A stretch of 56,799 nucleotides of DNA from Candidatus Iainarchaeum sp. (GTDB taxonomy: Archaea; B1Sed10-29; WALL01), in assembly GCA_021162685.1 (NCBI GenBank), contig JAGGYF010000027.1, positions 1-56,799 of the forward strand, given 5' to 3'. The translations under genes were made by a program, and so were the position numbers. This document shows positions 1 to 56,799 of the stretch, in pieces. The notes under the pieces are model-generated. The model was not told where the DNA came from, did not search any database, and was given only the letters and a program-made list of their open reading frames with translations. Within the stretch, counting starts at the first letter, position 1; the number at the start of each line of letters is the position of its first letter.

Positions 1-36
1 GGTTATTAGCAGTGCAAGGATGAGCAATTTCTTCAT
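1..36 (-). CDS. 5' end of a gene running off the window (MKKLLILALLIT..., signal-peptide-like)
   Basis: ATG at 36 on the minus strand followed by hydrophobic codons. TATA-like tttataaa at 71-78 lies upstream. Too short to classify. Confidence 0.2.
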   Translation of the reverse strand, partial: MKKLLILALLIT

Positions 37-148
37 CCCACTCCCCTTTGAATATTTATTGCAATGGAAGTTTATAAAGGTTTGGGGTTTTATAAATGCA
101 TGAAAACAAAGGAAGAAGAAGGGGAGAGAGGCAAGCGTGTAAGGGTGT

Positions 149-1000
149 TTATAAATAGGTTATGTTGAGGAACGGTCTGTAGTAGTAGGGATCGCCTGGG
201 ACTGGGTCTGTGGTTGAGGCGCAGTAATATGCATAACCGTCAACATATGTGGCAATGACTTCCAAGATTATTGTTGAGGTTGATTCCATATTTGGAGCCA
301 GTTCTGAGATATTTACGCAGTAGCTGTCTGATGTTGACCAGTGCTCTATTGTTCCGTTTATTTGGAGTCTGACCGAGCGATAGAGCCTTGCAACATGCCA
401 GCAGAGCTCTGCAGATTGTATATTTGTTATTGGTGTTGTTTGTGGTGTTGTTTGGAAGGTGAGGGTTGCTTTGTTGTTTACTGACAAGAAGGAGAATGCT
501 GGCTTGTAATCACAGAACTGTTTGCTATCATAATAATTGTCAGCACTCCAACTTGAAAGGCCGACAATCACAAAATTGGCTTGTTGTCCAACAAGCTTCT
601 CCCACACATACTTCTTGTATTTTCCGTTTGCATCCTCAAGGTAAAATGCTAAGCTGTTTGGATCTGTTAACTGACCATAAATCTTGTATTTTGTGCCATC
701 TGGTTTTGAGCCGATTGCGCACATAACATTTTCAGGGGCTGATAAATAGGTTCCTTCAACAGGAACAAATATTCTGCCGTGCCATTTTATTTTCTGAGGA
801 GCGTTTTCCAAGCCGTCGTATGGTTTTGTGTAGCCCATGAGTTCTGTGTTGTTCTGGGCGCAAATCGAGCGGTCTTTTGCGACTGATCCGGAAACCTGTG
901 GGGATGATATGGTCTGGGAAACAAAGAGCATAACAATGACTGCTATTGATAGTACTCCTCCTATGAGAAGCAAATATTCAAATGACCCCTGTGCCTTCAT
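149..1000 (-). CDS. Class-III signal peptide (Epd/DUF361-type) pilin-like or adhesin-like protein, 283 aa
   Basis: N-terminus is MKAQGSFEYLLLIGGVLSIAVIVMLFV, giving a QxSxExxxL motif directly after a short basic leader and then a hydrophobic helix. The body is beta-rich and Y/N/T-rich. ATGA overlap with the upstream gene at 997-1000. Confidence 0.7.
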   Translation of the reverse strand: MKAQGSFEYLLLIGGVLSIAVIVMLFVSQTISSPQVSGSVAKDRSICAQNNTELMGYTKPYDGLENAPQKIKWHGRIFVPVEGTYLSAPENVMCAIGSKPDGTKYKIYGQLTDPNSLAFYLEDANGKYKKYVWEKLVGQQANFVIVGLSSWSADNYYDSKQFCDYKPAFSFLSVNNKATLTFQTTPQTTPITNIQSAELCWHVARLYRSVRLQINGTIEHWSTSDSYCVNISELAPNMESTSTIILEVIATYVDGYAYYCASTTDPVPGDPYYYRPFLNITYL

Positions 1001-1539
1001 CTAAACACCCAAAATTTTTTTGGTAGCCATACATCTGCAAACGCAAGGAATAAAATTATAGAAAGGAGAACGAAAAATATAGGTATCAACTCAAAGTTTA
1101 TTACTCCATTTATCCCCAGTAAACCAAAAAGACTGAACAGAGGCTTTGGTGCTCCAATAGTTAACAAGAGAAAGAGCGCGACTATCCCATAAAAAATTGT
1201 TTTTGTTCTCGCTCTGATGGCCCGCTTTGGTGGGAAAAGGAAGGACACAATAGCAAACACCAGAAAGTTCACGGAGAGGGCAAACCCAGTTAAAGAGATC
1301 GAGAGTATGTATGTCCAGTGGTTCACTTCCAGCGCTGCGAGGGTTCCCACATCTGATGGCTCTACCAACTCAACCTCCCTGAGGCGTTGCAGATATTCAC
1401 CTACCTTGTATGCGTCAAGAGAGGGGATACCTCCCTTGAATGCTGTGTACGGGCTTGACTCCAGCCTAACCCAGTTGATAACAGAGATCAGAAGTAAAGA
1501 GAACGCAATAATGATACATAGTTTTGAAAGCTCGTTCAT
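997..1539 (-). CDS. Integral membrane protein, unknown function (about 180 aa)
   Basis: The ORF track gives a GTG start at 1554; an in-frame ATG at 1539 (MNELSKLCIIIAFSLLL) is more plausible. There are 4-5 hydrophobic segments. Translationally coupled to the pilin-like gene 149-1000. Confidence 0.55.
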   Translation of the reverse strand: MNELSKLCIIIAFSLLLISVINWVRLESSPYTAFKGGIPSLDAYKVGEYLQRLREVELVEPSDVGTLAALEVNHWTYILSISLTGFALSVNFLVFAIVSFLFPPKRAIRARTKTIFYGIVALFLLLTIGAPKPLFSLFGLLGINGVINFELIPIFFVLLSIILFLAFADVWLPKKFWVFR

Positions 1540-1751
1540 CTTCACAAAAACCACCGTTCAAGATAAAACCCAACAATTATTTAAAGATTGTGGGTAAAGG
1601 AAGCATAGCACTATTGGTGATAACCTCTAAACAGAAAACAAACAATTCAATACCACACTATGTTACATTACCTTCATTGGTTGTAGTGGTAGAAGAACTG
1701 AAATAACTTGCAGCACATCAGAAAAGAAAGGTTTTTAATCTCTAAGCTTGT

Positions 1752-2225
1752 ATGAGTGTTATGCGAAAAGGCCAATACTATACTGTTTTCAAATTGCTCC
1801 AAGGGGCGATTATAGCGTCTGTTATGCTGCTCATTGTTTACGGTGTTATCCAGTCATTACATGGGCAGGTACCCTCTTCTGATCCGTTTACTATTAGCGC
1901 GGAGTTGTTGAGCAGTGCGTATGCTGCTGCTGGAACAGGGAAATATTTTACAAAGCAGGCATTGCTTGTTGAGCAGTCATTTGAAGCAGAATCTGTAAGG
2001 GCGAAAGCAGGATTACCATCAGACACCGAGGTAAAATTTGTTTGTAAAAAGCCGTATTGTATTGACCAGTTTGAGATGGTTCCAGTGACTGAGGCAGGTT
2101 CGTGTCAGAGCATACATGATGCTTGCACTGCCATTGGTTTTGAAGCAGGAGATAAGATATGGATATGTGCGAAGTGTGTTAACACCAGGAGATGCTACGT
2201 CTTTTTTGGAGAAAAGGAATGCTAA
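1752..2225 (+). CDS. Pilin-like protein with class-III signal peptide and Cys-rich head (157 aa)
   Basis: MSVMRKGQYYTVFKLLQGAIIASVMLLIVYG carries K-G-Q followed by a hydrophobic helix. The C-terminal half has 8 Cys. Paralogous in layout to 3931-4392. Confidence 0.7.
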   Translation: MSVMRKGQYYTVFKLLQGAIIASVMLLIVYGVIQSLHGQVPSSDPFTISAELLSSAYAAAGTGKYFTKQALLVEQSFEAESVRAKAGLPSDTEVKFVCKKPYCIDQFEMVPVTEAGSCQSIHDACTAIGFEAGDKIWICAKCVNTRRCYVFFGEKEC

Positions 2226-2250
2226 TGTCAGCATACGGGACAAAAATTCC

Positions 2251-2340
2251 AAAATTTTGTTCTATACACAGAACAAAAAATTTATTTTTTCATAGAAATT
2301 ACTGGATATTTATAAAATAAACAAAAATTTTGTTCTACAC
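2251..2340. repeat. Two copies of aaaattttgttcta(ta)cac (2251-2269 and 2324-2340)
   Basis: Read directly from the sequence. The first 14 nt are identical and the copies start 73 nt apart, between the pilin-like gene and the AAA ATPase gene. Confidence 0.6.
2255..2290 (+). terminator. Hairpin plus T-tract downstream of 1752-2225
   Basis: ttttgttct (2255-2263) pairs with agaacaaaa (2270-2278) across a 6-nt loop, followed by aatttatttttt. Confidence 0.35.
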
Positions 2341-2349
2341 GCAGACATA

Positions 2350-2359
2350 TTTAAATATA
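2350..2359 (+). promoter_or_regulatory. TATA-like box for the AAA ATPase gene
   Basis: tttaaatata is centred about 27 nt upstream of the ATG at 2381, consistent with a leaderless archaeal transcript. Confidence 0.35.
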
Positions 2360-2380
2360 GGTTATGACACAAGATAACGC

Positions 2381-3610
2381 ATGGGAGATATGGAGAAGAC
2401 ATTTGAGAGGATAGCAGAAATGTCCAGGCAAAGCCTGGAAAAAGCGAAGAATTTTGAGAAGAGGAGATTTTTGTTCAGTGAGATTATGAGGATAGTACAG
2501 GCAAAAAAGCACCTTATTGTTTTATTGACAGGCATGAGGGGAGCAGGAAAGACTGTGTTAAGTTTGCAGGTTGGGAATAATCTCTTGAGAGAAGGAGAGG
2601 AAGTGCTCTATATTCCAGCAGACCATGTAGCCCTTTCTGACATTTCTCTGTATGACATTGTTAAGCACAGTACAATGCATGGATATACCTATTTCATAGT
2701 TGATGAGATACATTCAAGGCCAGACTGGTCAAAGGAACTGAAGAGCATCTATGATAGTTTGGACGTGTTTGTTCTGGCAACTGGTTCATCCACAGCACTC
2801 TTGAGGAAGGGCAGGTATGATCTATCAAGAAGAGCATTGGAGATCAAGTTACCTGTGATGTCCTATCGTGAGATGGTAAACCTCAGGTTTGACAAGAACA
2901 GGACAGTATTGTCACTTGAGGAGATTCTCAGAGGGTTCAGGAATTTATCCATTAAATACAAGCCATATAGCATAATGGATTATCTGTCGTACTATTCACT
3001 TCCTGTTTCATTAGAATGTACCCCTGATATTGGCAAGGAGCTAATACTCTCAACCATTGAAAAGGTGATATACAAAGACCTACCTGATCTCTACCACTTA
3101 GATGCCGAAACAATCTATGATGCAAAGAAGCTTTTGGTGTATCTATCCTCTATAACACCTGGCGAAACCAGTATATCAAACCTTGCGCAGATGCTAGAGA
3201 ATGTAGGAAAAGGCACTGTAAAGACACTTCTGACAGCATTTTCAGAATTGGGGGTGACATTTGCAGTTCCACCTCATGGAAAGCCAGGAAAGAGACTAAG
3301 AAAGAGTTACAAGGTGTTGATGACTCCTCCATACAGACATATTATTGCTAGGGCAAGGGGATTGGAGCCGTCTATTGGCACGTTGAGGGAAGACTTCTTT
3401 GTTGCGCATGCTTGTCATGCGCACTCTGTAGAATATTTCAAGAGTAAAAGGATGCCAGATTACGTACTAGATGGCAGATACATATTTGAGATTGGCGGCA
3501 GCAAAAAAACAAAACGACAGATAAAAGCGATCAAGGAAGCATATCTTGTTGCAGACACAACATACTCAGAAACAAAGATCCCTCTTCACCTCTTTGGTTA
3601 CTTGTATTAG
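2381..3610 (+). CDS. AAA+ ATPase of the COG1373 type (AAA_14 plus DUF4143-like), 409 aa
   Basis: Walker A GMRGAGKT, Walker B FIVDEIH, then the PDWSKELKSIYD...TGSS pattern typical of this archaeal ATPase family. Confidence 0.8.
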   Translation: MGDMEKTFERIAEMSRQSLEKAKNFEKRRFLFSEIMRIVQAKKHLIVLLTGMRGAGKTVLSLQVGNNLLREGEEVLYIPADHVALSDISLYDIVKHSTMHGYTYFIVDEIHSRPDWSKELKSIYDSLDVFVLATGSSTALLRKGRYDLSRRALEIKLPVMSYREMVNLRFDKNRTVLSLEEILRGFRNLSIKYKPYSIMDYLSYYSLPVSLECTPDIGKELILSTIEKVIYKDLPDLYHLDAETIYDAKKLLVYLSSITPGETSISNLAQMLENVGKGTVKTLLTAFSELGVTFAVPPHGKPGKRLRKSYKVLMTPPYRHIIARARGLEPSIGTLREDFFVAHACHAHSVEYFKSKRMPDYVLDGRYIFEIGGSKKTKRQIKAIKEAYLVADTTYSETKIPLHLFGYLY

Positions 3611-3870
3611 AAGGAATGCTGAATCACATCTATGAAGAACAGAGCCATAGCAGCAAACATCATAATCATTCCAATAGGACCAGATAACAAAAACATTAAA
3701 GCAAATCCCAGCGCAAACAACATTATTGCTATTTTACTTATTTTCACATGCTCTGATTTCTCACCACGCTTTATGTCCTCCTCAACCCTTTTTGATGCCT
3801 CTGTCTGCCCTGGCTCTATCTTTGGCTTTCCGAAAAACACACCCTGAAGTATCCTATCCTCTATCATCAT
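3607..3870 (-). CDS. Small membrane protein (87 aa), unknown function
   Basis: Charged N-terminal half followed by two hydrophobic helices (IAIMLFALGFALMFLL, IGMIMMFAAMALFFI). Convergent with the ATPase gene, with a 4-nt overlap. Confidence 0.45.
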   Translation of the reverse strand: MMIEDRILQGVFFGKPKIEPGQTEASKRVEEDIKRGEKSEHVKISKIAIMLFALGFALMFLLSGPIGMIMMFAAMALFFIDVIQHSF

Positions 3871-3889
3871 TTATTTTTTAGTAGCAACA

Positions 3890-3897
3890 TTTATAAA
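3890..3897 (+). promoter_or_regulatory. TATA-like box upstream of pilin-like gene 3931-4392
   Basis: tttataaa lies about 35-40 nt upstream of the ATG at 3931. A GGTGA SD sits at 3921-3925. Confidence 0.3.
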
Positions 3898-3930
3898 CAA
3901 AAACTGCTATTAGTTGCTCTGGTGAATATC

Positions 3931-4392
3931 ATGCTTAATCAGAAAGGACAGGCATTTGATGCATTTAAGTTGCTTATAGCAGCAGTTGTTGCTGGAGCAA
4001 TTTTAGTAATCCTCCTCTCAATGATTGGAGGATTTATGCCAGTTGGCCAGGACCCATTAACAGTCATGGGCCAGGAGCTGAACAAGGTGAAGAAGGGAGG
4101 TGTTGCAAGTACATCAACAGCAGTTGTGCAGTTCCAGGAAGGTCAAGAGTATACTGCAGATGCTGTTGCACAGGAGGCAGGCATAAACAAGGGCATGGTA
4201 GTGTTCTGCTGTGAAGGAGTAGATGATCCAGATGGCAAGTGTGAGGGCTACATGTTTGATGAACATGAGGATGCATTTGAGTGCAATGGAAAGACACTAA
4301 CGGTTAAACAAAATATCGCAGGAAAGGTAAGGGCTTACTGTCCGATTGGCGAGGGGAAGTGTATCATAGGATTCAAGTTGACAAGGGGCTAA
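3931..4392 (+). CDS. Pilin-like protein with class-III signal peptide and Cys-rich head (153 aa)
   Basis: MLNQKGQAFDAFKLLIAAVVAGAILVILL. The ATG at 3931 is preceded by GGTGA, whereas the track start at 3922 is GTG. The C-terminal half has 6 Cys. Paralogue of 1752-2225. Confidence 0.7.
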   Translation: MLNQKGQAFDAFKLLIAAVVAGAILVILLSMIGGFMPVGQDPLTVMGQELNKVKKGGVASTSTAVVQFQEGQEYTADAVAQEAGINKGMVVFCCEGVDDPDGKCEGYMFDEHEDAFECNGKTLTVKQNIAGKVRAYCPIGEGKCIIGFKLTRG

Positions 4393-4393
4393 G

Positions 4394-4555
4394 ATGCTTT
4401 GGCTTTTCAGGACAATGCTGAACAAGAGGGGGGACGTTAACTGGACCCCCATCTATATCCTCATTCTGGCAGCAATAGCAATCATCCTTTTGATCTCTGT
4501 GATAAAGCCTATGTTCCAAGCAGCTGTGCAGAGTGCATCAAGTGCAGCACCATAA
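4394..4555 (+). CDS. Mini class-III-signal-peptide-like protein (53 aa), not in the ORF track
   Basis: My translation is MLWLFRTMLNKRGDVNWTPIYILILAAIAIILLISVIKPMFQAAVQSASSAAP. It has K-R-G followed by one hydrophobic helix. It starts 2 nt after the stop of the preceding pilin-like gene. Confidence 0.45.
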   Translation: MLWLFRTMLNKRGDVNWTPIYILILAAIAIILLISVIKPMFQAAVQSASSAAP

Positions 4556-4628
4556 ACCAAAACCTTTTAACAATAAGTTTATCTACAAGAACGTATATAC
4601 TTTTTCTGGAATTGTTTAGGGGGGCAAT

Positions 4629-5333
4629 ATGCCAGAACTAAAGAGTCTTGGTGTGAAAGGTATAGATGACCTTCTTGGAGGGGGTATTGCTTCTTCTAGG
4701 GTAATCCTTGTGCAAGCACCACCAGGCTCAGGAAAGTCAACATTGTGCAGACAATTCATATGCGAAGGGATTATAAGGGGCGAGCCAGTTCTCTATGTTG
4801 TAACAGGAGAGCCTATCCAATCTGCGAAGGCAAAGATAAAGGAACATCTCCATAGAGATGAACTTAGAAACGCACTCTTTGTTGACTGCTATTCATGGAG
4901 AATTATGAAAAGACCACCAAGTGAGGAAGGCGTGATAGTGCTTGCATCCTTGGGAGAACTAAATGAGCTTGCAAATATCATAAAAGAGTGGTTGAAAGAT
5001 CATCCTAGTACTAGAATAGTTATTGACTCAATATCAGACTTTCTTTTGTACGGAGAGCCAAAAAGCGTGTTCAAGTTTGTTCAGATATTAAGTGGCCTTG
5101 TGAAAGCAGGTGAGAGCATAGCTCTTATTGCATTAGAAACGGGGTTGCATGAGAAGAGCATTGTTTCCACAATGAACTATCTCACAGATGGCACAATAGA
5201 GATGAAGGTTGAATCAGGTAACAGATACCTGAGGATAGCACGAATGGCAGGTGCCCAGCACCCATTAACATGGGTAATGTTTTCAATGTCTGCAAAGGGT
5301 ATAGAAGTAAGGATTGGCAAGTTCTTTGAATAA
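4629..5333 (+). CDS. KaiC/RecA-superfamily ATPase, ArlH(FlaH)-like (234 aa)
   Basis: GIDDLLGGGIASSRVILVQAPPGSGKSTL (Walker A) and RIVIDSISDF (Walker B). It is a single RecA-like domain of ArlH size. SD aggggg precedes the ATG. Confidence 0.8.
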   Translation: MPELKSLGVKGIDDLLGGGIASSRVILVQAPPGSGKSTLCRQFICEGIIRGEPVLYVVTGEPIQSAKAKIKEHLHRDELRNALFVDCYSWRIMKRPPSEEGVIVLASLGELNELANIIKEWLKDHPSTRIVIDSISDFLLYGEPKSVFKFVQILSGLVKAGESIALIALETGLHEKSIVSTMNYLTDGTIEMKVESGNRYLRIARMAGAQHPLTWVMFSMSAKGIEVRIGKFFE

Positions 5334-5373
5334 AACGAAAATATTATTAATAAGAATCTGTTAACCTAGCAAC

Positions 5374-6159
5374 ATGGATAAAAAGTGGTATCCAATTTTG
5401 ATAACTTTATTGATTGTCTATGCTGTGGGCGCATACTTCATGACAATAAAGCCTTTAATGCCAGAGGTCAAACCACTTGAGAATACATTCCCTCTTTTTG
5501 GTTTATCCTTCCAGGCAACTGTTTTGCTTTTGGGTTGTAGTATTGTGATGTACTATACTTGGTTAAAAGGAGGCAGAAGGAATACAACACATATTATATG
5601 GTGTGCTGCGTTCTTCATATACTCTTTGTTGTTTGTTGGATTAATGCTTCAAGCATTGGGCATTCCATGGGCAAATACCAAGATTCCTTCTATATTTTTC
5701 CTGTGGCGCCAAACGCAAATCATATGGGCAGCATTGGTCTACTATGGGATTGCCCTTATAGTATTTGATGATAACAAGATGATGCGCATAATTCCAACAC
5801 TAGCCATAATAATATTTGGGTATGCTATATTCGCACATGGTCTGCTTGTTGGCCCAAATGATATAGAATGGACAATGTACGGATTCTTACACATGGTCTG
5901 GATTCCTGTAAACATCTTCATTAGTTATCTATTCTACCTATACTGGAAAAGAATCGCACAAACAGCATCAGCATATCTCTCACTAGGATTTGCAGGTATT
6001 GCATTTACATATCTCCTATGGGCACCATGGCATCTAACTAGGTTCTACTTTGTATGCTTTTCATTGTACACTCTATCATTAGTTCCTGTGTTAATAGGCA
6101 TGGTCATGATAAGAAACAGAACAAAGGAGCCCATACTCAGAGATGGCGACATGATATAG
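5374..6159 (+). CDS. Polytopic membrane protein (261 aa, about 7 TM), unknown function
   Basis: Seven or so hydrophobic segments rich in W, Y and F. No recognisable catalytic motif. Confidence 0.65.
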   Translation: MDKKWYPILITLLIVYAVGAYFMTIKPLMPEVKPLENTFPLFGLSFQATVLLLGCSIVMYYTWLKGGRRNTTHIIWCAAFFIYSLLFVGLMLQALGIPWANTKIPSIFFLWRQTQIIWAALVYYGIALIVFDDNKMMRIIPTLAIIIFGYAIFAHGLLVGPNDIEWTMYGFLHMVWIPVNIFISYLFYLYWKRIAQTASAYLSLGFAGIAFTYLLWAPWHLTRFYFVCFSLYTLSLVPVLIGMVMIRNRTKEPILRDGDMI

Positions 6160-6194
6160 TAATCCTTTTAAATCCTTGCTCCTTCTATTTTCTT

Positions 6195-6740
6195 ATGTTA
6201 TATCTCAATAGAAGAGGTCAAGAGGAGGCACCATTCCAGATGCTTTTAGCAGTTGCGATGCTTGCTATGGTTCTGCCTCTTGCAATGTACCTCTTCCAGC
6301 AGTTTCAGGAGTGGGAGTGTAGAGCAAGGGTGCAGAACAACATGGAGACATTTGCTAGGGAGTTAGAACTTGCAGCCACATTAGGTGGAGGCCAAAGGTT
6401 TGTTGATGTTGACCTGAGAACATATGCATGTGGTAATTTTAGAGTTGATAACTTTACACTAGAAAAACCAACACAGGACAGATGCTTAGAGGTTTGTCAT
6501 GAGCCAAACTGCTGGATAATGAGTGCAAAGTATATGGACTATTCTGTTGAGCCACCTGAGGAATCTGTTGCAACAGAGCCTGTTTGCATACGTATTCCTT
6601 TCAATGTTGAGGTAACCACAGACGAGTGTTATGGACAATACGAAAAAGTTGGTGAAGTGATCTCTACAGATTATCACACATTTGTTTTGGAGAAAGTAGG
6701 AAATAAAGTAAGGCTGTGTGAGAAACCGAAGAAAAGGTGA
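6195..6740 (+). CDS. Pilin-like protein, Cys-rich (181 aa)
   Basis: The internal ATG at 6195 gives MLYLNRRGQEEAPFQMLLAVAMLAMVLPLAMYLF (R-G-Q plus a helix). The track start at 6054 overlaps the preceding gene. There are 8 Cys. Confidence 0.6.
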   Translation: MLYLNRRGQEEAPFQMLLAVAMLAMVLPLAMYLFQQFQEWECRARVQNNMETFARELELAATLGGGQRFVDVDLRTYACGNFRVDNFTLEKPTQDRCLEVCHEPNCWIMSAKYMDYSVEPPEESVATEPVCIRIPFNVEVTTDECYGQYEKVGEVISTDYHTFVLEKVGNKVRLCEKPKKR

Positions 6741-6744
6741 ATTC

Positions 6745-7422
6745 ATGAAAAAAGGTTTGGGGATGTGGATTCTCTCAAAAACAGTCATACTCATCTTTCT
6801 TTTCTCTTTGGTTATGATTATGACAATCTTTCTGAAGATATACTCGGATAAGGTTGTCTCAGATACTGCGAGGAGCTATACAACATACTGGTCAGAGGTT
6901 GCAAGCAGCGCGCTATCGTTTGAATCAAGCAGTGATTCTGTTTACTTAGAGCCAGTTATAAGGGTTAGAGAATCACAGAAGCAGTACACAGCGTTTGTTG
7001 TGAAAAGCAAAGGGAGGGAGAACAGAATAACATTCCTTTTGTCATGGGCGCGATTTGATCAGGACAAGGATTACAAGGATTACAAGACAGAGTATAGCAT
7101 GAAATATCTTAAGTCATTTGAGCAAAAATACGGATATGCAGCAGCAAGTGCTTTGAACATGCCAGAAGCAATTGATGAGATTTACTTCTTCAATGTTGTT
7201 CCTGGGAGCGACCCACAAGATCCAGAATATGATGTTATACGCAATGATGAACAACCTCTTATAGCACAGCCATCAAATAATCTTGAACGCGAGACAGACT
7301 TTATCTTCTATAGGAATGAAACAGTATTCTGTGTTGCAACATTGGCAGCAGGGCAGAACATAACAGCAGCCATACGAAAGGTTGGTAGGTGTTGTTATCT
7401 TGGGGTGGAGGGCTGTGATTAA
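6745..7422 (+). CDS. Pilin-like or minor-pilin-like protein (225 aa)
   Basis: The ATG at 6745 gives MKKGLGMWILSKTVILIFLFSLVMIMTIFL. There are 4 Cys near the C-terminus. The gene begins 5 nt after the previous stop. Confidence 0.55.
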   Translation: MKKGLGMWILSKTVILIFLFSLVMIMTIFLKIYSDKVVSDTARSYTTYWSEVASSALSFESSSDSVYLEPVIRVRESQKQYTAFVVKSKGRENRITFLLSWARFDQDKDYKDYKTEYSMKYLKSFEQKYGYAAASALNMPEAIDEIYFFNVVPGSDPQDPEYDVIRNDEQPLIAQPSNNLERETDFIFYRNETVFCVATLAAGQNITAAIRKVGRCCYLGVEGCD

Positions 7423-7939
7423 GGGTTACTTGGGCCCACTAGGTGATGATTTTCCCGCTATCTTTCCTATTGCATTAGGCCTTATGTTCTTTTTTGGTGC
7501 TATTACTATCACATACCAAAACTATGATATGAAGCAAGAGATGACAACACTCATGAGGGCAAATCTCGCATTATCCAAGGCAGTTAGAACACAACTAGAA
7601 TTTGACCCAGAGTTTTGGGAAACAGCATGTAATGTTTTGGAGGATACAAAAGCCAACTATGGTGTCATGGCAAAGATGGGCATTATTGAAGTAAAATATG
7701 TGGAGGATGGAAATTATGAAACAAATCCAGAATATGAGGGTTATGAACTGGAGGAGTATATCTATTATGATGATAATGGCTACCCCAAGACAATCGAACC
7801 ATGCGGCGACCTAATGGAGAAAGGAAAGCCAATACCAAAAGAAAACGATTTTGTTGTTGTAATGTACTATCCTGTAATCATAAAAGAGAGTGGCGTTAAC
7901 AAACCAGTAACATTGGTGATTATGACATGGAAGGCATGA
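7415..7939 (+). CDS. Pilin-like protein, start uncertain (GTG 7415 or TTG 7382)
   Basis: VIKGYLGPLGDDFPAIFPIALGLMFFFGAITITY carries K-G followed by a hydrophobic helix. GTG 7415 overlaps the upstream TAA (GTGATTAA). Confidence 0.5.
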   Translation: MIKGYLGPLGDDFPAIFPIALGLMFFFGAITITYQNYDMKQEMTTLMRANLALSKAVRTQLEFDPEFWETACNVLEDTKANYGVMAKMGIIEVKYVEDGNYETNPEYEGYELEEYIYYDDNGYPKTIEPCGDLMEKGKPIPKENDFVVVMYYPVIIKESGVNKPVTLVIMTWKA

Positions 7940-8517
7940 AGGGACAGGCAGTTGTGATTGATGCAATCTTTTTTATGTTAGTGTGTGGGATGGCTGCCAC
8001 TGCTCTTTTCTGGGCTGGGAGCGTTTATGGAAACAAAACATATGAGGCATATAAGTACATGTACCTAAACGACTATGAGACAAGCATGATTGCAGTATTG
8101 GGTGAGATGTCATACAAGGATGGGGATACTGTGAGGTATTGGATGACTGAACTGGGCGAATACATGAAGGGAACGTTTAATGAAAGCAGCAATCGTTACA
8201 CGTTATTACAGGAGAACTTTCAGAAACTTTGTGTGCAAGCACCTGCGCCTGTGCTTCTGATAGTAAGTTCTCCAACACCTGGAGCAAAAAGAGGGTACTG
8301 CCCATTTGCTGGAGGAAAATGCGAGAAGCTGTACTTTGCATGCGGCAGATTGTTAGATAATACATGGGATCTCTCTCTAAACGAGACCATACAAAACTCA
8401 GATGGCACAACCACATATGTTGTAAACGAGACAAAGTATCCGTACTATTCAAGCCCTGTAACGTCAAAGATGTGTAGTACCCTCAGATGTGAGATGGTTA
8501 CCAAGATATACTACTAG
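7936..8517 (+). CDS. Pilin-like protein, Cys-rich (193 aa)
   Basis: The ATG at 7936 gives MKGQAVVIDAIFFMLVCGMAATALFWAG. ATGA overlap with the upstream stop. There are 6 Cys outside the helix. Confidence 0.6.
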   Translation: MKGQAVVIDAIFFMLVCGMAATALFWAGSVYGNKTYEAYKYMYLNDYETSMIAVLGEMSYKDGDTVRYWMTELGEYMKGTFNESSNRYTLLQENFQKLCVQAPAPVLLIVSSPTPGAKRGYCPFAGGKCEKLYFACGRLLDNTWDLSLNETIQNSDGTTTYVVNETKYPYYSSPVTSKMCSTLRCEMVTKIYY

Positions 8518-8562
8518 CAATACTTTTATATACAACATGATTTTAACTAATGAGTGATAGAG

Positions 8563-9114
8563 ATGGTGAAGATAGCAGATTTTTATAGGCTTATGTCACC
8601 AAAGCTTACAGTATTAGTAACAACTGTGGATGAAAAGGGAAGAGCAGAGGTAAGCCCATTTAGTTTTGTTTGTCCTGTTTCATTTGATCCTCCTCTATTG
8701 GTTTTGGCAGTAGGTCCAAACAAACATAGCTATTGGAATATCACCAGGGTTAAGGAGTTTGTTGTGAACATACCCACAGAGAAGATTTTGGATAAGCTCT
8801 GGATTGCAGGTGGAAAATGGGACCCAGAGGAGAGCAAGATAAAGAAAGCTGGGCTAAAAACAGAACCATCAGAAAAGGTTAAGCCACCAACATTATCAGA
8901 GTGTGCAGCATCCATAGAATGTTATGAGGAAGGGTCCAGAAAGGTAGGAGACCATGTTCTAGTAATAGGAAGGGTTGTTGCTGTAAGAGCAAATGATGAA
9001 TATATTGACCAGAAAGGAAACCTCAGGGTGGATATTGTAAGACCTCCCTTACATGTTGCAGACAATCTATTTGCGTTTCCGTACGTAACAAAAACTGTTG
9101 AGAAAAAGGACTAA
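8563..9114 (+). CDS. Flavin reductase-like FMN-binding domain protein
   Basis: LMSPKLTVLVTTVDEKGRAEVSPFSF is typical of the flavin reductase-like fold. The ATG at 8563 is in frame with the track GTG at 8554. TATA-like ttttatata sits at 8524-8532. Confidence 0.7.
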   Translation: MVKIADFYRLMSPKLTVLVTTVDEKGRAEVSPFSFVCPVSFDPPLLVLAVGPNKHSYWNITRVKEFVVNIPTEKILDKLWIAGGKWDPEESKIKKAGLKTEPSEKVKPPTLSECAASIECYEEGSRKVGDHVLVIGRVVAVRANDEYIDQKGNLRVDIVRPPLHVADNLFAFPYVTKTVEKKD

Positions 9115-10034
9115 CGCAATCGCTCTTCTAATGCACCAATCATTATCGGCAATAAAACAGTTGCATCTCCCTCAACAGTTACTTGTTTGGCATTTTCCTT
9201 TACTTTGCCCCAGGATATTGCTTCCCTTACCCTCGCACCAGAGAGTGAGCCATCCCATTCTGGAGCAGTTGTTATCCCCACAGCGTAATCTAATCCTCCT
9301 CTGAATTGGTTCCACCATATCACGTGGTGTTTTGATATGCCCCCTCCAATCATAAGTGCACCTGTCTTCTTTGCCTCAAACACAATATCAGAGAGATCCT
9401 GCTCATCCCTGAACAAATCTATCCCAAATCTTTTATGGTCCTGCCAATACATCCATAGCTGAGAACCAAATGCACCATCTGTTATGCCAGGAACAAAGAT
9501 AGGTATCTTGTTCTTCCAAGCCCAGTAAACTATGCTATCTTTTGCTCTCTTTTCCTTTGATATCGCCTCTCCAAACAACCATATGAGTTCCTTTGTAGAG
9601 TATTGCCTCTCCTCAATCTTATTGAGAATCCTCTGCATCTTTTTCTCCAAGATTATGCCATAACTCTCATTTGGGACAAACACATTACCAAGGCGATTTA
9701 TTCCTCTTTTGTGTAGTTCCCTATCATCAGCCAAAAATGTCCCATGATAATAGTTTCTCCACAATCTTGCTAGGTCATGGTCTAATGTCCCACATGTTGT
9801 GAGCAAGACATCAAATCGTTTTTTTCTCACAAGTTCTTTTATAATACCCCTCAGTCCAGTAGCAACAACACATGCTGGAAACGACAAGAATTTTGTGCAT
9901 TCCTCCCTTTCCATCTTTTCAAGTATGTCCACTGCTACACCAAGCTTCTTCGCTGTAAATCCCCCAGATGCTTCCATTGCCTTTACCATCTTGTTTGCAT
10001 CGTTTTCAATACGCATATCCTTTATTGCTCTCAT
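9111..10034 (-). CDS. dys: Deoxyhypusine synthase
   Basis: GGGISKHH, EWDGSLSGA and the catalytic-Lys motif EAISWGKV. Confidence 0.9.
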   Translation of the reverse strand: MRAIKDMRIENDANKMVKAMEASGGFTAKKLGVAVDILEKMEREECTKFLSFPACVVATGLRGIIKELVRKKRFDVLLTTCGTLDHDLARLWRNYYHGTFLADDRELHKRGINRLGNVFVPNESYGIILEKKMQRILNKIEERQYSTKELIWLFGEAISKEKRAKDSIVYWAWKNKIPIFVPGITDGAFGSQLWMYWQDHKRFGIDLFRDEQDLSDIVFEAKKTGALMIGGGISKHHVIWWNQFRGGLDYAVGITTAPEWDGSLSGARVREAISWGKVKENAKQVTVEGDATVLLPIMIGALEERLR

Positions 10035-10040
10035 AGAATC

Positions 10041-13000
10041 CTACTCCTTTATCATCCTGACAACAAACAATCCAGTGATTAATGCCACGAGATATACGAC
10101 AAGTTCAATGCCGCTTTCTGGCCTTGTTGGCAATGCTGGCGGAGCAATTTCCTTCTCCTCACCAAACGCCTTTTCTGGCTTGTCTATTGCTGTCGGTTGT
10201 AGCAATGGAGGTTCGGTTCTTCCAGTTATTGGATTAAATCCATTTGTCTTGAAATTGTTGTTTACTTCTACTGGCTGACCGTTCACAAATACATAATTGT
10301 TGTTTGCCTTATCATATTTTATGGCGCCACCACTACCTTTTAGATATGTTACTAGTGCCTCTTCAAGTAGCGTGTTGCCCTTTCCATCCTTTATTGTTAG
10401 CAATGTTCTTCCTAATGAATCAACCTTTGTTTCAATAGTCCTCAATAGATTCGCTTCAACATGTGGTTTGCCCTTTTCGTATACCTTTATGTCTCCAGTC
10501 TTCTCGTCTATCTCTACTTGGTCTGCATCATATATCTCTTTCTTCCCCTTGTAGAACAGTTCAAATTTACTCTTATTTGTCTCTGGGTCTCTATAGAATC
10601 TCCATCCAGCTTTCTCATCGTCCGATATCTCGCCATCTCCATTCAGATCTTTTTCTGCATCAACCCTTGTGATTATACCCAGTTTTTCTCCACCAGGTAT
10701 TCGCGTCACTTTTGCATCCAAACCTAATAGGTTACCTTTTGCATCATAAACCTCCAATGGCTCTCCTGTGTCTGAAACAAATGGAGCGCCACCTGTTGCT
10801 TCAAGCCATCTCTTTCCTGACATTACAGGCATGAAATACTTTGGAAGCACATATATGAGGTTTCCTCTCTTTACAATGGTTCCACCTGTGAATACAGCAC
10901 TCTCAAAGTCATAGAGGTTATTGTTAAACCTGACCTTTCCGTTTGAAAGTACCTCTGCTCCTTCTGTGCTGAATAAGAAGTTTCCATCTATGTTATCCAT
11001 TTCCAACCTGTAGTTTCCATCATAATCTACTGTTGGGTAGATTGCACCCTGTTTTGTCTCAATGACCCTCATCTTCCCAAACATTCTTTCCAGTTCTTGG
11101 AATCCTAGGGATTCAAATTTTGAGACTACACTCGGGTTTATCTTCACCCTCTCTCCTGTATTATCAACACCAACCAATGTACATGAGCCAGCAGCACCTG
11201 TATCCACTGTTACTGCTGTGTTTGGGATGATAATTGCTGGCAATTCTGTGTCCATCCATTTGAATGGCACAAGTTCATCACTGACTATTGTCTTCCCACC
11301 ATACCTCAAATCATTGCCGAGCATTTCCACACACTCTTTGTCAACAGGATTGCCATTCTCATCAAGGTTACATAGGTCAATTGGCAGGTTACTTTCAATC
11401 CATTGTATTGTTGCATCTGATATGTGCGCATAATATATCTCATCAAATGCCATTCTCCCAGATGCATTTTCCATCTCCGTGTGTATGTTAAGTTGCTGTT
11501 GTGTGATCTCTCCTATGGATACATTTTGTAGGCCAGAAGCCTCCAAGAAATCTTTTACAGGGAGTTCTTCAAGTCCTGGTAAGCCCTTCAATGTTTCTGT
11601 CTGCTGCTCTGCTGCCAATACCTCTGGAGATGAATATTGGCCAACACCTATGATAGTAAATGCTTGCTCCTGGCATGTCGCAAGGTCATTTAAGCACTCC
11701 TTTCTCAGCTGCATCTTATACACAGAAAGGGCAAGAGAGCCCAACATAACAGCAGCTCCAGCAGGACCACCAGCAGCCAAGACATACTGCGACATAGTTG
11801 CTCCTGCCAATCCTGCACTCCCCAGGCTTTCTCCCTGCATACATTCTGTAAGCTTGTTATAGCATGAAGGCCTGCCACCAGCACAGTACTCAGATGTTTC
11901 ATTTTCCAAGCTCTTCTTCTCTGCTTCTATGCACTTTGCAAGCTTGTCCATGTCAGTAAGCTCTGATGTCATAAACTCCTTTCCTGCGAGCATCCCATAT
12001 TTTGATGTTGCATACATTCCAAGAGGCATGCCCATTATTGCCAGTGACTTTGATGCAGGAAGTATAGATGTAGGTGTCAGGAACATATGAAATGCACTGG
12101 ACGCAATGAATAGTTTTGAGAACAACCCCCAACTTCCAATTTTCCATACAAATGGGTCTAATACAGTGAACACGCCAGAGAGTTGTGTTTTATCTCCATA
12201 GAGATGTGCATACAAATCAATATCATATGTCCACATGCCCATAGCAGTTAACATCTTCTTCTCTTCACCCTCTGAGCGTTCAGCCATTGTTCTAGGATCC
12301 TCTATTGCAGTAAATTGATGGTTTTCCCAGTTTCTTATCCTAAGTATATAGTATCTTCCATGAGAGGTTTCTTCCTCATCTATCTTTGTCATACCCCTTG
12401 GTTTCTCTTTTTCAACAATAATCACACCAGACCTTGGAGGATACATTACTCCTCCAAACACCAAAACATCACCAAGCGCATTTGCCTTTTGTTGCAGTGG
12501 AACCAAATTCTTGTTAACCTGCCCGACCATATCCATAAACATTGTTCCGAGTTCTCCACCAAGGTAGGACTTTGTTATGCCCCTCACAATAGAATTTGTT
12601 GCCATAATAACAATAACAGAATCATCTTTGAATATGCCAGTATCCTCCTTTGAGTAGTGCAGAGTTAGTCCAGAACCCGTTACCTCAAAGTATCCTTTTC
12701 TGAGGAAATAGTCATTTACGTAATGTAATGCCCTTGCTATCGCAATTGCCTTTGTTCCTATGCCTGTATATATTGTTCTGATAAGTGTATTAAACACGCG
12801 CAAACTAAAGGTTGCTGTTCCCTCTGCAACAGCCCTTTTCACTCTAAGTGTACTTGATGGTTTGAATAATGTTTTAAGGATGCCCCCCTGCTTCTCAACA
12901 AGTCTGGAGAATGACAATGCATTTTTTGCATCCCTTGCTGCTTGAAGTGATGCATATTTTGTGCTTTTCCCTGCTAGTTCTGTTATGTCATCAATCGCAC

Positions 13001-14567
13001 CTGTTACTTGGTGTGCCTTGGCTACCTTTTCAATTGTTGCTGCCAGAAGAGGGTCAGATTTATACACCTTTTCTATGTATGCTTTGTATTGACTTGGACT
13101 CAGATTGTCTATTACTTCTCCAGTCTCCCTCCATATGACCTCACCATTCGCAGTTATTACGGGCCTATACACTGGCACGTTGTCATATTTATCAATCATC
13201 TTCATCCCTGTTTTCATCTCTTCCCACAGTGATTTTGCTTCATCTACTTCCCCTTTCTTAATCAGTTCTGCTATCTCCTTAAATCTGTCCTTAACTGCTG
13301 GTTTCAATGATTCGAAATTTTCGCTTTCCTTCACAAGTGCTTCTCTTCTGGTAACAAGTTTTTTGATATTCTCTGGTACTTTATCGCTTTTGGCCCAATT
13401 TATAGCTTCATCAATACTTACCTGATCTTTTGTTTTTTCTACTGCTGTCGCGTACCTATCTAATAGCGTATCATCTACATACTTTATCTCATCATCAAGT
13501 ATCTTTGAAAGTTCGTCCATATTGTCGGCATAACCGCTGAATTTGCCCGATGTGCTGCTGAGGTATGCTCTCGCTTTTACCAAATCTGATTTTTTGTTTG
13601 ATGTTGTCAAGGTTATTTTGGCTTTCTCAGCTCCATCCCAGACATCATCAATATCATCAGTCATCGTGCTGAGCCTTTCCATCCGTGCAGACCTTGTGAG
13701 CATGTCTCCTTCTGTTTTTCCACCAAACAGCTGTTTGAACTTTCGTAGCAGGCCGCCTTTCTTCACAGACCCTTCATATGCGCCAGCATTTTTGAATACA
13801 GAACCAAGGCCAACAATTGCTATAACCATGTCTGCCATGTCCAGTTTTTTCATCGCTGCTGTGTACATGGTCAATGCCTGTGGTAATATGAATATTGTTG
13901 TACCTGGTCCCCCAGTGGCCATGCTTGTTGTAAACTCTGTTCCCCTTACTCTGCTCTGGCTGAGGTCCATTAAATCACTTGGTAGCAGTTCCTCCTCTGG
14001 CGACAATGAGACGAACGTGCTTATGATATCTGCTTTTGTTTTTGCGCTCCTCAGGCTGTCAATGTACTCCTTTGTTTTGTCCACATCGCCATTGCGCACG
14101 CACACGTTTTTATCAGATGCATTGACAGGGGATTGACCACATATCGCGAGATTCTCTCTCAGATGGCCACCATATTCTATCCTTCCATCTATATTTGTTC
14201 CTATAAGCCAGCCATTATCCTTTTGTAGTCTATCCCCTAGCACCTTATAGTAGAAGACAGGACCATCTGCACCCATAAAATAGAAGTTATAATCATCTGC
14301 AATCTGTTGTTGTTTTGTCTTTTTTTCAATACCAAGCTTTTCTAGTGCTTGCTGTTGCCTGTAATGCTCGGCACTTGTCGCAACATCTTGGGTTACAATA
14401 CCCTGTATTGCTGTTGCCTGATAATAGTTAAGTTCAGTGACATTTAGTGCATTACTTATGTCACAGAAATTATCTTGGTCTTGGGTTTCCTGGGCCATAA
14501 CCCCAAATGGCCAGAAAATGCTCATAAATAGGATAATACTGAAAACGAAGGCCACATATTTTTGCAT
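10041..14567 (-). CDS. Giant membrane-anchored surface protein (1,508 aa), no recognised family
   Basis: The likely start MQKYVAFVFSIILFMSIFWPFGVMAQE is a signal peptide; the track start at 14615 adds 16 aa. A K/E-rich helical region covers roughly aa 330-560. There are three internal hydrophobic clusters. The C-terminal third is beta-rich, followed by a Pro-rich stalk (PPALPTRPESG) and a terminal TM (IELVVYLVALITGLFVVRMIKE). Confidence 0.8.
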   Translation of the reverse strand: MQKYVAFVFSIILFMSIFWPFGVMAQETQDQDNFCDISNALNVTELNYYQATAIQGIVTQDVATSAEHYRQQQALEKLGIEKKTKQQQIADDYNFYFMGADGPVFYYKVLGDRLQKDNGWLIGTNIDGRIEYGGHLRENLAICGQSPVNASDKNVCVRNGDVDKTKEYIDSLRSAKTKADIISTFVSLSPEEELLPSDLMDLSQSRVRGTEFTTSMATGGPGTTIFILPQALTMYTAAMKKLDMADMVIAIVGLGSVFKNAGAYEGSVKKGGLLRKFKQLFGGKTEGDMLTRSARMERLSTMTDDIDDVWDGAEKAKITLTTSNKKSDLVKARAYLSSTSGKFSGYADNMDELSKILDDEIKYVDDTLLDRYATAVEKTKDQVSIDEAINWAKSDKVPENIKKLVTRREALVKESENFESLKPAVKDRFKEIAELIKKGEVDEAKSLWEEMKTGMKMIDKYDNVPVYRPVITANGEVIWRETGEVIDNLSPSQYKAYIEKVYKSDPLLAATIEKVAKAHQVTGAIDDITELAGKSTKYASLQAARDAKNALSFSRLVEKQGGILKTLFKPSSTLRVKRAVAEGTATFSLRVFNTLIRTIYTGIGTKAIAIARALHYVNDYFLRKGYFEVTGSGLTLHYSKEDTGIFKDDSVIVIMATNSIVRGITKSYLGGELGTMFMDMVGQVNKNLVPLQQKANALGDVLVFGGVMYPPRSGVIIVEKEKPRGMTKIDEEETSHGRYYILRIRNWENHQFTAIEDPRTMAERSEGEEKKMLTAMGMWTYDIDLYAHLYGDKTQLSGVFTVLDPFVWKIGSWGLFSKLFIASSAFHMFLTPTSILPASKSLAIMGMPLGMYATSKYGMLAGKEFMTSELTDMDKLAKCIEAEKKSLENETSEYCAGGRPSCYNKLTECMQGESLGSAGLAGATMSQYVLAAGGPAGAAVMLGSLALSVYKMQLRKECLNDLATCQEQAFTIIGVGQYSSPEVLAAEQQTETLKGLPGLEELPVKDFLEASGLQNVSIGEITQQQLNIHTEMENASGRMAFDEIYYAHISDATIQWIESNLPIDLCNLDENGNPVDKECVEMLGNDLRYGGKTIVSDELVPFKWMDTELPAIIIPNTAVTVDTGAAGSCTLVGVDNTGERVKINPSVVSKFESLGFQELERMFGKMRVIETKQGAIYPTVDYDGNYRLEMDNIDGNFLFSTEGAEVLSNGKVRFNNNLYDFESAVFTGGTIVKRGNLIYVLPKYFMPVMSGKRWLEATGGAPFVSDTGEPLEVYDAKGNLLGLDAKVTRIPGGEKLGIITRVDAEKDLNGDGEISDDEKAGWRFYRDPETNKSKFELFYKGKKEIYDADQVEIDEKTGDIKVYEKGKPHVEANLLRTIETKVDSLGRTLLTIKDGKGNTLLEEALVTYLKGSGGAIKYDKANNNYVFVNGQPVEVNNNFKTNGFNPITGRTEPPLLQPTAIDKPEKAFGEEKEIAPPALPTRPESGIELVVYLVALITGLFVVRMIKE

Positions 14568-14624
14568 AGGAATCCCTGCCCTGTAACAATTACACATTAA
14601 AGTATATATAAACATATTGCAGAA

Positions 14625-15083
14625 TTAAAGCACTGGTGGTGCCTCAACAATCCTGAACACAAATATGAGGAGCGCCCAGAATGCCAGGCTTCCTATTAGT
14701 GACATGAGATATTGCATGAGATGCCATGGTAGCATGGGATAACTATCCATGAGTTTGTGATATGCCTGTGACAGAGGGAAGACAAATATAGCAAAGGCAT
14801 ATGTTGCTGGCTCAAAGAACATTGTTAGATATTGCATCTTTATGGAGTGGTAGTACCATAGCTCAAACACAAGGAAGAGGAATGCGAATAACTGGACAAG
14901 GATAAATTGAAGAAAATAGAGAGGAGCCTTAATCTTCTTTATGACCAATGAACTCAATACAGTAGCAATGAATACAGGGATTGAGAACAAGAAGGAGATA
15001 ATGAGCCAGGTCTGACTTATTCCATACTTCGCTACCATCTGGTTCAATATAATCATTAACTCTACTATCATGTTCTCAGCCAT
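14625..15083 (-). CDS. Small membrane protein (152 aa, about 4 TM)
   Basis: Four hydrophobic segments. 8-nt overlap with the upstream PAC2 gene. The giant-protein ORF begins 10 nt downstream at its longest start (14615), or 58 nt downstream at the preferred ATG 14567. Confidence 0.6.
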   Translation of the reverse strand: MAENMIVELMIILNQMVAKYGISQTWLIISFLFSIPVFIATVLSSLVIKKIKAPLYFLQFILVQLFAFLFLVFELWYYHSIKMQYLTMFFEPATYAFAIFVFPLSQAYHKLMDSYPMLPWHLMQYLMSLIGSLAFWALLIFVFRIVEAPPVL

Positions 15084-15819
15084 ACATTGGGGAATGTTCC
15101 TCAGCTGCCTTATACTTCATCCTACCGACCTTCATCTGTTCCATCATCTTCTTCATCTTTGTCTCTATCTGTCTTGCCTCTTCCATTAATGCTTCTGTTT
15201 TTATGCTCACTCCTGTTATGTCCTCAACCTTTTCAAGCAGTTCTGCTGCTGCCCCTGGATCTGGATAACCGTGTGTTGTTTCTATGAGCAGGCTCATCGC
15301 AGGAACATTTTCAATAGCACATTTTGCCATCAATATACCTGAGACACCAGTTGTTACACCTTCAGTTATAATCTTTACACTGTGCTCTCCAAGTATCTTT
15401 TCCATCTCATCATTGCTTGCAATGCCATATATCTGGGGCTTTTCTTGGAATCCCATAGATGTCATGCCAGCAAGTGATATGATCATCTTTATCTTCTTCT
15501 GTTTCACCCATTCTATGATGGATTCAGCAATATCATAAACAGTTTCAGCAGGCACTACAAATTCAGAGAAGAGCATGACCATTTTGTTCTTTTTGTCAAC
15601 ATAGATGCGTGCAGGAAACACGGGCTTTCCCTTATGGATTGATGCCATAGGCGGGAACTTCTTTGATATAATGTACCCTATACATTCTGCACCCTGTTTT
15701 TCTGCAAGATAACCAACTGCGATTGTTCCAACAAGGCCAATACCTGGGAAACCTTCAACAAGGGTATATCCTGTCAGGTCCATATCCTTTGTGATTTTTA
15801 TCTCTACACTGCTGACCAT
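15076..15819 (-). CDS. PAC2 (proteasome assembly chaperone 2-like, COG1938) family protein
   Basis: The N-terminal LVEGFPGIGLVGTIAVGYLAEK motif and the 247-aa size are typical of archaeal PAC2-family proteins. Confidence 0.7.
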   Translation of the reverse strand: MVSSVEIKITKDMDLTGYTLVEGFPGIGLVGTIAVGYLAEKQGAECIGYIISKKFPPMASIHKGKPVFPARIYVDKKNKMVMLFSEFVVPAETVYDIAESIIEWVKQKKIKMIISLAGMTSMGFQEKPQIYGIASNDEMEKILGEHSVKIITEGVTTGVSGILMAKCAIENVPAMSLLIETTHGYPDPGAAAELLEKVEDITGVSIKTEALMEEARQIETKMKKMMEQMKVGRMKYKAAEEHSPMYG

Positions 15820-15860
15820 AATACCACACTAGAAAAAACGCACTTTTTGTTTAAAAGCCT

Positions 15861-16742
15861 TTACATGAGGCCACTAAAAAATAGGAAGATAGCAATGCCC
15901 AATGGAACAAGAATAGAAGCATATACCAAAGCCTTCTCCACCTCTCCTTCCTGGTATGCAACAAAGACAGAAGCAATAATGCTGTACTCAACAATGTATA
16001 TCTGGTTTCCCAGTATGGCATTCTTTATGATGGCTTTTTTTAGTGAGGGAGATATCCCCATGCCGAGTTCTGCCAACCCAGCAAAGTCCATAGACGAAAC
16101 CATAGATACTACAATGCCCAATACAGCAGGGACTATAATCCCTCCTGCAAGGAGCATAGTCCATCGCTCTATCAGTGCGCTGGCTTTTCTCTCACGTATG
16201 ATGGCAGCAGTTCCCCTTATCTCCTCAGCAACCTCTCTAAGTGTTTTTTCTATGTGTGAACCAACCCTATAACTCTGCATTACTACATCTATTGCTCTTG
16301 ATAGTGATCTGTTCTTGCATCTGTCCCCCATGTCTGAAAGTGCTTCCTCAACACTCATGCCATTTTTTATTTGGTTGCTGGCTTCTCTGAACTCTTTTCC
16401 AAGTACTGTTTTATGCTTTCCAATACTCTCAATAATTGTTTCAAGTGGAAGAAAGGAACTCATAGATGCCATCTCCATTAGGACATCTGGAAGTTCATCG
16501 TCTATTGCCCTGTTCATTCGTGCCCTCTTATATGACGCAATAGCAAAGGCAACTGCAAATGGCATTGTGAGCGATGAGAAAGAGGCAATGAACATCATAG
16601 TGCCGTTCAGTAAGGCTATTGAGAGGATAAAAGAGATGATACTTATCATAGCAATCTTTTTTACATCACTGCGCGAGTACCCAACAGAGCGCATTATCTC
16701 CTCAAGTTTCATATGCATGCAGGCCTCCTCATTCTTATCCAT
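15861..16742 (-). CDS. Type II secretion system F (TadC/ArlJ-half-like) platform protein, single domain
   Basis: ELPDVLMEMA...GMSVEEALSDM...RAIDVVMQSY..G..IEKTLREVAEEI followed by TM helices. This is one T2SSF repeat. Confidence 0.75.
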   Translation of the reverse strand: MDKNEEACMHMKLEEIMRSVGYSRSDVKKIAMISIISFILSIALLNGTMMFIASFSSLTMPFAVAFAIASYKRARMNRAIDDELPDVLMEMASMSSFLPLETIIESIGKHKTVLGKEFREASNQIKNGMSVEEALSDMGDRCKNRSLSRAIDVVMQSYRVGSHIEKTLREVAEEIRGTAAIIRERKASALIERWTMLLAGGIIVPAVLGIVVSMVSSMDFAGLAELGMGISPSLKKAIIKNAILGNQIYIVEYSIIASVFVAYQEGEVEKALVYASILVPLGIAIFLFFSGLM

Positions 16743-17602
16743 GCCATTATGATTATATCAACTAATGGGAATCCGATAACAGGAATCAAAAGCGCCTGTG
16801 TTGGACTTATCCCTATATCCATAAAGTTAGAACCAACAATGATAAGGGCCTGAAAGAGCGCTGGTAAAAGAACAGAGACAGCTATGAATACCAATGAATA
16901 CATGACAAGTTTTCCACCGAACTCTTTTGCATCTGCATTTTGTTTTCTTACAAGGTCATTTGCAAGGCTTTCAAGGGATTGCGCTGCTTGTTCATCCCCT
17001 CCCTTTTCATAGCACATTTTTAGATGCGTGACTGCCCTCCCCACAATTTTTGAGTCAATGCGGTGCGCAAAATCATCTAATGCATCTTGAACAGGGACAC
17101 CATTTTTTATCTCGTAAACTACTTCTATTATTTCATCAGATAGTTTTCCATACCCCTTACTTACGCTTTCAAGACATATCTCAAATGGAAGATTCATTGA
17201 TAGCTGAGTAGCAACAGTTCTTAGTGCAATGGGCAACTCTTTTTCAATAGCCCCTGTCAATGCATTTTTTCTTATGAATGGATAATAGAAGATAAAAGAT
17301 GAGATAGCAATGGTTATAACAAGTGTAATGAAGAGTATGTTATCGCTATTTGTTGTGATTATGGATAGAGGGGCCAGAAACAGTGGAAACAGGAGGAGTG
17401 ATGCATAAACTATGCTCATCCACTCCTCACCAGTTAATTCCATGCGTGAGAAATACAATGCAGTATCCAACACTCTCAATAGCTTTTCTGGTGTCTTTTT
17501 TGATAGTGGGCTGAATACATGATGTATTACTTTAATCGTGTTTATCACCAAAGTTAAATGAGTATATTTGTTTGACAACATCGCTGAATGAGCCTTCAAC
17601 AC
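16709..17602 (-). CDS. Type II secretion system F (TadB/ArlJ-half-like) platform protein, single domain
   Basis: ELPIALRTVATQLSMNLPFEICL...NGVPVQDALDDFA...RAVTHLKMCYEKGGD...LESLANDL followed by TM helices. The start is uncertain because the longest ORF overlaps the ATPase gene by 71 nt. Confidence 0.75.
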   Translation of the reverse strand: MLKAHSAMLSNKYTHLTLVINTIKVIHHVFSPLSKKTPEKLLRVLDTALYFSRMELTGEEWMSIVYASLLLFPLFLAPLSIITTNSDNILFITLVITIAISSFIFYYPFIRKNALTGAIEKELPIALRTVATQLSMNLPFEICLESVSKGYGKLSDEIIEVVYEIKNGVPVQDALDDFAHRIDSKIVGRAVTHLKMCYEKGGDEQAAQSLESLANDLVRKQNADAKEFGGKLVMYSLVFIAVSVLLPALFQALIIVGSNFMDIGISPTQALLIPVIGFPLVDIIIMAWIRMRRPACI

Positions 17603-19223
17603 TATTCAGGAAATCACTCCTTCTTTTAAGCTCATTATCCAGCGAGTCAATACCAAGGTAGTTTGCAATCCTTTCCTCTATGTCTGCTTTCCTAGCTTTT
17701 GTAAGGCAATCTCTCTTGTAGTCATAGACAAAAATGGGCATGACATCTATGCTTCTATCCCTTACAACAACTTCACTTATTTCTGTTATCCTTCTCATCT
17801 CAATGTGTTTCTTCGCATCTCTGTCATACCTGTCCCATCTTCTCTGAACAACTATAAGGTCAATGGCTCCAAGGTCATCCTTTTGTATGCCTAGGTTTGC
17901 CAGCCTCACAAGTACCTCTTTTGCGTTCTTCGCGTGGAATGTTGCAATAGATCCCTTTCCTTGCCCAGCTAACATAGTGTTGATTAGTGCAACTGCTTCC
18001 TCTTTCGTTCTAACTTCGCCTACAATTAACCTATCTGGCCTCATTCTTAATGTGTCAGATACAAGTACGTTCATCCCTATTCCAATATTCTTGTTTACAA
18101 CAAGACGGATGTTATGCTTATGTGGTATGTTTATCTCTGGTGTTTCTTCTACGATGATTATGCGTTCATCAAGTGGGATGAATGCTGCTAATACATTAAG
18201 TGTTGTTGTCTTTCCAGAGCCAGTGCTCCCAGCAATTATAATATTCAGGCTGCACTGCATTGCACTCCATAGAAATGCGAGGGCATCTGCACTGATTGTT
18301 CCATTCTTGATAAGCTCTGGAGGTGTGAATGGGTTTTTTCTGAACTTCCTAATAGTAAGTACTGGCTCTTTGACAACTGGGGGTATGGCAGCATGTAGGC
18401 GTGAACCGTCTCTTAAAGAAGCATTCAATCGTGGATTTTGCATTGTTATCCTTCTGCCGAGCTGTCTTGCTATCTTATTTATTATTGTGATAAGTTTCTT
18501 GCTGTTTGTAAACATGATATCGGCGTTCATCCATCCTTCGTTTCTCTTGAATACAACTATGGGTTTGTTTATTCCAATAATAGCTATTTCCTCTAATGTG
18601 TCATCATGGACGAGTTGTTCAAGTATTGAGAAACCCCTTGTCTCCATTTCAGCAATTTTTGTTATCTCTCTCCTCTGTCTTTCATCAAGAATGATCCCTT
18701 TCTCCGTGCAGTATTCATCTATGATTTCGTTTATATCTGCAACATCTGTTTTTGCGAACTCGCCAAACACTTTTATTATGTTGTCTATAAGCTTAGCCTC
18801 ATCATAACTTAGCCTATACGTGTCTGTTTTGTATGTACCTTCACACACCTTCCATCCTAAGATACGTTCTATTTCCATCTCTTCATCAGTGGAATGCTCC
18901 AATGACATGTATGGGCATACCTTCATGCACTTTGGGTCACCCATGCATAAGTCGCATTTTCTGGCGTATCCATCTATTTCTATTGCGTCCCATGGGCATA
19001 CCTCTGCGCATAGGCCACAGGCATTACATTTTTCTGGGTTGACACTCCATACGCCTTGTATTGCCTCAAAAAATGCATCATTTGGACAAGCTGCCACGCA
19101 TGGTGCATCCTTACAATGCTTGCAGTTTAATATCTTGAGTGATACTGCCTTTTCACACACCTCAATACATGCATTGCAATGTTTACAATTGTCTACATGA
19201 AGGTACATCTTCCCTCTCCCCAT
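17532..19223 (-). CDS. ArlI/VirB11/TadA-type secretion ATPase fused to an N-terminal 16-Cys poly-[4Fe-4S] ferredoxin module (563 aa)
   Basis: The N-terminal ~110 aa hold four motifs: CKHCNACIEVC, CKHCKDAPCVAACP, CNACGLCAEVCP and CDLCMGDPKCMKVCP. The C-terminal part has Walker A GSTGSGKTT and Walker B/Asp box RPDRLIVGEVR. Confidence 0.85.
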   Translation of the reverse strand: MGRGKMYLHVDNCKHCNACIEVCEKAVSLKILNCKHCKDAPCVAACPNDAFFEAIQGVWSVNPEKCNACGLCAEVCPWDAIEIDGYARKCDLCMGDPKCMKVCPYMSLEHSTDEEMEIERILGWKVCEGTYKTDTYRLSYDEAKLIDNIIKVFGEFAKTDVADINEIIDEYCTEKGIILDERQRREITKIAEMETRGFSILEQLVHDDTLEEIAIIGINKPIVVFKRNEGWMNADIMFTNSKKLITIINKIARQLGRRITMQNPRLNASLRDGSRLHAAIPPVVKEPVLTIRKFRKNPFTPPELIKNGTISADALAFLWSAMQCSLNIIIAGSTGSGKTTTLNVLAAFIPLDERIIIVEETPEINIPHKHNIRLVVNKNIGIGMNVLVSDTLRMRPDRLIVGEVRTKEEAVALINTMLAGQGKGSIATFHAKNAKEVLVRLANLGIQKDDLGAIDLIVVQRRWDRYDRDAKKHIEMRRITEISEVVVRDRSIDVMPIFVYDYKRDCLTKARKADIEERIANYLGIDSLDNELKRRSDFLNSVEGSFSDVVKQIYSFNFGDKHD

Positions 19224-19263
19224 TAGGCTACTATTAAATTATACAATCTACAATAAATACCTT

Positions 19264-19533
19264 ATGGGTGCGCAGATACTATTTGGAGGAAAGTTAGGCA
19301 TAACAGGTGAGGCAGCCGAACTATTGAAAAATTCAGCAGAAATGCTCAGAATCTACAAGATGGATGATGAGATTCTTATAAAACATGCAAAAAGCACAAA
19401 TATCTACCCAGGGGACAGGTCTGTTAAGATAGGCAATTCTATACTATTTGTGCAGAAAGAGGTGCTTGAGACACCTATTGAGCTCTGTGTTGAGGAGGGA
19501 AAACTTGTTATAAAAAAGACATATTCATTTTGA
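19264..19533 (+). CDS. Small hypothetical protein (89 aa) with an internal two-fold repeat
   Basis: KLGITGEAAELL...DDEILIK and KIGNSILFVQKEVL...EGKLVIKK look like two similar halves. No family recognised. Confidence 0.4.
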   Translation: MGAQILFGGKLGITGEAAELLKNSAEMLRIYKMDDEILIKHAKSTNIYPGDRSVKIGNSILFVQKEVLETPIELCVEEGKLVIKKTYSF

Positions 19534-19857
19534 AAATCGTATAGAGTCACCTATTTTTATCCCTCTTGCCTTTCCTGCTTTCATCTCAATAACAAATCTG
19601 CACGGCTTCTTTGGAGTTATATTAAGCGTCCATGGTTTGACATTTCTTGCGATGTCCACAACCCTGTGCTTTTCATCAAGAAATAGGATATCTATAGGAA
19701 ACCTCATAAACATGGTATGTATTGATGCACCGATTCTTGTTTTTCTGTTTAGTACAAAGATTAATGCTCCATCAAAATCTTTCCTGAGCATCAATCCCTT
19801 GAATTTCTGCCAGGGAGTATGCGCGAACTCAATACTCATCTTCAGTTTTTTTCTCAT
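19525..19857 (-). CDS. DUF192-family protein
   Basis: AHTPWQKFKGLMLR...MFMRFPIDILFLD...KPW matches the DUF192/COG1430 pattern. Confidence 0.7.
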   Translation of the reverse strand: MRKKLKMSIEFAHTPWQKFKGLMLRKDFDGALIFVLNRKTRIGASIHTMFMRFPIDILFLDEKHRVVDIARNVKPWTLNITPKKPCRFVIEMKAGKARGIKIGDSIRFSK

Positions 19858-19865
19858 ATTAACAC

Positions 19866-22265
19866 CTATGGACTTGTTCCAGGCACCTTCTTTATTGTTA
19901 TGGCAGTTATCTGTGGAATGTTTCCACCATATGCATCTGTGAATACTATCCTGTCCAAAATCTTACTGCTATTTACATCTATGTAACCCATAAACAATTT
20001 TCCAGTACCTAGAGAACCATCACAGGATGATGCAAATGTTTCTACTTCTCCAGTTCCTGTCTGCCAGTCTTTATAATCAAACAAAAACCGGTCGTAAGAG
20101 TTGTCTGTGTAGTAAATGTAGATATAAGGAACAACATTTTCTGTAGCATTTTCTTGGTCTGTGTTTCCATAATAATCATATGCTGTTACCATGCATGTCC
20201 ATGACTCAGAAGTATTTGTTTCATTTACAGTTATTGTTGTATAGCAGGTTGTTCCATTTGTGCATGATATCCCAGTTACATCCCAAGTTGTTCTTTGTGA
20301 GCCATCACCAAACCAAGTAACATTAGCCCTTAATGTATCACCTGGGTCTATGTCCGTTATGACCCAGGAGCAATTCAATTCATCATATATGCTTGGATTG
20401 TCTGGGAAAACATCTATACTTGTTATGATTGGAGCGTGCGTTTCCTTGTAATCCCCATATATCTCCTCAACAATTGGTGTGTCTGTTCCACTTCCATTGA
20501 GATACAGCTTAATGCTGAAGTTTCCTGAAACATCATTAAATGTTCCAGATGTTAAGTCATCATCCGTAATCGTCTTTTTTCCATAGGCGTATATCTTTTT
20601 TATCTCGTCCTCGCTTAATGCCCTGTCAAAAATCACAAAGTCGTCAATTGTCCCGTTAAAATAGTATTGTGCATACTCCGTTCTCCTTCCTATTGTTACT
20701 GCTTTTGTGTCATATGTTGGATTAAATGTTGTTGGGGTCCTGTGCGCCTCCTCGCCGTTGATGTAAATAATCCTGTTGCTGTGGTCATAGGTATATGCGA
20801 TGTGATACCATGTGTCCTTGTGGAATGTTGTTGAGAAGACAACCGCATTTTGCGATGAACCATCACCCAACCTATACGAAAGCTGCCCGTAGCTTGAACC
20901 CTTGTGGTATGAGATGTGGTATCCGTTCGTTGAGCCGCCCATCTTATCCACAATAAAAAACCATTGGTTTGTGCCAGATTTGTCAAGTTCTATTGCTGGT
21001 TTCATCCAGAAAGCAATGGTAAAGTTTTGTAATCTTAGTGATGTGCTGTCTTGCATGTAAATCCTATCATTAGAGCCGTCAAAGTAGTATGCATTTCCGA
21101 ACATACCTGTTGTTTGCGTTGCTCCGTCAACCGTCCCATTGTTCAATCCTTTCTCGTCATTTGCATTGCCTTCAAATCTCCAATAACTTACAAGGTTTGC
21201 ATCACCATACAAATCGTGTGATAAAAATTCTATTGGGGTAACAGAGGTTATATCCTCGTCATATGTTGCCTTAACCTCCCCGTCAACAAGCCACTCAATC
21301 TTGTCTATGTAGTTGTTGCTATCCACAATGCCCTCTATTACCGTGTTTTCCAAAACCTTTTCAGATGGCATTGATATATCAGCACTTTCCCAGCTCCCAG
21401 AAGATTTATACCTTTTCCCCTGGTTGTAAAGCTCCTGTATTTCTGCCTGGCTTAACTCCCTCCTGTATATCTTAATCTCATCTATTGTTCCGTTAAAGTA
21501 CTGGGTTGAGCTTCCCCTGTACCTTCCAATTTCAGGGTTTTTCCCTGTGTTTTTCATTCCTGTATATGTTCCAGAAGTGTAGCTTGTTGAGCCATCTACG
21601 TTTGTGCCGTTGAAGTATATGTGCATTCCTGTTTTGCTTTTGCTTCCATCATAGGTTACTGCAATCATCGTCCACTCATTGTTGGCAGGATAGCCATCTG
21701 AATATCTCCCTATCCTGTTCGAAGTGCTGTCCGAGTACAACCCAAAACCCAAGCAGCTGTACTTTTTTGCGTCCCATACAAGCCACTCAAAATTGCTGTT
21801 TGGAACATCATATATCCCGATTAATCCTCCACCTGTGTTTGACCAATCAGAGCTGTTTGCCCAGAAAACAACTGTAAAGGGGATGTCGTTCCCATCCGTG
21901 CCGTCCGTAAACGTGTACTCGTCCTTGTCTGGGATGCTTATGTAGTCATCAGAGCCGTCAAATAGGAATGCTCTATCAAGCCATCCGTCAATTGATGTTG
22001 CACCGTACACCGTACCATCGCCCAGTCCTGTCTCATCGTTTGCGTTGTCCTCAAATCTCCAATAACTTGTTAGGTTTGTGTCCTTTTCAGCATACGGGAA
22101 ATCCAGCTCAATAGTTCCCTCGTCTTGTTCGTACCTGTCTGTTGATGTTGTCACGTTTACCTTTGTCCCAGCGTCAAAATCTGTTGTTGTTGTGATGTTA
22201 AAATCTGCTGCAAAAGCAACAGCTATCAAGATCATAACCCATACCATAATTTTTAATCTCATCAT
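19866..22265 (-). CDS. Secreted double LamG/concanavalin-A-like lectin-domain protein with Ig-like C-terminal region (799 aa)
   Basis: Signal peptide MMRLKIMVWVMILIAVAFA. Two repeats of YWRFE(D/G)NANDE.GL..GTV.GAT...FDGS(D/N)D...FNGTID(E/D)..I(Y/F).R.LS..EI..(L/I)Y at aa 64-281 and 357-561. Many N-x-S/T sequons. Confidence 0.85.
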   Translation of the reverse strand: MMRLKIMVWVMILIAVAFAADFNITTTTDFDAGTKVNVTTSTDRYEQDEGTIELDFPYAEKDTNLTSYWRFEDNANDETGLGDGTVYGATSIDGWLDRAFLFDGSDDYISIPDKDEYTFTDGTDGNDIPFTVVFWANSSDWSNTGGGLIGIYDVPNSNFEWLVWDAKKYSCLGFGLYSDSTSNRIGRYSDGYPANNEWTMIAVTYDGSKSKTGMHIYFNGTNVDGSTSYTSGTYTGMKNTGKNPEIGRYRGSSTQYFNGTIDEIKIYRRELSQAEIQELYNQGKRYKSSGSWESADISMPSEKVLENTVIEGIVDSNNYIDKIEWLVDGEVKATYDEDITSVTPIEFLSHDLYGDANLVSYWRFEGNANDEKGLNNGTVDGATQTTGMFGNAYYFDGSNDRIYMQDSTSLRLQNFTIAFWMKPAIELDKSGTNQWFFIVDKMGGSTNGYHISYHKGSSYGQLSYRLGDGSSQNAVVFSTTFHKDTWYHIAYTYDHSNRIIYINGEEAHRTPTTFNPTYDTKAVTIGRRTEYAQYYFNGTIDDFVIFDRALSEDEIKKIYAYGKKTITDDDLTSGTFNDVSGNFSIKLYLNGSGTDTPIVEEIYGDYKETHAPIITSIDVFPDNPSIYDELNCSWVITDIDPGDTLRANVTWFGDGSQRTTWDVTGISCTNGTTCYTTITVNETNTSESWTCMVTAYDYYGNTDQENATENVVPYIYIYYTDNSYDRFLFDYKDWQTGTGEVETFASSCDGSLGTGKLFMGYIDVNSSKILDRIVFTDAYGGNIPQITAITIKKVPGTSP

Positions 22266-23479
22266 GTCTCACCCATTGATGATATGAAGTATATTCTTTC
22301 AGCATATACATGTGGTGTTTTTACAGTTTCAGCATTTGTTATGTTTAGGTTTGTGTTTCCAGATGTGCTGACATAGAATGGTATCCCATTATAGGTCTGC
22401 GAGCTTTCTGAGTACCATCCAGTATATCCACAGTTTTCTCCGAATACATCTGTGTGGAAAATATTGAAGGATATGTAGTTCTCTGATAATGCTACATAGT
22501 CTTGGTATGGTTCACTAAGCACAGTAATATCTTTTGTAGTTTCTGCATAGTATCTATGCTCAACAGCAGTAAGGGTCATATTTCCAGTTATTTCGTTGGT
22601 ATCAATTGTAAAGTTCCCCCCAAAAGTACCAGATGATGTATCTCCTTGTGAGCCATAGCTAGTGGCTCTCCCAATAGCATTTGTAACATCAAGATTAACA
22701 ATAGTATCAAATGATGTTCCGTTTGAATATCTCAAAAATACCTTGTACCTTACCATCTCTCCTCTAACAAACATGTCCTGTGGAAACCAGTTGCTATCAT
22801 ATGTTTTGATAGTGATGTTCACGCTATATACACGTAAATTTTTTTTTAGTGTGCCATTGAGTTTTATACTCCATGTTCCTTGCGTGTCTGTTGATGCTAT
22901 GCTGAACGAACCATCAGCATGCCAGTTACTCAATGTCTCATTTTTTGTGTATTTCAGATTTCCGTTGGGGTCATATACACTTATGTTTACAAGGTCTGTG
23001 TCGTTTCCTGTTATTCTGTAATATACCGTGCTTCCCAGTGGAAATGCATCATTCTCATAGGCCAAGAGGTTATCCTCATAGGTGGACACCGCATAAGGCA
23101 CAGTATAATCGTAGCTCATTGTCTTTTCTATAGTGGTGTCTGTGGAGTTTATACGTAGTGTACAATTCACATGGAATTGATTCCCACTTTGGCTTTCATC
23201 ACATGTTATATTTGAGGCGTATCCCAGTGAGTTTAAAGTTGTGTTCATATCCTGTATCACATTGGTTATAGCATTACTATCTCCATCATATATCTTGCTC
23301 TCTAATGCCCAGCTGAGTTCGTTTGCATATTGCTCTGCTATATTGTGCGCTAATGGGCTCTCCATGACTTTTAGCTCAGTTTGTTTTGCTTGGCTTGTGT
23401 AATATGCTATCCCAACCACTATTGTAATCATCAAAACTGCTGTTATGAGGAAGAACTGCCCCTTCTTATTCAATACCAT
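22262..23479 (-). CDS. Large pilin-like protein (405 aa) with class-III signal peptide
   Basis: MVLNKKGQFFLITAVLMITIVVGIAYY. The body is beta-rich and sequon-rich. ATGA overlap with the LamG gene. Confidence 0.7.
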   Translation of the reverse strand: MVLNKKGQFFLITAVLMITIVVGIAYYTSQAKQTELKVMESPLAHNIAEQYANELSWALESKIYDGDSNAITNVIQDMNTTLNSLGYASNITCDESQSGNQFHVNCTLRINSTDTTIEKTMSYDYTVPYAVSTYEDNLLAYENDAFPLGSTVYYRITGNDTDLVNISVYDPNGNLKYTKNETLSNWHADGSFSIASTDTQGTWSIKLNGTLKKNLRVYSVNITIKTYDSNWFPQDMFVRGEMVRYKVFLRYSNGTSFDTIVNLDVTNAIGRATSYGSQGDTSSGTFGGNFTIDTNEITGNMTLTAVEHRYYAETTKDITVLSEPYQDYVALSENYISFNIFHTDVFGENCGYTGWYSESSQTYNGIPFYVSTSGNTNLNITNAETVKTPHVYAERIYFISSMGET

Positions 23480-23883
23480 ACCTGCACCAATACCCTTTTG
23501 GTTGTTTTATTTCCTCTGATGATACATCCTGCTGTTGCAATATCTGTTGTTGATGCCTGTGAATATCCTGTAGAATCCAAAACCTGTAATGTTGTCACAT
23601 TGAGAATAGCAATCCTATACTTCAGGTCATACGGCACAGCATAGTTTATGGAGTTATTTATGGGCGTTAATGATGCACCATAAATGATTAATTGTCTATC
23701 CCTCCAGCTATTGCATACCATGTCCTTTATGTCTTTTGCATATCTTGATAGTACAAGGGTATTTTTCTCTGTTGCTGGAATTGGAGGAGTGGTCTTTATA
23801 AGCGTTATCAAGAGCATGAACATAAGCGTTATAGTGATAAGCACTTCAAGCGTCCTTATGAATCCCCTGTCTATGCTGCCCAT
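23470..23883 (-). CDS. Pilin-like protein (137 aa)
   Basis: The internal ATG at 23883 gives MGSIDRGFIRTLEVLITITLMFMLLITL (R-G-F plus a helix). The track start at 23982 would overlap the upstream gene by 112 nt. Confidence 0.55.
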   Translation of the reverse strand: MGSIDRGFIRTLEVLITITLMFMLLITLIKTTPPIPATEKNTLVLSRYAKDIKDMVCNSWRDRQLIIYGASLTPINNSINYAVPYDLKYRIAILNVTTLQVLDSTGYSQASTTDIATAGCIIRGNKTTKRVLVQVWY

Positions 23884-24341
23884 ACGTATATCACCCCTTC
23901 CTTGTATGCACCACTGTTCATCCTCACATAAACAGGTCTTTGAATACTTGTAATCTTTTTGATGTTTGTTGTGCATTCCCATACCTTTGCTTTTGTCCGA
24001 ACTTTTATAGCAAAGTCAATACCATTAAATAGTTCCATGGTTGGACAAGCAGAGCCATTCATCGCATCCAACTTATTTTCATCTAGTATGCTTGCATATG
24101 TCTTTCCATCATAATATGCCAAACCAAAAGTTGTGTATGTATTTGTCGCATTCCAATCTTTTGGTTCTCCTGCCTCCTTCATAATCTTCTCTGAAAACAT
24201 GTACATTGCTGGATACCTTACATCATTTCTCACAATGCGTTGTGTTATAAATGTTGAACCCTGAAGATACAAAACCCAGAACGCACTAATGAAGAGTGTT
24301 ACTGCGATCACAAACTCTATGTTTAAGCTCCCTTTCTTCAT
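23871..24341 (-). CDS. Pilin-like protein (156 aa)
   Basis: MKKGSLNIEFVIAVTLFISAFWVLY has K-G then Glu at +5, as in type IV pilins. ATGA overlap with the upstream platform gene. Confidence 0.65.
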   Translation of the reverse strand: MKKGSLNIEFVIAVTLFISAFWVLYLQGSTFITQRIVRNDVRYPAMYMFSEKIMKEAGEPKDWNATNTYTTFGLAYYDGKTYASILDENKLDAMNGSACPTMELFNGIDFAIKVRTKAKVWECTTNIKKITSIQRPVYVRMNSGAYKEGVIYVWAA

Positions 24342-25555
24342 ACATTTGTCACATCCTGGAAACTTACTACATAGTGGTCCTCTGCATATTTCACACTAAA
24401 CCGTATTCTTGTTTTTTCTCTTACTTTTACCTCCTTCTCAGTGATATCTATCTTACCTTCATCACATGGCCTACAGTTCAGTTTAAAGAATTCAACATCG
24501 TCACTCTTAAATCCTTTATACGGCTCTCTATTCCTCTCTTTCGCAAGCTTTGCGACAAGTTTGGCAACATCTGTTGTTGTAAAACTCTGTGTCAATTCAG
24601 TATCTGCCATTATCCCCTTTGTTGTTAATCCTGGTGTTGGGGGGACATCCATAATTGTTTCAGCAATCTTTTCAACTGGTGTTGGAGGCTGCACAAATTG
24701 GAACGCTAGAAGGGTGATAAGTACGAGTATGACAGAGTGCTTTAGACCAGAACTGATTCTACCAGTACCCATCTGCCCTGCTATGATGCCCGCAAAAAAC
24801 GCCTCAACAAGCGACACATGGAATAATAGGGTCCTGAACTCATATTCTGTTATCCTTCCAATTGTGGTTGCACCAAGAAATTCACCAGCGCTTTGCATCT
24901 TAGGTATTGCTGGAACAAGCGATTCTGTAAGAACAATAATGATGAATAGAAGCAAAAGATATATCGCATATATTGTCATTGTGTATATAGACATCTTGCT
25001 CTTCCTTTCTTCTTCCAGTTCTTTGAGCTTTCTGAGGTCTGATGACACAGTTTCAAGAATTGTTGTTACTTCTCCACCTGCTGCTTGCGCTGCTGTTATG
25101 ATTGCAATTGCTCTGTCAATCATGGGGCTTTCTATCCTCCTACTCATCCTCTCCATTGCGTCCTCAAACGAGATGCCCCACGAGAGCTCCAATGCAATCC
25201 TCTTAACTTCTGGACTTAAGTATCCATAGTCATTTGAGGAGGCGTTTTGTATGGCTCTTGACAGCGTCATGCCAGAGCGCTTAAACTCAGCAATATCCCT
25301 CAAGAAATCTGGGAAGTGATCCTCTATGCTATTAAGTTTTGTTCGTTCAAGGTACATATAAAATGCAAATGGAACAGATATCTCAAAGAATGCGCCAATC
25401 ACAAAGATGACAAAGTTTTCTGGTTTGAATATTAATCCAAAGAGGATGAGGAAGAGCGCTATGACTGACAGAATCCAGAGTATCTTCCACCTCCTCTTCA
25501 TCTTCTTCCATGTCTTTTTTATCTGCTGTATTGTTGGCATTTCCTTTTTCTTCAT
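24338..25555 (-). CDS. T2SSF platform protein (TadC/ArlJ-half-like) with C-terminal soluble extension (405 aa)
   Basis: FPDFLRDIAEFKRSGMTLSRAI...GISFEDAMERMS...RAIAIITAAQAAGGEV..ILETVSSDL followed by TM helices. About 110 C-terminal residues are non-membrane. Confidence 0.8.
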   Translation of the reverse strand: MKKKEMPTIQQIKKTWKKMKRRWKILWILSVIALFLILFGLIFKPENFVIFVIGAFFEISVPFAFYMYLERTKLNSIEDHFPDFLRDIAEFKRSGMTLSRAIQNASSNDYGYLSPEVKRIALELSWGISFEDAMERMSRRIESPMIDRAIAIITAAQAAGGEVTTILETVSSDLRKLKELEEERKSKMSIYTMTIYAIYLLLLFIIIVLTESLVPAIPKMQSAGEFLGATTIGRITEYEFRTLLFHVSLVEAFFAGIIAGQMGTGRISSGLKHSVILVLITLLAFQFVQPPTPVEKIAETIMDVPPTPGLTTKGIMADTELTQSFTTTDVAKLVAKLAKERNREPYKGFKSDDVEFFKLNCRPCDEGKIDITEKEVKVREKTRIRFSVKYAEDHYVVSFQDVTNV

Positions 25556-25556
25556 A

Positions 25557-26444
25557 TTATGCGCCTATGGGTTTGCTCATTTCTATTAACATGATAAATG
25601 CAATAGATGCAAGTGGAACCCCAACATATGTTGTGAGTTCAAGGAGCAATTTTACAGGAACAGGAAGCCCACCTAAAATTCCCATGATTGCAACGAGCAC
25701 AAATATCATTACTACTCCTGCAACAAATACAGTTGAGTATATCTCTGCAAACATGGAAAGCGTTTCTATGTACTTTGCTTCTATTCTTCTTTGTTCATCC
25801 ATCAATGTCTTTGATTTTCCTATAAGCATCTGCCTCATGTCTCCGCCTGTTCTTATCACAGCAACAATGCTCCACAATAAATCTTTAAATTTGTGAGATG
25901 GTGTTCTCTGTGCCTCTTCTGATATTGCTGATATTGTGTCATAGCCAAAAACGATTATGTTCCTTGATATCCTCTTGCAAATCTCTGCTATCTCACCATA
26001 TTCTTTAAACTCTCCCATCATTTGAAACATCACGTGTGGAGGAACACCAGTACCTGCAATTGTCGCCATATGTGTTGCAGCAAACGCGACATATTTGTCA
26101 AGGTTCGTTTTTATTGCATTCACTCTATATTGTGGGTAGATTATGTAAATAACGTACACAAGTCCAATTGTAAAAATTCCTGTTAATATCTCAAGGAAGA
26201 TTATCCCTACTACATTTATTCTGACAAATGTTGCGAGATAGAAGAACATAGCAAGCATGGTTGCAGGTACAACAAGGATAAGCGTGGTTATGAATGAAGC
26301 AGCATATTCCTCTAAACTAACCTTCAGGTTTGCTTTTTTAACTGTAAGCCTAAGATTTTTGAAGATTGGGAGTATGTATTTGAGCAATCCTTTGAACAAG
26401 GCATATGAGAGCAACCCATATTTCCGTGTGAATACCATTCTCAA
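25557..26444 (-). CDS. T2SSF platform protein (TadB/ArlJ-half-like), single domain (295 aa)
   Basis: LDKYVAFAATHMATIAGTGVPPHVMF...GYDTISAISEEA...LWSIVAVIRTGGDMRQML followed by TM helices. Confidence 0.8.
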   Translation of the reverse strand: MRMVFTRKYGLLSYALFKGLLKYILPIFKNLRLTVKKANLKVSLEEYAASFITTLILVVPATMLAMFFYLATFVRINVVGIIFLEILTGIFTIGLVYVIYIIYPQYRVNAIKTNLDKYVAFAATHMATIAGTGVPPHVMFQMMGEFKEYGEIAEICKRISRNIIVFGYDTISAISEEAQRTPSHKFKDLLWSIVAVIRTGGDMRQMLIGKSKTLMDEQRRIEAKYIETLSMFAEIYSTVFVAGVVMIFVLVAIMGILGGLPVPVKLLLELTTYVGVPLASIAFIMLIEMSKPIGA

Positions 26445-26447
26445 ACC

Positions 26448-28385
26448 TCATAATTTTTTCAATACCTCATCCGGCGTGGAGTAATACTGTTGGATAATCC
26501 TCCCCACATCAACAAAATATCTTATGTCGTTTTCCCTCATCCATCTAAGTATCTGCGTTCTTCTCTGCAACTCCTCCCACACACTCTTTTCCTCAATTCC
26601 CTTTGTTTCTATGATATCCTGCAAAACATATGACCTATCGGATACAAACTCAAATGAGTCAGTTGCTGGGTCCCATCTAAACAATGTGTTGATTATTGGT
26701 TCATGTTCTTTTGTCAGACCAAGCACTTCCACAAGTTCTTTTACTCTTCTGACTTCTACCCCTTTTATCCTGGCCTTAGTCAATATGAGTATAATATCTA
26801 GATGTTGCAATAGACCAGGGGAGAGATTTATTGGAGGAGTCTGCAACCTGTTCATAACAGCATCAACTGAATCTGCGTGTATTGTTGCTAATCCTGTATG
26901 TCCTGTTGCCATTCCTTGGAATAGAACATATGCCTCCTTACCTCTCACCTCTCCTACTATCAAACAGTCTGGCCTTTCTCTTAATGCTGCTCTCAGTAGG
27001 TCATACATTGTGATCTCGCCCATTTTTACTCCAGTTATATCTGCTCTTCCAAATCCTGGCCTCACAACCTTCTGTACCCAATGCTCGTGTGGCAATCTTA
27101 TCTCGGGCGTATCTTCTATACTCACTATCTTCGCATCTCCTGGAATAAACATAGAGAGCGCATTCAACATGGATGTTTTTCCTGTTGCTGTTCCTCCAGA
27201 AACAAGTATGCTCTTCTTGTATTCCAGTGCAAGCCAAAGGTATGCAGCCATCATCTCTGGAAGTGTACCAAAATTGAGTAAATCAATAATTGTTAATGGG
27301 TCTCTTGTAAACTTTCTTATTGTGAATGTGCTACCACGCATTGCAATGTCTTTATGTGATGAATATGTTGCCTGAACACGTGAACCATCTGGTAATGCTC
27401 CGTCCAACAACGGCTCAGCAACAGAGATATGCTTTCCGCACTTCTGCGCTAATCTGATGACAAACCTATTCAACTCATCTTCATCTTCAAACATAATATT
27501 TGTGGGTATTGATGCATACTTTCTATGATAGATGTAAATAGGTATGTTTATACCATCACATGAGATATCCTCAATACTTGGATCATGCATAAGTGGTTCT
27601 ATCCTCTCCAAACCTAAGAAATCCCTGTACATGTAGTAAAGTATCTTCTGGTACTCATCCTCTGTCATCTTTATTCCATAGTCTGAAATAACCCTATCAA
27701 CCTTTTCTTTAAGCACTTTCTTTATAGATGCACTCTCCTTGATCTCAAATAGGTTTACATCAAGCAGGTCAACAACAAGTTCTTTTATGAGCTCTAGATT
27801 TCTTCTCTGCTCTTCTGTTAGGAATGGTTCCAAAACAAAGTATTCAAGCCTATTCTTATCTGGATTCCAACTAAGATTTGCAAATGCAAACGGCTCTATT
27901 AATGGATACCTGAGATTAATCTTTTGTAATTCTGGTGGTCTCCACTCTACAGACATCTTTTTTAGGTATTGCCTTGGGATCTTATGTGCTTTCAGAGGAA
28001 TATTCTTTATCCCCCATATGTCAATACCTTTTTCTGTTCTTTTCTCAGCTCTTGTTTCTGTCTGTGATGGCAATTCAGTTGATATCTTTGAGAAATCAAT
28101 AACTGTCGGGAGTTTTTCCTTCTTTTTCTTCTCTACTGTTTCTACGTTTCCGAGGGCAAATGATTTTTTGACCTTTTCAATCCTTTTCAAATCCTCCTCA
28201 GGGCCCTTTTCCAGGTATTTATCAAGTTCCTCAAGTGCTTTCCCTATATCCCTTATCTCTAATGATTTCTTTGGTTCTTCAATCTGCTCCTTTTTTTCAA
28301 CCTTTTTCTCTACCTTTTTCTTCTTTGCAAGCTTTTCAGCCGCCTTTTTTAGTAGGATTCTAGGTAATGGCATATCCATCAACAT
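26448..28385 (-). CDS. Archaeal type IV filament assembly ATPase (ArlI/PilB/TadA family, 645 aa)
   Basis: Walker A GGTATGKTS, RERPDCLIVGEVRGKEA and His box ATGHTGLATIHADS. The N-terminal leader is K/E-rich. Confidence 0.9.
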   Translation of the reverse strand: MLMDMPLPRILLKKAAEKLAKKKKVEKKVEKKEQIEEPKKSLEIRDIGKALEELDKYLEKGPEEDLKRIEKVKKSFALGNVETVEKKKKEKLPTVIDFSKISTELPSQTETRAEKRTEKGIDIWGIKNIPLKAHKIPRQYLKKMSVEWRPPELQKINLRYPLIEPFAFANLSWNPDKNRLEYFVLEPFLTEEQRRNLELIKELVVDLLDVNLFEIKESASIKKVLKEKVDRVISDYGIKMTEDEYQKILYYMYRDFLGLERIEPLMHDPSIEDISCDGINIPIYIYHRKYASIPTNIMFEDEDELNRFVIRLAQKCGKHISVAEPLLDGALPDGSRVQATYSSHKDIAMRGSTFTIRKFTRDPLTIIDLLNFGTLPEMMAAYLWLALEYKKSILVSGGTATGKTSMLNALSMFIPGDAKIVSIEDTPEIRLPHEHWVQKVVRPGFGRADITGVKMGEITMYDLLRAALRERPDCLIVGEVRGKEAYVLFQGMATGHTGLATIHADSVDAVMNRLQTPPINLSPGLLQHLDIILILTKARIKGVEVRRVKELVEVLGLTKEHEPIINTLFRWDPATDSFEFVSDRSYVLQDIIETKGIEEKSVWEELQRRTQILRWMRENDIRYFVDVGRIIQQYYSTPDEVLKKL

Positions 28386-28825
28386 GTTATATTTATACTA
28401 TACTTAGTCCCTCTTGATATATACAAACACATCTTTGTGGGATAACTTACCCTGTTGTTGTGCAATACCTCACTTGCATTCAGATATAATGGTTGTCTTG
28501 CAACAAGTGGCCATTTCTGTGATGCTACCTTCACAAATATTTGGTTATTTTTGTCCTCTATCCTAACACTGTATTGCCCCTCATGAACATCTTCTGATTG
28601 CGGTAGATACATCTCTATTGTTGCTGATTGATTTGGGCCAAGTTCTGCGATTGTATTCGCTATTTTCATCCCGACCATCTCACTCACTGCTATAAGTGCC
28701 TGCTTCTGCGAATTCTTCTTTACAGAGTCTTCAAGACTTATGACAGCATAGGTTATTGCTACTACTAGGATAAACCCAACTGCAACCCTCATTATAAATC
28801 CTATGCTCAACTGGCCTTTTAGCAT
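28379..28825 (-). CDS. Pilin-like protein (148 aa)
   Basis: MLKGQLSIGFIMRVAVGFILVVAITYAV. 7-nt overlaps with both neighbouring genes. Confidence 0.65.
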   Translation of the reverse strand: MLKGQLSIGFIMRVAVGFILVVAITYAVISLEDSVKKNSQKQALIAVSEMVGMKIANTIAELGPNQSATIEMYLPQSEDVHEGQYSVRIEDKNNQIFVKVASQKWPLVARQPLYLNASEVLHNNRVSYPTKMCLYISRGTKYSINITC

Positions 28826-29448
28826 ATTCTAACAGTCACCTCCGGCTCTGTTCCACTGTATCCAGATTTCCTTAATGTTATCATTGCTCTGGGTCCGCTT
28901 TTTCCAATACATGTTTGGTCTCCAACTAGGTCTATGTCTGAGGTACAAATGACAATTTCAACAAATTGCGAACGCGCATCACCTGTTCTTCCTCTGTATA
29001 CATTTGTATATGGTATTTTTGACATTTTCACCTTTGTAACAGAATCATATATTACTGTGCAACTTGATGTGCATTTGTCAGTGCAGTCACTCCCAACTGA
29101 TGTTTCAACCTCCGATTCATACACATTTGCATTTATCTGTCCAGTATACTTTATCCAGTCCTTTGTTTCATCCACCTGCACAATGCCCTTTGGATAGTAT
29201 AATTCCATTGATGTTGTGAAGTTTATGTCTCCATGAGCAACATTTTGTAGAAGTTGATCAACTGTAATAAACTGGCTCTCTACGTTGTGAGCAATAGGTC
29301 TTTCTCCCAACCTTGTGAGTTCATAGTTCCCCCACGTATATGCAACAACAGAAAGCACAACAACTATTGCAAGTATCATTACATAACTCATTGCAGAGCT
29401 AATCCCTTTTTGCATACCGCTCACTAACCTTTTTAAATACAGCTGCAT
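28819..29448 (-). CDS. Pilin-like protein (209 aa; alternative start at 29415)
   Basis: ...MQKGISSAMSYVMILAIVVVLSVVAY. The body is Cys/Thr-rich. This is the first gene of the minus-strand operon, with a TATA-like box about 20-30 nt upstream of 29448. Confidence 0.65.
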   Translation of the reverse strand: MQLYLKRLVSGMQKGISSAMSYVMILAIVVVLSVVAYTWGNYELTRLGERPIAHNVESQFITVDQLLQNVAHGDINFTTSMELYYPKGIVQVDETKDWIKYTGQINANVYESEVETSVGSDCTDKCTSSCTVIYDSVTKVKMSKIPYTNVYRGRTGDARSQFVEIVICTSDIDLVGDQTCIGKSGPRAMITLRKSGYSGTEPEVTVRIC

Positions 29449-29491
29449 GTTTTATAAGGATAACGCTTTAAAAATATGCCAAGGTGATATA

Positions 29492-29629
29492 ATGGATGAA
29501 TTTGTTGAGTTTCGTTTTAGAGTACTTGAATTAGCGTACAAATACAATAAAACAATAAAGGATGTTCTAAACGATTTTGCAAGCATACGCATAGAGAAGG
29601 TAGAGGACAAAAAGAAGAAAAAGAAGTAA
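29492..29629 (+). CDS. Small hypothetical protein (45 aa) with poly-Lys tail
   Basis: The ATG at 29492 is preceded by AGGTGA (29482-29487) and tttaaaaata. Sequence is MDEFVEFRFRVLELAYKYNKTIKDVLNDFASIRIEKVEDKKKKKK. Confidence 0.35.
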   Translation: MDEFVEFRFRVLELAYKYNKTIKDVLNDFASIRIEKVEDKKKKKK

Positions 29630-30328
29630 CTATCTCACAGGCTCATATCTTTTGTGTCCTACTCCAATTGTGTGTACTTTTACTGCATTTGTTGTATGGA
29701 ACAGCAGATATTTTGTTCTACCCCATTTATGCATTCTCCTTGCTGAAACGTGTACAATAGAATCCCTATTATACCTAATGTTACCTATATGCTTGAGCCT
29801 TTTTACAAGGTCTAGGTCCTCGCCAGCTATGATATCTGTGTTAAACCCACCAACCATATCAAATGCCTTTTTCTTGAATCCCATATTGCTCCCAGCAGGC
29901 ACATCCATCCCTAGTAATGCCATTGTTTTCATGTACAGGGGCATGAGCGTATATGCAGCAAGCGTATCAATGCTAGTGCCATCATATGGTACAACATTGC
30001 CATAGACACAAACATATCCATCCTCAAGCGAGGAGTACATCACATCTATCCATTGCTGCTCTAGTATGGCGTCTGCATCTGTAGATAGGATCACCTTCCC
30101 CTTTGCTTTCTCACATGCCTTCTGCCTTCCAGCAGCGATTGTTGGCTTTTTTTCAACAACAAATTTTACTCCATATTCTTTGCAAATATCTTTTGTCATA
30201 TCTGTGCTCCCACCATCTCCTATAATAATCTCAAAAGAACCCGAGAACTGCTGGTTTATCAGGCTTTCAAGGCAATTCCCTATGTACTTCTCTTCATTGA
30301 GCGTTGGGATAATCACAGAAACATCCAT
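29630..30328 (-). CDS. Family 2 glycosyltransferase
   Basis: VSVIIPTLNEEKYI, GDGGSTD and STDADA (DxD) motifs. Confidence 0.85.
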   Translation of the reverse strand: MDVSVIIPTLNEEKYIGNCLESLINQQFSGSFEIIIGDGGSTDMTKDICKEYGVKFVVEKKPTIAAGRQKACEKAKGKVILSTDADAILEQQWIDVMYSSLEDGYVCVYGNVVPYDGTSIDTLAAYTLMPLYMKTMALLGMDVPAGSNMGFKKKAFDMVGGFNTDIIAGEDLDLVKRLKHIGNIRYNRDSIVHVSARRMHKWGRTKYLLFHTTNAVKVHTIGVGHKRYEPVR

Positions 30329-30391
30329 ACAATCCTAATCTTTTTATTTAACCTTCTATAAAATATTTAGCTACTAGGTTCTGTGATCTAT

Positions 30392-31066
30392 ATGTTGGAC
30401 TCTATTGCATTTATCCCAGATGGAAACAGGAGATATGCCAAGAAATACAATATCAGTTTAGCAGAGGCATATGCAAAGGGATTCAACAAGGTCAGGGAAG
30501 CATTAGATTGGAGTTTAAATACAAAACCAAAAATAAAGGAAGCAAGCATATGGGGTTTGTCAACAGAAAACTTGCAGAGGGACGGCAATGAGCTATTTAT
30601 CTTTCTCAGATTATTGCGCATGAAACTCAAGGAGCTTCTCAACGAACCACTTATAAAAGAGCATGAAGTCAGGGTCAAGTTTGCTGGGAGGATATACCTT
30701 CTTCCAGATAGCATACAAAAACTTGTTTCAGAGGTTACAGAAGCAACAAAGGATTACTCACAATATACTATAAACATCTTTTTGGGATATGGTGGAAGAG
30801 CAGAGATTATAGATGCAGTCCAAAAGTTGATAAGCAAGGGGCTTCCTGTCACAGAGGAAAACCTGACAAAATGCCTCTATGTTCCAACATCTCCTGACCT
30901 GATAATAAGAACAGGCAATACACAGCGTCTTTCTGGGTTTATGCCATGGCAGTCCGCATATTCCGAGCTTTATTTTTCAGAGAAACTATGGCCAGAATTT
31001 TCTGAGTCAGATTTTGATGAAGCTATTGCAGAATATAGAAGGCGTGAGAGAAGGTTTGGAAGATGA
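30392..31066 (+). CDS. uppS: Undecaprenyl/di-trans,poly-cis-prenyl diphosphate synthase (cis-prenyltransferase)
   Basis: FIPDGNRRYA and IIRTGNTQRLSGFMPWQSAYSELYF. The ATG at 30392 is in frame with the track GTG at 30383. Confidence 0.9.
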   Translation: MLDSIAFIPDGNRRYAKKYNISLAEAYAKGFNKVREALDWSLNTKPKIKEASIWGLSTENLQRDGNELFIFLRLLRMKLKELLNEPLIKEHEVRVKFAGRIYLLPDSIQKLVSEVTEATKDYSQYTINIFLGYGGRAEIIDAVQKLISKGLPVTEENLTKCLYVPTSPDLIIRTGNTQRLSGFMPWQSAYSELYFSEKLWPEFSESDFDEAIAEYRRRERRFGR

Positions 31067-31980
31067 TCATAAAAACAATCGTCATTGCATTGGGTGGGAA
31101 TGCACTTATACGGCACAGTCAGAAGGGAACATTAGAGGAACAACTTGAGAACATAGATGACACAATGGAACAAATTGTTAAGTTGATAGAGGAAGGTTAC
31201 GAGATTGTTTTGACCCATGGCAATGGTCCGCAGGTTGGCGCCATACTCATACAACAAGAAGAAGCAAAAGATAAAGTGCCAGCAATGCCTTTGGATGTCT
31301 GTGGTGCAATGAGCCAAGGGTTTATAGGTTACATCATACAAAAGGCATTAGATAATAAACTGAAGGGCAAGAAGAGCGTAACAACAGTTGTTACTCAAGT
31401 ACTTGTTGACAAAAATGACCCAGCATTTCAAAACCCAACAAAGCCAGTTGGGCCCTTTTATAGTACACCAGAGCCATTAAAAGGTAAGAGGTATGTCCAC
31501 ATACCAAACAAAGGCTATAGGAGGGTTGTCCCATCACCCAAACCCATGGATATTGTTGAAAGACAGTCTATCATAGATCTTGTAAAAAAAGGAGATATAG
31601 TTATAGCTTGTGGAGGAGGCGGCATACCCGTCATAAAAGAGGAAGGCATCTTAAAAGGTGTTGAGGCAGTAATAGACAAAGACCTAGCAGGTGAAGTTTT
31701 GGCACAAGCAGTTGGTGCTGATTTGTTTGTAATCCTAACGGATGTTGAAAACGTTTGCTTGAATTATGGTACGCCAGATGAAATAAAACTCAACAATCTG
31801 ACCTTGGAGCAAGCAAAACAATACATGGAGGAAGGACATTTCCCGCCAGGAAGCATGGGCCCAAAGGTTCAGGCAGCAATAAATTTCTTGGAGCATGGAG
31901 GACAGGCAGTAATAATAACCTCTCTGGATAAACTAACGCAAGCAATCAAAAGAAATGCTGGTACCTACATAACGAGGTAA
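31063..31980 (+). CDS. arcC: Carbamate kinase
   Basis: ALGGNAL, THGNGPQVG and CGGGGIPV motifs. ATGA overlap with uppS. Confidence 0.9.
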   Translation: MIIKTIVIALGGNALIRHSQKGTLEEQLENIDDTMEQIVKLIEEGYEIVLTHGNGPQVGAILIQQEEAKDKVPAMPLDVCGAMSQGFIGYIIQKALDNKLKGKKSVTTVVTQVLVDKNDPAFQNPTKPVGPFYSTPEPLKGKRYVHIPNKGYRRVVPSPKPMDIVERQSIIDLVKKGDIVIACGGGGIPVIKEEGILKGVEAVIDKDLAGEVLAQAVGADLFVILTDVENVCLNYGTPDEIKLNNLTLEQAKQYMEEGHFPPGSMGPKVQAAINFLEHGGQAVIITSLDKLTQAIKRNAGTYITR

Positions 31981-32031
31981 CAACCCTTTTCCCTTCGCTG
32001 CGCTCAGGCAAAAGCGTTGACGGAAAAGAAC

Positions 32032-32174
32032 CCTTTACAATAAACGAGGTGATCTCATGAAACATTTGTTAACAGCGTCCTTTATGGGGCACCCATGGTT
32101 CCCCCTGGATACCCTGGGAATCCACACCCCCTCCTTTACAATAAACGAGGTGATACCATGAAACATTTGTTAAA
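32032..32174 (+). repeat. 42-bp direct duplication of the OTCase SD and first five codons (32032-32073 and 32133-32174)
   Basis: cctttacaataaacgaggtgatCTcatgaaacatttgttaac versus ...gatACcatg..., with 2 mismatches and a 101-bp offset. The ~59-bp filling is GC-rich. Confidence 0.85.
32057..32161 (+). CDS. Possible 34-codon upstream ORF or leader peptide created by the duplication
   Basis: My translation is MKHLLTASFMGHPWFPLDTLGIHTPSFTINEVIP. It has its own GAGGTGA SD, and its TGA overlaps the OTCase ATG (ATGA at 32158-32161). Confidence 0.3.
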   Translation: MKHLLTASFMGHPWFPLDTLGIHTPSFTINEVIP

Positions 32175-33075
32175 CATTACAGACCTGAAAAAAGAAGAGA
32201 TTTTGTACATAATAGACAAAGCCATTGAGATAAAAAACAATCCTGAGAAGTATGCAAAGTCGTTGGAAGGAAAGACTTTGCTAATGATGTTTGAGAAACC
32301 ATCTCTCAGGACTAGGTTATCATTTGAGACAGGCATGACACAACTCGGAGGCCATGCGATCTTCTACAGCTTCAAGGATTCTCCTCTTGGAAAGAAGGAA
32401 ACAATATCAGATACAGCAAAATGTGCATCTAGATTTGTGGATATCGTGATGATTAGAGCATATAAGCAATCTCAGATAAGAGAATTTGCTGAGAACGCAT
32501 CTGTACCTGTAATAGATGCACTTTCAGACATGGCTCATCCATGCCAGATTATGGCTGACCTACAAACAATGAAGGAAAAGGGAAAGGACATAGAACACAT
32601 GAAGCTTGCTTACTTGGGTAACGGAAACAACAATGTAACATTTGATCTAATGAGAGCATGCGCTGTTTTGGGATCAACCTGCTATGTTGGTTGCCCTGCT
32701 GACGAAGAATTTAATGTACCAGAGAGCGTTTTGGATGAATGCTCTAAATATCCAGGAAAGATAGTAGTTACACATGATGCAGAAGAGGCAGCAAGGGATG
32801 CAGACGTTATATACACAGACACATGGGTGAACTATGGTATTCCAGTTGAGGAGCTTGAAGAGAGAGCAAGAAAACTAAAGCCCTATCAAGTGAACCAACA
32901 CATCATGTCATTGGCAAAGCCAGATGCAATATTCATGAATTGCCTTCCAGCAATGCGTGGCTATGAACAAACAGCAGATGTCATAGATGGGCCACAGAGC
33001 GTAGTGTTTGACGAGGCAGAAAATAGGTTACACGCACAGAAGGCAATAATGCTGTTCTTACTGGGCAAGCTTTGA
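32158..33075 (+). CDS. argF: Ornithine carbamoyltransferase
   Basis: PSLRTRLSFE, HPCQ, DTWV and CLPA motifs. The ATG at 32158 is preceded by GAGGTGA; the track start at 32095 adds an implausible 21 aa. Confidence 0.9.
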   Translation: MKHLLNITDLKKEEILYIIDKAIEIKNNPEKYAKSLEGKTLLMMFEKPSLRTRLSFETGMTQLGGHAIFYSFKDSPLGKKETISDTAKCASRFVDIVMIRAYKQSQIREFAENASVPVIDALSDMAHPCQIMADLQTMKEKGKDIEHMKLAYLGNGNNNVTFDLMRACAVLGSTCYVGCPADEEFNVPESVLDECSKYPGKIVVTHDAEEAARDADVIYTDTWVNYGIPVEELEERARKLKPYQVNQHIMSLAKPDAIFMNCLPAMRGYEQTADVIDGPQSVVFDEAENRLHAQKAIMLFLLGKL

Positions 33076-33774
33076 TAGTATGTACTCAGCTTCTTCATCA
33101 AATGATGGGAGTGTTCCAATAACCAAAGGCTCAAGGCTTTTCCACATCCTCTTTTTTTCTTTCAATTTGTTTCGGAATGTTGTTGCGTTATAGTCACACC
33201 TTCTCTTCAGTCTGTTAATGTTCGGTATTGCTCCTCTTTTCAGGAGAAAATACAAATCATGCACATCCCTAGGTTTATCCCTTTGGATAATGGCACATAT
33301 TTTCCCTTCTGCAATAGCATTTAGTGTAAGGGTTTTTATTATAAACGAAGGGATATCAGGATATGGTGGAAACAGCATTTTCTCTTCTGTTTCATCCTCT
33401 TCCTCAATCAAGATTTCAATAGATATGATGATATTTCTCATGTTTGGCGCGTCTATTTTTGTTTTTACTCTCAACATGTTTTTTGTCCTTTTTTGTTTTA
33501 ACACAGTGGTATTAAACCCTCGCAATCTCAACTCCCTAATCAAAAAAGGGATTAATTCATCACTTATCTCTTTACAAGAAAAATCTAAATCTTCAGAAAA
33601 TCTATTACCGCCAAATAGTTTCCAAATTGCAGTTCCCCCCTTGAATACCAAATCTTTAAATCTTGTGCATAATATTGAGAGGATAACATCTTGCAAGTAA
33701 TCCTTCCTTATTTGATCCAATGTTTTCAATCCACGTATATGTCCATATGCTTTTAATTCAGATTGTGTAAGCAT
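33058..33774 (-). CDS. abiEii: AbiEii/AbiGii-family nucleotidyltransferase toxin
   Basis: FKGGTAIWKLFGGNRFSEDLDF is the hallmark motif. The 3' end overlaps the OTCase 3' end by 18 nt (convergent). Confidence 0.8.
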   Translation of the reverse strand: MLTQSELKAYGHIRGLKTLDQIRKDYLQDVILSILCTRFKDLVFKGGTAIWKLFGGNRFSEDLDFSCKEISDELIPFLIRELRLRGFNTTVLKQKRTKNMLRVKTKIDAPNMRNIIISIEILIEEEDETEEKMLFPPYPDIPSFIIKTLTLNAIAEGKICAIIQRDKPRDVHDLYFLLKRGAIPNINRLKRRCDYNATTFRNKLKEKKRMWKSLEPLVIGTLPSFDEEAEYILSKLAQ

Positions 33775-34340
33775 TTCTTCACCTCTTTCCTAACTTCCTT
33801 GCTTCGCGAGAGGGTCGCATACTCCATCAATAGTTTCTTATCACTTGCCTCTAACACATCTGATAGTTCTTCTATTGGAATTTTCTTCAAGTAAATTGCA
33901 TCAATTACAATCTTTTCAGGTCTTGCGACTGGAATCCGTACGTCTTCTCTTGGGATATACTCATAACCGTACATCATGGACGGCTTAACAACATGAAAGA
34001 AAACAGGCGTGCCTTTGAAAATTATTTTTGTTTTATATCTTCTTCTTGATGTTATAACCTCCACCCCAAATGGTATTTGGTCTGTTAGGTTTCTTATCCT
34101 CATTGCTGACCATAATGATATGTAAGATGGTTCAGTCAGGTATGGTGCCACAATTAGTGGATCCTCATATATCGTATATTTATCCCTCTCAATACGTAAT
34201 ACCTTTTTACCTTTCACCAGGATATGTAACCTTTTCTTAGCATATCCATATGGAACTCCTAGGTCTACAAAATCCTTTAGTGTAAACACTGGTTTTTTTA
34301 GTACTTCCTCCTCTGCTTTCTTATATTTTACAATAGGCAT
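33753..34340 (-). CDS. abiEi: AbiEi-family (COG5340-like) antitoxin/transcriptional regulator
   Basis: wHTH-like N-terminus followed by PSYISLWSAMRIRNLTDQIP, typical of AbiEi. It overlaps abiEii by 22 nt. Confidence 0.7.
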   Translation of the reverse strand: MPIVKYKKAEEEVLKKPVFTLKDFVDLGVPYGYAKKRLHILVKGKKVLRIERDKYTIYEDPLIVAPYLTEPSYISLWSAMRIRNLTDQIPFGVEVITSRRRYKTKIIFKGTPVFFHVVKPSMMYGYEYIPREDVRIPVARPEKIVIDAIYLKKIPIEELSDVLEASDKKLLMEYATLSRSKEVRKEVKKCLHNLN

Positions 34341-34377
34341 GATGAAATTATAGACCTTTTTATATATAAATCATGCA

Positions 34378-34396
34378 GGTTACCTTCTTAGGTAAC
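34378..34396. promoter_or_regulatory. Inverted repeat ggttacc-ttctta-ggtaac between the iorB stop and the abiEi start
   Basis: Read directly: gttacc and ggtaac arms with a 6-nt spacer. Candidate AbiEi operator and/or iorB terminator. tatatataaa lies nearby at about 34361-34370. Confidence 0.3.
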
Positions 34397-34981
34397 TTAC
34401 ATGTTTTCACCAATCCTAAATGCTTCCAGGTTTTCTTTTATCATCCTTGGGGAGCTTGCCTTTATTGCCTTCACCCAGCTTTTTCTTTTTATCGGCATAA
34501 ACCGTGAGGCAAAACCCAAAACAATAGTATTTCCTAATACTACTTCTCCAAATCTCTCTTTTGCAATACTATGTGCATCAAAGACAAACAATTGTTTTGC
34601 AAATGGTTTGACCCTCTTTTTTATCTCATCAATCTTTGGGTATGGCAAATTCAAAAGGTTTGCGTATACTGGCATATGTGGGAAATCGTTTATAACAAAT
34701 ATCGTTTTTTCTTTTCTTGCATAATATGTTGCTCTCACTGCTTCCAATGGTTCAAATGCTAATACAAGGTTAGCATCACCCTGCATGATTCCAGGTGACG
34801 ATAGCTCACCTTTGTCCCCAAACCTAACAAATGTAGGAATAGAACCACCGCGTTGTGCTAATCCATGTAACTGCACACCTCTAACATAATAGCCATCGTA
34901 GTTTGCAGCCCTTGCTATCATTGTTGCTGCTGTTAACACACCTTCTCCTCCAACACCTATGCATAATACATTATACCTCAT
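34397..34981 (-). CDS. iorB: Indolepyruvate:ferredoxin oxidoreductase, beta subunit
   Basis: MRYNVLCIGVGGEGVLTAA. ATGA overlap with the iorA stop; the track start at 35047 is an extension. Confidence 0.85.
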   Translation of the reverse strand: MRYNVLCIGVGGEGVLTAATMIARAANYDGYYVRGVQLHGLAQRGGSIPTFVRFGDKGELSSPGIMQGDANLVLAFEPLEAVRATYYARKEKTIFVINDFPHMPVYANLLNLPYPKIDEIKKRVKPFAKQLFVFDAHSIAKERFGEVVLGNTIVLGFASRFMPIKRKSWVKAIKASSPRMIKENLEAFRIGENM

Positions 34982-36849
34982 TTTTTCCTCCTCGGTCTTA
35001 TTGCATTGTAAGGACATATCTGCATGCAGACAGAGCATCCCCAACAAAGATCTGGATCAATGACATATTTAGCCTCTTCATTTGGTTTTTCTCTGACTTC
35101 CATAATTGCAGGACATGAAAAATGATCAGTACATTCACTACATTTCATACATTTTTCTTGGTCAATCTCAAATGTTACAAACCTAACATCTTTTGCTCTC
35201 AGTTTCCTTTTCGTAAGTAACCTACACTCTCCTCTGCTTACTAGAACCCTCAACCCTTTCCTTTCTTTTAACTCTTTTAACCTTTCGATCAAATCCTTTT
35301 GATTAAAAGCATTTGCTACTCTTACTTCAGCGCCCAATGCCTTTGCGACCTCTTCTATCTTTATAGGGGTTACTGGCTCTCCCATTCCTGTGAATCCCGA
35401 TCCAGGATGTGGTTGATGTCCAGTCATTGCTGTTATCCCATTATCCATTACAATGACCAATGGAGCGTTTCCATCATTAAATCTTAGGTTAGCAATACCA
35501 GGCATGCCAGCATGGAAAAACGTGGAATCCCCTACAAAAGCAACTACTTCCTGGTTGCTGACCTTCTTTATACCATGCGATATGCCCAAACTAGCACCCA
35601 TACTTATAACAAAATCCTGCATCTCAAATGGTTCAAATATGCCCAATACATAACAACCAATGTCCCCAGCATATATCGCCTTGTCTCCAAATACCTTTTT
35701 CACAGCGTAGAATGTTGACCTGTGTGGACATCCTGGACACATTACAGGTTTTCTTGGTGCTAGCCCCCTCAATACCTTTTCAACATCCTTCCTATGTTTT
35801 CTGAAATCAGGGACCTTCTTCCCAAACACCTTTCCAAATGCTGGCATCAATACTTCAACGTTATACTCTCCATATCTTGGGAGTACATCCTTTCCATGGA
35901 TAACCAATTTTGGATTAACATCCTTTGCAACCCTCACAACGAAGTTTTCTATTATGGGTTCAAGTTCCTCAACAATCAACACAACCTTTTTGTCCCTAAT
36001 GAATGACTCAATTTCTTTTTTTGGTAATGGATGCGTCATCCCAAGTTTCATTATGTGTGGATTGATCTTTAATTCATGCACAATCTCTTTTACGTATTCA
36101 AAGCTTACTCCATTTGTTATTATTCCTACTCTGCCTTTTCCTTTCAACACCTTTGTCAATCTTCTGCCATATCTTTTTTCAATTTTCATTAGTTTCTTAT
36201 CAATCCTTTTGTGCATTTCTTGGAGGTTGGGCCTTATATTATAGTACCTCCCGAGGTCTTTTACAAACCTCCCTCTTGTTTTAGGTTTCTCTATCTTCCC
36301 AAGTCTTACTGTTCCTATTGAGTGACTAACCTTTGTAGTTGTTCTCAGGAACACAGGGATTTCGAATGCCTCTGAGATCTCAAATGCTATCTTTGTGAAA
36401 TCCAGTGCTTCCTGTGGATTGCTCGGCTCAAGCATGGGCATCCTTGCCATTCTTGCGTAGTACCTAGTATCCTGTTCGGACTGTGCAGAGCTCCATCCCT
36501 GTGGGTCATCAGCGACCATTATCACCAAACCAGCTTTGACACCCACGTAAGCAACCGGAAGGACAGAATCACTAGCAACATTCAAACCAAAGTGCTTCAT
36601 TGCGGTCATTGCCCTTACTCCAGACCATGCAGCTCCTGCAGCTGTCTCAAATGCGACCTTCTCATTTGATGAGTATTCAAACTTAATCCCAACCTTTTTG
36701 GCTATTCTTGATAGTGTTATAGGTACCTCAGAGCTTGGGGTTCCAGGATATGCAGCAAACACACCTACGCCAGATTCTATTGCCCCTCTCGCAATTGCCT
36801 CATTTCCAAGCAGTACAACCTTTCTTCCAGCCTTTTCCAAAACATCCAT
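34978..36849 (-). CDS. iorA: Indolepyruvate:ferredoxin oxidoreductase, alpha subunit
   Basis: TPP-binding GDSTFFHAG. C-terminal 2x[4Fe-4S] motifs CMKCSECTDHFSCP and CWGCSVCMQICP. Length 623 aa. Confidence 0.9.
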   Translation of the reverse strand: MDVLEKAGRKVVLLGNEAIARGAIESGVGVFAAYPGTPSSEVPITLSRIAKKVGIKFEYSSNEKVAFETAAGAAWSGVRAMTAMKHFGLNVASDSVLPVAYVGVKAGLVIMVADDPQGWSSAQSEQDTRYYARMARMPMLEPSNPQEALDFTKIAFEISEAFEIPVFLRTTTKVSHSIGTVRLGKIEKPKTRGRFVKDLGRYYNIRPNLQEMHKRIDKKLMKIEKRYGRRLTKVLKGKGRVGIITNGVSFEYVKEIVHELKINPHIMKLGMTHPLPKKEIESFIRDKKVVLIVEELEPIIENFVVRVAKDVNPKLVIHGKDVLPRYGEYNVEVLMPAFGKVFGKKVPDFRKHRKDVEKVLRGLAPRKPVMCPGCPHRSTFYAVKKVFGDKAIYAGDIGCYVLGIFEPFEMQDFVISMGASLGISHGIKKVSNQEVVAFVGDSTFFHAGMPGIANLRFNDGNAPLVIVMDNGITAMTGHQPHPGSGFTGMGEPVTPIKIEEVAKALGAEVRVANAFNQKDLIERLKELKERKGLRVLVSRGECRLLTKRKLRAKDVRFVTFEIDQEKCMKCSECTDHFSCPAIMEVREKPNEEAKYVIDPDLCWGCSVCMQICPYNAIRPRRKK

Positions 36850-37270
36850 GAGAAACCAGAAGCAGTTGATTTATTTAAATGTTGTTATTTTGAGTTCCGC
36901 AAATTCATTGTTGCTAAATTCATCAAAAAGTAATCTGAGTAAGAAATCAAAAATAATGGCGTCAAGATGATAGAGAGGATAATTGAGGATATTAGGGAAG
37001 AGTTAGAGATACTTAATAATGTGCGTGAAGTTACTTATATAGAAAGATAGAAGTGAATCAGAACTAGTGGAGAATGGGAAAGAAAGTCAAAGAGAAGTTG
37101 GAAGAAAAACAAAAAGCTAGAGAGATTTGATAGTTAGACAAGTCAGCAATTTTGGTAGTCTTACTACATGGGCATCAGCGCACAGGTTAGTTGCAACACT
37201 CTGGGCAGCTTTTTAAAAAGAAAAACTTTTAAATGCAGTAAATAACTTTAAATAAACGTAAATAGTGATT

Positions 37271-37435
37271 ATGAGTAGTGCTAAAATGGGAAAGAACGGG
37301 GTTATGTTATTTGTCGATTCTGATATTTATAGGGAATACAAAGAATATTGCGAAAAGAATGGTTTAATATTGTCAAAGAGGTTTGAAATCTTTATGGGAA
37401 ATGAACTAAAGAAAAATCAAAAAGAGGTTAATTAG
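37271..37435 (+). CDS. Small ribbon-helix-helix-like protein (54 aa), candidate R-M controller; not in the ORF track
   Basis: My translation is MSSAKMGKNGVMLFVDSDIYREYKEYCEKNGLILSKRFEIFMGNELKKNQKEVN, with a beta-strand/helix/helix pattern. Its stop lies 1 nt before the methylase ATG. Confidence 0.4.
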   Translation: MSSAKMGKNGVMLFVDSDIYREYKEYCEKNGLILSKRFEIFMGNELKKNQKEVN

Positions 37436-37436
37436 T

Positions 37437-38849
37437 ATGGTGACGTTACTCGAAGAGATGACAAAAAAGAATAATTCGCTTTTGTTAGATACCTCGTCTG
37501 GTAATCTACTCGTAGCTCAAACTTCAAGCTTACAAAACGATATTCTCACTATATTTAATAATCTTGCAGAAGATCCCTCATGGTCATTTGAAAATCTGTC
37601 TAGAAAAGAGACATCTTATGCAACACATGGTTACCATAGGTATCCAGCTAAATTTATCCCACAATTAGCAAGAAGGTGCATTGAGGATTATTCAGCTGAA
37701 AATGAAATTGTCTGTGATCCTTTTATGGGTTGTGGGACAACTTTAGTTGAAGCATTAATAGCTGGAAGAAGAGCAGTTGGTGTGGATATAAATCCTATAG
37801 CATGGTTGATCACAATAGCCAAATCTGTTCCAATAGAACCTAAAAAACTGAAAAAAGAAGTTGACAAATTACTATCAGATATCTCAGCTTTTATAGAGTT
37901 TAAAAAAAATAGAATAAAACCACTGAAAGAGATAAACATAAGACCAGTAATTCCTAATAATGAAAGAATAAAATATTGGTTTCCGCATGAGTACATAAGA
38001 GAAGAATTGGGAATTATCCTAGGGAGGATTAATGAAATAAAAGACCAAGATATCAGGAATTTTTGTCTGTGCGCTTTTTCCCAGATTTTAAAAAATTGTT
38101 CCGTGTGGCTGATGAAGAGTGTTAAGCCAACAAGAGACTTGAAAAAAAAGCCTGTTGATCCATTTCAGGCCTTTAAGAAACATATAAATTATATGGTAAA
38201 AGGCAATGAAGAGCTATTTAGGTTAATGCCAGAGCACGTAAAGCAAAATTTGAAAAGATATCTAATTGCTGAAAGAAGAGATGCAAGAGATCTGCCATGT
38301 AAATCTGATTCTGTAAGTTTGATTGTTACATCTCCTCCTTATGTTACCTCTTATGAATATGCCGATTTACATCAATTAACTGCTCTCTGGTTGGGATATG
38401 CTAAAAATGTGGCAGAATTTAGGGAAGGATTTATCGGCTCAATATACAAAAGAACCTCTATCCATGATGGAATAAAAAGCGAGATTGCTAAAGGAATAAT
38501 TGAAGAGTTAGAAAAGAAATCAAAAAGAGAAGCAGAAGCGGTAAGAGATTATTTCTTTGAAATACAACAATGTTTTGAGGAAATGCACAGGGTTCTAAAA
38601 CCTGGCGGAAAAGCCTGTATTGTAATAGGAAACACAGAATTAAAAAAAGTAAGTATCTTGAATGCTGAAGTATTTGTGGAGATTATGCTAAACATTGGCT
38701 TTAGGGTTCATAAGATAGTCAAAAGGAGAATTCCATCAAAAATATTACCTTCGACCAGAGATTCGAAAACAGGAAGATTTACATCAAATCATAAGGCAGA
38801 TAGGTTAGCCTATGCATATGAGTATATTTTAGTTATGGAAAAGTTATGA
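37437..38849 (+). CDS. DNA methyltransferase (N6-A/N4-C type, 470 aa)
   Basis: AdoMet motif DPFMGCGTTLVEA...VGVDINP, then about 200 aa downstream the catalytic TSPPY. Confidence 0.85.
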   Translation: MVTLLEEMTKKNNSLLLDTSSGNLLVAQTSSLQNDILTIFNNLAEDPSWSFENLSRKETSYATHGYHRYPAKFIPQLARRCIEDYSAENEIVCDPFMGCGTTLVEALIAGRRAVGVDINPIAWLITIAKSVPIEPKKLKKEVDKLLSDISAFIEFKKNRIKPLKEINIRPVIPNNERIKYWFPHEYIREELGIILGRINEIKDQDIRNFCLCAFSQILKNCSVWLMKSVKPTRDLKKKPVDPFQAFKKHINYMVKGNEELFRLMPEHVKQNLKRYLIAERRDARDLPCKSDSVSLIVTSPPYVTSYEYADLHQLTALWLGYAKNVAEFREGFIGSIYKRTSIHDGIKSEIAKGIIEELEKKSKREAEAVRDYFFEIQQCFEEMHRVLKPGGKACIVIGNTELKKVSILNAEVFVEIMLNIGFRVHKIVKRRIPSKILPSTRDSKTGRFTSNHKADRLAYAYEYILVMEKL

Positions 38850-38858
38850 GGTATTAAA

Positions 38859-39551
38859 ATGAAGTTTGAAGACCTAGTAGAGTTGTATGAAGAAAAGAAA
38901 AAGAAGCATGGGGCTGGGGCATATAGGCATATATCTGAGTTGTTAAGAGAGGCCAAGGAATTACATAAAAAAGATTGGTTAAAGAAGCCGACACCGAATA
39001 AAGACCATGAACAGTCTTGGAGAGCATTTAAAGGAAAAAATTTTGAGAAGTTGATAATCTACATAATAAAAGATGAAGTTGAAAGTTTAGGATTAAAAGT
39101 AGTTGATGGGAACACATTGGAAAGAACAAACAGTAGAAATCTACCAAGAGAATTAAGCCAGGTAAAAAGAAACCTTCTGGTGGATTATGGAGAATTTGGT
39201 TCTCATTTGCCAGATGTTGACATTGTCATCTATAATCCTAAAACACTAAAGGTAATTGCTGTTATTTCAAGCAAAATCACATTAAGGGAAAGAATCGCAC
39301 AAACAGGTTATTGGAAACTGAAATTAATGCAAGATGAAGTTACTAAGCATGTTAAAGTATTCTTTATAACACCTGATGAAGACAGAACTCTGAAAATTAG
39401 AAAACCTGCAAAAAAAGGTAGGGCGATAGTTGAAGTTGACACAGACGGAAGCTATGTAATGAGTGAGGAGGAAGTTGAAGAAAGCGATAAAGTGAAGATG
39501 TTTGATAAGTTTATTGAGGACTTAAAGAGGTTGGCAAATGGGAGAGGATAA
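38859..39551 (+). CDS. Putative type II restriction endonuclease (PD-(D/E)xK-like, 230 aa)
   Basis: It sits between two methylase genes and overlaps the second by 14 nt. LPDVDIVIY...VISSKITLRE resembles a PD...(S/E)xK core. No family identified. Confidence 0.55.
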   Translation: MKFEDLVELYEEKKKKHGAGAYRHISELLREAKELHKKDWLKKPTPNKDHEQSWRAFKGKNFEKLIIYIIKDEVESLGLKVVDGNTLERTNSRNLPRELSQVKRNLLVDYGEFGSHLPDVDIVIYNPKTLKVIAVISSKITLRERIAQTGYWKLKLMQDEVTKHVKVFFITPDEDRTLKIRKPAKKGRAIVEVDTDGSYVMSEEEVEESDKVKMFDKFIEDLKRLANGRG

Positions 39552-40224
39552 ACCTATTTTACACCCAACAACTTTATGGGATTTCCATAAACAAAGTTAT
39601 GGCAAAACACCAAAAGGAGACTGGAGATTTAATGGAGTCACTCCTGCAGGTGTAATCTACAATCTGATTATGAGATATACCAAACCGGGGGATTTAGTGG
39701 TTGATCCAATGTGCGGAAGTGGAACAACAATTGATGTCTGTAAAGAAGAAGGAAGAAGAGTTATAGGTTATGATATCGTACCCACAAGGTCAGATATAAT
39801 TCAAAACGATTCTCGAAAGATTCCGCTATCTGATAATTCTGTTGATATGGTCTTTGTTGATCCTCCATACGGAGATAATGTGAAATATTCTGATCATCCT
39901 GAGTGTATAGGGAAAATTTCTGCTGAAAAGGAAGAATTTTATCAAGAATTAGAGAAGGTTGCCAAAGAAATATACAGAATTTTGAAACCAGGAAAAATTG
40001 TTGGTTGGTTAATTGGTGACCATTGGAGAAGGAAATCTGGGTTCATTCCTGTTGGTTTCAAAATTTATCAAATGTTGGAGAAATATTTTGAGCCTGTTGA
40101 TATTATTCGTGTGGTAAGAAGGAACCAAAGATCAAACACAAAAATTTGGGAACAAAGGGCTCTAAAATATAACTTCTTTTTGAGAGGATTTAAGTATTTG
40201 TTTATTATGAAAAAGTCTGTGTGA
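39538..40224 (+). CDS. DNA methyltransferase (N6-A/N4-C type, 228 aa)
   Basis: VVDPMCGSGTTIDV (motif I) followed by VFVDPPYGDN (motif IV). Confidence 0.85.
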   Translation: MGEDKPILHPTTLWDFHKQSYGKTPKGDWRFNGVTPAGVIYNLIMRYTKPGDLVVDPMCGSGTTIDVCKEEGRRVIGYDIVPTRSDIIQNDSRKIPLSDNSVDMVFVDPPYGDNVKYSDHPECIGKISAEKEEFYQELEKVAKEIYRILKPGKIVGWLIGDHWRRKSGFIPVGFKIYQMLEKYFEPVDIIRVVRRNQRSNTKIWEQRALKYNFFLRGFKYLFIMKKSV

Positions 40225-40433
40225 TAAAATGGCTGATACAAAATATTTCTTGCGAATATAATACTATTTTACATTTTCGTAAACTACTTTAATGTTCCTT
40301 CTGAAATTTGGATATTCATTATTGGAGCTTTGTTAGGATTTCTGTTTATAGGCAAAGTCTATACGTTTCGCTCTTATCTATGGTTTTTATCTTTTTTATA
40401 ATTTTCAAGTTGAACTTGAGGATATTTGGAAGA

Positions 40434-40512
40434 TGGTTGTAAGATTACTCGGTCACATTGGGCACGCTTTGATTTACTTCGTGAGTTTTGCAACTAAAAC
40501 TTCTTACAACCA
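40434..40512. other. 11-bp perfect inverted repeat enclosing 57 nt
   Basis: tggttgtaaga (40434-40444) pairs with tcttacaacca (40502-40512). It lies just 3' of the minus-strand reductase gene and at the right edge of the R-M cassette. Confidence 0.5.
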
Positions 40513-40546
40513 CAATATGTTACATCAGCAATAAGTTTACAGAGCC

Positions 40547-41617
40547 TTATCTCAAATACTTCAGATACCTACTGAGCTTAAACATTAATCCTGGCCTTTT
40601 CATGATCTCCATAATCATTTTTGTAGGCCTGTCCATGTCTCCATATTGCTCTATAATATGTTCAATTCCTTCCTCTTTCCCGATATGAAATAGCTCATTA
40701 TAATCAGTATCGCTCATGGTATCTGCAGCCCTTCTTATCTTTAGATGCATAACCAACTCTCTCTCAAATTCCTCTCTCCATGTCCTCTCATACATTTCTA
40801 ATGGCAAATCCCTCCCTATTATATTTCCCAAAATCAGCCCACAGAATCCACCAATGGCTATGCCTCCCCCAGTTGTTGCCTTCACTTGAGCAGCAGCATC
40901 CCCTACAAGCGCAATGTTCTGAAATGCCGTTTTTTTATTGTCAAATACAGGAATCAATCCAGCACTCTCATTTTCTTGTTTTGCTTTTATGCCCCTACCT
41001 TTTAGGAATCTCATCAATGCATCCTTTGGATTACCTTTGTTTACTCCTATTCCTATCCTTGATATCTTTTCATCTACGGGGATAATCCATGCAAAGAAAC
41101 CAGGTGCAAAACTCCCAAAGAATAGACTAACCCTATCCAGTTCATGTTCATATCTTGTCTCTATTTGGTATGCATAGATACACTTATGTTCAACTCCGAC
41201 ACTTTTCGCAACAGATGATAGCGGCCCATCAGCACCAACAACTAACTCATTTTCAAAAACAAAATGTTTATCCCATCTCCTCCCCAGCACAATTTCAGCA
41301 CCTTCACTTTTTGCCTCTTCAGCAATTATCTTGTCAAATAACCCTCTATCAATTACATACGCTTGTGTTTCGTTCCTTTTTACTTCAATTGACGTCCCGT
41401 CCGGGGCATAAAGAAACGCGCCCCTCACCTTGTTCAACACAGAATCTCCATAGTCAACGTTCAAGTTATCTAGTCCCTTCTTTGATACGAGACCTGCACA
41501 TTGTACTGGTTTACCTATCTCTTTATGTTCTTCAAAAACTCTGACCTTTTTCCCATGATGCGCAATCTCTTTTGCGCACAGTAATCCAGCAGGTCCCCCT
41601 CCAACAACCGTAATCAT
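40547..41617 (-). CDS. Geranylgeranyl reductase family FAD-dependent oxidoreductase
   Basis: N-terminal VVGGGPAGLLCA dinucleotide fold and LVGDAAAQVKATTGGGI. Length 356 aa. Confidence 0.85.
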   Translation of the reverse strand: MITVVGGGPAGLLCAKEIAHHGKKVRVFEEHKEIGKPVQCAGLVSKKGLDNLNVDYGDSVLNKVRGAFLYAPDGTSIEVKRNETQAYVIDRGLFDKIIAEEAKSEGAEIVLGRRWDKHFVFENELVVGADGPLSSVAKSVGVEHKCIYAYQIETRYEHELDRVSLFFGSFAPGFFAWIIPVDEKISRIGIGVNKGNPKDALMRFLKGRGIKAKQENESAGLIPVFDNKKTAFQNIALVGDAAAQVKATTGGGIAIGGFCGLILGNIIGRDLPLEMYERTWREEFERELVMHLKIRRAADTMSDTDYNELFHIGKEEGIEHIIEQYGDMDRPTKMIMEIMKRPGLMFKLSRYLKYLR

Positions 41618-42957
41618 TTTGATACTTCCTCTCTAACCATTTTTGAGAATTCATCAAGCAGTTCATCAACTCTTTTCTCTGATTTTGCTTCAACTGTCAC
41701 CCTTATCTTCGGACTCGTATTTGATGCCCTTATGAGTACCCATGCATCATCAAAGATGATCTTTACTCCATCAATTGTCAACACGTTTTTGTAATCACTC
41801 ACGCATCTATCCTTCAATCTTTCAATTACATCAAACTTCTTTTCATCTGCACATTCAACCGTCACCTTCTTTTTTGGATAGTTTGGCAATTCTTTTCTCA
41901 ACTTAGATAACTTCTTTCCAGTTTTGTGCATGACTTCCATCAATTTGAGGGAGATGAGAAGCGCATCATCAAATAGGGTATACTCTGGCAGAACCATATG
42001 CCCACTGTCCTCAAATCCCAGCAGCGCATTCCTCTTTTTTATCTCCTTTATCAAGAAAGTATGTCCTACTCTTATTCTCACAACGTCTGCACCAAGAGGT
42101 ACCAGAATTTCTTCAACAGCCATTGAACAGGGTACAGTCGCTACAACAACTCCTTTTCTATCCTCAAGCATCTCCTTTGCTATTATCATCCCTATCTGTT
42201 CAGCACTCAAAAAGAAACCTTCATCATCAATAACTGCAATTCTATCCACATCTCCATCAAATCCAATACCTATATCATATCCGTTTTTTGTTTCTTCAAT
42301 CAATCCTTTTATGTTTTCAATCTTCATGGGGTCACTAGGTCTTCCTCTGAAGTAAGGATCAACCTCGCAGAATAACATCTTTGGCTCAATCCCAAATGCT
42401 CTGAATAAGGATGGAGCAATTAAGCAAGCACTTCCTCCCCCGCAATCCAAAACAATATTTGGTTTTCCAATTTCAAGATGCCTTTTCATGAATGCTATAT
42501 ACCCATCCTTAAACTCTATGTTCTCAACAGTTCCCTCGCCACTCGTAAATACATCCTTTTCTATTATATCGTAAAGTGCCATAATCTCCTCTTCACCCAT
42601 TGCCTCTCCGTCACCATAGTATACCTTCAGGCCATTCCATTCTGCTGGCAGATGCGATGCTGTTACATACGCCCCTACATCCTTTCCAAGCTCCTTTGCA
42701 GCTAGCAATGTAACACCAGAGGACGTTTTTCCAACATTGTAAACGTGCATACCTGTGCTCACTAAACCCTTTATCAATGCCTCTAATAACCTATCACTAG
42801 ATATCCTAGTGTCACTCCCAACAACAACCTCTTTCATTCCCTTCTCAAAGAGCAGTGTACCTAGTGCTTTGCCTATAAACTCCATCCCTCCATCAGTAAG
42901 GTCCTTATCATACACCCCTCTAATGTCATATGCCCTAAATATATGTCTTGGTAGCAT
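41614..42957 (-). CDS. Phosphomannomutase/phosphoglucomutase/phosphoglucosamine mutase family
   Basis: Active-site TASHLPAEWNG, metal loop GFDGDVDR and GFEDSGH. Confidence 0.9.
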   Translation of the reverse strand: MLPRHIFRAYDIRGVYDKDLTDGGMEFIGKALGTLLFEKGMKEVVVGSDTRISSDRLLEALIKGLVSTGMHVYNVGKTSSGVTLLAAKELGKDVGAYVTASHLPAEWNGLKVYYGDGEAMGEEEIMALYDIIEKDVFTSGEGTVENIEFKDGYIAFMKRHLEIGKPNIVLDCGGGSACLIAPSLFRAFGIEPKMLFCEVDPYFRGRPSDPMKIENIKGLIEETKNGYDIGIGFDGDVDRIAVIDDEGFFLSAEQIGMIIAKEMLEDRKGVVVATVPCSMAVEEILVPLGADVVRIRVGHTFLIKEIKKRNALLGFEDSGHMVLPEYTLFDDALLISLKLMEVMHKTGKKLSKLRKELPNYPKKKVTVECADEKKFDVIERLKDRCVSDYKNVLTIDGVKIIFDDAWVLIRASNTSPKIRVTVEAKSEKRVDELLDEFSKMVREEVSK

Positions 42958-42965
42958 GGGATCAC

Positions 42966-43394
42966 CTACTTTATCTCATCAAGTAATAGAGATAGATGAT
43001 GTTTTGTTGCATCCTCAACACCTTCTGCCATTATAACGCTTCTCACCAATTCCTTTTGTTTTTCTGTTAGACCGAAGTTCTCTGCATATTTGTATATGGC
43101 AAAGGCAAGATTTGATACAAACTTCTTGCTTTTAAGGATGTCTGTAATCCTTTTAAAATGTTCTTCTGTAAGCTCTCCTCCATTATTAGTATGCTCATAT
43201 ATTGCCCGTGAAAGATTTTCCCTAACCTTACCTTGCGGCATCTTTTCAATAGTTTCAAGTATCGCATCAATACTCTTTTGTATTGGCTTTTTTTCAGCTA
43301 TCCTTCTTATTGCATCTGCATGTTTTTCTGGGTTTTTTTCCATCTCGCGCAAATGCCTATCCACTTTCCACTTCGTTACACGTTCTTCAAACAC
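42966..43394 (-). CDS. Helical hypothetical protein (142 aa)
   Basis: Charged and helical. Shares a ...A(I/V)(Y/L)K(Y/H)A(E/K)(N/Q)FGL(T/D)(E/K)... segment with the upstream 88-aa protein. Confidence 0.5.
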   Translation of the reverse strand: MFEERVTKWKVDRHLREMEKNPEKHADAIRRIAEKKPIQKSIDAILETIEKMPQGKVRENLSRAIYEHTNNGGELTEEHFKRITDILKSKKFVSNLAFAIYKYAENFGLTEKQKELVRSVIMAEGVEDATKHHLSLLLDEIK

Positions 43395-43395
43395 G

Positions 43396-43662
43396 TTATG
43401 CCACCAATGCTTCTTCTAGCTGGTTTTTCACCTTTTTTGGGATGTTTCCATCCTTCAACATATCAGCAATCGCTCTTCTCTCATTTTTATCAAGTCCAAA
43501 CTGTTTGGCATGTTTTAACACAGCAAGTCCCAAATATCCCTGTGCATCCTCATTTTCAACAGTTTTGATAGAAAGAATAATACGGAACGCATGCCTTTTT
43601 GGGTCTTTCCTCAATCCACGTATATGGTGCGGAATCCCAACCATCTTTTCAAATAATGGCAT
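43396..43662 (-). CDS. Helical hypothetical protein (88 aa), partial paralogue of 42966-43394
   Basis: LGLAVLKHAKQFGLDKNERRAIADMLKDG compares with LAFAIYKYAENFGLTEKQKELVRSVIMAEG. There is a 1-nt gap to the downstream gene. Confidence 0.45.
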   Translation of the reverse strand: MPLFEKMVGIPHHIRGLRKDPKRHAFRIILSIKTVENEDAQGYLGLAVLKHAKQFGLDKNERRAIADMLKDGNIPKKVKNQLEEALVA

Positions 43663-43694
43663 AACCTTCTTTTCTTTTTATTGCATAAAAACAT

Positions 43695-43958
43695 TTACTC
43701 TAGTTGTACTACTCCATACCTAAATACATGGAAATCCGTAAGCCTTTTCTGTTCACCGTATTTAATTACTGAATCCCCGTTAAGTTTTGGGAGATATAAC
43801 CAGTCAACAGCTTTTTTAAGCTTGCTGACCTCTGCCTCGTTAAACCACTGTTTTCCACACCTTTTGCACCTATACTCATGATACTGCCCTATCACCATGT
43901 CAAATGCCTTTACTTTCACTATTTTCTCTACAGGTACAGAGCCACAGCTACATCTCAT
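43695..43958 (-). CDS. Zinc-ribbon protein (87 aa), MqsA/YgiT-like N-terminus
   Basis: MRCSCG...(26 aa)...CKRCG gives a CxC/CxxC ribbon followed by EAEVSKLKKAV. The start at 43958 is preferred over 44003. Confidence 0.45.
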   Translation of the reverse strand: MRCSCGSVPVEKIVKVKAFDMVIGQYHEYRCKRCGKQWFNEAEVSKLKKAVDWLYLPKLNGDSVIKYGEQKRLTDFHVFRYGVVQLE

Positions 43959-44074
43959 TTTATTACCTCCTATTCTTGGCTGGGTGGTTTCATACTTTTT
44001 CATACAAAATTACTCATAACTTATATATATACCTTTTCATACAAATTCATACCTACTATTTTTTGGGTGTTTTC

Positions 44075-44902
44075 ATGGAAGAACAAAAAGAGAGGGTAAC
44101 AATCACCTTGCCGACATCTTTATTGAATACAGTAGATAGTCTAGTAGACGGGAAGGAGATAAGAAACAGGAGCCACGCAATTGAGAGCCTAATATTGAAG
44201 GCACTGCGTGCAACACCCGTGGACACAGCTTTTATCCTGGCAGGAGGTGTCAGCCCAAAAGACCCCTATGGGGCAAGGCCCCCCCAAGCAATGATAAAGG
44301 TAAAAGGAAAGCCTGTGGTAGAATACACCCTAAATTGGCTAAAGGACCATGGCATAACGCATGTTATATTCGGAGTAGGAGCAAAAAATACATCTCTCCA
44401 GGAATATTTTGGAGACGGAACTAATATTGGCCTATCAATAGAATATTCACTTGAAAAAAAACCACTGGGCACTGCGGGCTGTCTCTCACCAGTAAAGGAC
44501 AAACTTACAAAAACATTTGTTGTGGTATATGGAGACATACTAACAAGATTTAATCTAACAGATATGATAAAATTTCACAAGAAGAGAAATGCAAGCATAA
44601 CCATTGCTCTAAAAAGTGTAGAAGACCCCTCCTATTACGGCGTTGCAGAACTTGAGGGATATAACATTGTTGGGTTTGTTGAAAAACCAAAACAGGACGA
44701 GGTAAAAACACACATGATAAATGCAGGAGTGTATGTCATAGAACCACACGTCCTTGAAGATGTTAGTCCACCATGTTCAATGGAATTAGAACTTATTCCA
44801 AAACTTATAGAACAAAGAAAGGTTGCAGGGTATCCTATATCTGGCCCATGGATAGATATAGGAAAACCCGGAGCAGTAGAAATAGCAGAGAAGATAGTGT
44901 GA
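44075..44902 (+). CDS. Ribbon-helix-helix (CopG/NikR-like) domain fused to a sugar-phosphate nucleotidyltransferase (275 aa)
   Basis: The N-terminus ERVTITLPTSLLNTVDSLVDGKEIRNRSHAIESLILKAL is RHH-like. It is followed by ILAGG...KVKGKPVVEY...YGDILT, an NTP-transferase fold. The track start at 43904 adds an F/Y/L-rich 57 aa across the promoter. Confidence 0.8.
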   Translation: MEEQKERVTITLPTSLLNTVDSLVDGKEIRNRSHAIESLILKALRATPVDTAFILAGGVSPKDPYGARPPQAMIKVKGKPVVEYTLNWLKDHGITHVIFGVGAKNTSLQEYFGDGTNIGLSIEYSLEKKPLGTAGCLSPVKDKLTKTFVVVYGDILTRFNLTDMIKFHKKRNASITIALKSVEDPSYYGVAELEGYNIVGFVEKPKQDEVKTHMINAGVYVIEPHVLEDVSPPCSMELELIPKLIEQRKVAGYPISGPWIDIGKPGAVEIAEKIV

Positions 44903-44910
44903 GGGATAAC

Positions 44911-46020
44911 ATGAATATATGCATGGTAAATCCGTTCTTCATTCCGTACATGGGAGGTACAGAAAAGCACGTGTATGAAGTATCAAAGAGACTTGCAAGG
45001 AAACATAATGTCACTGTTTTAACGTCAAGATTGCCAAAAACAAAAAAAGAAGAGGAAATAGATGGCATCCATATAATAAGAACCCGTTCCCTCATCCTAA
45101 AAAAACTACCACACCCTCTCCCTCCACCAATGCCTGTTGCTCCACAGATGTTTCTCAAAATAAAAGAACAAGCAGCATTGAATGATGTTGTGCATTTTCA
45201 TAACAGATTTACGTATTCCCCTATGGATTTTAAGGTAGTAAAAAAGGAGGGCAGCAACTTATGCATGACCCTACATAATTCACGACCAAAGGGTATAGAT
45301 AAAGCAACTGATTACTGGGGAGGACTTTATGATGACGTTATAGGAAAACGCATGTTTTCTCAAGCAGATAGAATCGCTGCTGTCTCAAGGGCGACACTTG
45401 AGGAAACACTGCCAAAGCGCTTTTGGAGAAAGGCACAGATAATCTATAACGGTGTAAATCTAGAACACTACAATCCAGACATAGACGCTTCATCTGTAAT
45501 AAACAAGTACGGCGATTACATCTTTTGTAATTCCCGTTTGGTGAAACAAAAGGGACTTGAATACCTCATGCGAGCAATGGATGACATCCAACAAAATTTG
45601 GTCCTTTTAGGTAGGGGACCATTGGAGAAAAAACTCAAAAAGATGGCACCAGATAATGTTATATTCCTAACAGAGAAAGTGTCAGAGCAAAAACTTGTTG
45701 AGCTATATGCGGGCTGCCAACTTTTTGTTCTGCCATCCCTCTACGAACCATTCGGAATGGTTTTTGTTGAGGCTATGGCAATGGAGAAGCCAGTTATTGG
45801 GACATCAGTTGGCGGAATCCCAGAAATCATCACAGAAGACTGCGGCATCGTAATAGAACCAAGGTCTTCATCTGCTATTGTTCGTGCAGTAAACACTATC
45901 CTTGAGGATCCAAAAAGAGCGAGAAAAATGGGAAAAGCAGGGAGAAAGAGGGTCAAGAAGTATTTCACGTGGGACCACACAGCAGAAGCATATGAGAAAT
46001 TTTATAAGTATCTAACATGA
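44911..46020 (+). CDS. Family 4 (GT-B) glycosyltransferase
   Basis: EPFGMVFVEAMAMEKPVIGTSVGGIPEII (E-x7-E). The ATG at 44911 gives MNICMVNPFFIPYMGGTEKHV. Confidence 0.85.
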   Translation: MNICMVNPFFIPYMGGTEKHVYEVSKRLARKHNVTVLTSRLPKTKKEEEIDGIHIIRTRSLILKKLPHPLPPPMPVAPQMFLKIKEQAALNDVVHFHNRFTYSPMDFKVVKKEGSNLCMTLHNSRPKGIDKATDYWGGLYDDVIGKRMFSQADRIAAVSRATLEETLPKRFWRKAQIIYNGVNLEHYNPDIDASSVINKYGDYIFCNSRLVKQKGLEYLMRAMDDIQQNLVLLGRGPLEKKLKKMAPDNVIFLTEKVSEQKLVELYAGCQLFVLPSLYEPFGMVFVEAMAMEKPVIGTSVGGIPEIITEDCGIVIEPRSSSAIVRAVNTILEDPKRARKMGKAGRKRVKKYFTWDHTAEAYEKFYKYLT

Positions 46021-46044
46021 TAACAAAACATTCCTTCCCTTTGA

Positions 46045-47880
<1,836 letters not shown>

Positions 47881-47903
<23 letters not shown>

Positions 47904-49110
47904 AGGGCGTATTCAATACGTATCAAAATTTATGCCAGTACTCTCTTCCATAAAAAAAGAGTACAGCAAAAGAAAGCCGTTCAAAGGCATACGTATCGCA
48001 ATGGCGCTTCATGTGGAACCAAAAACAGCATTTCTCGTGCGAACATTAGAAGCAGGTGGGGCAAAGGTTGCGATTACTGGATGCAACCCACTTTCAACTC
48101 AAGACGATGTTGTTTCTGCTCTGAAAGCAAGCGGAACAAAGGTCTATGCAAAATATAACCAGACAGATAAGGGATACTACAACTCATTACACAAAATACT
48201 TGATATAAAACCAGATGTTGTGATAGATGATGGATCTGATCTTATATCCCTCATCCACAAAGAGCGTGAGGAACTCATTCCAAATATAAGAGGAGGATGT
48301 GAGGAAACAACAACTGGCATAACGCGTTTGAAGGCCATGCTAAAGGAAAAGAAACTGAGGTTTCCTGTCATAGACGTGAATGATGCGAACACAAAGCACC
48401 TTTTTGATAATTATTACGGAACGGGTGAATCCACACTCACAGCAATCCTGTCGACAACAAACGCCATGATCTCTGGAAAGAATGTAGTTGTTGCAGGATA
48501 TGGTTACTGCGGTTCTGGAATTGCAGCAAAGGCGAAAGGCCTTGGTGCCAATGTAATCATAACAGAGGTAGATCCGGTCAAAGCATTAAGGGCAAAGATG
48601 GATGGCTTTACAGTAATGCCTATGAAGGAAGCAGCAAAAATTGCGGACTTTATCATTACAGCAACAGGTATGCGTGACATTGTGACAAAGGAGCATTTCA
48701 GAGTAATGAAAGACAAATGCTTCTTAGCAAATGCCGGGCACTTCAATGTTGAGATCAATGTAGAACAATTGGAAGAGATCAGTAAATCCGTAGAACAGAT
48801 CACACCGGATATAAAACAGTACAATTTAGGAAATAAAATATTGTTTTTACTTGCAGATGGTAGACTTGTCAATCTTGCATCTACAAAAGGATTGGGACAC
48901 CCAATGGAAGTTATGGACATGAGTTTCTCCTTACAAGCCCTATGTGCAAAGTACGTTTTAGAAAACAAACTTCCTATCGATATCATTCCAGTACCACAAC
49001 AAATAGATAACAAGGTCGCAAAGCTAAAACTGAGGGCAATGCACATACGAATAGATAATCTCTCAAAGCAGCAGAAGGCATATAAGCAAGCGTGGGACAT
49101 TGGGACCTAG
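47881..49110 (+). CDS. ahcY: Adenosylhomocysteinase family (S-adenosyl- or S-inosyl-homocysteine hydrolase), short archaeal type (409 aa)
   Basis: GCNPLSTQDDV, EETTTG and the NAD fold GYGYCGSGIA. Confidence 0.9.
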
Positions 49111-50346
49111 CTAACCAAGCTTTTCTGCCTCTTTTTCTGCCCTTTCTTTTATTCTTTCTTCCCCTCTCACCCTCCTATTTCTCATAATTATCTTTCCATC
49201 TATAATAACATCTGAGACACAAGAACCATCAGCAGAGTAGACAATATTAGCCATTAAGTCGTGCGTTGGTGTCATCTGCGGCATTTTTAAATCTATTGTT
49301 ATAAGATCTGCAATCATTCCCTCTTTTATCTTTCCAGCATTATACCCCAATGCCTTTGCCCCATTAACTGTTGCCATCCCAAACACTTCTTTTGTGGGCA
49401 TGGTCATCGCATCTCTATTCCAAACCTTCTGTAATAATGCTGCTGCTTTCATCTCCCTAAACATATCCAAACAGTTGTTACTTGCAGTGCCATCTGTTCC
49501 CAGTGCAATCAAAACCCCTGCTTTACGAAGTTTTTTGTATGGCAGAACACCAGAGGCAAGTTTCATATTTGAGACAGGGCAATGCGAAACTTTCACCCTT
49601 CTTTTTGCTAGTATTTTTATATCCTTTGGAGTCAACCAACAACAATGCGCAGCAATAACATCCTTTCCCAAAAACCCTATTGAATCCAAATATTGAACAG
49701 GCGTTTTTTTGTGCATCTTCAAACAATCCCTGTTCTCTTTTTCTGTTTCACTTATATGTACATGCCCTAAAACCTTCTTCTTGTTCATCATCTCTCTTGT
49801 CCATAAAAACAACTCTTCAGAAACAGTATATACAGCATGCGGCGCAAGAACAGGTTTAACCAACGCTCTCTTCTTTGGCCTCACCTCTTTCAGAAATCTC
49901 TTGGCCCCTTTCTTTTCCTTTTCTGTTTTTTCTGGGCCTTGTATATCTATCATAGCATATGAAACAAATGCTCTCATCCCCATCTCTCTTGCTGCTTTTG
50001 CAGCCATCTCAGGAAAGAAATACATATCATTGAAACATGTTGTCCCAGATTTAATCATCTCAAGAATCGCAAGCTTTGTCCCCCAATACACTGCTTTTTT
50101 TGTGAGCTTTGCTTCAGCAGGCCATATCTTCTTTGTTAGCCAATCATGCAAAGGTAAACCTTCACCATATCCCCTTAACAATGTCATCGCAGCATGCGTG
50201 TGTGTATTAACAAAACCAGGTAATAACGCCTTTCCTTTTGCGTTTATCACAACATCAGCATTCTTTTTTTTACCTATGCTCTGTATCTTATTCCCGCTGA
50301 TATAAACATAATCTACATTATACGCATTCTTTATGAGTATACTCAT
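49111..50346 (-). CDS. Amidohydrolase, MtaD/DadD-like MTA/SAH/5'-deoxyadenosine deaminase
   Basis: Metal motif VNTHTHAAMTLLRG, plus HISET and GTDGTASN. Confidence 0.85.
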   Translation of the reverse strand: MSILIKNAYNVDYVYISGNKIQSIGKKKNADVVINAKGKALLPGFVNTHTHAAMTLLRGYGEGLPLHDWLTKKIWPAEAKLTKKAVYWGTKLAILEMIKSGTTCFNDMYFFPEMAAKAAREMGMRAFVSYAMIDIQGPEKTEKEKKGAKRFLKEVRPKKRALVKPVLAPHAVYTVSEELFLWTREMMNKKKVLGHVHISETEKENRDCLKMHKKTPVQYLDSIGFLGKDVIAAHCCWLTPKDIKILAKRRVKVSHCPVSNMKLASGVLPYKKLRKAGVLIALGTDGTASNNCLDMFREMKAAALLQKVWNRDAMTMPTKEVFGMATVNGAKALGYNAGKIKEGMIADLITIDLKMPQMTPTHDLMANIVYSADGSCVSDVIIDGKIIMRNRRVRGEERIKERAEKEAEKLG

Positions 50347-51017
50347 CTGATCAACTCCGAAGCAATCCTTTCATTTCTTTCCAAATTTTTCCTTACGGTT
50401 TCCATCATCTTTTCATAGGTTGGTGTACCAGAGATTCCGTTAGCATAGTTGTCAACAGTACAGACCATTGCATAAGGTATCCCTAGTTCTTTTGCCAGTG
50501 TTGCTTCAGATGCAGATGTTTGTCCAACCAAATCCGCAATTTTAGCTATTGCTCTGATTTCTGCCTTTGTCTCATACCTCGGGCCCTTGAACTGGAAATA
50601 CACACCTTTTGTCAGCGGCTTTATCCCTATTCCTCTAATCTTTTTTATTACAATCTTTCTCAATTTTTCATCAAGGCCAGGAGTGATATGCTTTATCTCC
50701 CTATCAAAAAAGGTAACTGGATTAAAATTTATGTAATCATGTGGAACAACTATGCTTCCTGGCTTTATCCCCTTTTTCAGGCTCCCCGTAGATGAAATAG
50801 AAATGATATACTCTACACCACTCCTCTTCATCGCCATTATATTCGCCCTATGGTTTATCATGTGCGGGGGCCTATTCCCAAAATGCCTATTCAAAACAAA
50901 TGCATTATCCACCACAAAGCCTTCAATCGTTCCATATCTCGTTTTCACTGTTTTTTTCTTCCCTTTGCTAAATATGTCAGACCCAAACAGAGCAGTGCCA
51001 ACGATCAAACCAATCAT
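50343..51017 (-). CDS. MTA/purine nucleoside phosphorylase family (224 aa)
   Basis: PPHMINHRANIMAM and FKGPRYETKAEIR. ATGA overlap with the deaminase gene. Confidence 0.8.
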   Translation of the reverse strand: MIGLIVGTALFGSDIFSKGKKKTVKTRYGTIEGFVVDNAFVLNRHFGNRPPHMINHRANIMAMKRSGVEYIISISSTGSLKKGIKPGSIVVPHDYINFNPVTFFDREIKHITPGLDEKLRKIVIKKIRGIGIKPLTKGVYFQFKGPRYETKAEIRAIAKIADLVGQTSASEATLAKELGIPYAMVCTVDNYANGISGTPTYEKMMETVRKNLERNERIASELIR

Positions 51018-51625
51018 TACAACTCAACCCCCGCTTCTCTCAGTTCTTTCTCCAACTGTTCTGGTGAGATATATTTTATTGTTTTTATCTTGTGCATCTT
51101 CGCAGCAGCAATGTTCTCATCCCTATCATCTATGAATATGACTTCCTCAGGCGAAACCCCTCTCTTCCCAAGCTCTTCCAGTAATGTCATATATATCCCT
51201 CTTTCAGGTTTTCTATATCCTGTCTCAAAGGAGTTTACACTAAAATCAAACAAATCCTTCCATCCATGCTTCTCTGCCCTGTACTCATACCATTCCTTTC
51301 CAGCATTTGACATTGCACCGATAAGGTATTTTCCTTTCAGTTTTTTAGCAATATCCAGTGCTCCATCCTTCTTTGTAAGCAACTCTCTATACTTCTTTTT
51401 CAGAAGATTGATATCTGCTTTCACTCCCAATCTCTCTGTCACTTCTTTCCAGAATTCATCCTCAGTAATGTTCCCCCTCAAATATCTATGCCTCTGACTC
51501 CTTACAACCCTATCCAACTCCTCTTTTTCAACACCAAGTATCTTTGCATATTCATCTAAAAACCGTTCTCCCCATTCATCTGAGTCAATTACTCCACCAA
51601 TATCAAAAACTATTGCCTTAACCAT
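51017..51625 (-). CDS. HAD-superfamily hydrolase (subfamily IA-like)
   Basis: IVFDIGGVI nucleophile motif, AMSNAG and FIDDRDENI. Confidence 0.8.
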   Translation of the reverse strand: MVKAIVFDIGGVIDSDEWGERFLDEYAKILGVEKEELDRVVRSQRHRYLRGNITEDEFWKEVTERLGVKADINLLKKKYRELLTKKDGALDIAKKLKGKYLIGAMSNAGKEWYEYRAEKHGWKDLFDFSVNSFETGYRKPERGIYMTLLEELGKRGVSPEEVIFIDDRDENIAAAKMHKIKTIKYISPEQLEKELREAGVEL

Positions 51626-52292
51626 GTTGTCCCTCCTTTAATCTCCAATATATCTTTGTCCCCCTCACTCTTCTTTTCACCCTTTTCCAATATTCCATAT
51701 CCTCAAGTGCCTCAAGTATTCTTATATCCGGAAACTTGAGATTAAACTTCATCAATGCATCCTGTATCTGCTCTAATGTCCTTTCTTTACCGTCTTTCAA
51801 TATCTCTGTGATAAATGATACCAGGTCTTCATGTACCATCCACGGATATATAATCCACTCCCATTTTTCCAATTCCTCTGCATAATAGTCAGGAACAAAC
51901 TTGCTCCTCTTTTTGTGCTGTAACACCGCAGTTCTTACCTCTTTCGGCTTCAGCGTTTTCAAGTACCCTACTGCAACCTTCAAGCTCTCTCCAGTATCTG
52001 TTAGATCATCTACTAGAAGCACTCTCTTTCCCTTCAAATCAACTCCATCCAGCCCATGCGTCAACTTTGCTTTATTCGTTATCTTTCCAGCTATGCCCCA
52101 ATGTTCCATCCTTATGCTCACAAGGTTATTTATCATCAATCTATCACATATCATACGTGCGGGGATCACTCCTCCTCTTGAAATCCCTACAACAATATCT
52201 GGTTTGTATTTACTTCTCTTTATTTTCGTAGCAACCTTCTTTGCAAGCAATTGCGCTTCTTCCCAACTGACAAGCTCACATCTAGTTTTCAT
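51618..52292 (-). CDS. Purine phosphoribosyltransferase with C-terminal wHTH-like extension (224 aa)
   Basis: PRPP loop VLLVDDLTDTGESL. About 70 aa extend beyond the PRT core. Confidence 0.8.
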   Translation of the reverse strand: MKTRCELVSWEEAQLLAKKVATKIKRSKYKPDIVVGISRGGVIPARMICDRLMINNLVSIRMEHWGIAGKITNKAKLTHGLDGVDLKGKRVLLVDDLTDTGESLKVAVGYLKTLKPKEVRTAVLQHKKRSKFVPDYYAEELEKWEWIIYPWMVHEDLVSFITEILKDGKERTLEQIQDALMKFNLKFPDIRILEALEDMEYWKRVKRRVRGTKIYWRLKEGQHG

Positions 52293-52704
52293 AACTCTTC
52301 CTCCTCACTTTATGAAATAATTCTTCAGCAAAATCTAAATACTTATCCAATTCATCATACTCAAATTCTTTAGAGTACATATATCCTCCTGCATGGAGTT
52401 CATTGGCAATCTTTATATATGTTGAGTAGATATCTTTTGTTATCTCACCCTTTTTCAACAATTCGTCTCTTACAAGAAATTGAAGCGCAAGCCTCCCTCT
52501 AAACTCTTTTTCTCTGCCAGGATACCTAATCCTCTTAACTCCTTTCAGATACAGCAGTGCTTCTAATGTTGTTTCCACTGCCCTAAATATCTCTTCTGCT
52601 GCAGGAAATAACCTGTTTTCCAACAAATTCTGATGCGCAGAGTTTAGGAATTGTTGTGCTTTATTCATACACCACTCAAATAATTCTTTTCGGTTTTTTT
52701 CCAT
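52282..52704 (-). CDS. HEPN-domain protein (toxin partner of the MNT)
   Basis: KAQQFLNSAHQNLLENRLFPAAEEIFRAVETTLEALLYLKG is the HEPN helix pattern. The preferred start at 52704 (MEKNRKEL) overlaps the MNT gene by 29 nt. Confidence 0.7.
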   Translation of the reverse strand: MEKNRKELFEWCMNKAQQFLNSAHQNLLENRLFPAAEEIFRAVETTLEALLYLKGVKRIRYPGREKEFRGRLALQFLVRDELLKKGEITKDIYSTYIKIANELHAGGYMYSKEFEYDELDKYLDFAEELFHKVRRKSYEN

Positions 52705-53284
52705 ACAACACCTCACCCTCAGTATGCACCTCAAGCATAAATGGATCTCCCTCTTTTACTCTTTTTCTGTATTCTTTTTCGCTTAAGATAATCGGATAAC
52801 AATTGACCCCATACTTGTCAAACAGCTTGTATGTAATAAACTCCAATAATTCATCTTTTTTAATATCCTCTCCAACTATCACAATATCTAAATCGCTTGG
52901 TCTTTCTATATAGTCTTGACTAACTTTCTTCCTTCTGACACTTCCGATCAGTATGACACACTTTACCTTATATTTTTTTGATACATGCTTTGCTATCTCA
53001 GAAGCCATATCTCTATATACCTTATCTAAATCTCTAAATAATCTCCTCAATATTCCATAAAGAAAATGTTTCCTATTCAGCGAATAAAGCTTTGTTTTTC
53101 CACTTCGTTGTACCACAACTAATCCAGAGTTTATCAAATCTACGCTTTGCCTATTAAGCTCAGAGAAAGATACCCCAGCCATACTTGCTAATTCTTTCTC
53201 ACTAGTACTCTTCTTGTCATTTGTGAACAATGCTGCCAGTACATTAATCTTTGTTTTTGTCCCCAATATCCTGTCAAGATACAT
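52676..53284 (-). CDS. wHTH-fused minimal nucleotidyltransferase (MNT, antitoxin-type)
   Basis: The N-terminal wHTH-like region is KINVLAALF...EKELASMAGVSFSELNRQSVDLINSGLVVVQRSGKTKLY. It is followed by the NTase motif LIGSVRRKK...SDLDIVIV. Confidence 0.75.
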   Translation of the reverse strand: MYLDRILGTKTKINVLAALFTNDKKSTSEKELASMAGVSFSELNRQSVDLINSGLVVVQRSGKTKLYSLNRKHFLYGILRRLFRDLDKVYRDMASEIAKHVSKKYKVKCVILIGSVRRKKVSQDYIERPSDLDIVIVGEDIKKDELLEFITYKLFDKYGVNCYPIILSEKEYRKRVKEGDPFMLEVHTEGEVLYGKKPKRII

Positions 53285-53292
53285 AAAATCAC

Positions 53293-53328
53293 TTTTCGCT
53301 TTTCCGAAAATATTTTCGCTTTTCCGAA
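53293..53328 (-). promoter_or_regulatory. Two perfect 16-bp direct repeats (20-bp period) immediately upstream of the wHTH-MNT gene
   Basis: On the plus strand ttttcgcttttccgaa occurs at 53293-53308 and 53313-53328 (minus strand TTCGGAAAAGCGAAAA x2). The proximal copy ends 8 nt before the MNT ATG. Confidence 0.45.
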
Positions 53329-53329
53329 T

Positions 53330-54157
53330 TTAAATGTTTTGCATCCTATATGCCTTTAATGTATTCTTCATCAGCATAGCAACAGTCATTGGTCCAACGC
53401 CACCAGGTACAGGTGTTATTGCCTTCACCTTTTCTTTTACTGCATCAAAGTCTACATCCCCAACAAGTTTGCCTTCCACCCTATTTATGCCAACATCAAC
53501 CACTATTGCTCCTTCTCTCACCATGTCTGCCTTCACTATTTTTGGTTTGCCAACAGCCACAACCAAAATATCTGCTCTTCTTGTATGCTCCTCCAAATTA
53601 ACTGTTTTTGAATGACACACTGTGACCGTACAATTCTTTTTCAAGAGCATTATTGCCACAGGCTTTCCAACAATATTACTCCTCCCAACAACAACTGCCT
53701 CTTTTCCTTTTAACTCAAATGGTTCTAACAACTTCATGATCCCTGCTGGAGTACACGGCTCCAAGCAATCCATACCCAAAACAAGTTTTCCCATATTTAT
53801 TGGGTGAAAACCATCAACATCTTTCTTCGGATCAATTGCCTCTAAAACCCTCTGTTCATCAAGGTGTTCTGGTAGGGGTAGTTGAACCAGTATCCCGTTA
53901 ACTTCCTTATTTCTATTTAATTCATCAATCAATTCCAACAATTCCTCCATAGAAACGCTTTCAGGTAAGTCATGCCTCACAGATTTTATGCCACATTCTT
54001 TGCATGTTTTCTCCTTCATCCTTACATATACCTTTGATGCTGGGTTCTCTCCCACAAGTATAACATCAAGGCGCGGCGTCATGCCTCCTTTCTCTATCTC
54101 CTGTTTAACCTCCTCTCTAACCCTTCTTGCAACCTCTTTACCGTCAATAATCAGCAT
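53330..54157 (-). CDS. folD: Bifunctional methylenetetrahydrofolate dehydrogenase/cyclohydrolase
   Basis: VGENPASKVYVRMK, VGRSNIVGKPVA and PVPGGVGPMT. Confidence 0.9.
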   Translation of the reverse strand: MLIIDGKEVARRVREEVKQEIEKGGMTPRLDVILVGENPASKVYVRMKEKTCKECGIKSVRHDLPESVSMEELLELIDELNRNKEVNGILVQLPLPEHLDEQRVLEAIDPKKDVDGFHPINMGKLVLGMDCLEPCTPAGIMKLLEPFELKGKEAVVVGRSNIVGKPVAIMLLKKNCTVTVCHSKTVNLEEHTRRADILVVAVGKPKIVKADMVREGAIVVDVGINRVEGKLVGDVDFDAVKEKVKAITPVPGGVGPMTVAMLMKNTLKAYRMQNI

Positions 54158-54193
54158 ATCTAACCTTATACCTAAAGCAATTAAAAAACTTCA

Positions 54194-54556
54194 CTATTTC
54201 CAATTCCAGAACCTTCTACGCAATATAACCTCTATCCCCTCACTTTCTACTGAAAAACCAGCACTTTCATACGGCTTTCTTGAAATATCTGTCTGCGAGA
54301 ATTGGCCAGCCAACTTGACGTATGCACTATGCCATCTCCTACCTGCTTCTAATGTCTCATTTTCCCGTTCTAAATCACTTACGACTCTTCTCAGTAGTTC
54401 AGTAGCAACTCCTTTATTTCTGTGTTCCTCAGGAACCCATACATGCACCTCTGCCATCCTTATCTCTCTCCCATCTTTTACCCCCGGCTTTTCTATAATC
54501 CAGGCATACGCACCCGTGTGGTGCTCCCATCTATTTCCTCTGCGTTCTATTGGCAT
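54194..54556 (-). CDS. Short GNAT-like protein (120 aa)
   Basis: VPEEHRNKGVATELLRRV resembles GNAT motif A. It is shorter than a full GNAT fold. Confidence 0.5.
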   Translation of the reverse strand: MPIERRGNRWEHHTGAYAWIIEKPGVKDGREIRMAEVHVWVPEEHRNKGVATELLRRVVSDLERENETLEAGRRWHSAYVKLAGQFSQTDISRKPYESAGFSVESEGIEVILRRRFWNWK

Positions 54557-54984
54557 CTTTTCACCTCATAGTCATATGATAAAAATAATGCAAATTCTTC
54601 CCCGCTATTACTATAATATCTATCATTAAATCCACATACTCTAAATTTATTTTTCAAGTATGCTCCAAGCACTGGACTCATAGATGGTGCTTCTGCCAAT
54701 AGTGACCTATACCCTTTTCCTTTTACATACTCCACTAAGAACCTAATAATTTTTGTGGCATATCCTCTCTTTCTATACTTCGGATGAACAAATACATTCA
54801 CAATCTGCGCTGTATTGTTCCACTCGTGGTATTCTAATCCCGTAAATCCAATAATTCTCCCTTTTTCCTCTACAACAAACATCTCTGCTATGTCACTCCA
54901 GTTTCTTCCCTTTTCGTGAAAATACTTCCTATTAAGTCTATCAATCTCTTTTATACCCTCTTCATTAGCTCTCTTTATCCTCAC
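54547..54984 (-). CDS. GNAT-family N-acetyltransferase
   Basis: VHPKYRKRGYATKIIRFLVEYVK (motif A). Length 145 aa. Confidence 0.8.
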   Translation of the reverse strand: MRIKRANEEGIKEIDRLNRKYFHEKGRNWSDIAEMFVVEEKGRIIGFTGLEYHEWNNTAQIVNVFVHPKYRKRGYATKIIRFLVEYVKGKGYRSLLAEAPSMSPVLGAYLKNKFRVCGFNDRYYSNSGEEFALFLSYDYEVKRCQ

Positions 54985-55098
54985 TTTACCACTCTGCTAA
55001 AATTACAGTGAGATCATTTTTAATTCTAATGTTATTTAGCCTATTCCTTTACCACAAATTTTAAATTAATTCTAGCATAAAGATTATTAGTGATTTTT

Positions 55099-55500
55099 AT
55101 GAAAGACTGGCTCTTCAAACAATACTGGCGCATAAATCAAGCAAGGAACGTAATCTCCCTATTCTTCTGGATAGCAATGTTCGTTGGTATCTGGGTTCCT
55201 CTTATCCAGATAGTAATTCCATTGAATAAGTGGATACTCTCCATAATTGTTGGTTTGCTCTCTATAATCTTTGCCCTCTTCTTAGGTTACATCTGGGATA
55301 CACTAGAACTATGGAAGGCAGATACCCAGCAAGCCATAAAGCGCACTGTTGCATATACAGAACCACTGGAAAAGGAGAGAAGGTATCTCTATCCGTTGCT
55401 TATAGAAACAGCAAAAGCAGTTGCAAAACTAACGAAAGACAAAAGGCTTAAAAAGAAGATTGAAGAGGTTGAGGAGTGGATTGCCAAACAGAAATATTGA
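55099..55500 (+). CDS. Small membrane protein (133 aa), unknown function
   Basis: Two TM helices followed by a charged helical tail. The ATG at 55099 is in frame with the track GTG at 55090. Confidence 0.5.
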   Translation: MKDWLFKQYWRINQARNVISLFFWIAMFVGIWVPLIQIVIPLNKWILSIIVGLLSIIFALFLGYIWDTLELWKADTQQAIKRTVAYTEPLEKERRYLYPLLIETAKAVAKLTKDKRLKKKIEEVEEWIAKQKY

Positions 55501-55503
55501 CTG

Positions 55504-56799
55504 ATGTATATGCCGCACACAGATTATCTAAGGGTTATGGCAAAGGGAAGTATAATAGCATTTATAGGTATTGTTTTTTCTAGACTATCAGCATTCTTAT
55601 TGAAACTTTTTCTAGCAAGGAACCTAACTATATCAGAGTTTGGTTTGTTTTACCTAGCAATGGCCATCATCAATTCAGTTCTTTTATTCGGTATTGGTGG
55701 GTTTCCACAAGGGCTTTTGAGGTTTATTTCATTTTATAGCGGCAAAAGAGATCTAAATAGCCTAAAAGGGACGTTTGTTGGAGGCATGAAAATTATAATT
55801 CTTCTTTCAGTCATTTTCTTGATAACAATAGTAATGTTTTCCAAATGGTTAAGTCAGAACATATTTGATATGCCTTCTCTTGCCCCCGTCTTAATAATAC
55901 TTGCCCTATCTTTACCTCTTAACGGAACCTTTTTGGCCATTATGGAAACTTTTACTGCACTTAAAAAGCTAAAATTCGTCACCTACTTTGATGGCATTCT
56001 CCTAAGAAGCTTACAAATAATTTTTGTCATAGTGTTTGTATACCTTGGGTTTGGGATAATTGGAGTGGCGATCTCAGTATTACTTTCTTTCATTTTTGTA
56101 TTAATAATTTCGATTGTGGCATTAAAGAGAGAGGCACCCTATTTGTTTGAGAGGAAAATTAAACCCCAGTTTCATACTAAGGAATACATCTACTATTCAT
56201 TGCCTTTATTTATGGCAACTAGTTTAGTTGCGATCTCTGAACGACTTGATATCTTTATGATAGGGTTATTTAGGAATAATACTGATGTGGCATTATATAC
56301 CATTGCCCTTTCAATAACTGCTTTCATCCCTATATTTTTGGTCTCCTTGGGAAAAATTTTTGCCCCACACGCATCTGAATTATTTGCTAAAGGTGATTTG
56401 GAGGGGTTGAATACATTGTATAAATCCATTACTAGATGGCTAGTGATTATAATATTGCCTCTTTCCAGCTTACTATTTTGGTTTTCTAAGGATGTACTTA
56501 TCTTTCTTTTTGGTACACCATATGCAAATGCATCTTCTGCTCTAAGGATACTTATAGTGGGGTATTCCCTCCCCTCTCTTATGGGTGGCGTGAATACCTT
56601 GCTATTAATGTCTGGTAGATCCAAGCTTACACTACTAAACAATTTTCTTGGATTGATCAGTAATTTTGTACTTAATCTTCTACTTATCCCTATGTGGGGG
56701 ATAGCCGGAGCAGCCATTGCCACATCATTTTCTATGGTGTTTGTGAATTTATTGGGCCTATTTCAACTAAAACGATTCTTCAATTTAAATCCATTTTCA
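55504..56799 (+). CDS. Wzx/MOP-family polysaccharide flippase, 3'-truncated by the window end; absent from the ORF track
   Basis: I translated 432 consecutive sense codons from the ATG at 55504 (or 55510) to the window end without a stop. The product has multiple TM helices, and PMWGIAGAAIATSFS is typical of MOP flippases. Confidence 0.8.
   Translation, partial: MYMPHTDYLRVMAKGSIIAFIGIVFSRLSAFLLKLFLARNLTISEFGLFYLAMAIINSVLLFGIGGFPQGLLRFISFYSGKRDLNSLKGTFVGGMKIIILLSVIFLITIVMFSKWLSQNIFDMPSLAPVLIILALSLPLNGTFLAIMETFTALKKLKFVTYFDGILLRSLQIIFVIVFVYLGFGIIGVAISVLLSFIFVLIISIVALKREAPYLFERKIKPQFHTKEYIYYSLPLFMATSLVAISERLDIFMIGLFRNNTDVALYTIALSITAFIPIFLVSLGKIFAPHASELFAKGDLEGLNTLYKSITRWLVIIILPLSSLLFWFSKDVLIFLFGTPYANASSALRILIVGYSLPSLMGGVNTLLLMSGRSKLTLLNNFLGLISNFVLNLLLIPMWGIAGAAIATSFSMVFVNLLGLFQLKRFFNLNPFS

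Follow-up and report, generated by a model that had tools for sequence, protein, structure and literature searches.

The 1,508-residue protein encoded on the reverse strand at positions 10041-14567 of the window, the whole 56,799-nt stretch of Candidatus Iainarchaeum DNA analysed here, may be a surface component of a type IV pilus-like apparatus, exported by Sec and probably processed by an archaeosortase. We put this reading forward tentatively, at a little below an even chance. It comes from the genomic context and was not considered in an earlier note on this DNA. We propose that Sec exports the protein, whose signal peptide can be seen in the sequence, that this peptide is cleaved off, and that the whole ectodomain then lies outside the cell with its conserved cysteines forming disulfides. 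A tripartite tail of [LV]Pxx[P/E/D], TM helix and basic cluster holds the protein at the cell's own membrane. A dedicated, unclassified archaeosortase, whose gene belongs to the conserved locus of relatives, probably recognises this same tail and would cut it and re-anchor the protein. Judging from the neighbourhood, the giant protein would work together with the adjacent pilus-like system (five minor-pilin-like proteins, platform and ATPase), and might be its large non-pilin surface component, acting as an adhesin or an envelope anchor. There is precedent in type IV pilus loci of archaea, DPANN included, where large C-terminally anchored "S-layer-like" proteins and "specific surface proteins" have been described (PMC4858521; PMC6393860).

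The gene and its relatives

Full-length homologues with 34-57% identity in other metagenome-assembled genomes demonstrate that the open reading frame (1,508 codons plus stop) is real. Counted from the first ATG it covers 10041-14615 (1,524 aa), and from the start chosen in the earlier note (MQKYVAF...) 10041-14567. By sequence comparison the ATG at 14567 is the correct start, since every homologue aligns from the Met at this position and since the 48-nt extension holds a TTTATATA box (14605-14612, reverse strand). This TATA-box-like element, read from the sequence, lies 45 nt upstream of the 14567 ATG within the 57-nt gap that follows the upstream gene, and is a putative promoter. The protein has a mass of about 160 kDa, a pI of 5.2 with an acidic ectodomain, and 12 Cys; its seven N-glycosylation sequons (8.3 +/- 2.3 expected) indicate no enrichment. 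A search for RNA runs gave none.

The earlier note had recognised no motif in the protein, and this was confirmed by the absence of any match in Pfam, NCBIfam or PDB profile searches, including matches to a known enzyme or S-layer family; the S-layer models TIGR01564 and TIGR01567 and all other models tested were likewise negative. Its description as an orphan holds in that no family has been named or annotated, but the protein belongs to a small conserved family of about 20 relatives. A word search yielded 7 full-length homologues, and an exhaustive profile search of 1.84 billion representatives gave 19 matches, including a distant clade B of the same architecture. The family thus falls into two clades, with about 14 clade-A and at least 5 clade-B relatives conserved along the full length of the protein, all unannotated and only ~16% identical between the clades. 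The source names given for the relatives are Diapherotrites (word search) and Micrarchaeota, the latter carrying clade B. The search for DPANN homologues that the earlier note had proposed therefore found relatives, whose neighbourhoods were compared, and by these matches the unannotated family is confined to Diapherotrites (Iainarchaeota) and Micrarchaeota. No relatives were found on viral contigs.

Genomic neighbourhood and the two ends of the protein

Five minor-pilin-like genes adjoin the giant gene in every locus with enough flanking DNA, followed by a type IV pilus platform and ATPase wherever the contig reaches that far. The same pilin-like genes abut the giant gene in the window and in L001, L003, L005, L006, L007, L008, L010 and L011, and this adjacency persists despite inversions and across clades A and B. 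In the window, the type IV pilus-like accessory cluster (1752-8517, forward strand), detected by tblastn with 40-75% identity to the pilin-like genes of L005, comprises orthologues of these seven genes, a KaiC-like ATPase (4629-5333) and an inserted AAA_14 ATPase (2381-3610). Class-III-type N-termini of the pilin-like proteins are visible in L005 and L006. The ~765-aa ATPase and the platform of the giant-linked pilus operon are absent from the window. It is the other pilus cluster of these genomes that encodes the DUF2341/LamG proteins, which Makarova proposed as PilY-like.

Immediately upstream of the giant gene lies a conserved neighbour, a small multi-TM protein of 152 aa (14625-15083, reverse strand) with no match in Pfam or NCBIfam. 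L001 and L005 encode homologues of it (39-44% identity) in the same place, directly ahead of the giant gene, and L007 and L011 encode weaker ones. On the other side, 6 nt downstream of the giant stop codon, follows the gene for deoxyhypusine synthase (9111-10034, reverse strand), whose GGAG sits inside the last codons of the giant gene and which is probably co-transcribed with it. This order is also present in L001, L003, L005, L007, L009 and L011. Deoxyhypusine synthase is a housekeeping enzyme outside the surface apparatus, and the conserved neighbourhood includes further housekeeping genes (flavin reductase, PAC2); some of the shared gene order may thus simply have been inherited and need not reflect functional coupling. 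The window also carries a geranylgeranyl-reductase-type gene.

Both ends of the protein agree with the earlier note, which had described a signal peptide, a Pro-rich stalk and a TM anchor. The Sec-type signal peptide (residues 1-25; 14493-14567; this and all following features on the reverse strand) has a Kyte-Doolittle (KD) hydropathy of 2.27 and a Hessa sum of about 0; it is predicted to be cleaved at the conserved site VMA|QE, and P20 and A25 are invariant in clade A. The Pro-rich stalk (residues 1451-1485; 10113-10217), with 9 Pro in residues 1451-1483, ends in the putative sorting motif LPTRP (residues 1479-1483; 10119-10133). Just ahead of the TM helix, both clades have P1480 without exception and retain P1483 in at least 90% of sequences. 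The TM helix and basic tail (GIELVVYLVALITGLFVV-RMIKE; 10044-10112) show a KD of 2.25 and a Hessa sum of about +1, and every internal segment is far less hydrophobic than this helix and the signal peptide.

The arrangement of [LV]Pxx[P/E/D], TM helix and basic tail is present in all 11 members examined, while none of the other ORFs checked in these loci has such a layout. This tail, which matches none of the known CTERM models, is probably a new sorting signal; a plain TM anchor without processing would be equally compatible with its sequence. In related loci, a protein of 171-192 aa scores 34-46 bits against the NCBIfam exo_archaeo signature TIGR04178 (cutoff 23) and reaches no named subtype (pacearchaeosortase 20-27 bits, cutoff 80; ArtB 23-33 bits, cutoff 150). 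Its gene is present in all four loci that extend past the pilus ATPase, and in L003 it immediately precedes the giant gene; a search of the 56,799-nt window for an archaeosortase gene found none.

The ectodomain and its hydrophobic hairpins

The mature protein begins with a conserved domain (residues 26-215; 13923-14492) of 30-60% clade-A identity per 50-residue block, with C35, C143 and C156 in columns conserved in 15-16 of 19 sequences. The K/E/D-rich helical region described in the earlier note does exist, but measures ~317 aa (residues 266-582; 12822-13772) and not ~230. It is also hypervariable, being ~10% identical within clade A versus 45-80% across the rest of the protein, and its length varies from 205 to 523 aa among relatives. 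Coiled coils and helical bundles were its sole PDB profile matches, and it is probably an exposed, fast-evolving part. Residues 583-803 (12159-12821; 37-46% identical within clade A) form, according to DSSP of low-confidence models, two amphipathic helices (586-623; hydrophobic moment 0.43-0.52) and a beta-containing core.

The conserved C-terminal ectodomain (residues 966-1450; 10218-11672) contains a C1066-x12-C1079 loop and is most conserved at residues 1351-1450. DSSP of the AlphaFold models supports its beta-rich nature, as anticipated from the sequence; a search for internal repeats within it found none, and no blade repeats were detectable. An EF-hand-like 12-residue loop, DLNGDGEISDDE (residues 1307-1318; 10614-10649), recognised by its motif, may bind Ca2+. 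All 8 sequences in the first alignment of clade A share D1307, N1309, G1310, G1312 and E1318, and the loop is missing from clade B. The AlphaFold models of the whole protein are of low confidence (mean pLDDT 40 and 50), with 25-57 in the hydrophobic-cluster part and 60-87 at ~1130-1230 and ~1250-1410; Foldseek searches with these models found no match, including fusogens and pore formers.

The internal hydrophobic clusters reported previously were recovered at residues 216-262, 804-867 and 910-957 (KD 1.1-1.7), and they are conserved helix-turn-helix hairpins present in both clades. With a hydrophobic moment of ~0.1, almost no polar face and 40-60% Gly/Ala/Ser/Thr, they look unlike the usual amphipathic helices of soluble domains. 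Hairpin 1 (residues 216-262; 13782-13922; GPGTTIFILPQALTMYTAAM-KKLDMAD-MVIAIVGLGSVF) has Hessa sums of +7.8 and +8.4 and a moment of 0.09-0.18, and M239, K240, L242 and D246 are invariant in clade A. Hairpin 2 (residues 804-867; 11967-12158; WGLFSKLFIASSAFHMFL-TPTSILPAS-KSLAIMGMPLGMYATSKYGML) is predicted to comprise the helices 804-829 and 837-867, and its hydrophobicity is higher in clade B (KD up to 2.03, Hessa sum +2.6).

Hairpin 3 (residues 902-965; 11673-11864) carries a conserved twin-Cx6C pattern, with C902 and C909 on arm 1, the turn G933-G934-P935, and C958 and C965 on arm 2. The pairs are symmetric, both centred at 933.5 in the GGP turn; the spacing is 7 and 7 in 14 of 14 clade-A members, and C902 and C965 are invariant in both clades. 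Two disulfides would staple the base of the hairpin. Its tip is hydrophobic and Gly/Ala-rich, it contains 11 small-xxx-small motifs, and its 23-residue arms are long enough to cross a bilayer. The flanking by Cys pairs that the earlier note described is precise for this last cluster only (C902-x6-C909 ... C958-x6-C965).

By a crude Hessa sum the clusters score +2 to +12 kcal/mol, while the values for the signal peptide and the anchor are -1 to +3, and the hairpins are therefore unlikely to be autonomous TM helices. Their most likely role is that of a hydrophobic helical core, of a module for oligomerisation, or of one embedded in the surface of the membrane. It is nevertheless conceivable, although we consider it unlikely, that they span the archaeon's own membrane as TM hairpins. 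In that case the protein would be polytopic: six hairpin helices and the C-terminal TM would cross the membrane, all large domains would lie outside, and the helical bundle could serve the pilus machinery as a membrane-embedded base, channel or stator. Such a topology is self-consistent, as each hairpin returns the chain to the same side, so that the large and the Cys-rich domains all remain extracellular. It would be difficult for a soluble domain to bury six helices that have no polar face, and small-xxx-small motifs of the Gly-zipper kind typify TM helices packed tightly into bundles. Hairpin 2 of clade B reaches TM-like hydropathy, and the conserved KK in the turn of hairpin 1 is consistent with the positive-inside rule. 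However, Lys, His, Asp or Gln occur in most clade-A arms, whose crude Hessa sums are +5 to +11, apolar residues number only ~12 in the second arm of hairpin 1, and the AlphaFold helices of 26-31 residues are of low confidence.

The earlier note had suggested insertion into a second (host) membrane or a pore- or fusion-like role, which we regard as rather improbable. Here the hairpins, especially hairpin 3, would enter the membrane of a partner cell after contact in order to tether, fuse or perforate it, hairpin 3 acting like an internal fusion loop or pore-former hairpin and the pilus perhaps positioning the protein. Some viral fusogens and colicin-type pore formers are characterised by internal fusion loops flanked by a disulfide and by hydrophobic helical hairpins that are buried. 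The hairpins are conserved in both clades yet too weakly hydrophobic to be inserted co-translationally, they lack amphipathicity and abound in small residues, the putatively stapled hairpin 3 has arms and motifs that suit this role, and the protein also has its hypervariable exposed region. Moreover, Micrarchaeota live attached to their hosts as episymbionts and presumably use pili and surface proteins where the cells touch (PMC5498576). Against this stand the lack of sequence or fold likeness to fusogens or pore formers (a weak negative given the poor models), the absence of relatives from viral contigs, the geranylgeranyl-reductase-type gene of the window, and the fact that no observation is specific to a host membrane. 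Diapherotrites, moreover, are not known to be obligate episymbionts.

In its signal peptide, large acidic ectodomain, Pro-rich stalk and C-terminal TM the giant protein follows the layout of several archaeal S-layer proteins, and its EF-hand-like loop with possible Ca2+ binding would fit as well. That it is a main or second S-layer lattice protein with a C-terminal TM anchor and no specific pilus tie is nonetheless the most doubtful reading: comparable pilus-locus proteins were termed "S-layer-like" by Makarova et al. (PMC4858521), but the S-layer models gave no match, Micrarchaeota carry clade B despite an abundant S-layer protein of a different family (10.1101/2021.04.28.441871), there are 12 Cys and no sequon enrichment, and the family is very rare, with its 19 matches in 1.84 billion representatives.

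Comparison with known systems

Hairpin 3 resembles the CHCH twin Cx9C fold in having two equally spaced Cys pairs on antiparallel helix-turn-helix arms, and differs from it in the Cx6C spacing, the extracellular archaeal context and disulfides that are so far putative. Its hydrophobic, small-residue-rich, non-amphipathic tip of bilayer-crossing length is shared with class I viral fusion loops and colicin-type pore-former hairpins; these likenesses come without a sequence or fold match.

For a surface component of a pilus-like apparatus, a counterpart is PilY1/PilC, the non-pilin adhesin of bacterial type IV pili, which is likewise large and Sec-exported, adjoins about five minor-pilin genes and has a beta-rich C-terminal region. 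PilY1 has an EF-hand-like DxNxDG loop, which the loop at residues 1307-1318 resembles. In contrast to PilY1, the giant protein matches neither the PilY1 beta-propeller family nor DUF2341, shows no detectable blade repeats and has a C-terminal TM anchor.

The "S-layer-like" and "specific surface proteins" of Makarova et al., reported for Thermoproteales clade 4 systems (2016, PMC4858521) and generically for DPANN (2019, PMC6393860), are comparable by description. They are also large and secreted, with a C-terminal TM and multiple conserved Cys, and both they and the giant protein are encoded among pilin, TadC-like and ATPase genes, with a function predicted from context alone. The putatively stapled hydrophobic hairpins and the archaeosortase link are not described for those proteins and distinguish the giant protein from them.

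Archaeosortase substrates such as the Haloferax volcanii S-layer glycoprotein (PGF-CTERM, ArtA) share with it the N-terminal Sec signal, the large ectodomain and a tripartite tail, in which a short motif with Pro is followed by the TM helix and the basic cluster; an exosortase/archaeosortase-family gene also lies nearby in the related loci. Sorting signals of this general kind are described in 10.1101/2023.06.07.544157 and PMC11980579. The motif of the giant protein is [LV]Pxx[P/E/D] and not PGF, PEF or VPXXXP, and together with its archaeosortase it looks like a one-enzyme, one-substrate pairing within the pilus locus.

A family of giant surface proteins in two DPANN phyla

The giant open reading frame on the minus strand can be read from the first in-frame ATG (10041-14615; 1,524 aa) or from 14567 (10041-14567; 1,508 aa). 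We kept the start at 14567 because all homologues align from that Met and because a TTTATATA box lies in the upstream gap, at 14605-14612, 45 nt before the ATG and inside the 57 nt that follow the upstream gene. The longer start was rejected, as this TATA box falls inside the extension and the homologues do not match the extension. The database call for the window's own gene (P0001) begins at Met15 and gives 1,494 aa. Relatives of similar length share 34-57% identity with the window protein in full-length alignments, and the reading frame is a real gene.

The earlier note had recognised no motif in the protein, and our searches agree with this. Pfam, NCBIfam and PDB sequences gave no match above noise with the single protein, with 11 family members individually or with the family profile; all that appeared was coiled-coil noise from the variable region and a PPR repeat below threshold. 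The protein had also been called an orphan, which is correct in that it belongs to no known family, yet relatives exist in two clades. Searching 5.8 billion proteins by word index turned up, in addition to the window's own gene call, seven homologues of full length, the named ones being "hypothetical protein" from sources given as Candidatus Diapherotrites archaeon or "archaeon". An exhaustive HMM search of 1.84 billion cluster representatives, with a profile of residues 570-1508, gave only 19 matches at E<=1e-3, about 11 of which are proteins or fragments of clade A, the close relatives of the window protein. The distant relatives, clade B, are represented among these matches by the proteins P0020, P0021, P0023 and P0025, with about 16% identity to the window protein and, where complete, 1,342-1,432 aa. 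They repeat the layout of clade A, with signal peptide, N-domain, variable helical region, hydrophobic hairpins, a conserved motif with Cys (YYIHFKDADIRWFQGP.CNID.C), a conserved C-terminal block and a like tail. A scan of species-representative genomes placed one clade-B member in a Candidatus Micrarchaeota archaeon (locus L006). Word-indexed profile searches found no further family members, and no relatives of the giant protein were found in the viral contigs searched; the window matches hydrothermal-vent metagenomes. A search of RNA sequencing runs found none with the gene. The family is unannotated and conserved across two DPANN phyla, Diapherotrites and Micrarchaeota.

All parts of the architecture proposed earlier were recovered: a signal peptide (Kyte-Doolittle hydropathy, KD, 2.27; conserved VMA|QE site), internal hydrophobic clusters at 216-262, 804-867 and 910-957, a beta-rich C-terminal third, a Pro-rich stalk and a C-terminal TM anchor (KD 2.25) with a basic tail. 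The K/E/D-rich helical region is likewise present, but spans about 317 aa (266-582) and not about 230. Within clade A, this region has about 10% identity and varies in length from 205 to 523 aa, and it is the only place with PDB profile matches, all to coiled coils and helical bundles. The N-domain shows 30-60% identity in 50-residue blocks, the core (601-1000) 27-52% and the C-terminal domain 48-80%, with the membrane-proximal residues 1351-1450 being the best conserved of the whole protein. At 1307-1318 lies a canonical EF-hand-type loop (DLNGDGEISDDE), five residues of which are invariant in the first, eight-sequence alignment of clade A; the loop is absent from clade B. The ectodomain has a pI of 5.2, and self-comparison with hhalign found no internal repeats in the C-terminal domain.

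AlphaFold2 was run twice on residues 570-1508, with 8 and then with 18 sequences, and gave a mean pLDDT of 40 and 50, respectively. Values of 60-87 were reached only at about 1130-1230 and 1250-1410, both beta structure. Structure prediction, which the earlier note had proposed, yielded confident models only for parts of the C-terminal beta region; the hairpins are of low confidence. Foldseek found no match at E<=1e-3 in the PDB (searched twice) or BFVD, with TM<=0.23 and at most 0.13 over alignments of more than 100 columns. Weak matches to beta-propellers, Rhs proteins and tail fibres were disregarded.

The pilus locus and a probable C-terminal sorting tail

The search for DPANN homologues and their neighbourhoods was productive: homologues were found, their loci mapped, and the pilin-like neighbours proved constant wherever the flank was long enough. 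In the window, the giant gene lies within a same-strand array of about 20 kb that is rich in surface and pilus genes. Along the minus strand, a first cluster of a T2SSE ATPase and two T2SSF genes precedes genes for MG2 and LamG proteins and for DUF192. Then come a T2SSE ATPase with two fused 4Fe-4S domains and another pair of T2SSF genes, and after these PAC2, the gene for a multi-TM protein of 152 aa, the giant gene and deoxyhypusine synthase. On the other side, the pilin-like cluster (1752-8517, plus strand) holds orthologues of the pilin-like genes of the related loci plus a KaiC-like ATPase. Partner genes were mapped by tblastn in ten independent loci of both clades. The same five pilin-like genes adjoin the giant gene in all nine loci with enough flank to be informative (the window and the related loci L001, L003, L005, L006, L007, L008, L010 and L011), followed, where the contig extends that far, by a platform protein (about 700 aa) and an ATPase (about 765 aa). 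The giant gene is co-directional with the pilin-like cluster in L001, L005 and L008. Relative orientation varies among the loci, and the block of 152-aa gene, giant gene, deoxyhypusine synthase and flavin reductase is inverted between the window and L005.

Several features of these loci deserve separate mention. In the window, L001, L005, L006, L007 and L011, a small multi-TM ORF stands just ahead of the giant gene; it encodes 142-164 aa without family assignment (window 14625-15083, minus strand; L005 9519-9947; L001 8709-9137; L007 8706-9200; L006 8847-9287), the clade-A proteins have the common motif FFEPATY...P.LPWH.M, and the product may be a membrane partner or chaperone of the giant. 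The 192-aa upstream ORF of L003 was rejected as a homologue of the 152-aa gene, being an archaeosortase-family protein. Directly before the giant gene, the clade-B loci L006 (9179-9955) and L007 (9234-10004) carry a gene for a Cys-rich protein of about 256 aa that has a signal peptide and, at its C-terminus, a TM and a very basic tail; the gene overlaps the giant's start in L007 and is absent from clade-A loci. On the other side, deoxyhypusine synthase (9111-10034, minus strand) starts 6 nt past the giant's stop, with GGAG within the last codons of the giant gene, and this order occurs in both clades (L001, L003, L005, L007, L009 and L011). A housekeeping enzyme that modifies a translation factor is thus tightly coupled to a gene for a surface protein.

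The T2SSE/FlaI-type ATPase with two N-terminally fused 4Fe-4S ferredoxin domains (17532-19223, minus strand) recurs in L001 (20756-22420), L003 (20324-21952), L005 (18859-20508) and L006 (2844-4556). Two T2SSF genes and a gene of the PAC2 family come after it, and both Diapherotrites and Micrarchaeota keep this arrangement; it is unusual for a pilus or secretion ATPase to carry an iron-sulfur domain. Downstream of the second T2SSE/T2SSF cluster (24338-28385) lie the genes for a LamG_3 protein (19866-22265; 799 aa, weak TafC fimbrial match) and an MG2-domain protein (22262-23479), both on the minus strand. L005 has a LamG/DUF2341 counterpart at 20872-24659, its protein given as 4,101 aa, and the LamG_3/MG2/DUF2341 proteins match adhesins of PilY-like type that have been proposed for the clade 1 pili of archaea. 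Genes for an AAA_14 ATPase (2381-3610) and the KaiC-like ATPase (4629-5333), both on the plus strand, are inserted within the window's pilin-like cluster and have no counterpart between the pilin-like genes of L005. L003 alone has a 741-aa ORF without Pfam match (7112-9337, minus strand), placed between its pilus ATPase and its archaeosortase-like gene. Elsewhere in the window, a HEPN/PaREP1-like gene beside a Pol-beta-type nucleotidyltransferase gene (52282-53284, minus strand) forms a toxin-antitoxin-like pair, resembling the MNT-HEPN module reported to be conserved in DPANN.

The window protein ends in LPTRP-ES-GIELVVYLVALITGLFVV-RMIKE. All 11 tails compared have [LV]Pxx[P/E/D], a TM helix 3-6 residues further on and, after it, a basic cluster; in both clades together, P1480 is invariant and the conservation of P1483 is at least 90%, and no other ORF of the fetched loci carries such a tail. 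This tripartite layout of motif, TM helix and basic cluster is that of sortase-type C-terminal signals (10.1101/2023.06.07.544157, PMC11980579). No NCBIfam CTERM model (PGF, PEF, VPXXXP, PIP etc.) matched the whole protein at E<=0.1 or isolated 60-aa tails at E<=1. A gene for a membrane protein of 171-192 aa is found in all four loci that extend past the pilus ATPase. In L003 it immediately precedes the giant gene, and in L005, L006 and L007 it lies beside the ATPase. Each of the four products passes TIGR04178, the exosortase/archaeosortase signature of NCBIfam (34-46 bits, cutoff 23), and none reached a named archaeosortase subtype. Within the 56.8-kb window, the only contig of the genome covered, tblastn found no archaeosortase gene. 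Since the loci hold TIGR04178-positive genes and the tail has this layout, with neither a named subtype nor a CTERM match, we propose a probable new pairing of archaeosortase and sorting signal, the latter [LV]PxxP-CTERM-like.

The reading best supported by these data, which we hold tentatively and at a little below even chance, is that the giant protein would be exported by Sec, would have a C-terminal anchor and probably undergo processing by an archaeosortase, and would be the large part other than pilins in a type IV pilus-like apparatus common to Diapherotrites and Micrarchaeota. This fits earlier notes, made from genomic context only, that pilus loci of archaea and of DPANN encode large proteins termed "S-layer-like" or "specific surface" proteins (PMC4858521, PMC6393860).

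The hydrophobic hairpins

Hydrophobicity was scored by crudely summing the Hessa biological scale over segments of 19 residues. The range is -1 to +3 kcal/mol for the signal peptides and C-terminal anchors across the family, with about 0 for the signal peptide of the window protein, and +2 to +12 kcal/mol, mostly +5 to +10, for the six internal helical arms. Clade-A arms contain Lys, His, Asp or Gln, and the arms consist of 40-60% Gly/Ala/Ser/Thr. On the Eisenberg scale, they have an intermediate hydrophobicity of 0.33-0.52 and almost no hydrophobic moment (0.09-0.18); residues 586-623, in contrast, form two strongly amphipathic helices with a moment of 0.43-0.52. The clusters are unlikely to be autonomous stop-transfer helices, and a polar face such as ordinary soluble helices have is missing from them.

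Both AlphaFold runs predicted a helix-turn-helix for each cluster (804-829/837-867 and 902-930/934-964), with pLDDT 25-57. Cys pairs had been said to flank the clusters, which holds precisely for the last cluster only. In all 14 clade-A members, C902-x6-C909 and C958-x6-C965 bracket this cluster, and the pairs 902/965 and 909/958 have a common midpoint at 933.5, exactly at the G933-G934-P935 turn. In clade B the outer pair alone persists, its two Cys about 70 residues apart; one member, P0021, adds an inner pair, which is again centred on the same point. We infer from this pattern, which is the one expected, an antiparallel helical hairpin stapled by two inter-arm disulfides. Its arms are 23 residues long, with a hydrophobic tip of about 17 residues per arm. 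The clusters are conserved structural elements.

The clusters could form a mutually packed or oligomeric hydrophobic core or a module embedded in the membrane surface; they could also be true TM hairpins of a tightly packed bundle, or latent membrane-inserting elements. That they span the cell's own membrane as true TM hairpins is unlikely in our estimate. The suggestion of the earlier note, insertion into a host membrane or a pore- or fusion-like role, would take the hairpins as latent inserting elements, and we consider it more doubtful still. Fusogens and pore formers (viral class I-III, fusexins, colicin-type) gave no PDB sequence match and no Foldseek match at E<=1e-3 in PDB or BFVD, where a hairpin-region pLDDT below 57 means that a fold match could be missed.

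Other readings, significance and known systems

An S-layer lattice protein is improbable: neither the window protein nor 11 family members match an S-layer model (e.g. TIGR01564, TIGR01567) in NCBIfam or Pfam, a hint of an S-layer glycoprotein through sequon enrichment was rejected (7 N-glycosylation sequons observed versus 8.3 +/- 2.3 expected, thus no enrichment), and the reading is weakened because Micrarchaeota have an identified abundant S-layer protein of another family (10.1101/2021.04.28.441871). Deoxyhypusine synthase, flavin reductase and PAC2 are conserved neighbours of the giant gene too, so part of the synteny may be inherited gene order and not functional coupling; a generic surface protein with merely coincidental synteny takes whatever probability remains.

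The molecular basis by which DPANN build their envelope, attach to other cells and exchange with them is largely unknown. The family, its fixed place by one type IV pilus-like gene set, the probable new pairing of archaeosortase and sorting signal and the unusual, putatively stapled twin-Cx6C hairpin define concrete targets. The few Micrarchaeota in culture could be studied with these in view, by means of antibodies, proteomics, cryo-ET and liposome assays. Should the hairpins be membrane-active, the giant family would be a candidate for cell-cell bridging machinery; if they are not, it would still be a new component of the archaeal surface and pilus apparatus and a new class of sortase substrate. 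As a long shot, the family may be the long-sought contact or membrane-bridging device of episymbiotic DPANN (Micrarchaeota, Diapherotrites). The protein would be positioned by the pilus and tethered by the sortase; its stapled Gly/Ala-rich hairpins would enter the membrane of the partner cell and so tether, fuse or open that membrane, and the hypervariable helical region would determine which partner is recognised.

Overall, the protein is of a familiar kind: surface proteins of archaea that are encoded in pilus loci and bear a sorting-type anchor at the C-terminus. In the literature and family libraries searched, we found no description of the family itself, of its putative [LV]PxxP-type signal, of the associated archaeosortase, which is unclassified, or of the hydrophobic hairpin with twin Cx6C. 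Membership in the PilY1 family fails, as the giant protein has no PilY1-type beta-propeller Pfam match or repeats and its propeller-like Foldseek matches are non-significant (E>=0.04, TM<=0.13). The likeness to PilY1/PilC lies instead in the arrangement, where the gene for a Sec-dependent non-pilin protein stands beside a minor-pilin-like operon and echoes PilY1 among the bacterial minor pilins.

What the first reader, a model, noticed from the sequence alone, without database searches (positions are those of the whole stretch)
18894..19208. Sixteen-cysteine poly-[4Fe-4S] module fused to the N-terminus of a type IV filament ATPase
The first ~110 aa of the 563-aa ATPase contain four complete ferredoxin-type motifs: C-x2-C-x2-C-x3-C, C-x2-C-x4-C-x3-CP, C-x2-C-x2-C-x3-CP and C-x2-C-x5-C-x3-CP. 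This arrangement resembles DmsB/NrfC-type multi-cluster electron-transfer subunits. It replaces the usual N-terminal domain of ArlI/PilB/TadA ATPases. The paralogous ATPase at 26448-28385 has a K/E-rich leader here instead. The fusion suggests redox or O2 sensing, or electron-input control, of filament or secretion activity.
Basis: partly seen in the sequence, partly recalled or inferred. Interest (0 to 1): 0.7.

Follow-up and report, generated by a model that had tools for sequence, protein, structure and literature searches.

The report
Four-cluster ferredoxin fused to pilus ATPase
A small symbiotic-type (DPANN) archaeon has a pilus/secretion motor ATPase carrying an extra, strongly conserved N-terminal module predicted to hold four iron-sulfur clusters, an unreported design that probably ties surface-filament activity to the cell's redox state.

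Summary
Chance does not explain this: shuffles give 0.26 such motifs per whole window.

The module is translated and under selection. All 16 Cys are kept in 81 of 96 module-bearing homologues at 40-56% identity. Its predicted fold matches four-[4Fe-4S] electron-transfer subunits (WOR5-B, AorA, PsrB, HycB, FdnH).

One claim is wrong. The module does not replace the ATPase N-terminal domain. It is added in front of a complete FlaI/GspE/CpaF-like NTD+CTD, and unfused relatives start at the 'LGW' junction.

The fusion is common in DPANN archaea (source names: Micrarchaeota, Diapherotrites/Iainarchaeum). It was lost repeatedly and also occurs on a second ATPase clade. It sits in a conserved operon: DUF192, Fer-ATPase, two TadB/C-like platform genes, PAC2.

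I found no paper describing it. Function is inferred only. A redox/O2-responsive input domain is most likely. An ABCE1-like structural module and a true electron conduit are the rivals. Verdict: a new variant of a known kind, moderately high interest.

The parts
17532..19223 (-). Whole gene: Fer-fused T2SSE-family ATPase. It is 563 aa from the first ATG, and probably 558 aa from M6 at 19208.
   Evidence: ORF list. Pfam Fer4 plus T2SSE. AF2 mean pLDDT 94.4. A 100%-identical 558-aa database protein, P0001.
18894..19208 (-). N-terminal module, residues 6-110, with 16 Cys. Predicted to bind 4 x [4Fe-4S] in a DmsB/PsrB/WOR5-B-type fold (two nested ferredoxin halves).
   Evidence: Translation. AF2 of the module alone, pLDDT 91. 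Foldseek against PDB. phmmer against PDB. All 16 Cys kept in 81 of 96 homologues.
19155..19187 (-). Cys group I, C13-x2-C16-x2-C19-x3-C23.
   Evidence: Invariant in 76 fused homologues except one V at C16.
19083..19124 (-). Cys group II, C34-x2-C37-x4-C42-x3-C46-P.
   Evidence: Some homologues use C-x-C-x4-C-x3-CP instead and still have four Cys.
18993..19028 (-). Cys group III, C66-x2-C69-x2-C72-x3-C76-P.
   Evidence: Invariant. This is the best Pfam Fer4 hit, residues 61-82.
18912..18956 (-). Cys group IV, C90-x2-C93-x5-C99-x3-C103-P.
   Evidence: Invariant apart from single exceptions.
18846..18893 (-). Junction: acidic linker helix (residues 112-122) and the conserved LGW motif (G123, W124), where unfused relatives begin.
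   Evidence: Translation. G123 is invariant and W124 is at least 90% conserved in 92 sequences. Unfused relatives start with 'MLGWK'.
17535..18845 (-). Complete motor ATPase, NTD plus CTD, residues 127-563.
   Evidence: Foldseek hits: afGspE 2oap, FlaI 4ii7 and CpaF 8rjf, E 1e-31 to 3.5e-35, 435-505 aligned columns. phmmer against PDB.
18207..18230 (-). Walker A motif, GSTGSGKT, residues 332-339.
   Evidence: Translation. G332, T334, G337, K338 and T339 are invariant in 92 sequences.
16709..17602 (-). First TadB/C-like platform protein (T2SSF). It overlaps the end of the ATPase gene; its true start is uncertain.
   Evidence: Pfam T2SSF. Conserved in all related loci.
15861..16742 (-). Second TadB/C-like platform protein (T2SSF).
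   Evidence: Pfam T2SSF. Conserved in all related loci.
15076..15819 (-). PAC2 (proteasome-assembly-chaperone family) gene after the platform genes. Found in 6 of 7 fused loci and 0 of 3 unfused loci.
   Evidence: Pfam PAC2 E 6e-49. TIGR00161 190 bits, cut-off 199. Synteny.
19525..19857 (-). DUF192 gene upstream. It is conserved directly upstream of this ATPase clade in both fused and unfused loci.
   Evidence: Pfam DUF192. tblastn hits in L001, L002, L083, L087, L088, L089, L090 and L091.
26448..28385 (-). Paralogous FlaI-like ATPase of the neighbouring pilin-bearing locus. It has a K/E-rich leader and no Cys module. Included for comparison.
   Evidence: Pfam T2SSE only. 418 bits to the FlaI model. 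Sequence.

Best explanation
The gene encodes a Tad/Epd-like archaeal type-IV-filament ATPase of a DPANN archaeon. In front of a complete NTD+CTD motor it carries a compact ~105-aa ferredoxin module. The module binds four [4Fe-4S] clusters arranged as a short electron wire with a DmsB/PsrB/WOR5-B fold.

I think the module is most likely an accessory redox-input domain. The cluster chain would equilibrate with the cell's low-potential ferredoxin pool, or be oxidised or destroyed by O2. Its redox or occupancy state would then control hexamer activity, or docking of the ATPase on its two TadB/C-like platform proteins. Filament assembly or secretion, and hence host or surface attachment, would run only in a reduced, energised cell.

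Shown here:
- the motifs and their conservation
- the predicted fold
- that the module is an addition, not a replacement
- an intact ATPase catalytic core
- repeated gain and loss of the module
- operon context

Inferred, not shown:
- that the clusters are actually bound
- that their state gates the motor
For: 1. The module is real, translated and selected.
- All 16 Cys are kept in 81 of 96 module-bearing homologues.
- Non-Cys positions are 33% identical on average, more than the adjacent NTD segment at 27%.

2. It has the four-cluster fold.
- AF2 pLDDT is 91-94.
- Best Foldseek matches are four-[4Fe-4S] subunits: WOR5-B, the 9mqx_E subunit, AorA, PsrB, HycB and FdnH.
- Pfam dicluster models span groups II+III.

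3. Natural 'mutagenesis' supports the ligand assignment.
- Two separate lineages (P0065/76/107 and P0080/81) lost exactly I1, I2, I3 and IV4 while keeping I4.
- That is one entire cluster under the nested ferredoxin ligation scheme.

4. The module looks accessory rather than core.
- It is added before a complete motor.
- Unfused forms are scattered in at least 4 places of the clade's tree, implying repeated loss.
- The same kind of module sits on a second ATPase clade closer to the FlaI-like paralogue.
- N-terminal extensions of these ATPases are known regulatory or docking inputs, for example the c-di-GMP-binding ATPases of PMC4624772 (title and abstract seen) and the subsystem-specific N-terminal domains in 10.64898/2026.04.22.720090.

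5. The ATPase is catalytically intact. Walker A, the Asp/Glu boxes and the His box are invariant.

6. A ferredoxin pool exists. The window encodes a 2-oxoacid:ferredoxin oxidoreductase pair at 34397-36849.
Against: - There is no experimental or computational evidence that cluster state affects ATPase activity.
- From general knowledge, classical Fe-S sensors (FNR, SoxR, IscR, NsrR, WhiB) use one cluster. Four clusters in a wire are typical of electron conduits.
- The two lineages that lost a cluster lost, by the FdnH numbering (from memory), a terminal cluster. That leaves a contiguous three-cluster chain, a pattern that fits a conduit as well as a sensor.
- I could not inspect coordinates or PAE of the model, so contact between the module and the ATPase body is unverified.
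Confidence: 0.4

Rival explanations
1. Structural or docking module, ABCE1-like. The four clusters are redox-inert scaffolds that give a rigid, compact domain. The domain positions the ATPase on its split platform (two TadB/C-like proteins), or recruits PAC2 or DUF192. It would act as a lever or adaptor, not a sensor.
For: - The full-length AF2 model keeps the linker helix 112-122 at pLDDT ~89-91. In the isolated module the same helix drops to ~73, suggesting it packs on the ATPase.
- Fusion status co-varies with machine architecture. Fused loci have two separate T2SSF genes plus PAC2. Unfused loci have one fused 580-aa T2SSF and no PAC2.
- Subsystem-specific N-terminal domains of archaeal TFF ATPases are proposed interaction surfaces (10.64898/2026.04.22.720090).
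- From general knowledge, ABCE1/Rli1 is an ATPase with an N-terminal 2x[4Fe-4S] domain that has a mechanical role.
Against: - A 16-Cys, O2-labile, biosynthetically expensive module is an odd choice for pure scaffolding in genome-reduced organisms.
- Repeated loss shows the machine works without it.
- The co-variation rests on only 10 loci from related genomes.
Confidence: 0.25
2. Genuine electron-transfer conduit. The module passes electrons between a cytoplasmic donor (ferredoxin, or a flavin-reductase-like protein) and an acceptor associated with the machine. Transfer may be coupled to ATP hydrolysis. In the hexamer this would give 24 clusters.
For: - Every close structural relative is a dedicated electron wire: WOR5-B, AorA, PsrB, HycB, FdnH.
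- The same kind of N-terminal four-cluster domain is fused to other enzymes. The query matches the N-terminal parts of the AegA, YgfT and PadI models; that it serves as their electron entry is from memory.
- Lineages with 12 Cys lost one whole cluster and kept the other three intact.
- A Flavin_Reduct gene lies within a few kb in 5 of 7 fused loci.
- A ferredoxin-reducing oxidoreductase is encoded in the window.
Against: - No redox-active acceptor is found in the operon: no haem, molybdopterin or NrfD-type partner, and no flavin domain.
- No known role for electrons in type-IV-filament assembly.
- Repeated loss in close relatives.
- The Flavin_Reduct linkage may be plain synteny among related genomes, since deoxyhypusine synthase and a ~1500-aa protein are also co-conserved.
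Confidence: 0.2
3. The Cys-rich region is not part of the functional protein (internal start near M116), or it binds zinc or nothing. In that case it would be an annotation or evolutionary remnant.
For: - An in-frame Met (M116) lies just before the LGW junction where unfused relatives start.
- Bacterial GspE/PilB ATPases bind Zn through a tetracysteine motif (PMC5061722, abstract seen).
Against: - In-frame conservation of all 16 Cys and of non-Cys residues across homologues from 28% to 56% identity.
- Canonical CxxCxxCxxxCP spacing and a ferredoxin fold.
- Correlated loss of exactly one cluster's four ligands.
- The remaining 4 Cys of the protein form no CxxC pair.
Confidence: 0.03

Closest known systems
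Archaeal and bacterial type-IV-filament/secretion ATPases: afGspE (PDB 2oap), FlaI/ArlI (4ii7), CpaF/TadA (8rjf)
   Same: - Full NTD+CTD fold, Foldseek E 1e-31 to 3.5e-35.
- Walker A and B, Asp box and His box are present.
- It is followed by platform (T2SSF) genes.
- One ATPase plus two platform genes matches 'System 1' (Epd/Tad-like), reported in methanogens, Thermococcales and DPANN (10.64898/2026.04.22.720090).
   Different: - None of these carries an Fe-S domain.
[quoted passage not shown]
- Scores to the ArlI and TadA NCBIfam models are far below cut-off.
- There are no pilin genes in its own operon.
Four-[4Fe-4S] ferredoxin-like electron-transfer subunits: WOR5 small subunit (6x1o_B), AorA (8c0z_C), PsrB (2vpw_B), HycB (7qv7, 7z0s_B), FdnH (1kqf_B), DmsB/NrfC
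   Same: - Four Cys groups with the same spacing pattern.
- Predicted fold TMq 0.65-0.72.
- HMM similarity.
   Different: - The module is much more compact: ~105 aa against 150-290 aa.
- It is not a separate subunit of a pterin, hydrogenase or NrfD complex; it is covalently fused to a P-loop motor ATPase.
- Pfam Fer4_11 scores 25.3 against a cut-off of 26.2.
- DmsB and NrfC equivalog scores are far below cut-off.
ABCE1/Rli1 (general knowledge, not tested here)
   Same: An ATPase with an N-terminal ferredoxin-like poly-cluster domain whose clusters are essential but not used for catalysis.
   Different: - ABCE1 has 2 clusters (8 Cys) on an ABC-type twin-NBD ATPase acting on ribosomes.
- Here there are 4 clusters on a hexameric RecA-like secretion ATPase.
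- No sequence hit to ABCE1 appeared among the top 60 PDB matches.
N-terminal regulatory domains of T2SSE ATPases, e.g. c-di-GMP-binding MshE/PilB (PMC4624772)
   Same: An N-terminal add-on to the same ATPase family that feeds a cellular signal into filament assembly.
   Different: The ligand there is a nucleotide second messenger bound by an unrelated helical domain. Here the add-on is an Fe-S module.
AegA / YgfT / PadI N-terminal four-cluster domains
   Same: The same kind of 16-Cys module fused to the N-terminus of a larger enzyme. NCBIfam aligns query residues 9-117 to AegA model positions 31-151.
   Different: The partners there are flavin/NAD(P)H oxidoreductases that use the electrons (from memory). 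Here the partner has no known redox chemistry.
AapX, the Fe-S protein of the Sulfolobales Aap pilus locus (10.64898/2026.04.22.720090)
   Same: An Fe-S protein genetically tied to an archaeal type IV pilus machine.
   Different: AapX is a separate protein of a different arCOG (arCOG07320) in Thermoproteota. It is not a ferredoxin module fused to the ATPase.

Membership tests
T2SSE / secretion-ATPase superfamily (Pfam PF00437) | Pfam gathering score reached | tested here: met
   136.2 bits against a cut-off of 24.9, residues 199-474.
T2SSE / secretion-ATPase superfamily (Pfam PF00437) | Walker A GxxGxGK[ST] and conserved acidic and His boxes | tested here: met
   GSTGSGKT at residues 332-339. 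G332, T334, G337, K338, T339, E359, E363, D397, E403 and H430 are invariant in 92 sequences.
T2SSE / secretion-ATPase superfamily (Pfam PF00437) | Bilobed NTD+CTD fold | tested here: met
   Foldseek hits to 2oap, 4ii7 and 8rjf: E 1e-31 to 3.5e-35, TMt 0.72-0.76, 435-505 columns.
T2SSE / secretion-ATPase superfamily (Pfam PF00437) | Hexameric assembly and ATP hydrolysis | not testable with these tools
   Needs biochemistry or cryo-EM.
ArlI/FlaI archaellum motor ATPase (NCBIfam NF058587) | Equivalog score cut-off | tested here: not met
   195.9 bits against a cut-off of 550.
ArlI/FlaI archaellum motor ATPase (NCBIfam NF058587) | Archaellin and ArlF/G/H/J genes in the locus | tested here: not met
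   The neighbours are DUF192, two T2SSF genes, PAC2 and a 1524-aa protein.
Tad/Epd-like 'System 1' archaeal TFF | One ATPase plus two platform-protein genes | tested here: met
   Two T2SSF genes directly downstream, conserved in 7 fused loci. Definition taken.
Tad/Epd-like 'System 1' archaeal TFF | TadA-type ATPase model (TIGR03819) cut-off | tested here: not met
   174 bits against a cut-off of 373.
Tad/Epd-like 'System 1' archaeal TFF | Own pilins with class III signal peptides, and a prepilin peptidase | tested here: inconclusive
   None in the Fer-ATPase operon itself. Class-III-like N-termini (KG|QLS..., KKG|SLN...) occur in the adjacent locus 22262-29448. No peptidase was identified in the window.
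Four-cluster ferredoxin subunits (Pfam Fer4_11 PF13247; DmsB/NrfC/PsrB type) | Four Cys groups, CxxCxxCxxxC(P) / CxxCxnCxxxCP | tested here: met
   Conserved in 81 of 96 homologues.
Four-cluster ferredoxin subunits (Pfam Fer4_11 PF13247; DmsB/NrfC/PsrB type) | Pfam Fer4_11 gathering score | tested here: not met
   25.3 bits against a cut-off of 26.2 for the window protein. Many homologues have PF13247 among their precomputed hits.
Four-cluster ferredoxin subunits (Pfam Fer4_11 PF13247; DmsB/NrfC/PsrB type) | Fold with two nested ferredoxin halves | tested here: met
   Foldseek TMq 0.65-0.72 to 6x1o_B, 9mqx_E, 8c0z_C, 2vpw_B and 7qv7. This rests on a predicted model, not a solved structure.
Four-cluster ferredoxin subunits (Pfam Fer4_11 PF13247; DmsB/NrfC/PsrB type) | DmsB or NrfC orthology (TIGR02951 / TIGR03149 cut-offs) | tested here: not met
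   39 bits against 214, and 35 bits against 378.
Four-cluster ferredoxin subunits (Pfam Fer4_11 PF13247; DmsB/NrfC/PsrB type) | Partner catalytic (pterin or hydrogenase) subunit or NrfD-type anchor in the locus | tested here: not met
   None in the window operon or in 7 related loci.
Four-cluster ferredoxin subunits (Pfam Fer4_11 PF13247; DmsB/NrfC/PsrB type) | Actual binding of four [4Fe-4S] clusters | not testable with these tools
   Needs anaerobic purification, Fe/S analysis, UV-vis and EPR.

The most novel reading that the evidence does not exclude
The motor hexamer carries a ring of 24 [4Fe-4S] clusters that is a working electron pathway. One version is ATP-hydrolysis-coupled low-potential electron transfer, analogous in principle to the nitrogenase Fe protein or to the ATP-dependent activators of 2-hydroxyacyl-CoA dehydratase and benzoyl-CoA reductase. 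The other is a route that delivers electrons to or from the filament/platform machine. In that case a DPANN symbiont's type-IV-filament apparatus would take part in redox exchange with its host or surroundings.
Probability: 0.08. Interest if true: 0.95.

Novelty: new variant of a known kind. Interest (0 to 1): 0.62.

Why it matters
Type-IV-filament ATPases drive pili, archaella and secretion in nearly all prokaryotes. Their known inputs are protein partners and nucleotides such as c-di-GMP. I know of no described member that carries a redox cofactor.

A conserved four-cluster Fe-S module on the motor would be the first direct link between cellular redox or oxygen status and filament assembly. 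The organisms are DPANN archaea, whose lifestyle depends on attaching to hosts through such surface machines (PMC5498576).

The family gives a clean experimental handle. Natural fused, unfused and three-cluster variants already exist.

It also corrects a recent general statement that archaeal TFF ATPases show no fusion events.

Tried and rejected
1. The search for related loci on genome contigs with the full alignment. The back-translated patterns were generic Walker and 'LRMRPDR' motifs. The 80 loci returned were mostly bacterial CpaF-like genes at 30-41% identity, with no close fused relative.

2. Rfam scan of the window: no hits.

3. Bacterial-type promoter and terminator scan around the gene. 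Counts equalled the shuffled expectation, and the scan does not apply to archaea.

4. Apparent stand-alone copies of module plus junction (P0141, P0148, P0152).
- P0148 sits on a 710-bp contig.
- A fragment or frameshift cannot be told apart from a real split gene, so I drew no conclusion.
- True stand-alone 16-Cys ferredoxins of 128-155 aa do exist (P0159, P0170, P0173).

5. The opposite-strand 89-aa ORF between DUF192 and the ATPase (19264-19533). It has no Pfam hit and no homologue in related loci. I treat it as probably non-coding.

6. A remnant ferredoxin module upstream of an unfused relative (L083). Only AT-rich sequence full of stops was found.

7. Literature. Seven full-text searches and six papers opened found no description of the fusion.

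Inter-cluster distances and the module-ATPase interface could not be measured.
Full report
**1. The observation**

The finding's interval lies inside a minus-strand ORF, 17532..19223 (563 aa). Translating 18894-19208 on the minus strand gives residues 6-110. They carry exactly the four motifs quoted: C13xxC16xxC19xxxC23, C34xxC37x4C42xxxC46P, C66xxC69xxC72xxxC76P and C90xxC93x5C99xxxC103P.

The first 110 residues hold 16 Cys. The other 453 residues hold 4, and none of those is in a CxxC pair. A six-frame scan finds the four motifs in one frame within 273 nt. Fifty shuffles of the window give a mean of 0.26 such motifs in all six frames.

Pfam reports Fer4-type models over residues 33-105 and T2SSE over 199-474. 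The 645-aa paralogue at 26448-28385 (also minus strand) has a K/E-rich leader and only T2SSE.

The real start is probably M6 (19208):
- Homologues align from that Met.
- An identical database protein is 558 aa.
- GGAGAGGG precedes it.

Either start lies upstream of all the cysteines.

**2. Is the module part of the protein?**

Yes. A search of 5.8 billion proteins returned dozens of full-length relatives at 40-56% identity with the same Fer4+T2SSE architecture.
- In an alignment of 76 fused homologues, 15 of the 16 Cys are Cys in 75 or 76 sequences. C34 scores lower in that alignment (63 of 76). Part of this reflects alignment gaps and a subgroup that uses C-x-C there.
- Across all module-bearing hits, 81 of 96 have all 16 Cys.
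- Non-Cys positions of the module are 33% identical on average. That exceeds the neighbouring NTD segment (27%) and the C-terminal tail (30%).
- More distant fused members exist at 28-35% identity (P0137, P0139).

**3. What the module is**

AlphaFold2 with a 92-sequence alignment gives mean pLDDT 94.4 for the whole protein. The module alone gives 91.

Foldseek of the module against the PDB returns four-[4Fe-4S] small subunits as the best hits:

| Target | PDB chain | TMq |
|---|---|---|
| WOR5 small subunit | 6x1o_B | 0.72 |
| Subunit of a bifurcating tungsten aldehyde oxidoreductase | 9mqx_E | 0.69 |
| AorA | 8c0z_C | 0.69 |
| PsrB | 2vpw_B | 0.65 |
| HycB-type | 7qv7, 7z0s_B | 0.65-0.69 |
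| FdnH | 1kqf_B | 0.65 |

Sequence searches agree:
- Against solved structures, the best hits are MvhB polyferredoxin, FwdF, WOR5-B and PsrB.
- Against NCBIfam, the hits are the N-terminal four-cluster domains of AegA, YgfT and PadI, plus weak DmsB and NrfC hits.

Membership in those orthologous families is not. Fer4_11 scores 25.3 against a cut-off of 26.2, the DmsB and NrfC models are far below cut-off, and no pterin, hydrogenase or NrfD partner is in the locus.

A piece of evolutionary evidence supports the ligand scheme:
- Five sequences in two separate branches (P0065/76/107 and P0080/81) have 12 Cys.
- In both branches the missing ones are exactly I1, I2, I3 and IV4, while I4 is kept.
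- In the nested two-ferredoxin scheme, I1-3 plus IV4 ligate one cluster, and I4 belongs to the neighbouring cluster.
- These lineages therefore deleted one whole cluster and nothing else.
- By the FdnH numbering as I recall it (Jormakka et al. 2002; not checked here), that cluster is at one end of the wire. If so, a contiguous three-cluster chain remains.

**4. It is an addition, not a replacement**

- The rest of the protein aligns with full-length afGspE (505 columns), FlaI (~452) and CpaF (~436) at E 1e-31 to 3.5e-35 (sequence level).
- Unfused relatives of 453-463 aa begin 2-24 residues before the invariant G123/W124 ('MLGWK...').
- Upstream of one such gene there is only AT-rich sequence full of stops.
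- Walker A and the other catalytic boxes are invariant.

The claim that the module 'replaces the usual N-terminal domain' is therefore wrong.

**5. Distribution and history**

A profile of residues 1-216 was searched against 1.84 billion 50%-identity representatives. It gave 40 hits at E<=1e-30. About 30 of them are single-stretch matches across module plus NTD, that is, fusions.

Names attached by sources are Candidatus Micrarchaeota, Diapherotrites/Iainarchaeum and 'archaeon'. JGI's automatic names already read 'CpaF family ATPase/Fe-S-cluster-containing hydrogenase component 2'.

A rough NJ tree of the ATPase core shows fused forms as the majority state. Unfused forms sit in at least four places, implying repeated loss. 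This is a distance tree only, and some short N-termini may be gene-call artefacts.

A second set of fused ATPases (P0195-like, 726-803 aa, about 10 clusters) is closer to the window's FlaI-like paralogue than to the Fer-ATPase core (180 against 133 bits). It again has unfused sisters in Micrarchaeota and Burarchaeum. The module has thus been joined to TFF ATPases more than once, or moved between paralogues.

Stand-alone 16-Cys ferredoxins of 128-155 aa with the same motif pattern also exist.

**6. Context**

In the window and in loci L001, L002, L087 and L088, the gene order is:
- pilin-like genes
- FlaI-like ATPase
- two T2SSF genes
- pilin-like genes
- a large surface protein
- DUF192
- Fer-ATPase
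- two T2SSF genes
- PAC2, often followed by Flavin_Reduct

.

| Feature | Fused loci | Unfused loci |
|---|---|---|
| DUF192 directly upstream of the ATPase | 6 of 7 (absent in L086) | 3 of 3 |
| PAC2 after the platform genes | 6 of 7, including L091, whose surroundings are otherwise different | 0 of 3 |
| Platform | two separate T2SSF genes | one fused ~580-aa T2SSF in two of three; none adjacent in L090 |

The Fer-ATPase operon itself has no pilin gene.

One ATPase with two platform genes corresponds to 'System 1' (Epd/Tad-like), reported in DPANN. A cultured Micrarchaeon was likewise described with two T4P systems and linked LamG proteins (PMC5498576).

The window also encodes an IorA/IorB-like 2-oxoacid:ferredoxin oxidoreductase. 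The organism therefore runs ferredoxin-based chemistry.

**7. Mechanism**

What is shown is a conserved, dispensable, four-cluster-type module rigidly preceding an intact motor. Its actual function is inferred.

I rank the readings as follows:
- *Redox/O2-responsive input domain gating motor activity or platform docking (0.40).* It fits the accessory nature, the repeated gain and loss, the precedent of N-terminal regulatory inputs in this ATPase family, and the presence of a ferredoxin pool.
- *ABCE1-like structural or docking module (0.25).* It is favoured by the co-variation with split platform and PAC2, and by the well-ordered linker.
- *True electron conduit (0.20).* It is favoured because every structural relative is a wire and because cluster loss removed one complete cluster. 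It is weakened by the lack of any redox acceptor in the operon.
- *Not translated, or not Fe-S (0.03).*

That the module binds Fe-S at all I rate at about 0.9.

**8. Novelty**

Seven full-text searches and six opened papers did not mention the fusion. These included the 2016 census of archaeal T4P (PMC4858521) and a 2026 preprint on archaeal TFF diversity.

The preprint states that there is no evidence of fusion events for these ATPases. It notes only a separate Fe-S protein in the Aap pilus locus.

Automatic annotation pipelines already record the two-domain architecture, so this is not new to databases. As a described biological feature it appears to be new: a new variant of a known kind of machine.

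**9. Limits**

- There is no access to model coordinates or PAE, so no distances or interface could be measured.
- The genome-contig scan was uninformative, so taxonomy rests on source names.
- Synteny comparisons cover only ten loci from related genomes.
- Nothing here demonstrates cluster binding or regulation.

Noticed in passing
window 22262-29448 (-): A second, complete-looking type-IV-filament locus lies next to the Fer-ATPase operon. It has five proteins with class-III-signal-like N-termini (28819-29448, 28379-28825, 23871-24341, 23470-23982, 22262-23479; the last has an MG2 domain). It also has a FlaI-like ATPase with a ~150-aa K/E-rich leader and two T2SSF genes. The arrangement is syntenic in L002 and L087.
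   Followed up: partly
window 19525-19857 (-); L001, L002, L083, L087-L091: An uncharacterised DUF192 (COG1430) gene sits directly upstream of this ATPase clade in 9 of 10 loci examined, whether fused or unfused. It is probably an unrecognised component of this TFF system.
   Followed up: partly
window 15076-15819 (-); L001, L002, L087, L088, L091: A PAC2 (proteasome-assembly-chaperone family) gene follows the two platform genes, sometimes overlapping them. It is seen only with Fer-fused ATPases (6 of 7 fused loci, 0 of 3 unfused). In unfused loci the two platform genes are fused into one ~580-aa protein.
   Followed up: partly
window 10041-14615 (-) and 19866-22265 (-): Two large surface proteins flank the operon. 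One is a 1524-aa protein with no Pfam domain and TM segments at both ends; it has homologues at 39-57% identity next to the fused loci L001 and L088. The other is a 799-aa LamG-domain protein. LamG proteins linked to T4P loci were noted in the Micrarchaeon Mia14 (PMC5498576).
   Followed up: partly
window 8554-9114 (+): A Flavin_Reduct-family (FMN-binding split-barrel) gene. A homologous family member lies within a few kb downstream of the Fer-ATPase operon in L001, L002, L087 and L088. It could be a redox partner or simply conserved synteny.
   Followed up: partly
window 34397-36849 (-): A 2-oxoacid:ferredoxin oxidoreductase pair. The 623-aa protein has POR_N, TPP_C and a C-terminal 2x[4Fe-4S] domain (IorA-like). 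The 216-aa protein is a POR gamma/IorB-like subunit. This is evidence for ferredoxin-dependent anaerobic metabolism.
   Followed up: no
window 37437-40224 (+): A type II restriction-modification cassette: a BsaWI-like endonuclease flanked by two N6/N4 DNA methylases. It lies in the lowest-GC stretch of the window (0.35 against ~0.40), so it may have been acquired horizontally.
   Followed up: no
window 33058-34340 (-): An AbiEii-family nucleotidyltransferase toxin with an overlapping upstream 195-aa gene that has no Pfam hit. The upstream gene is likely the AbiEi-type antitoxin.
   Followed up: no
window 149-1000 (-) and 4629-8517 (+): A further protein with a class III signal peptide (Pfam PF04021). 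There is also a KaiC-like ATPase, followed by five tightly packed or overlapping ORFs with no Pfam hit.
   Followed up: no
window 19264-19533 (+): An 89-aa ORF on the opposite strand fills the 300-nt gap between DUF192 and the Fer-ATPase. It has no Pfam hit and no homologue in related loci, where the gap is mostly 0-60 nt. It is probably non-coding, which makes the gap a candidate promoter or regulatory region.
   Followed up: yes
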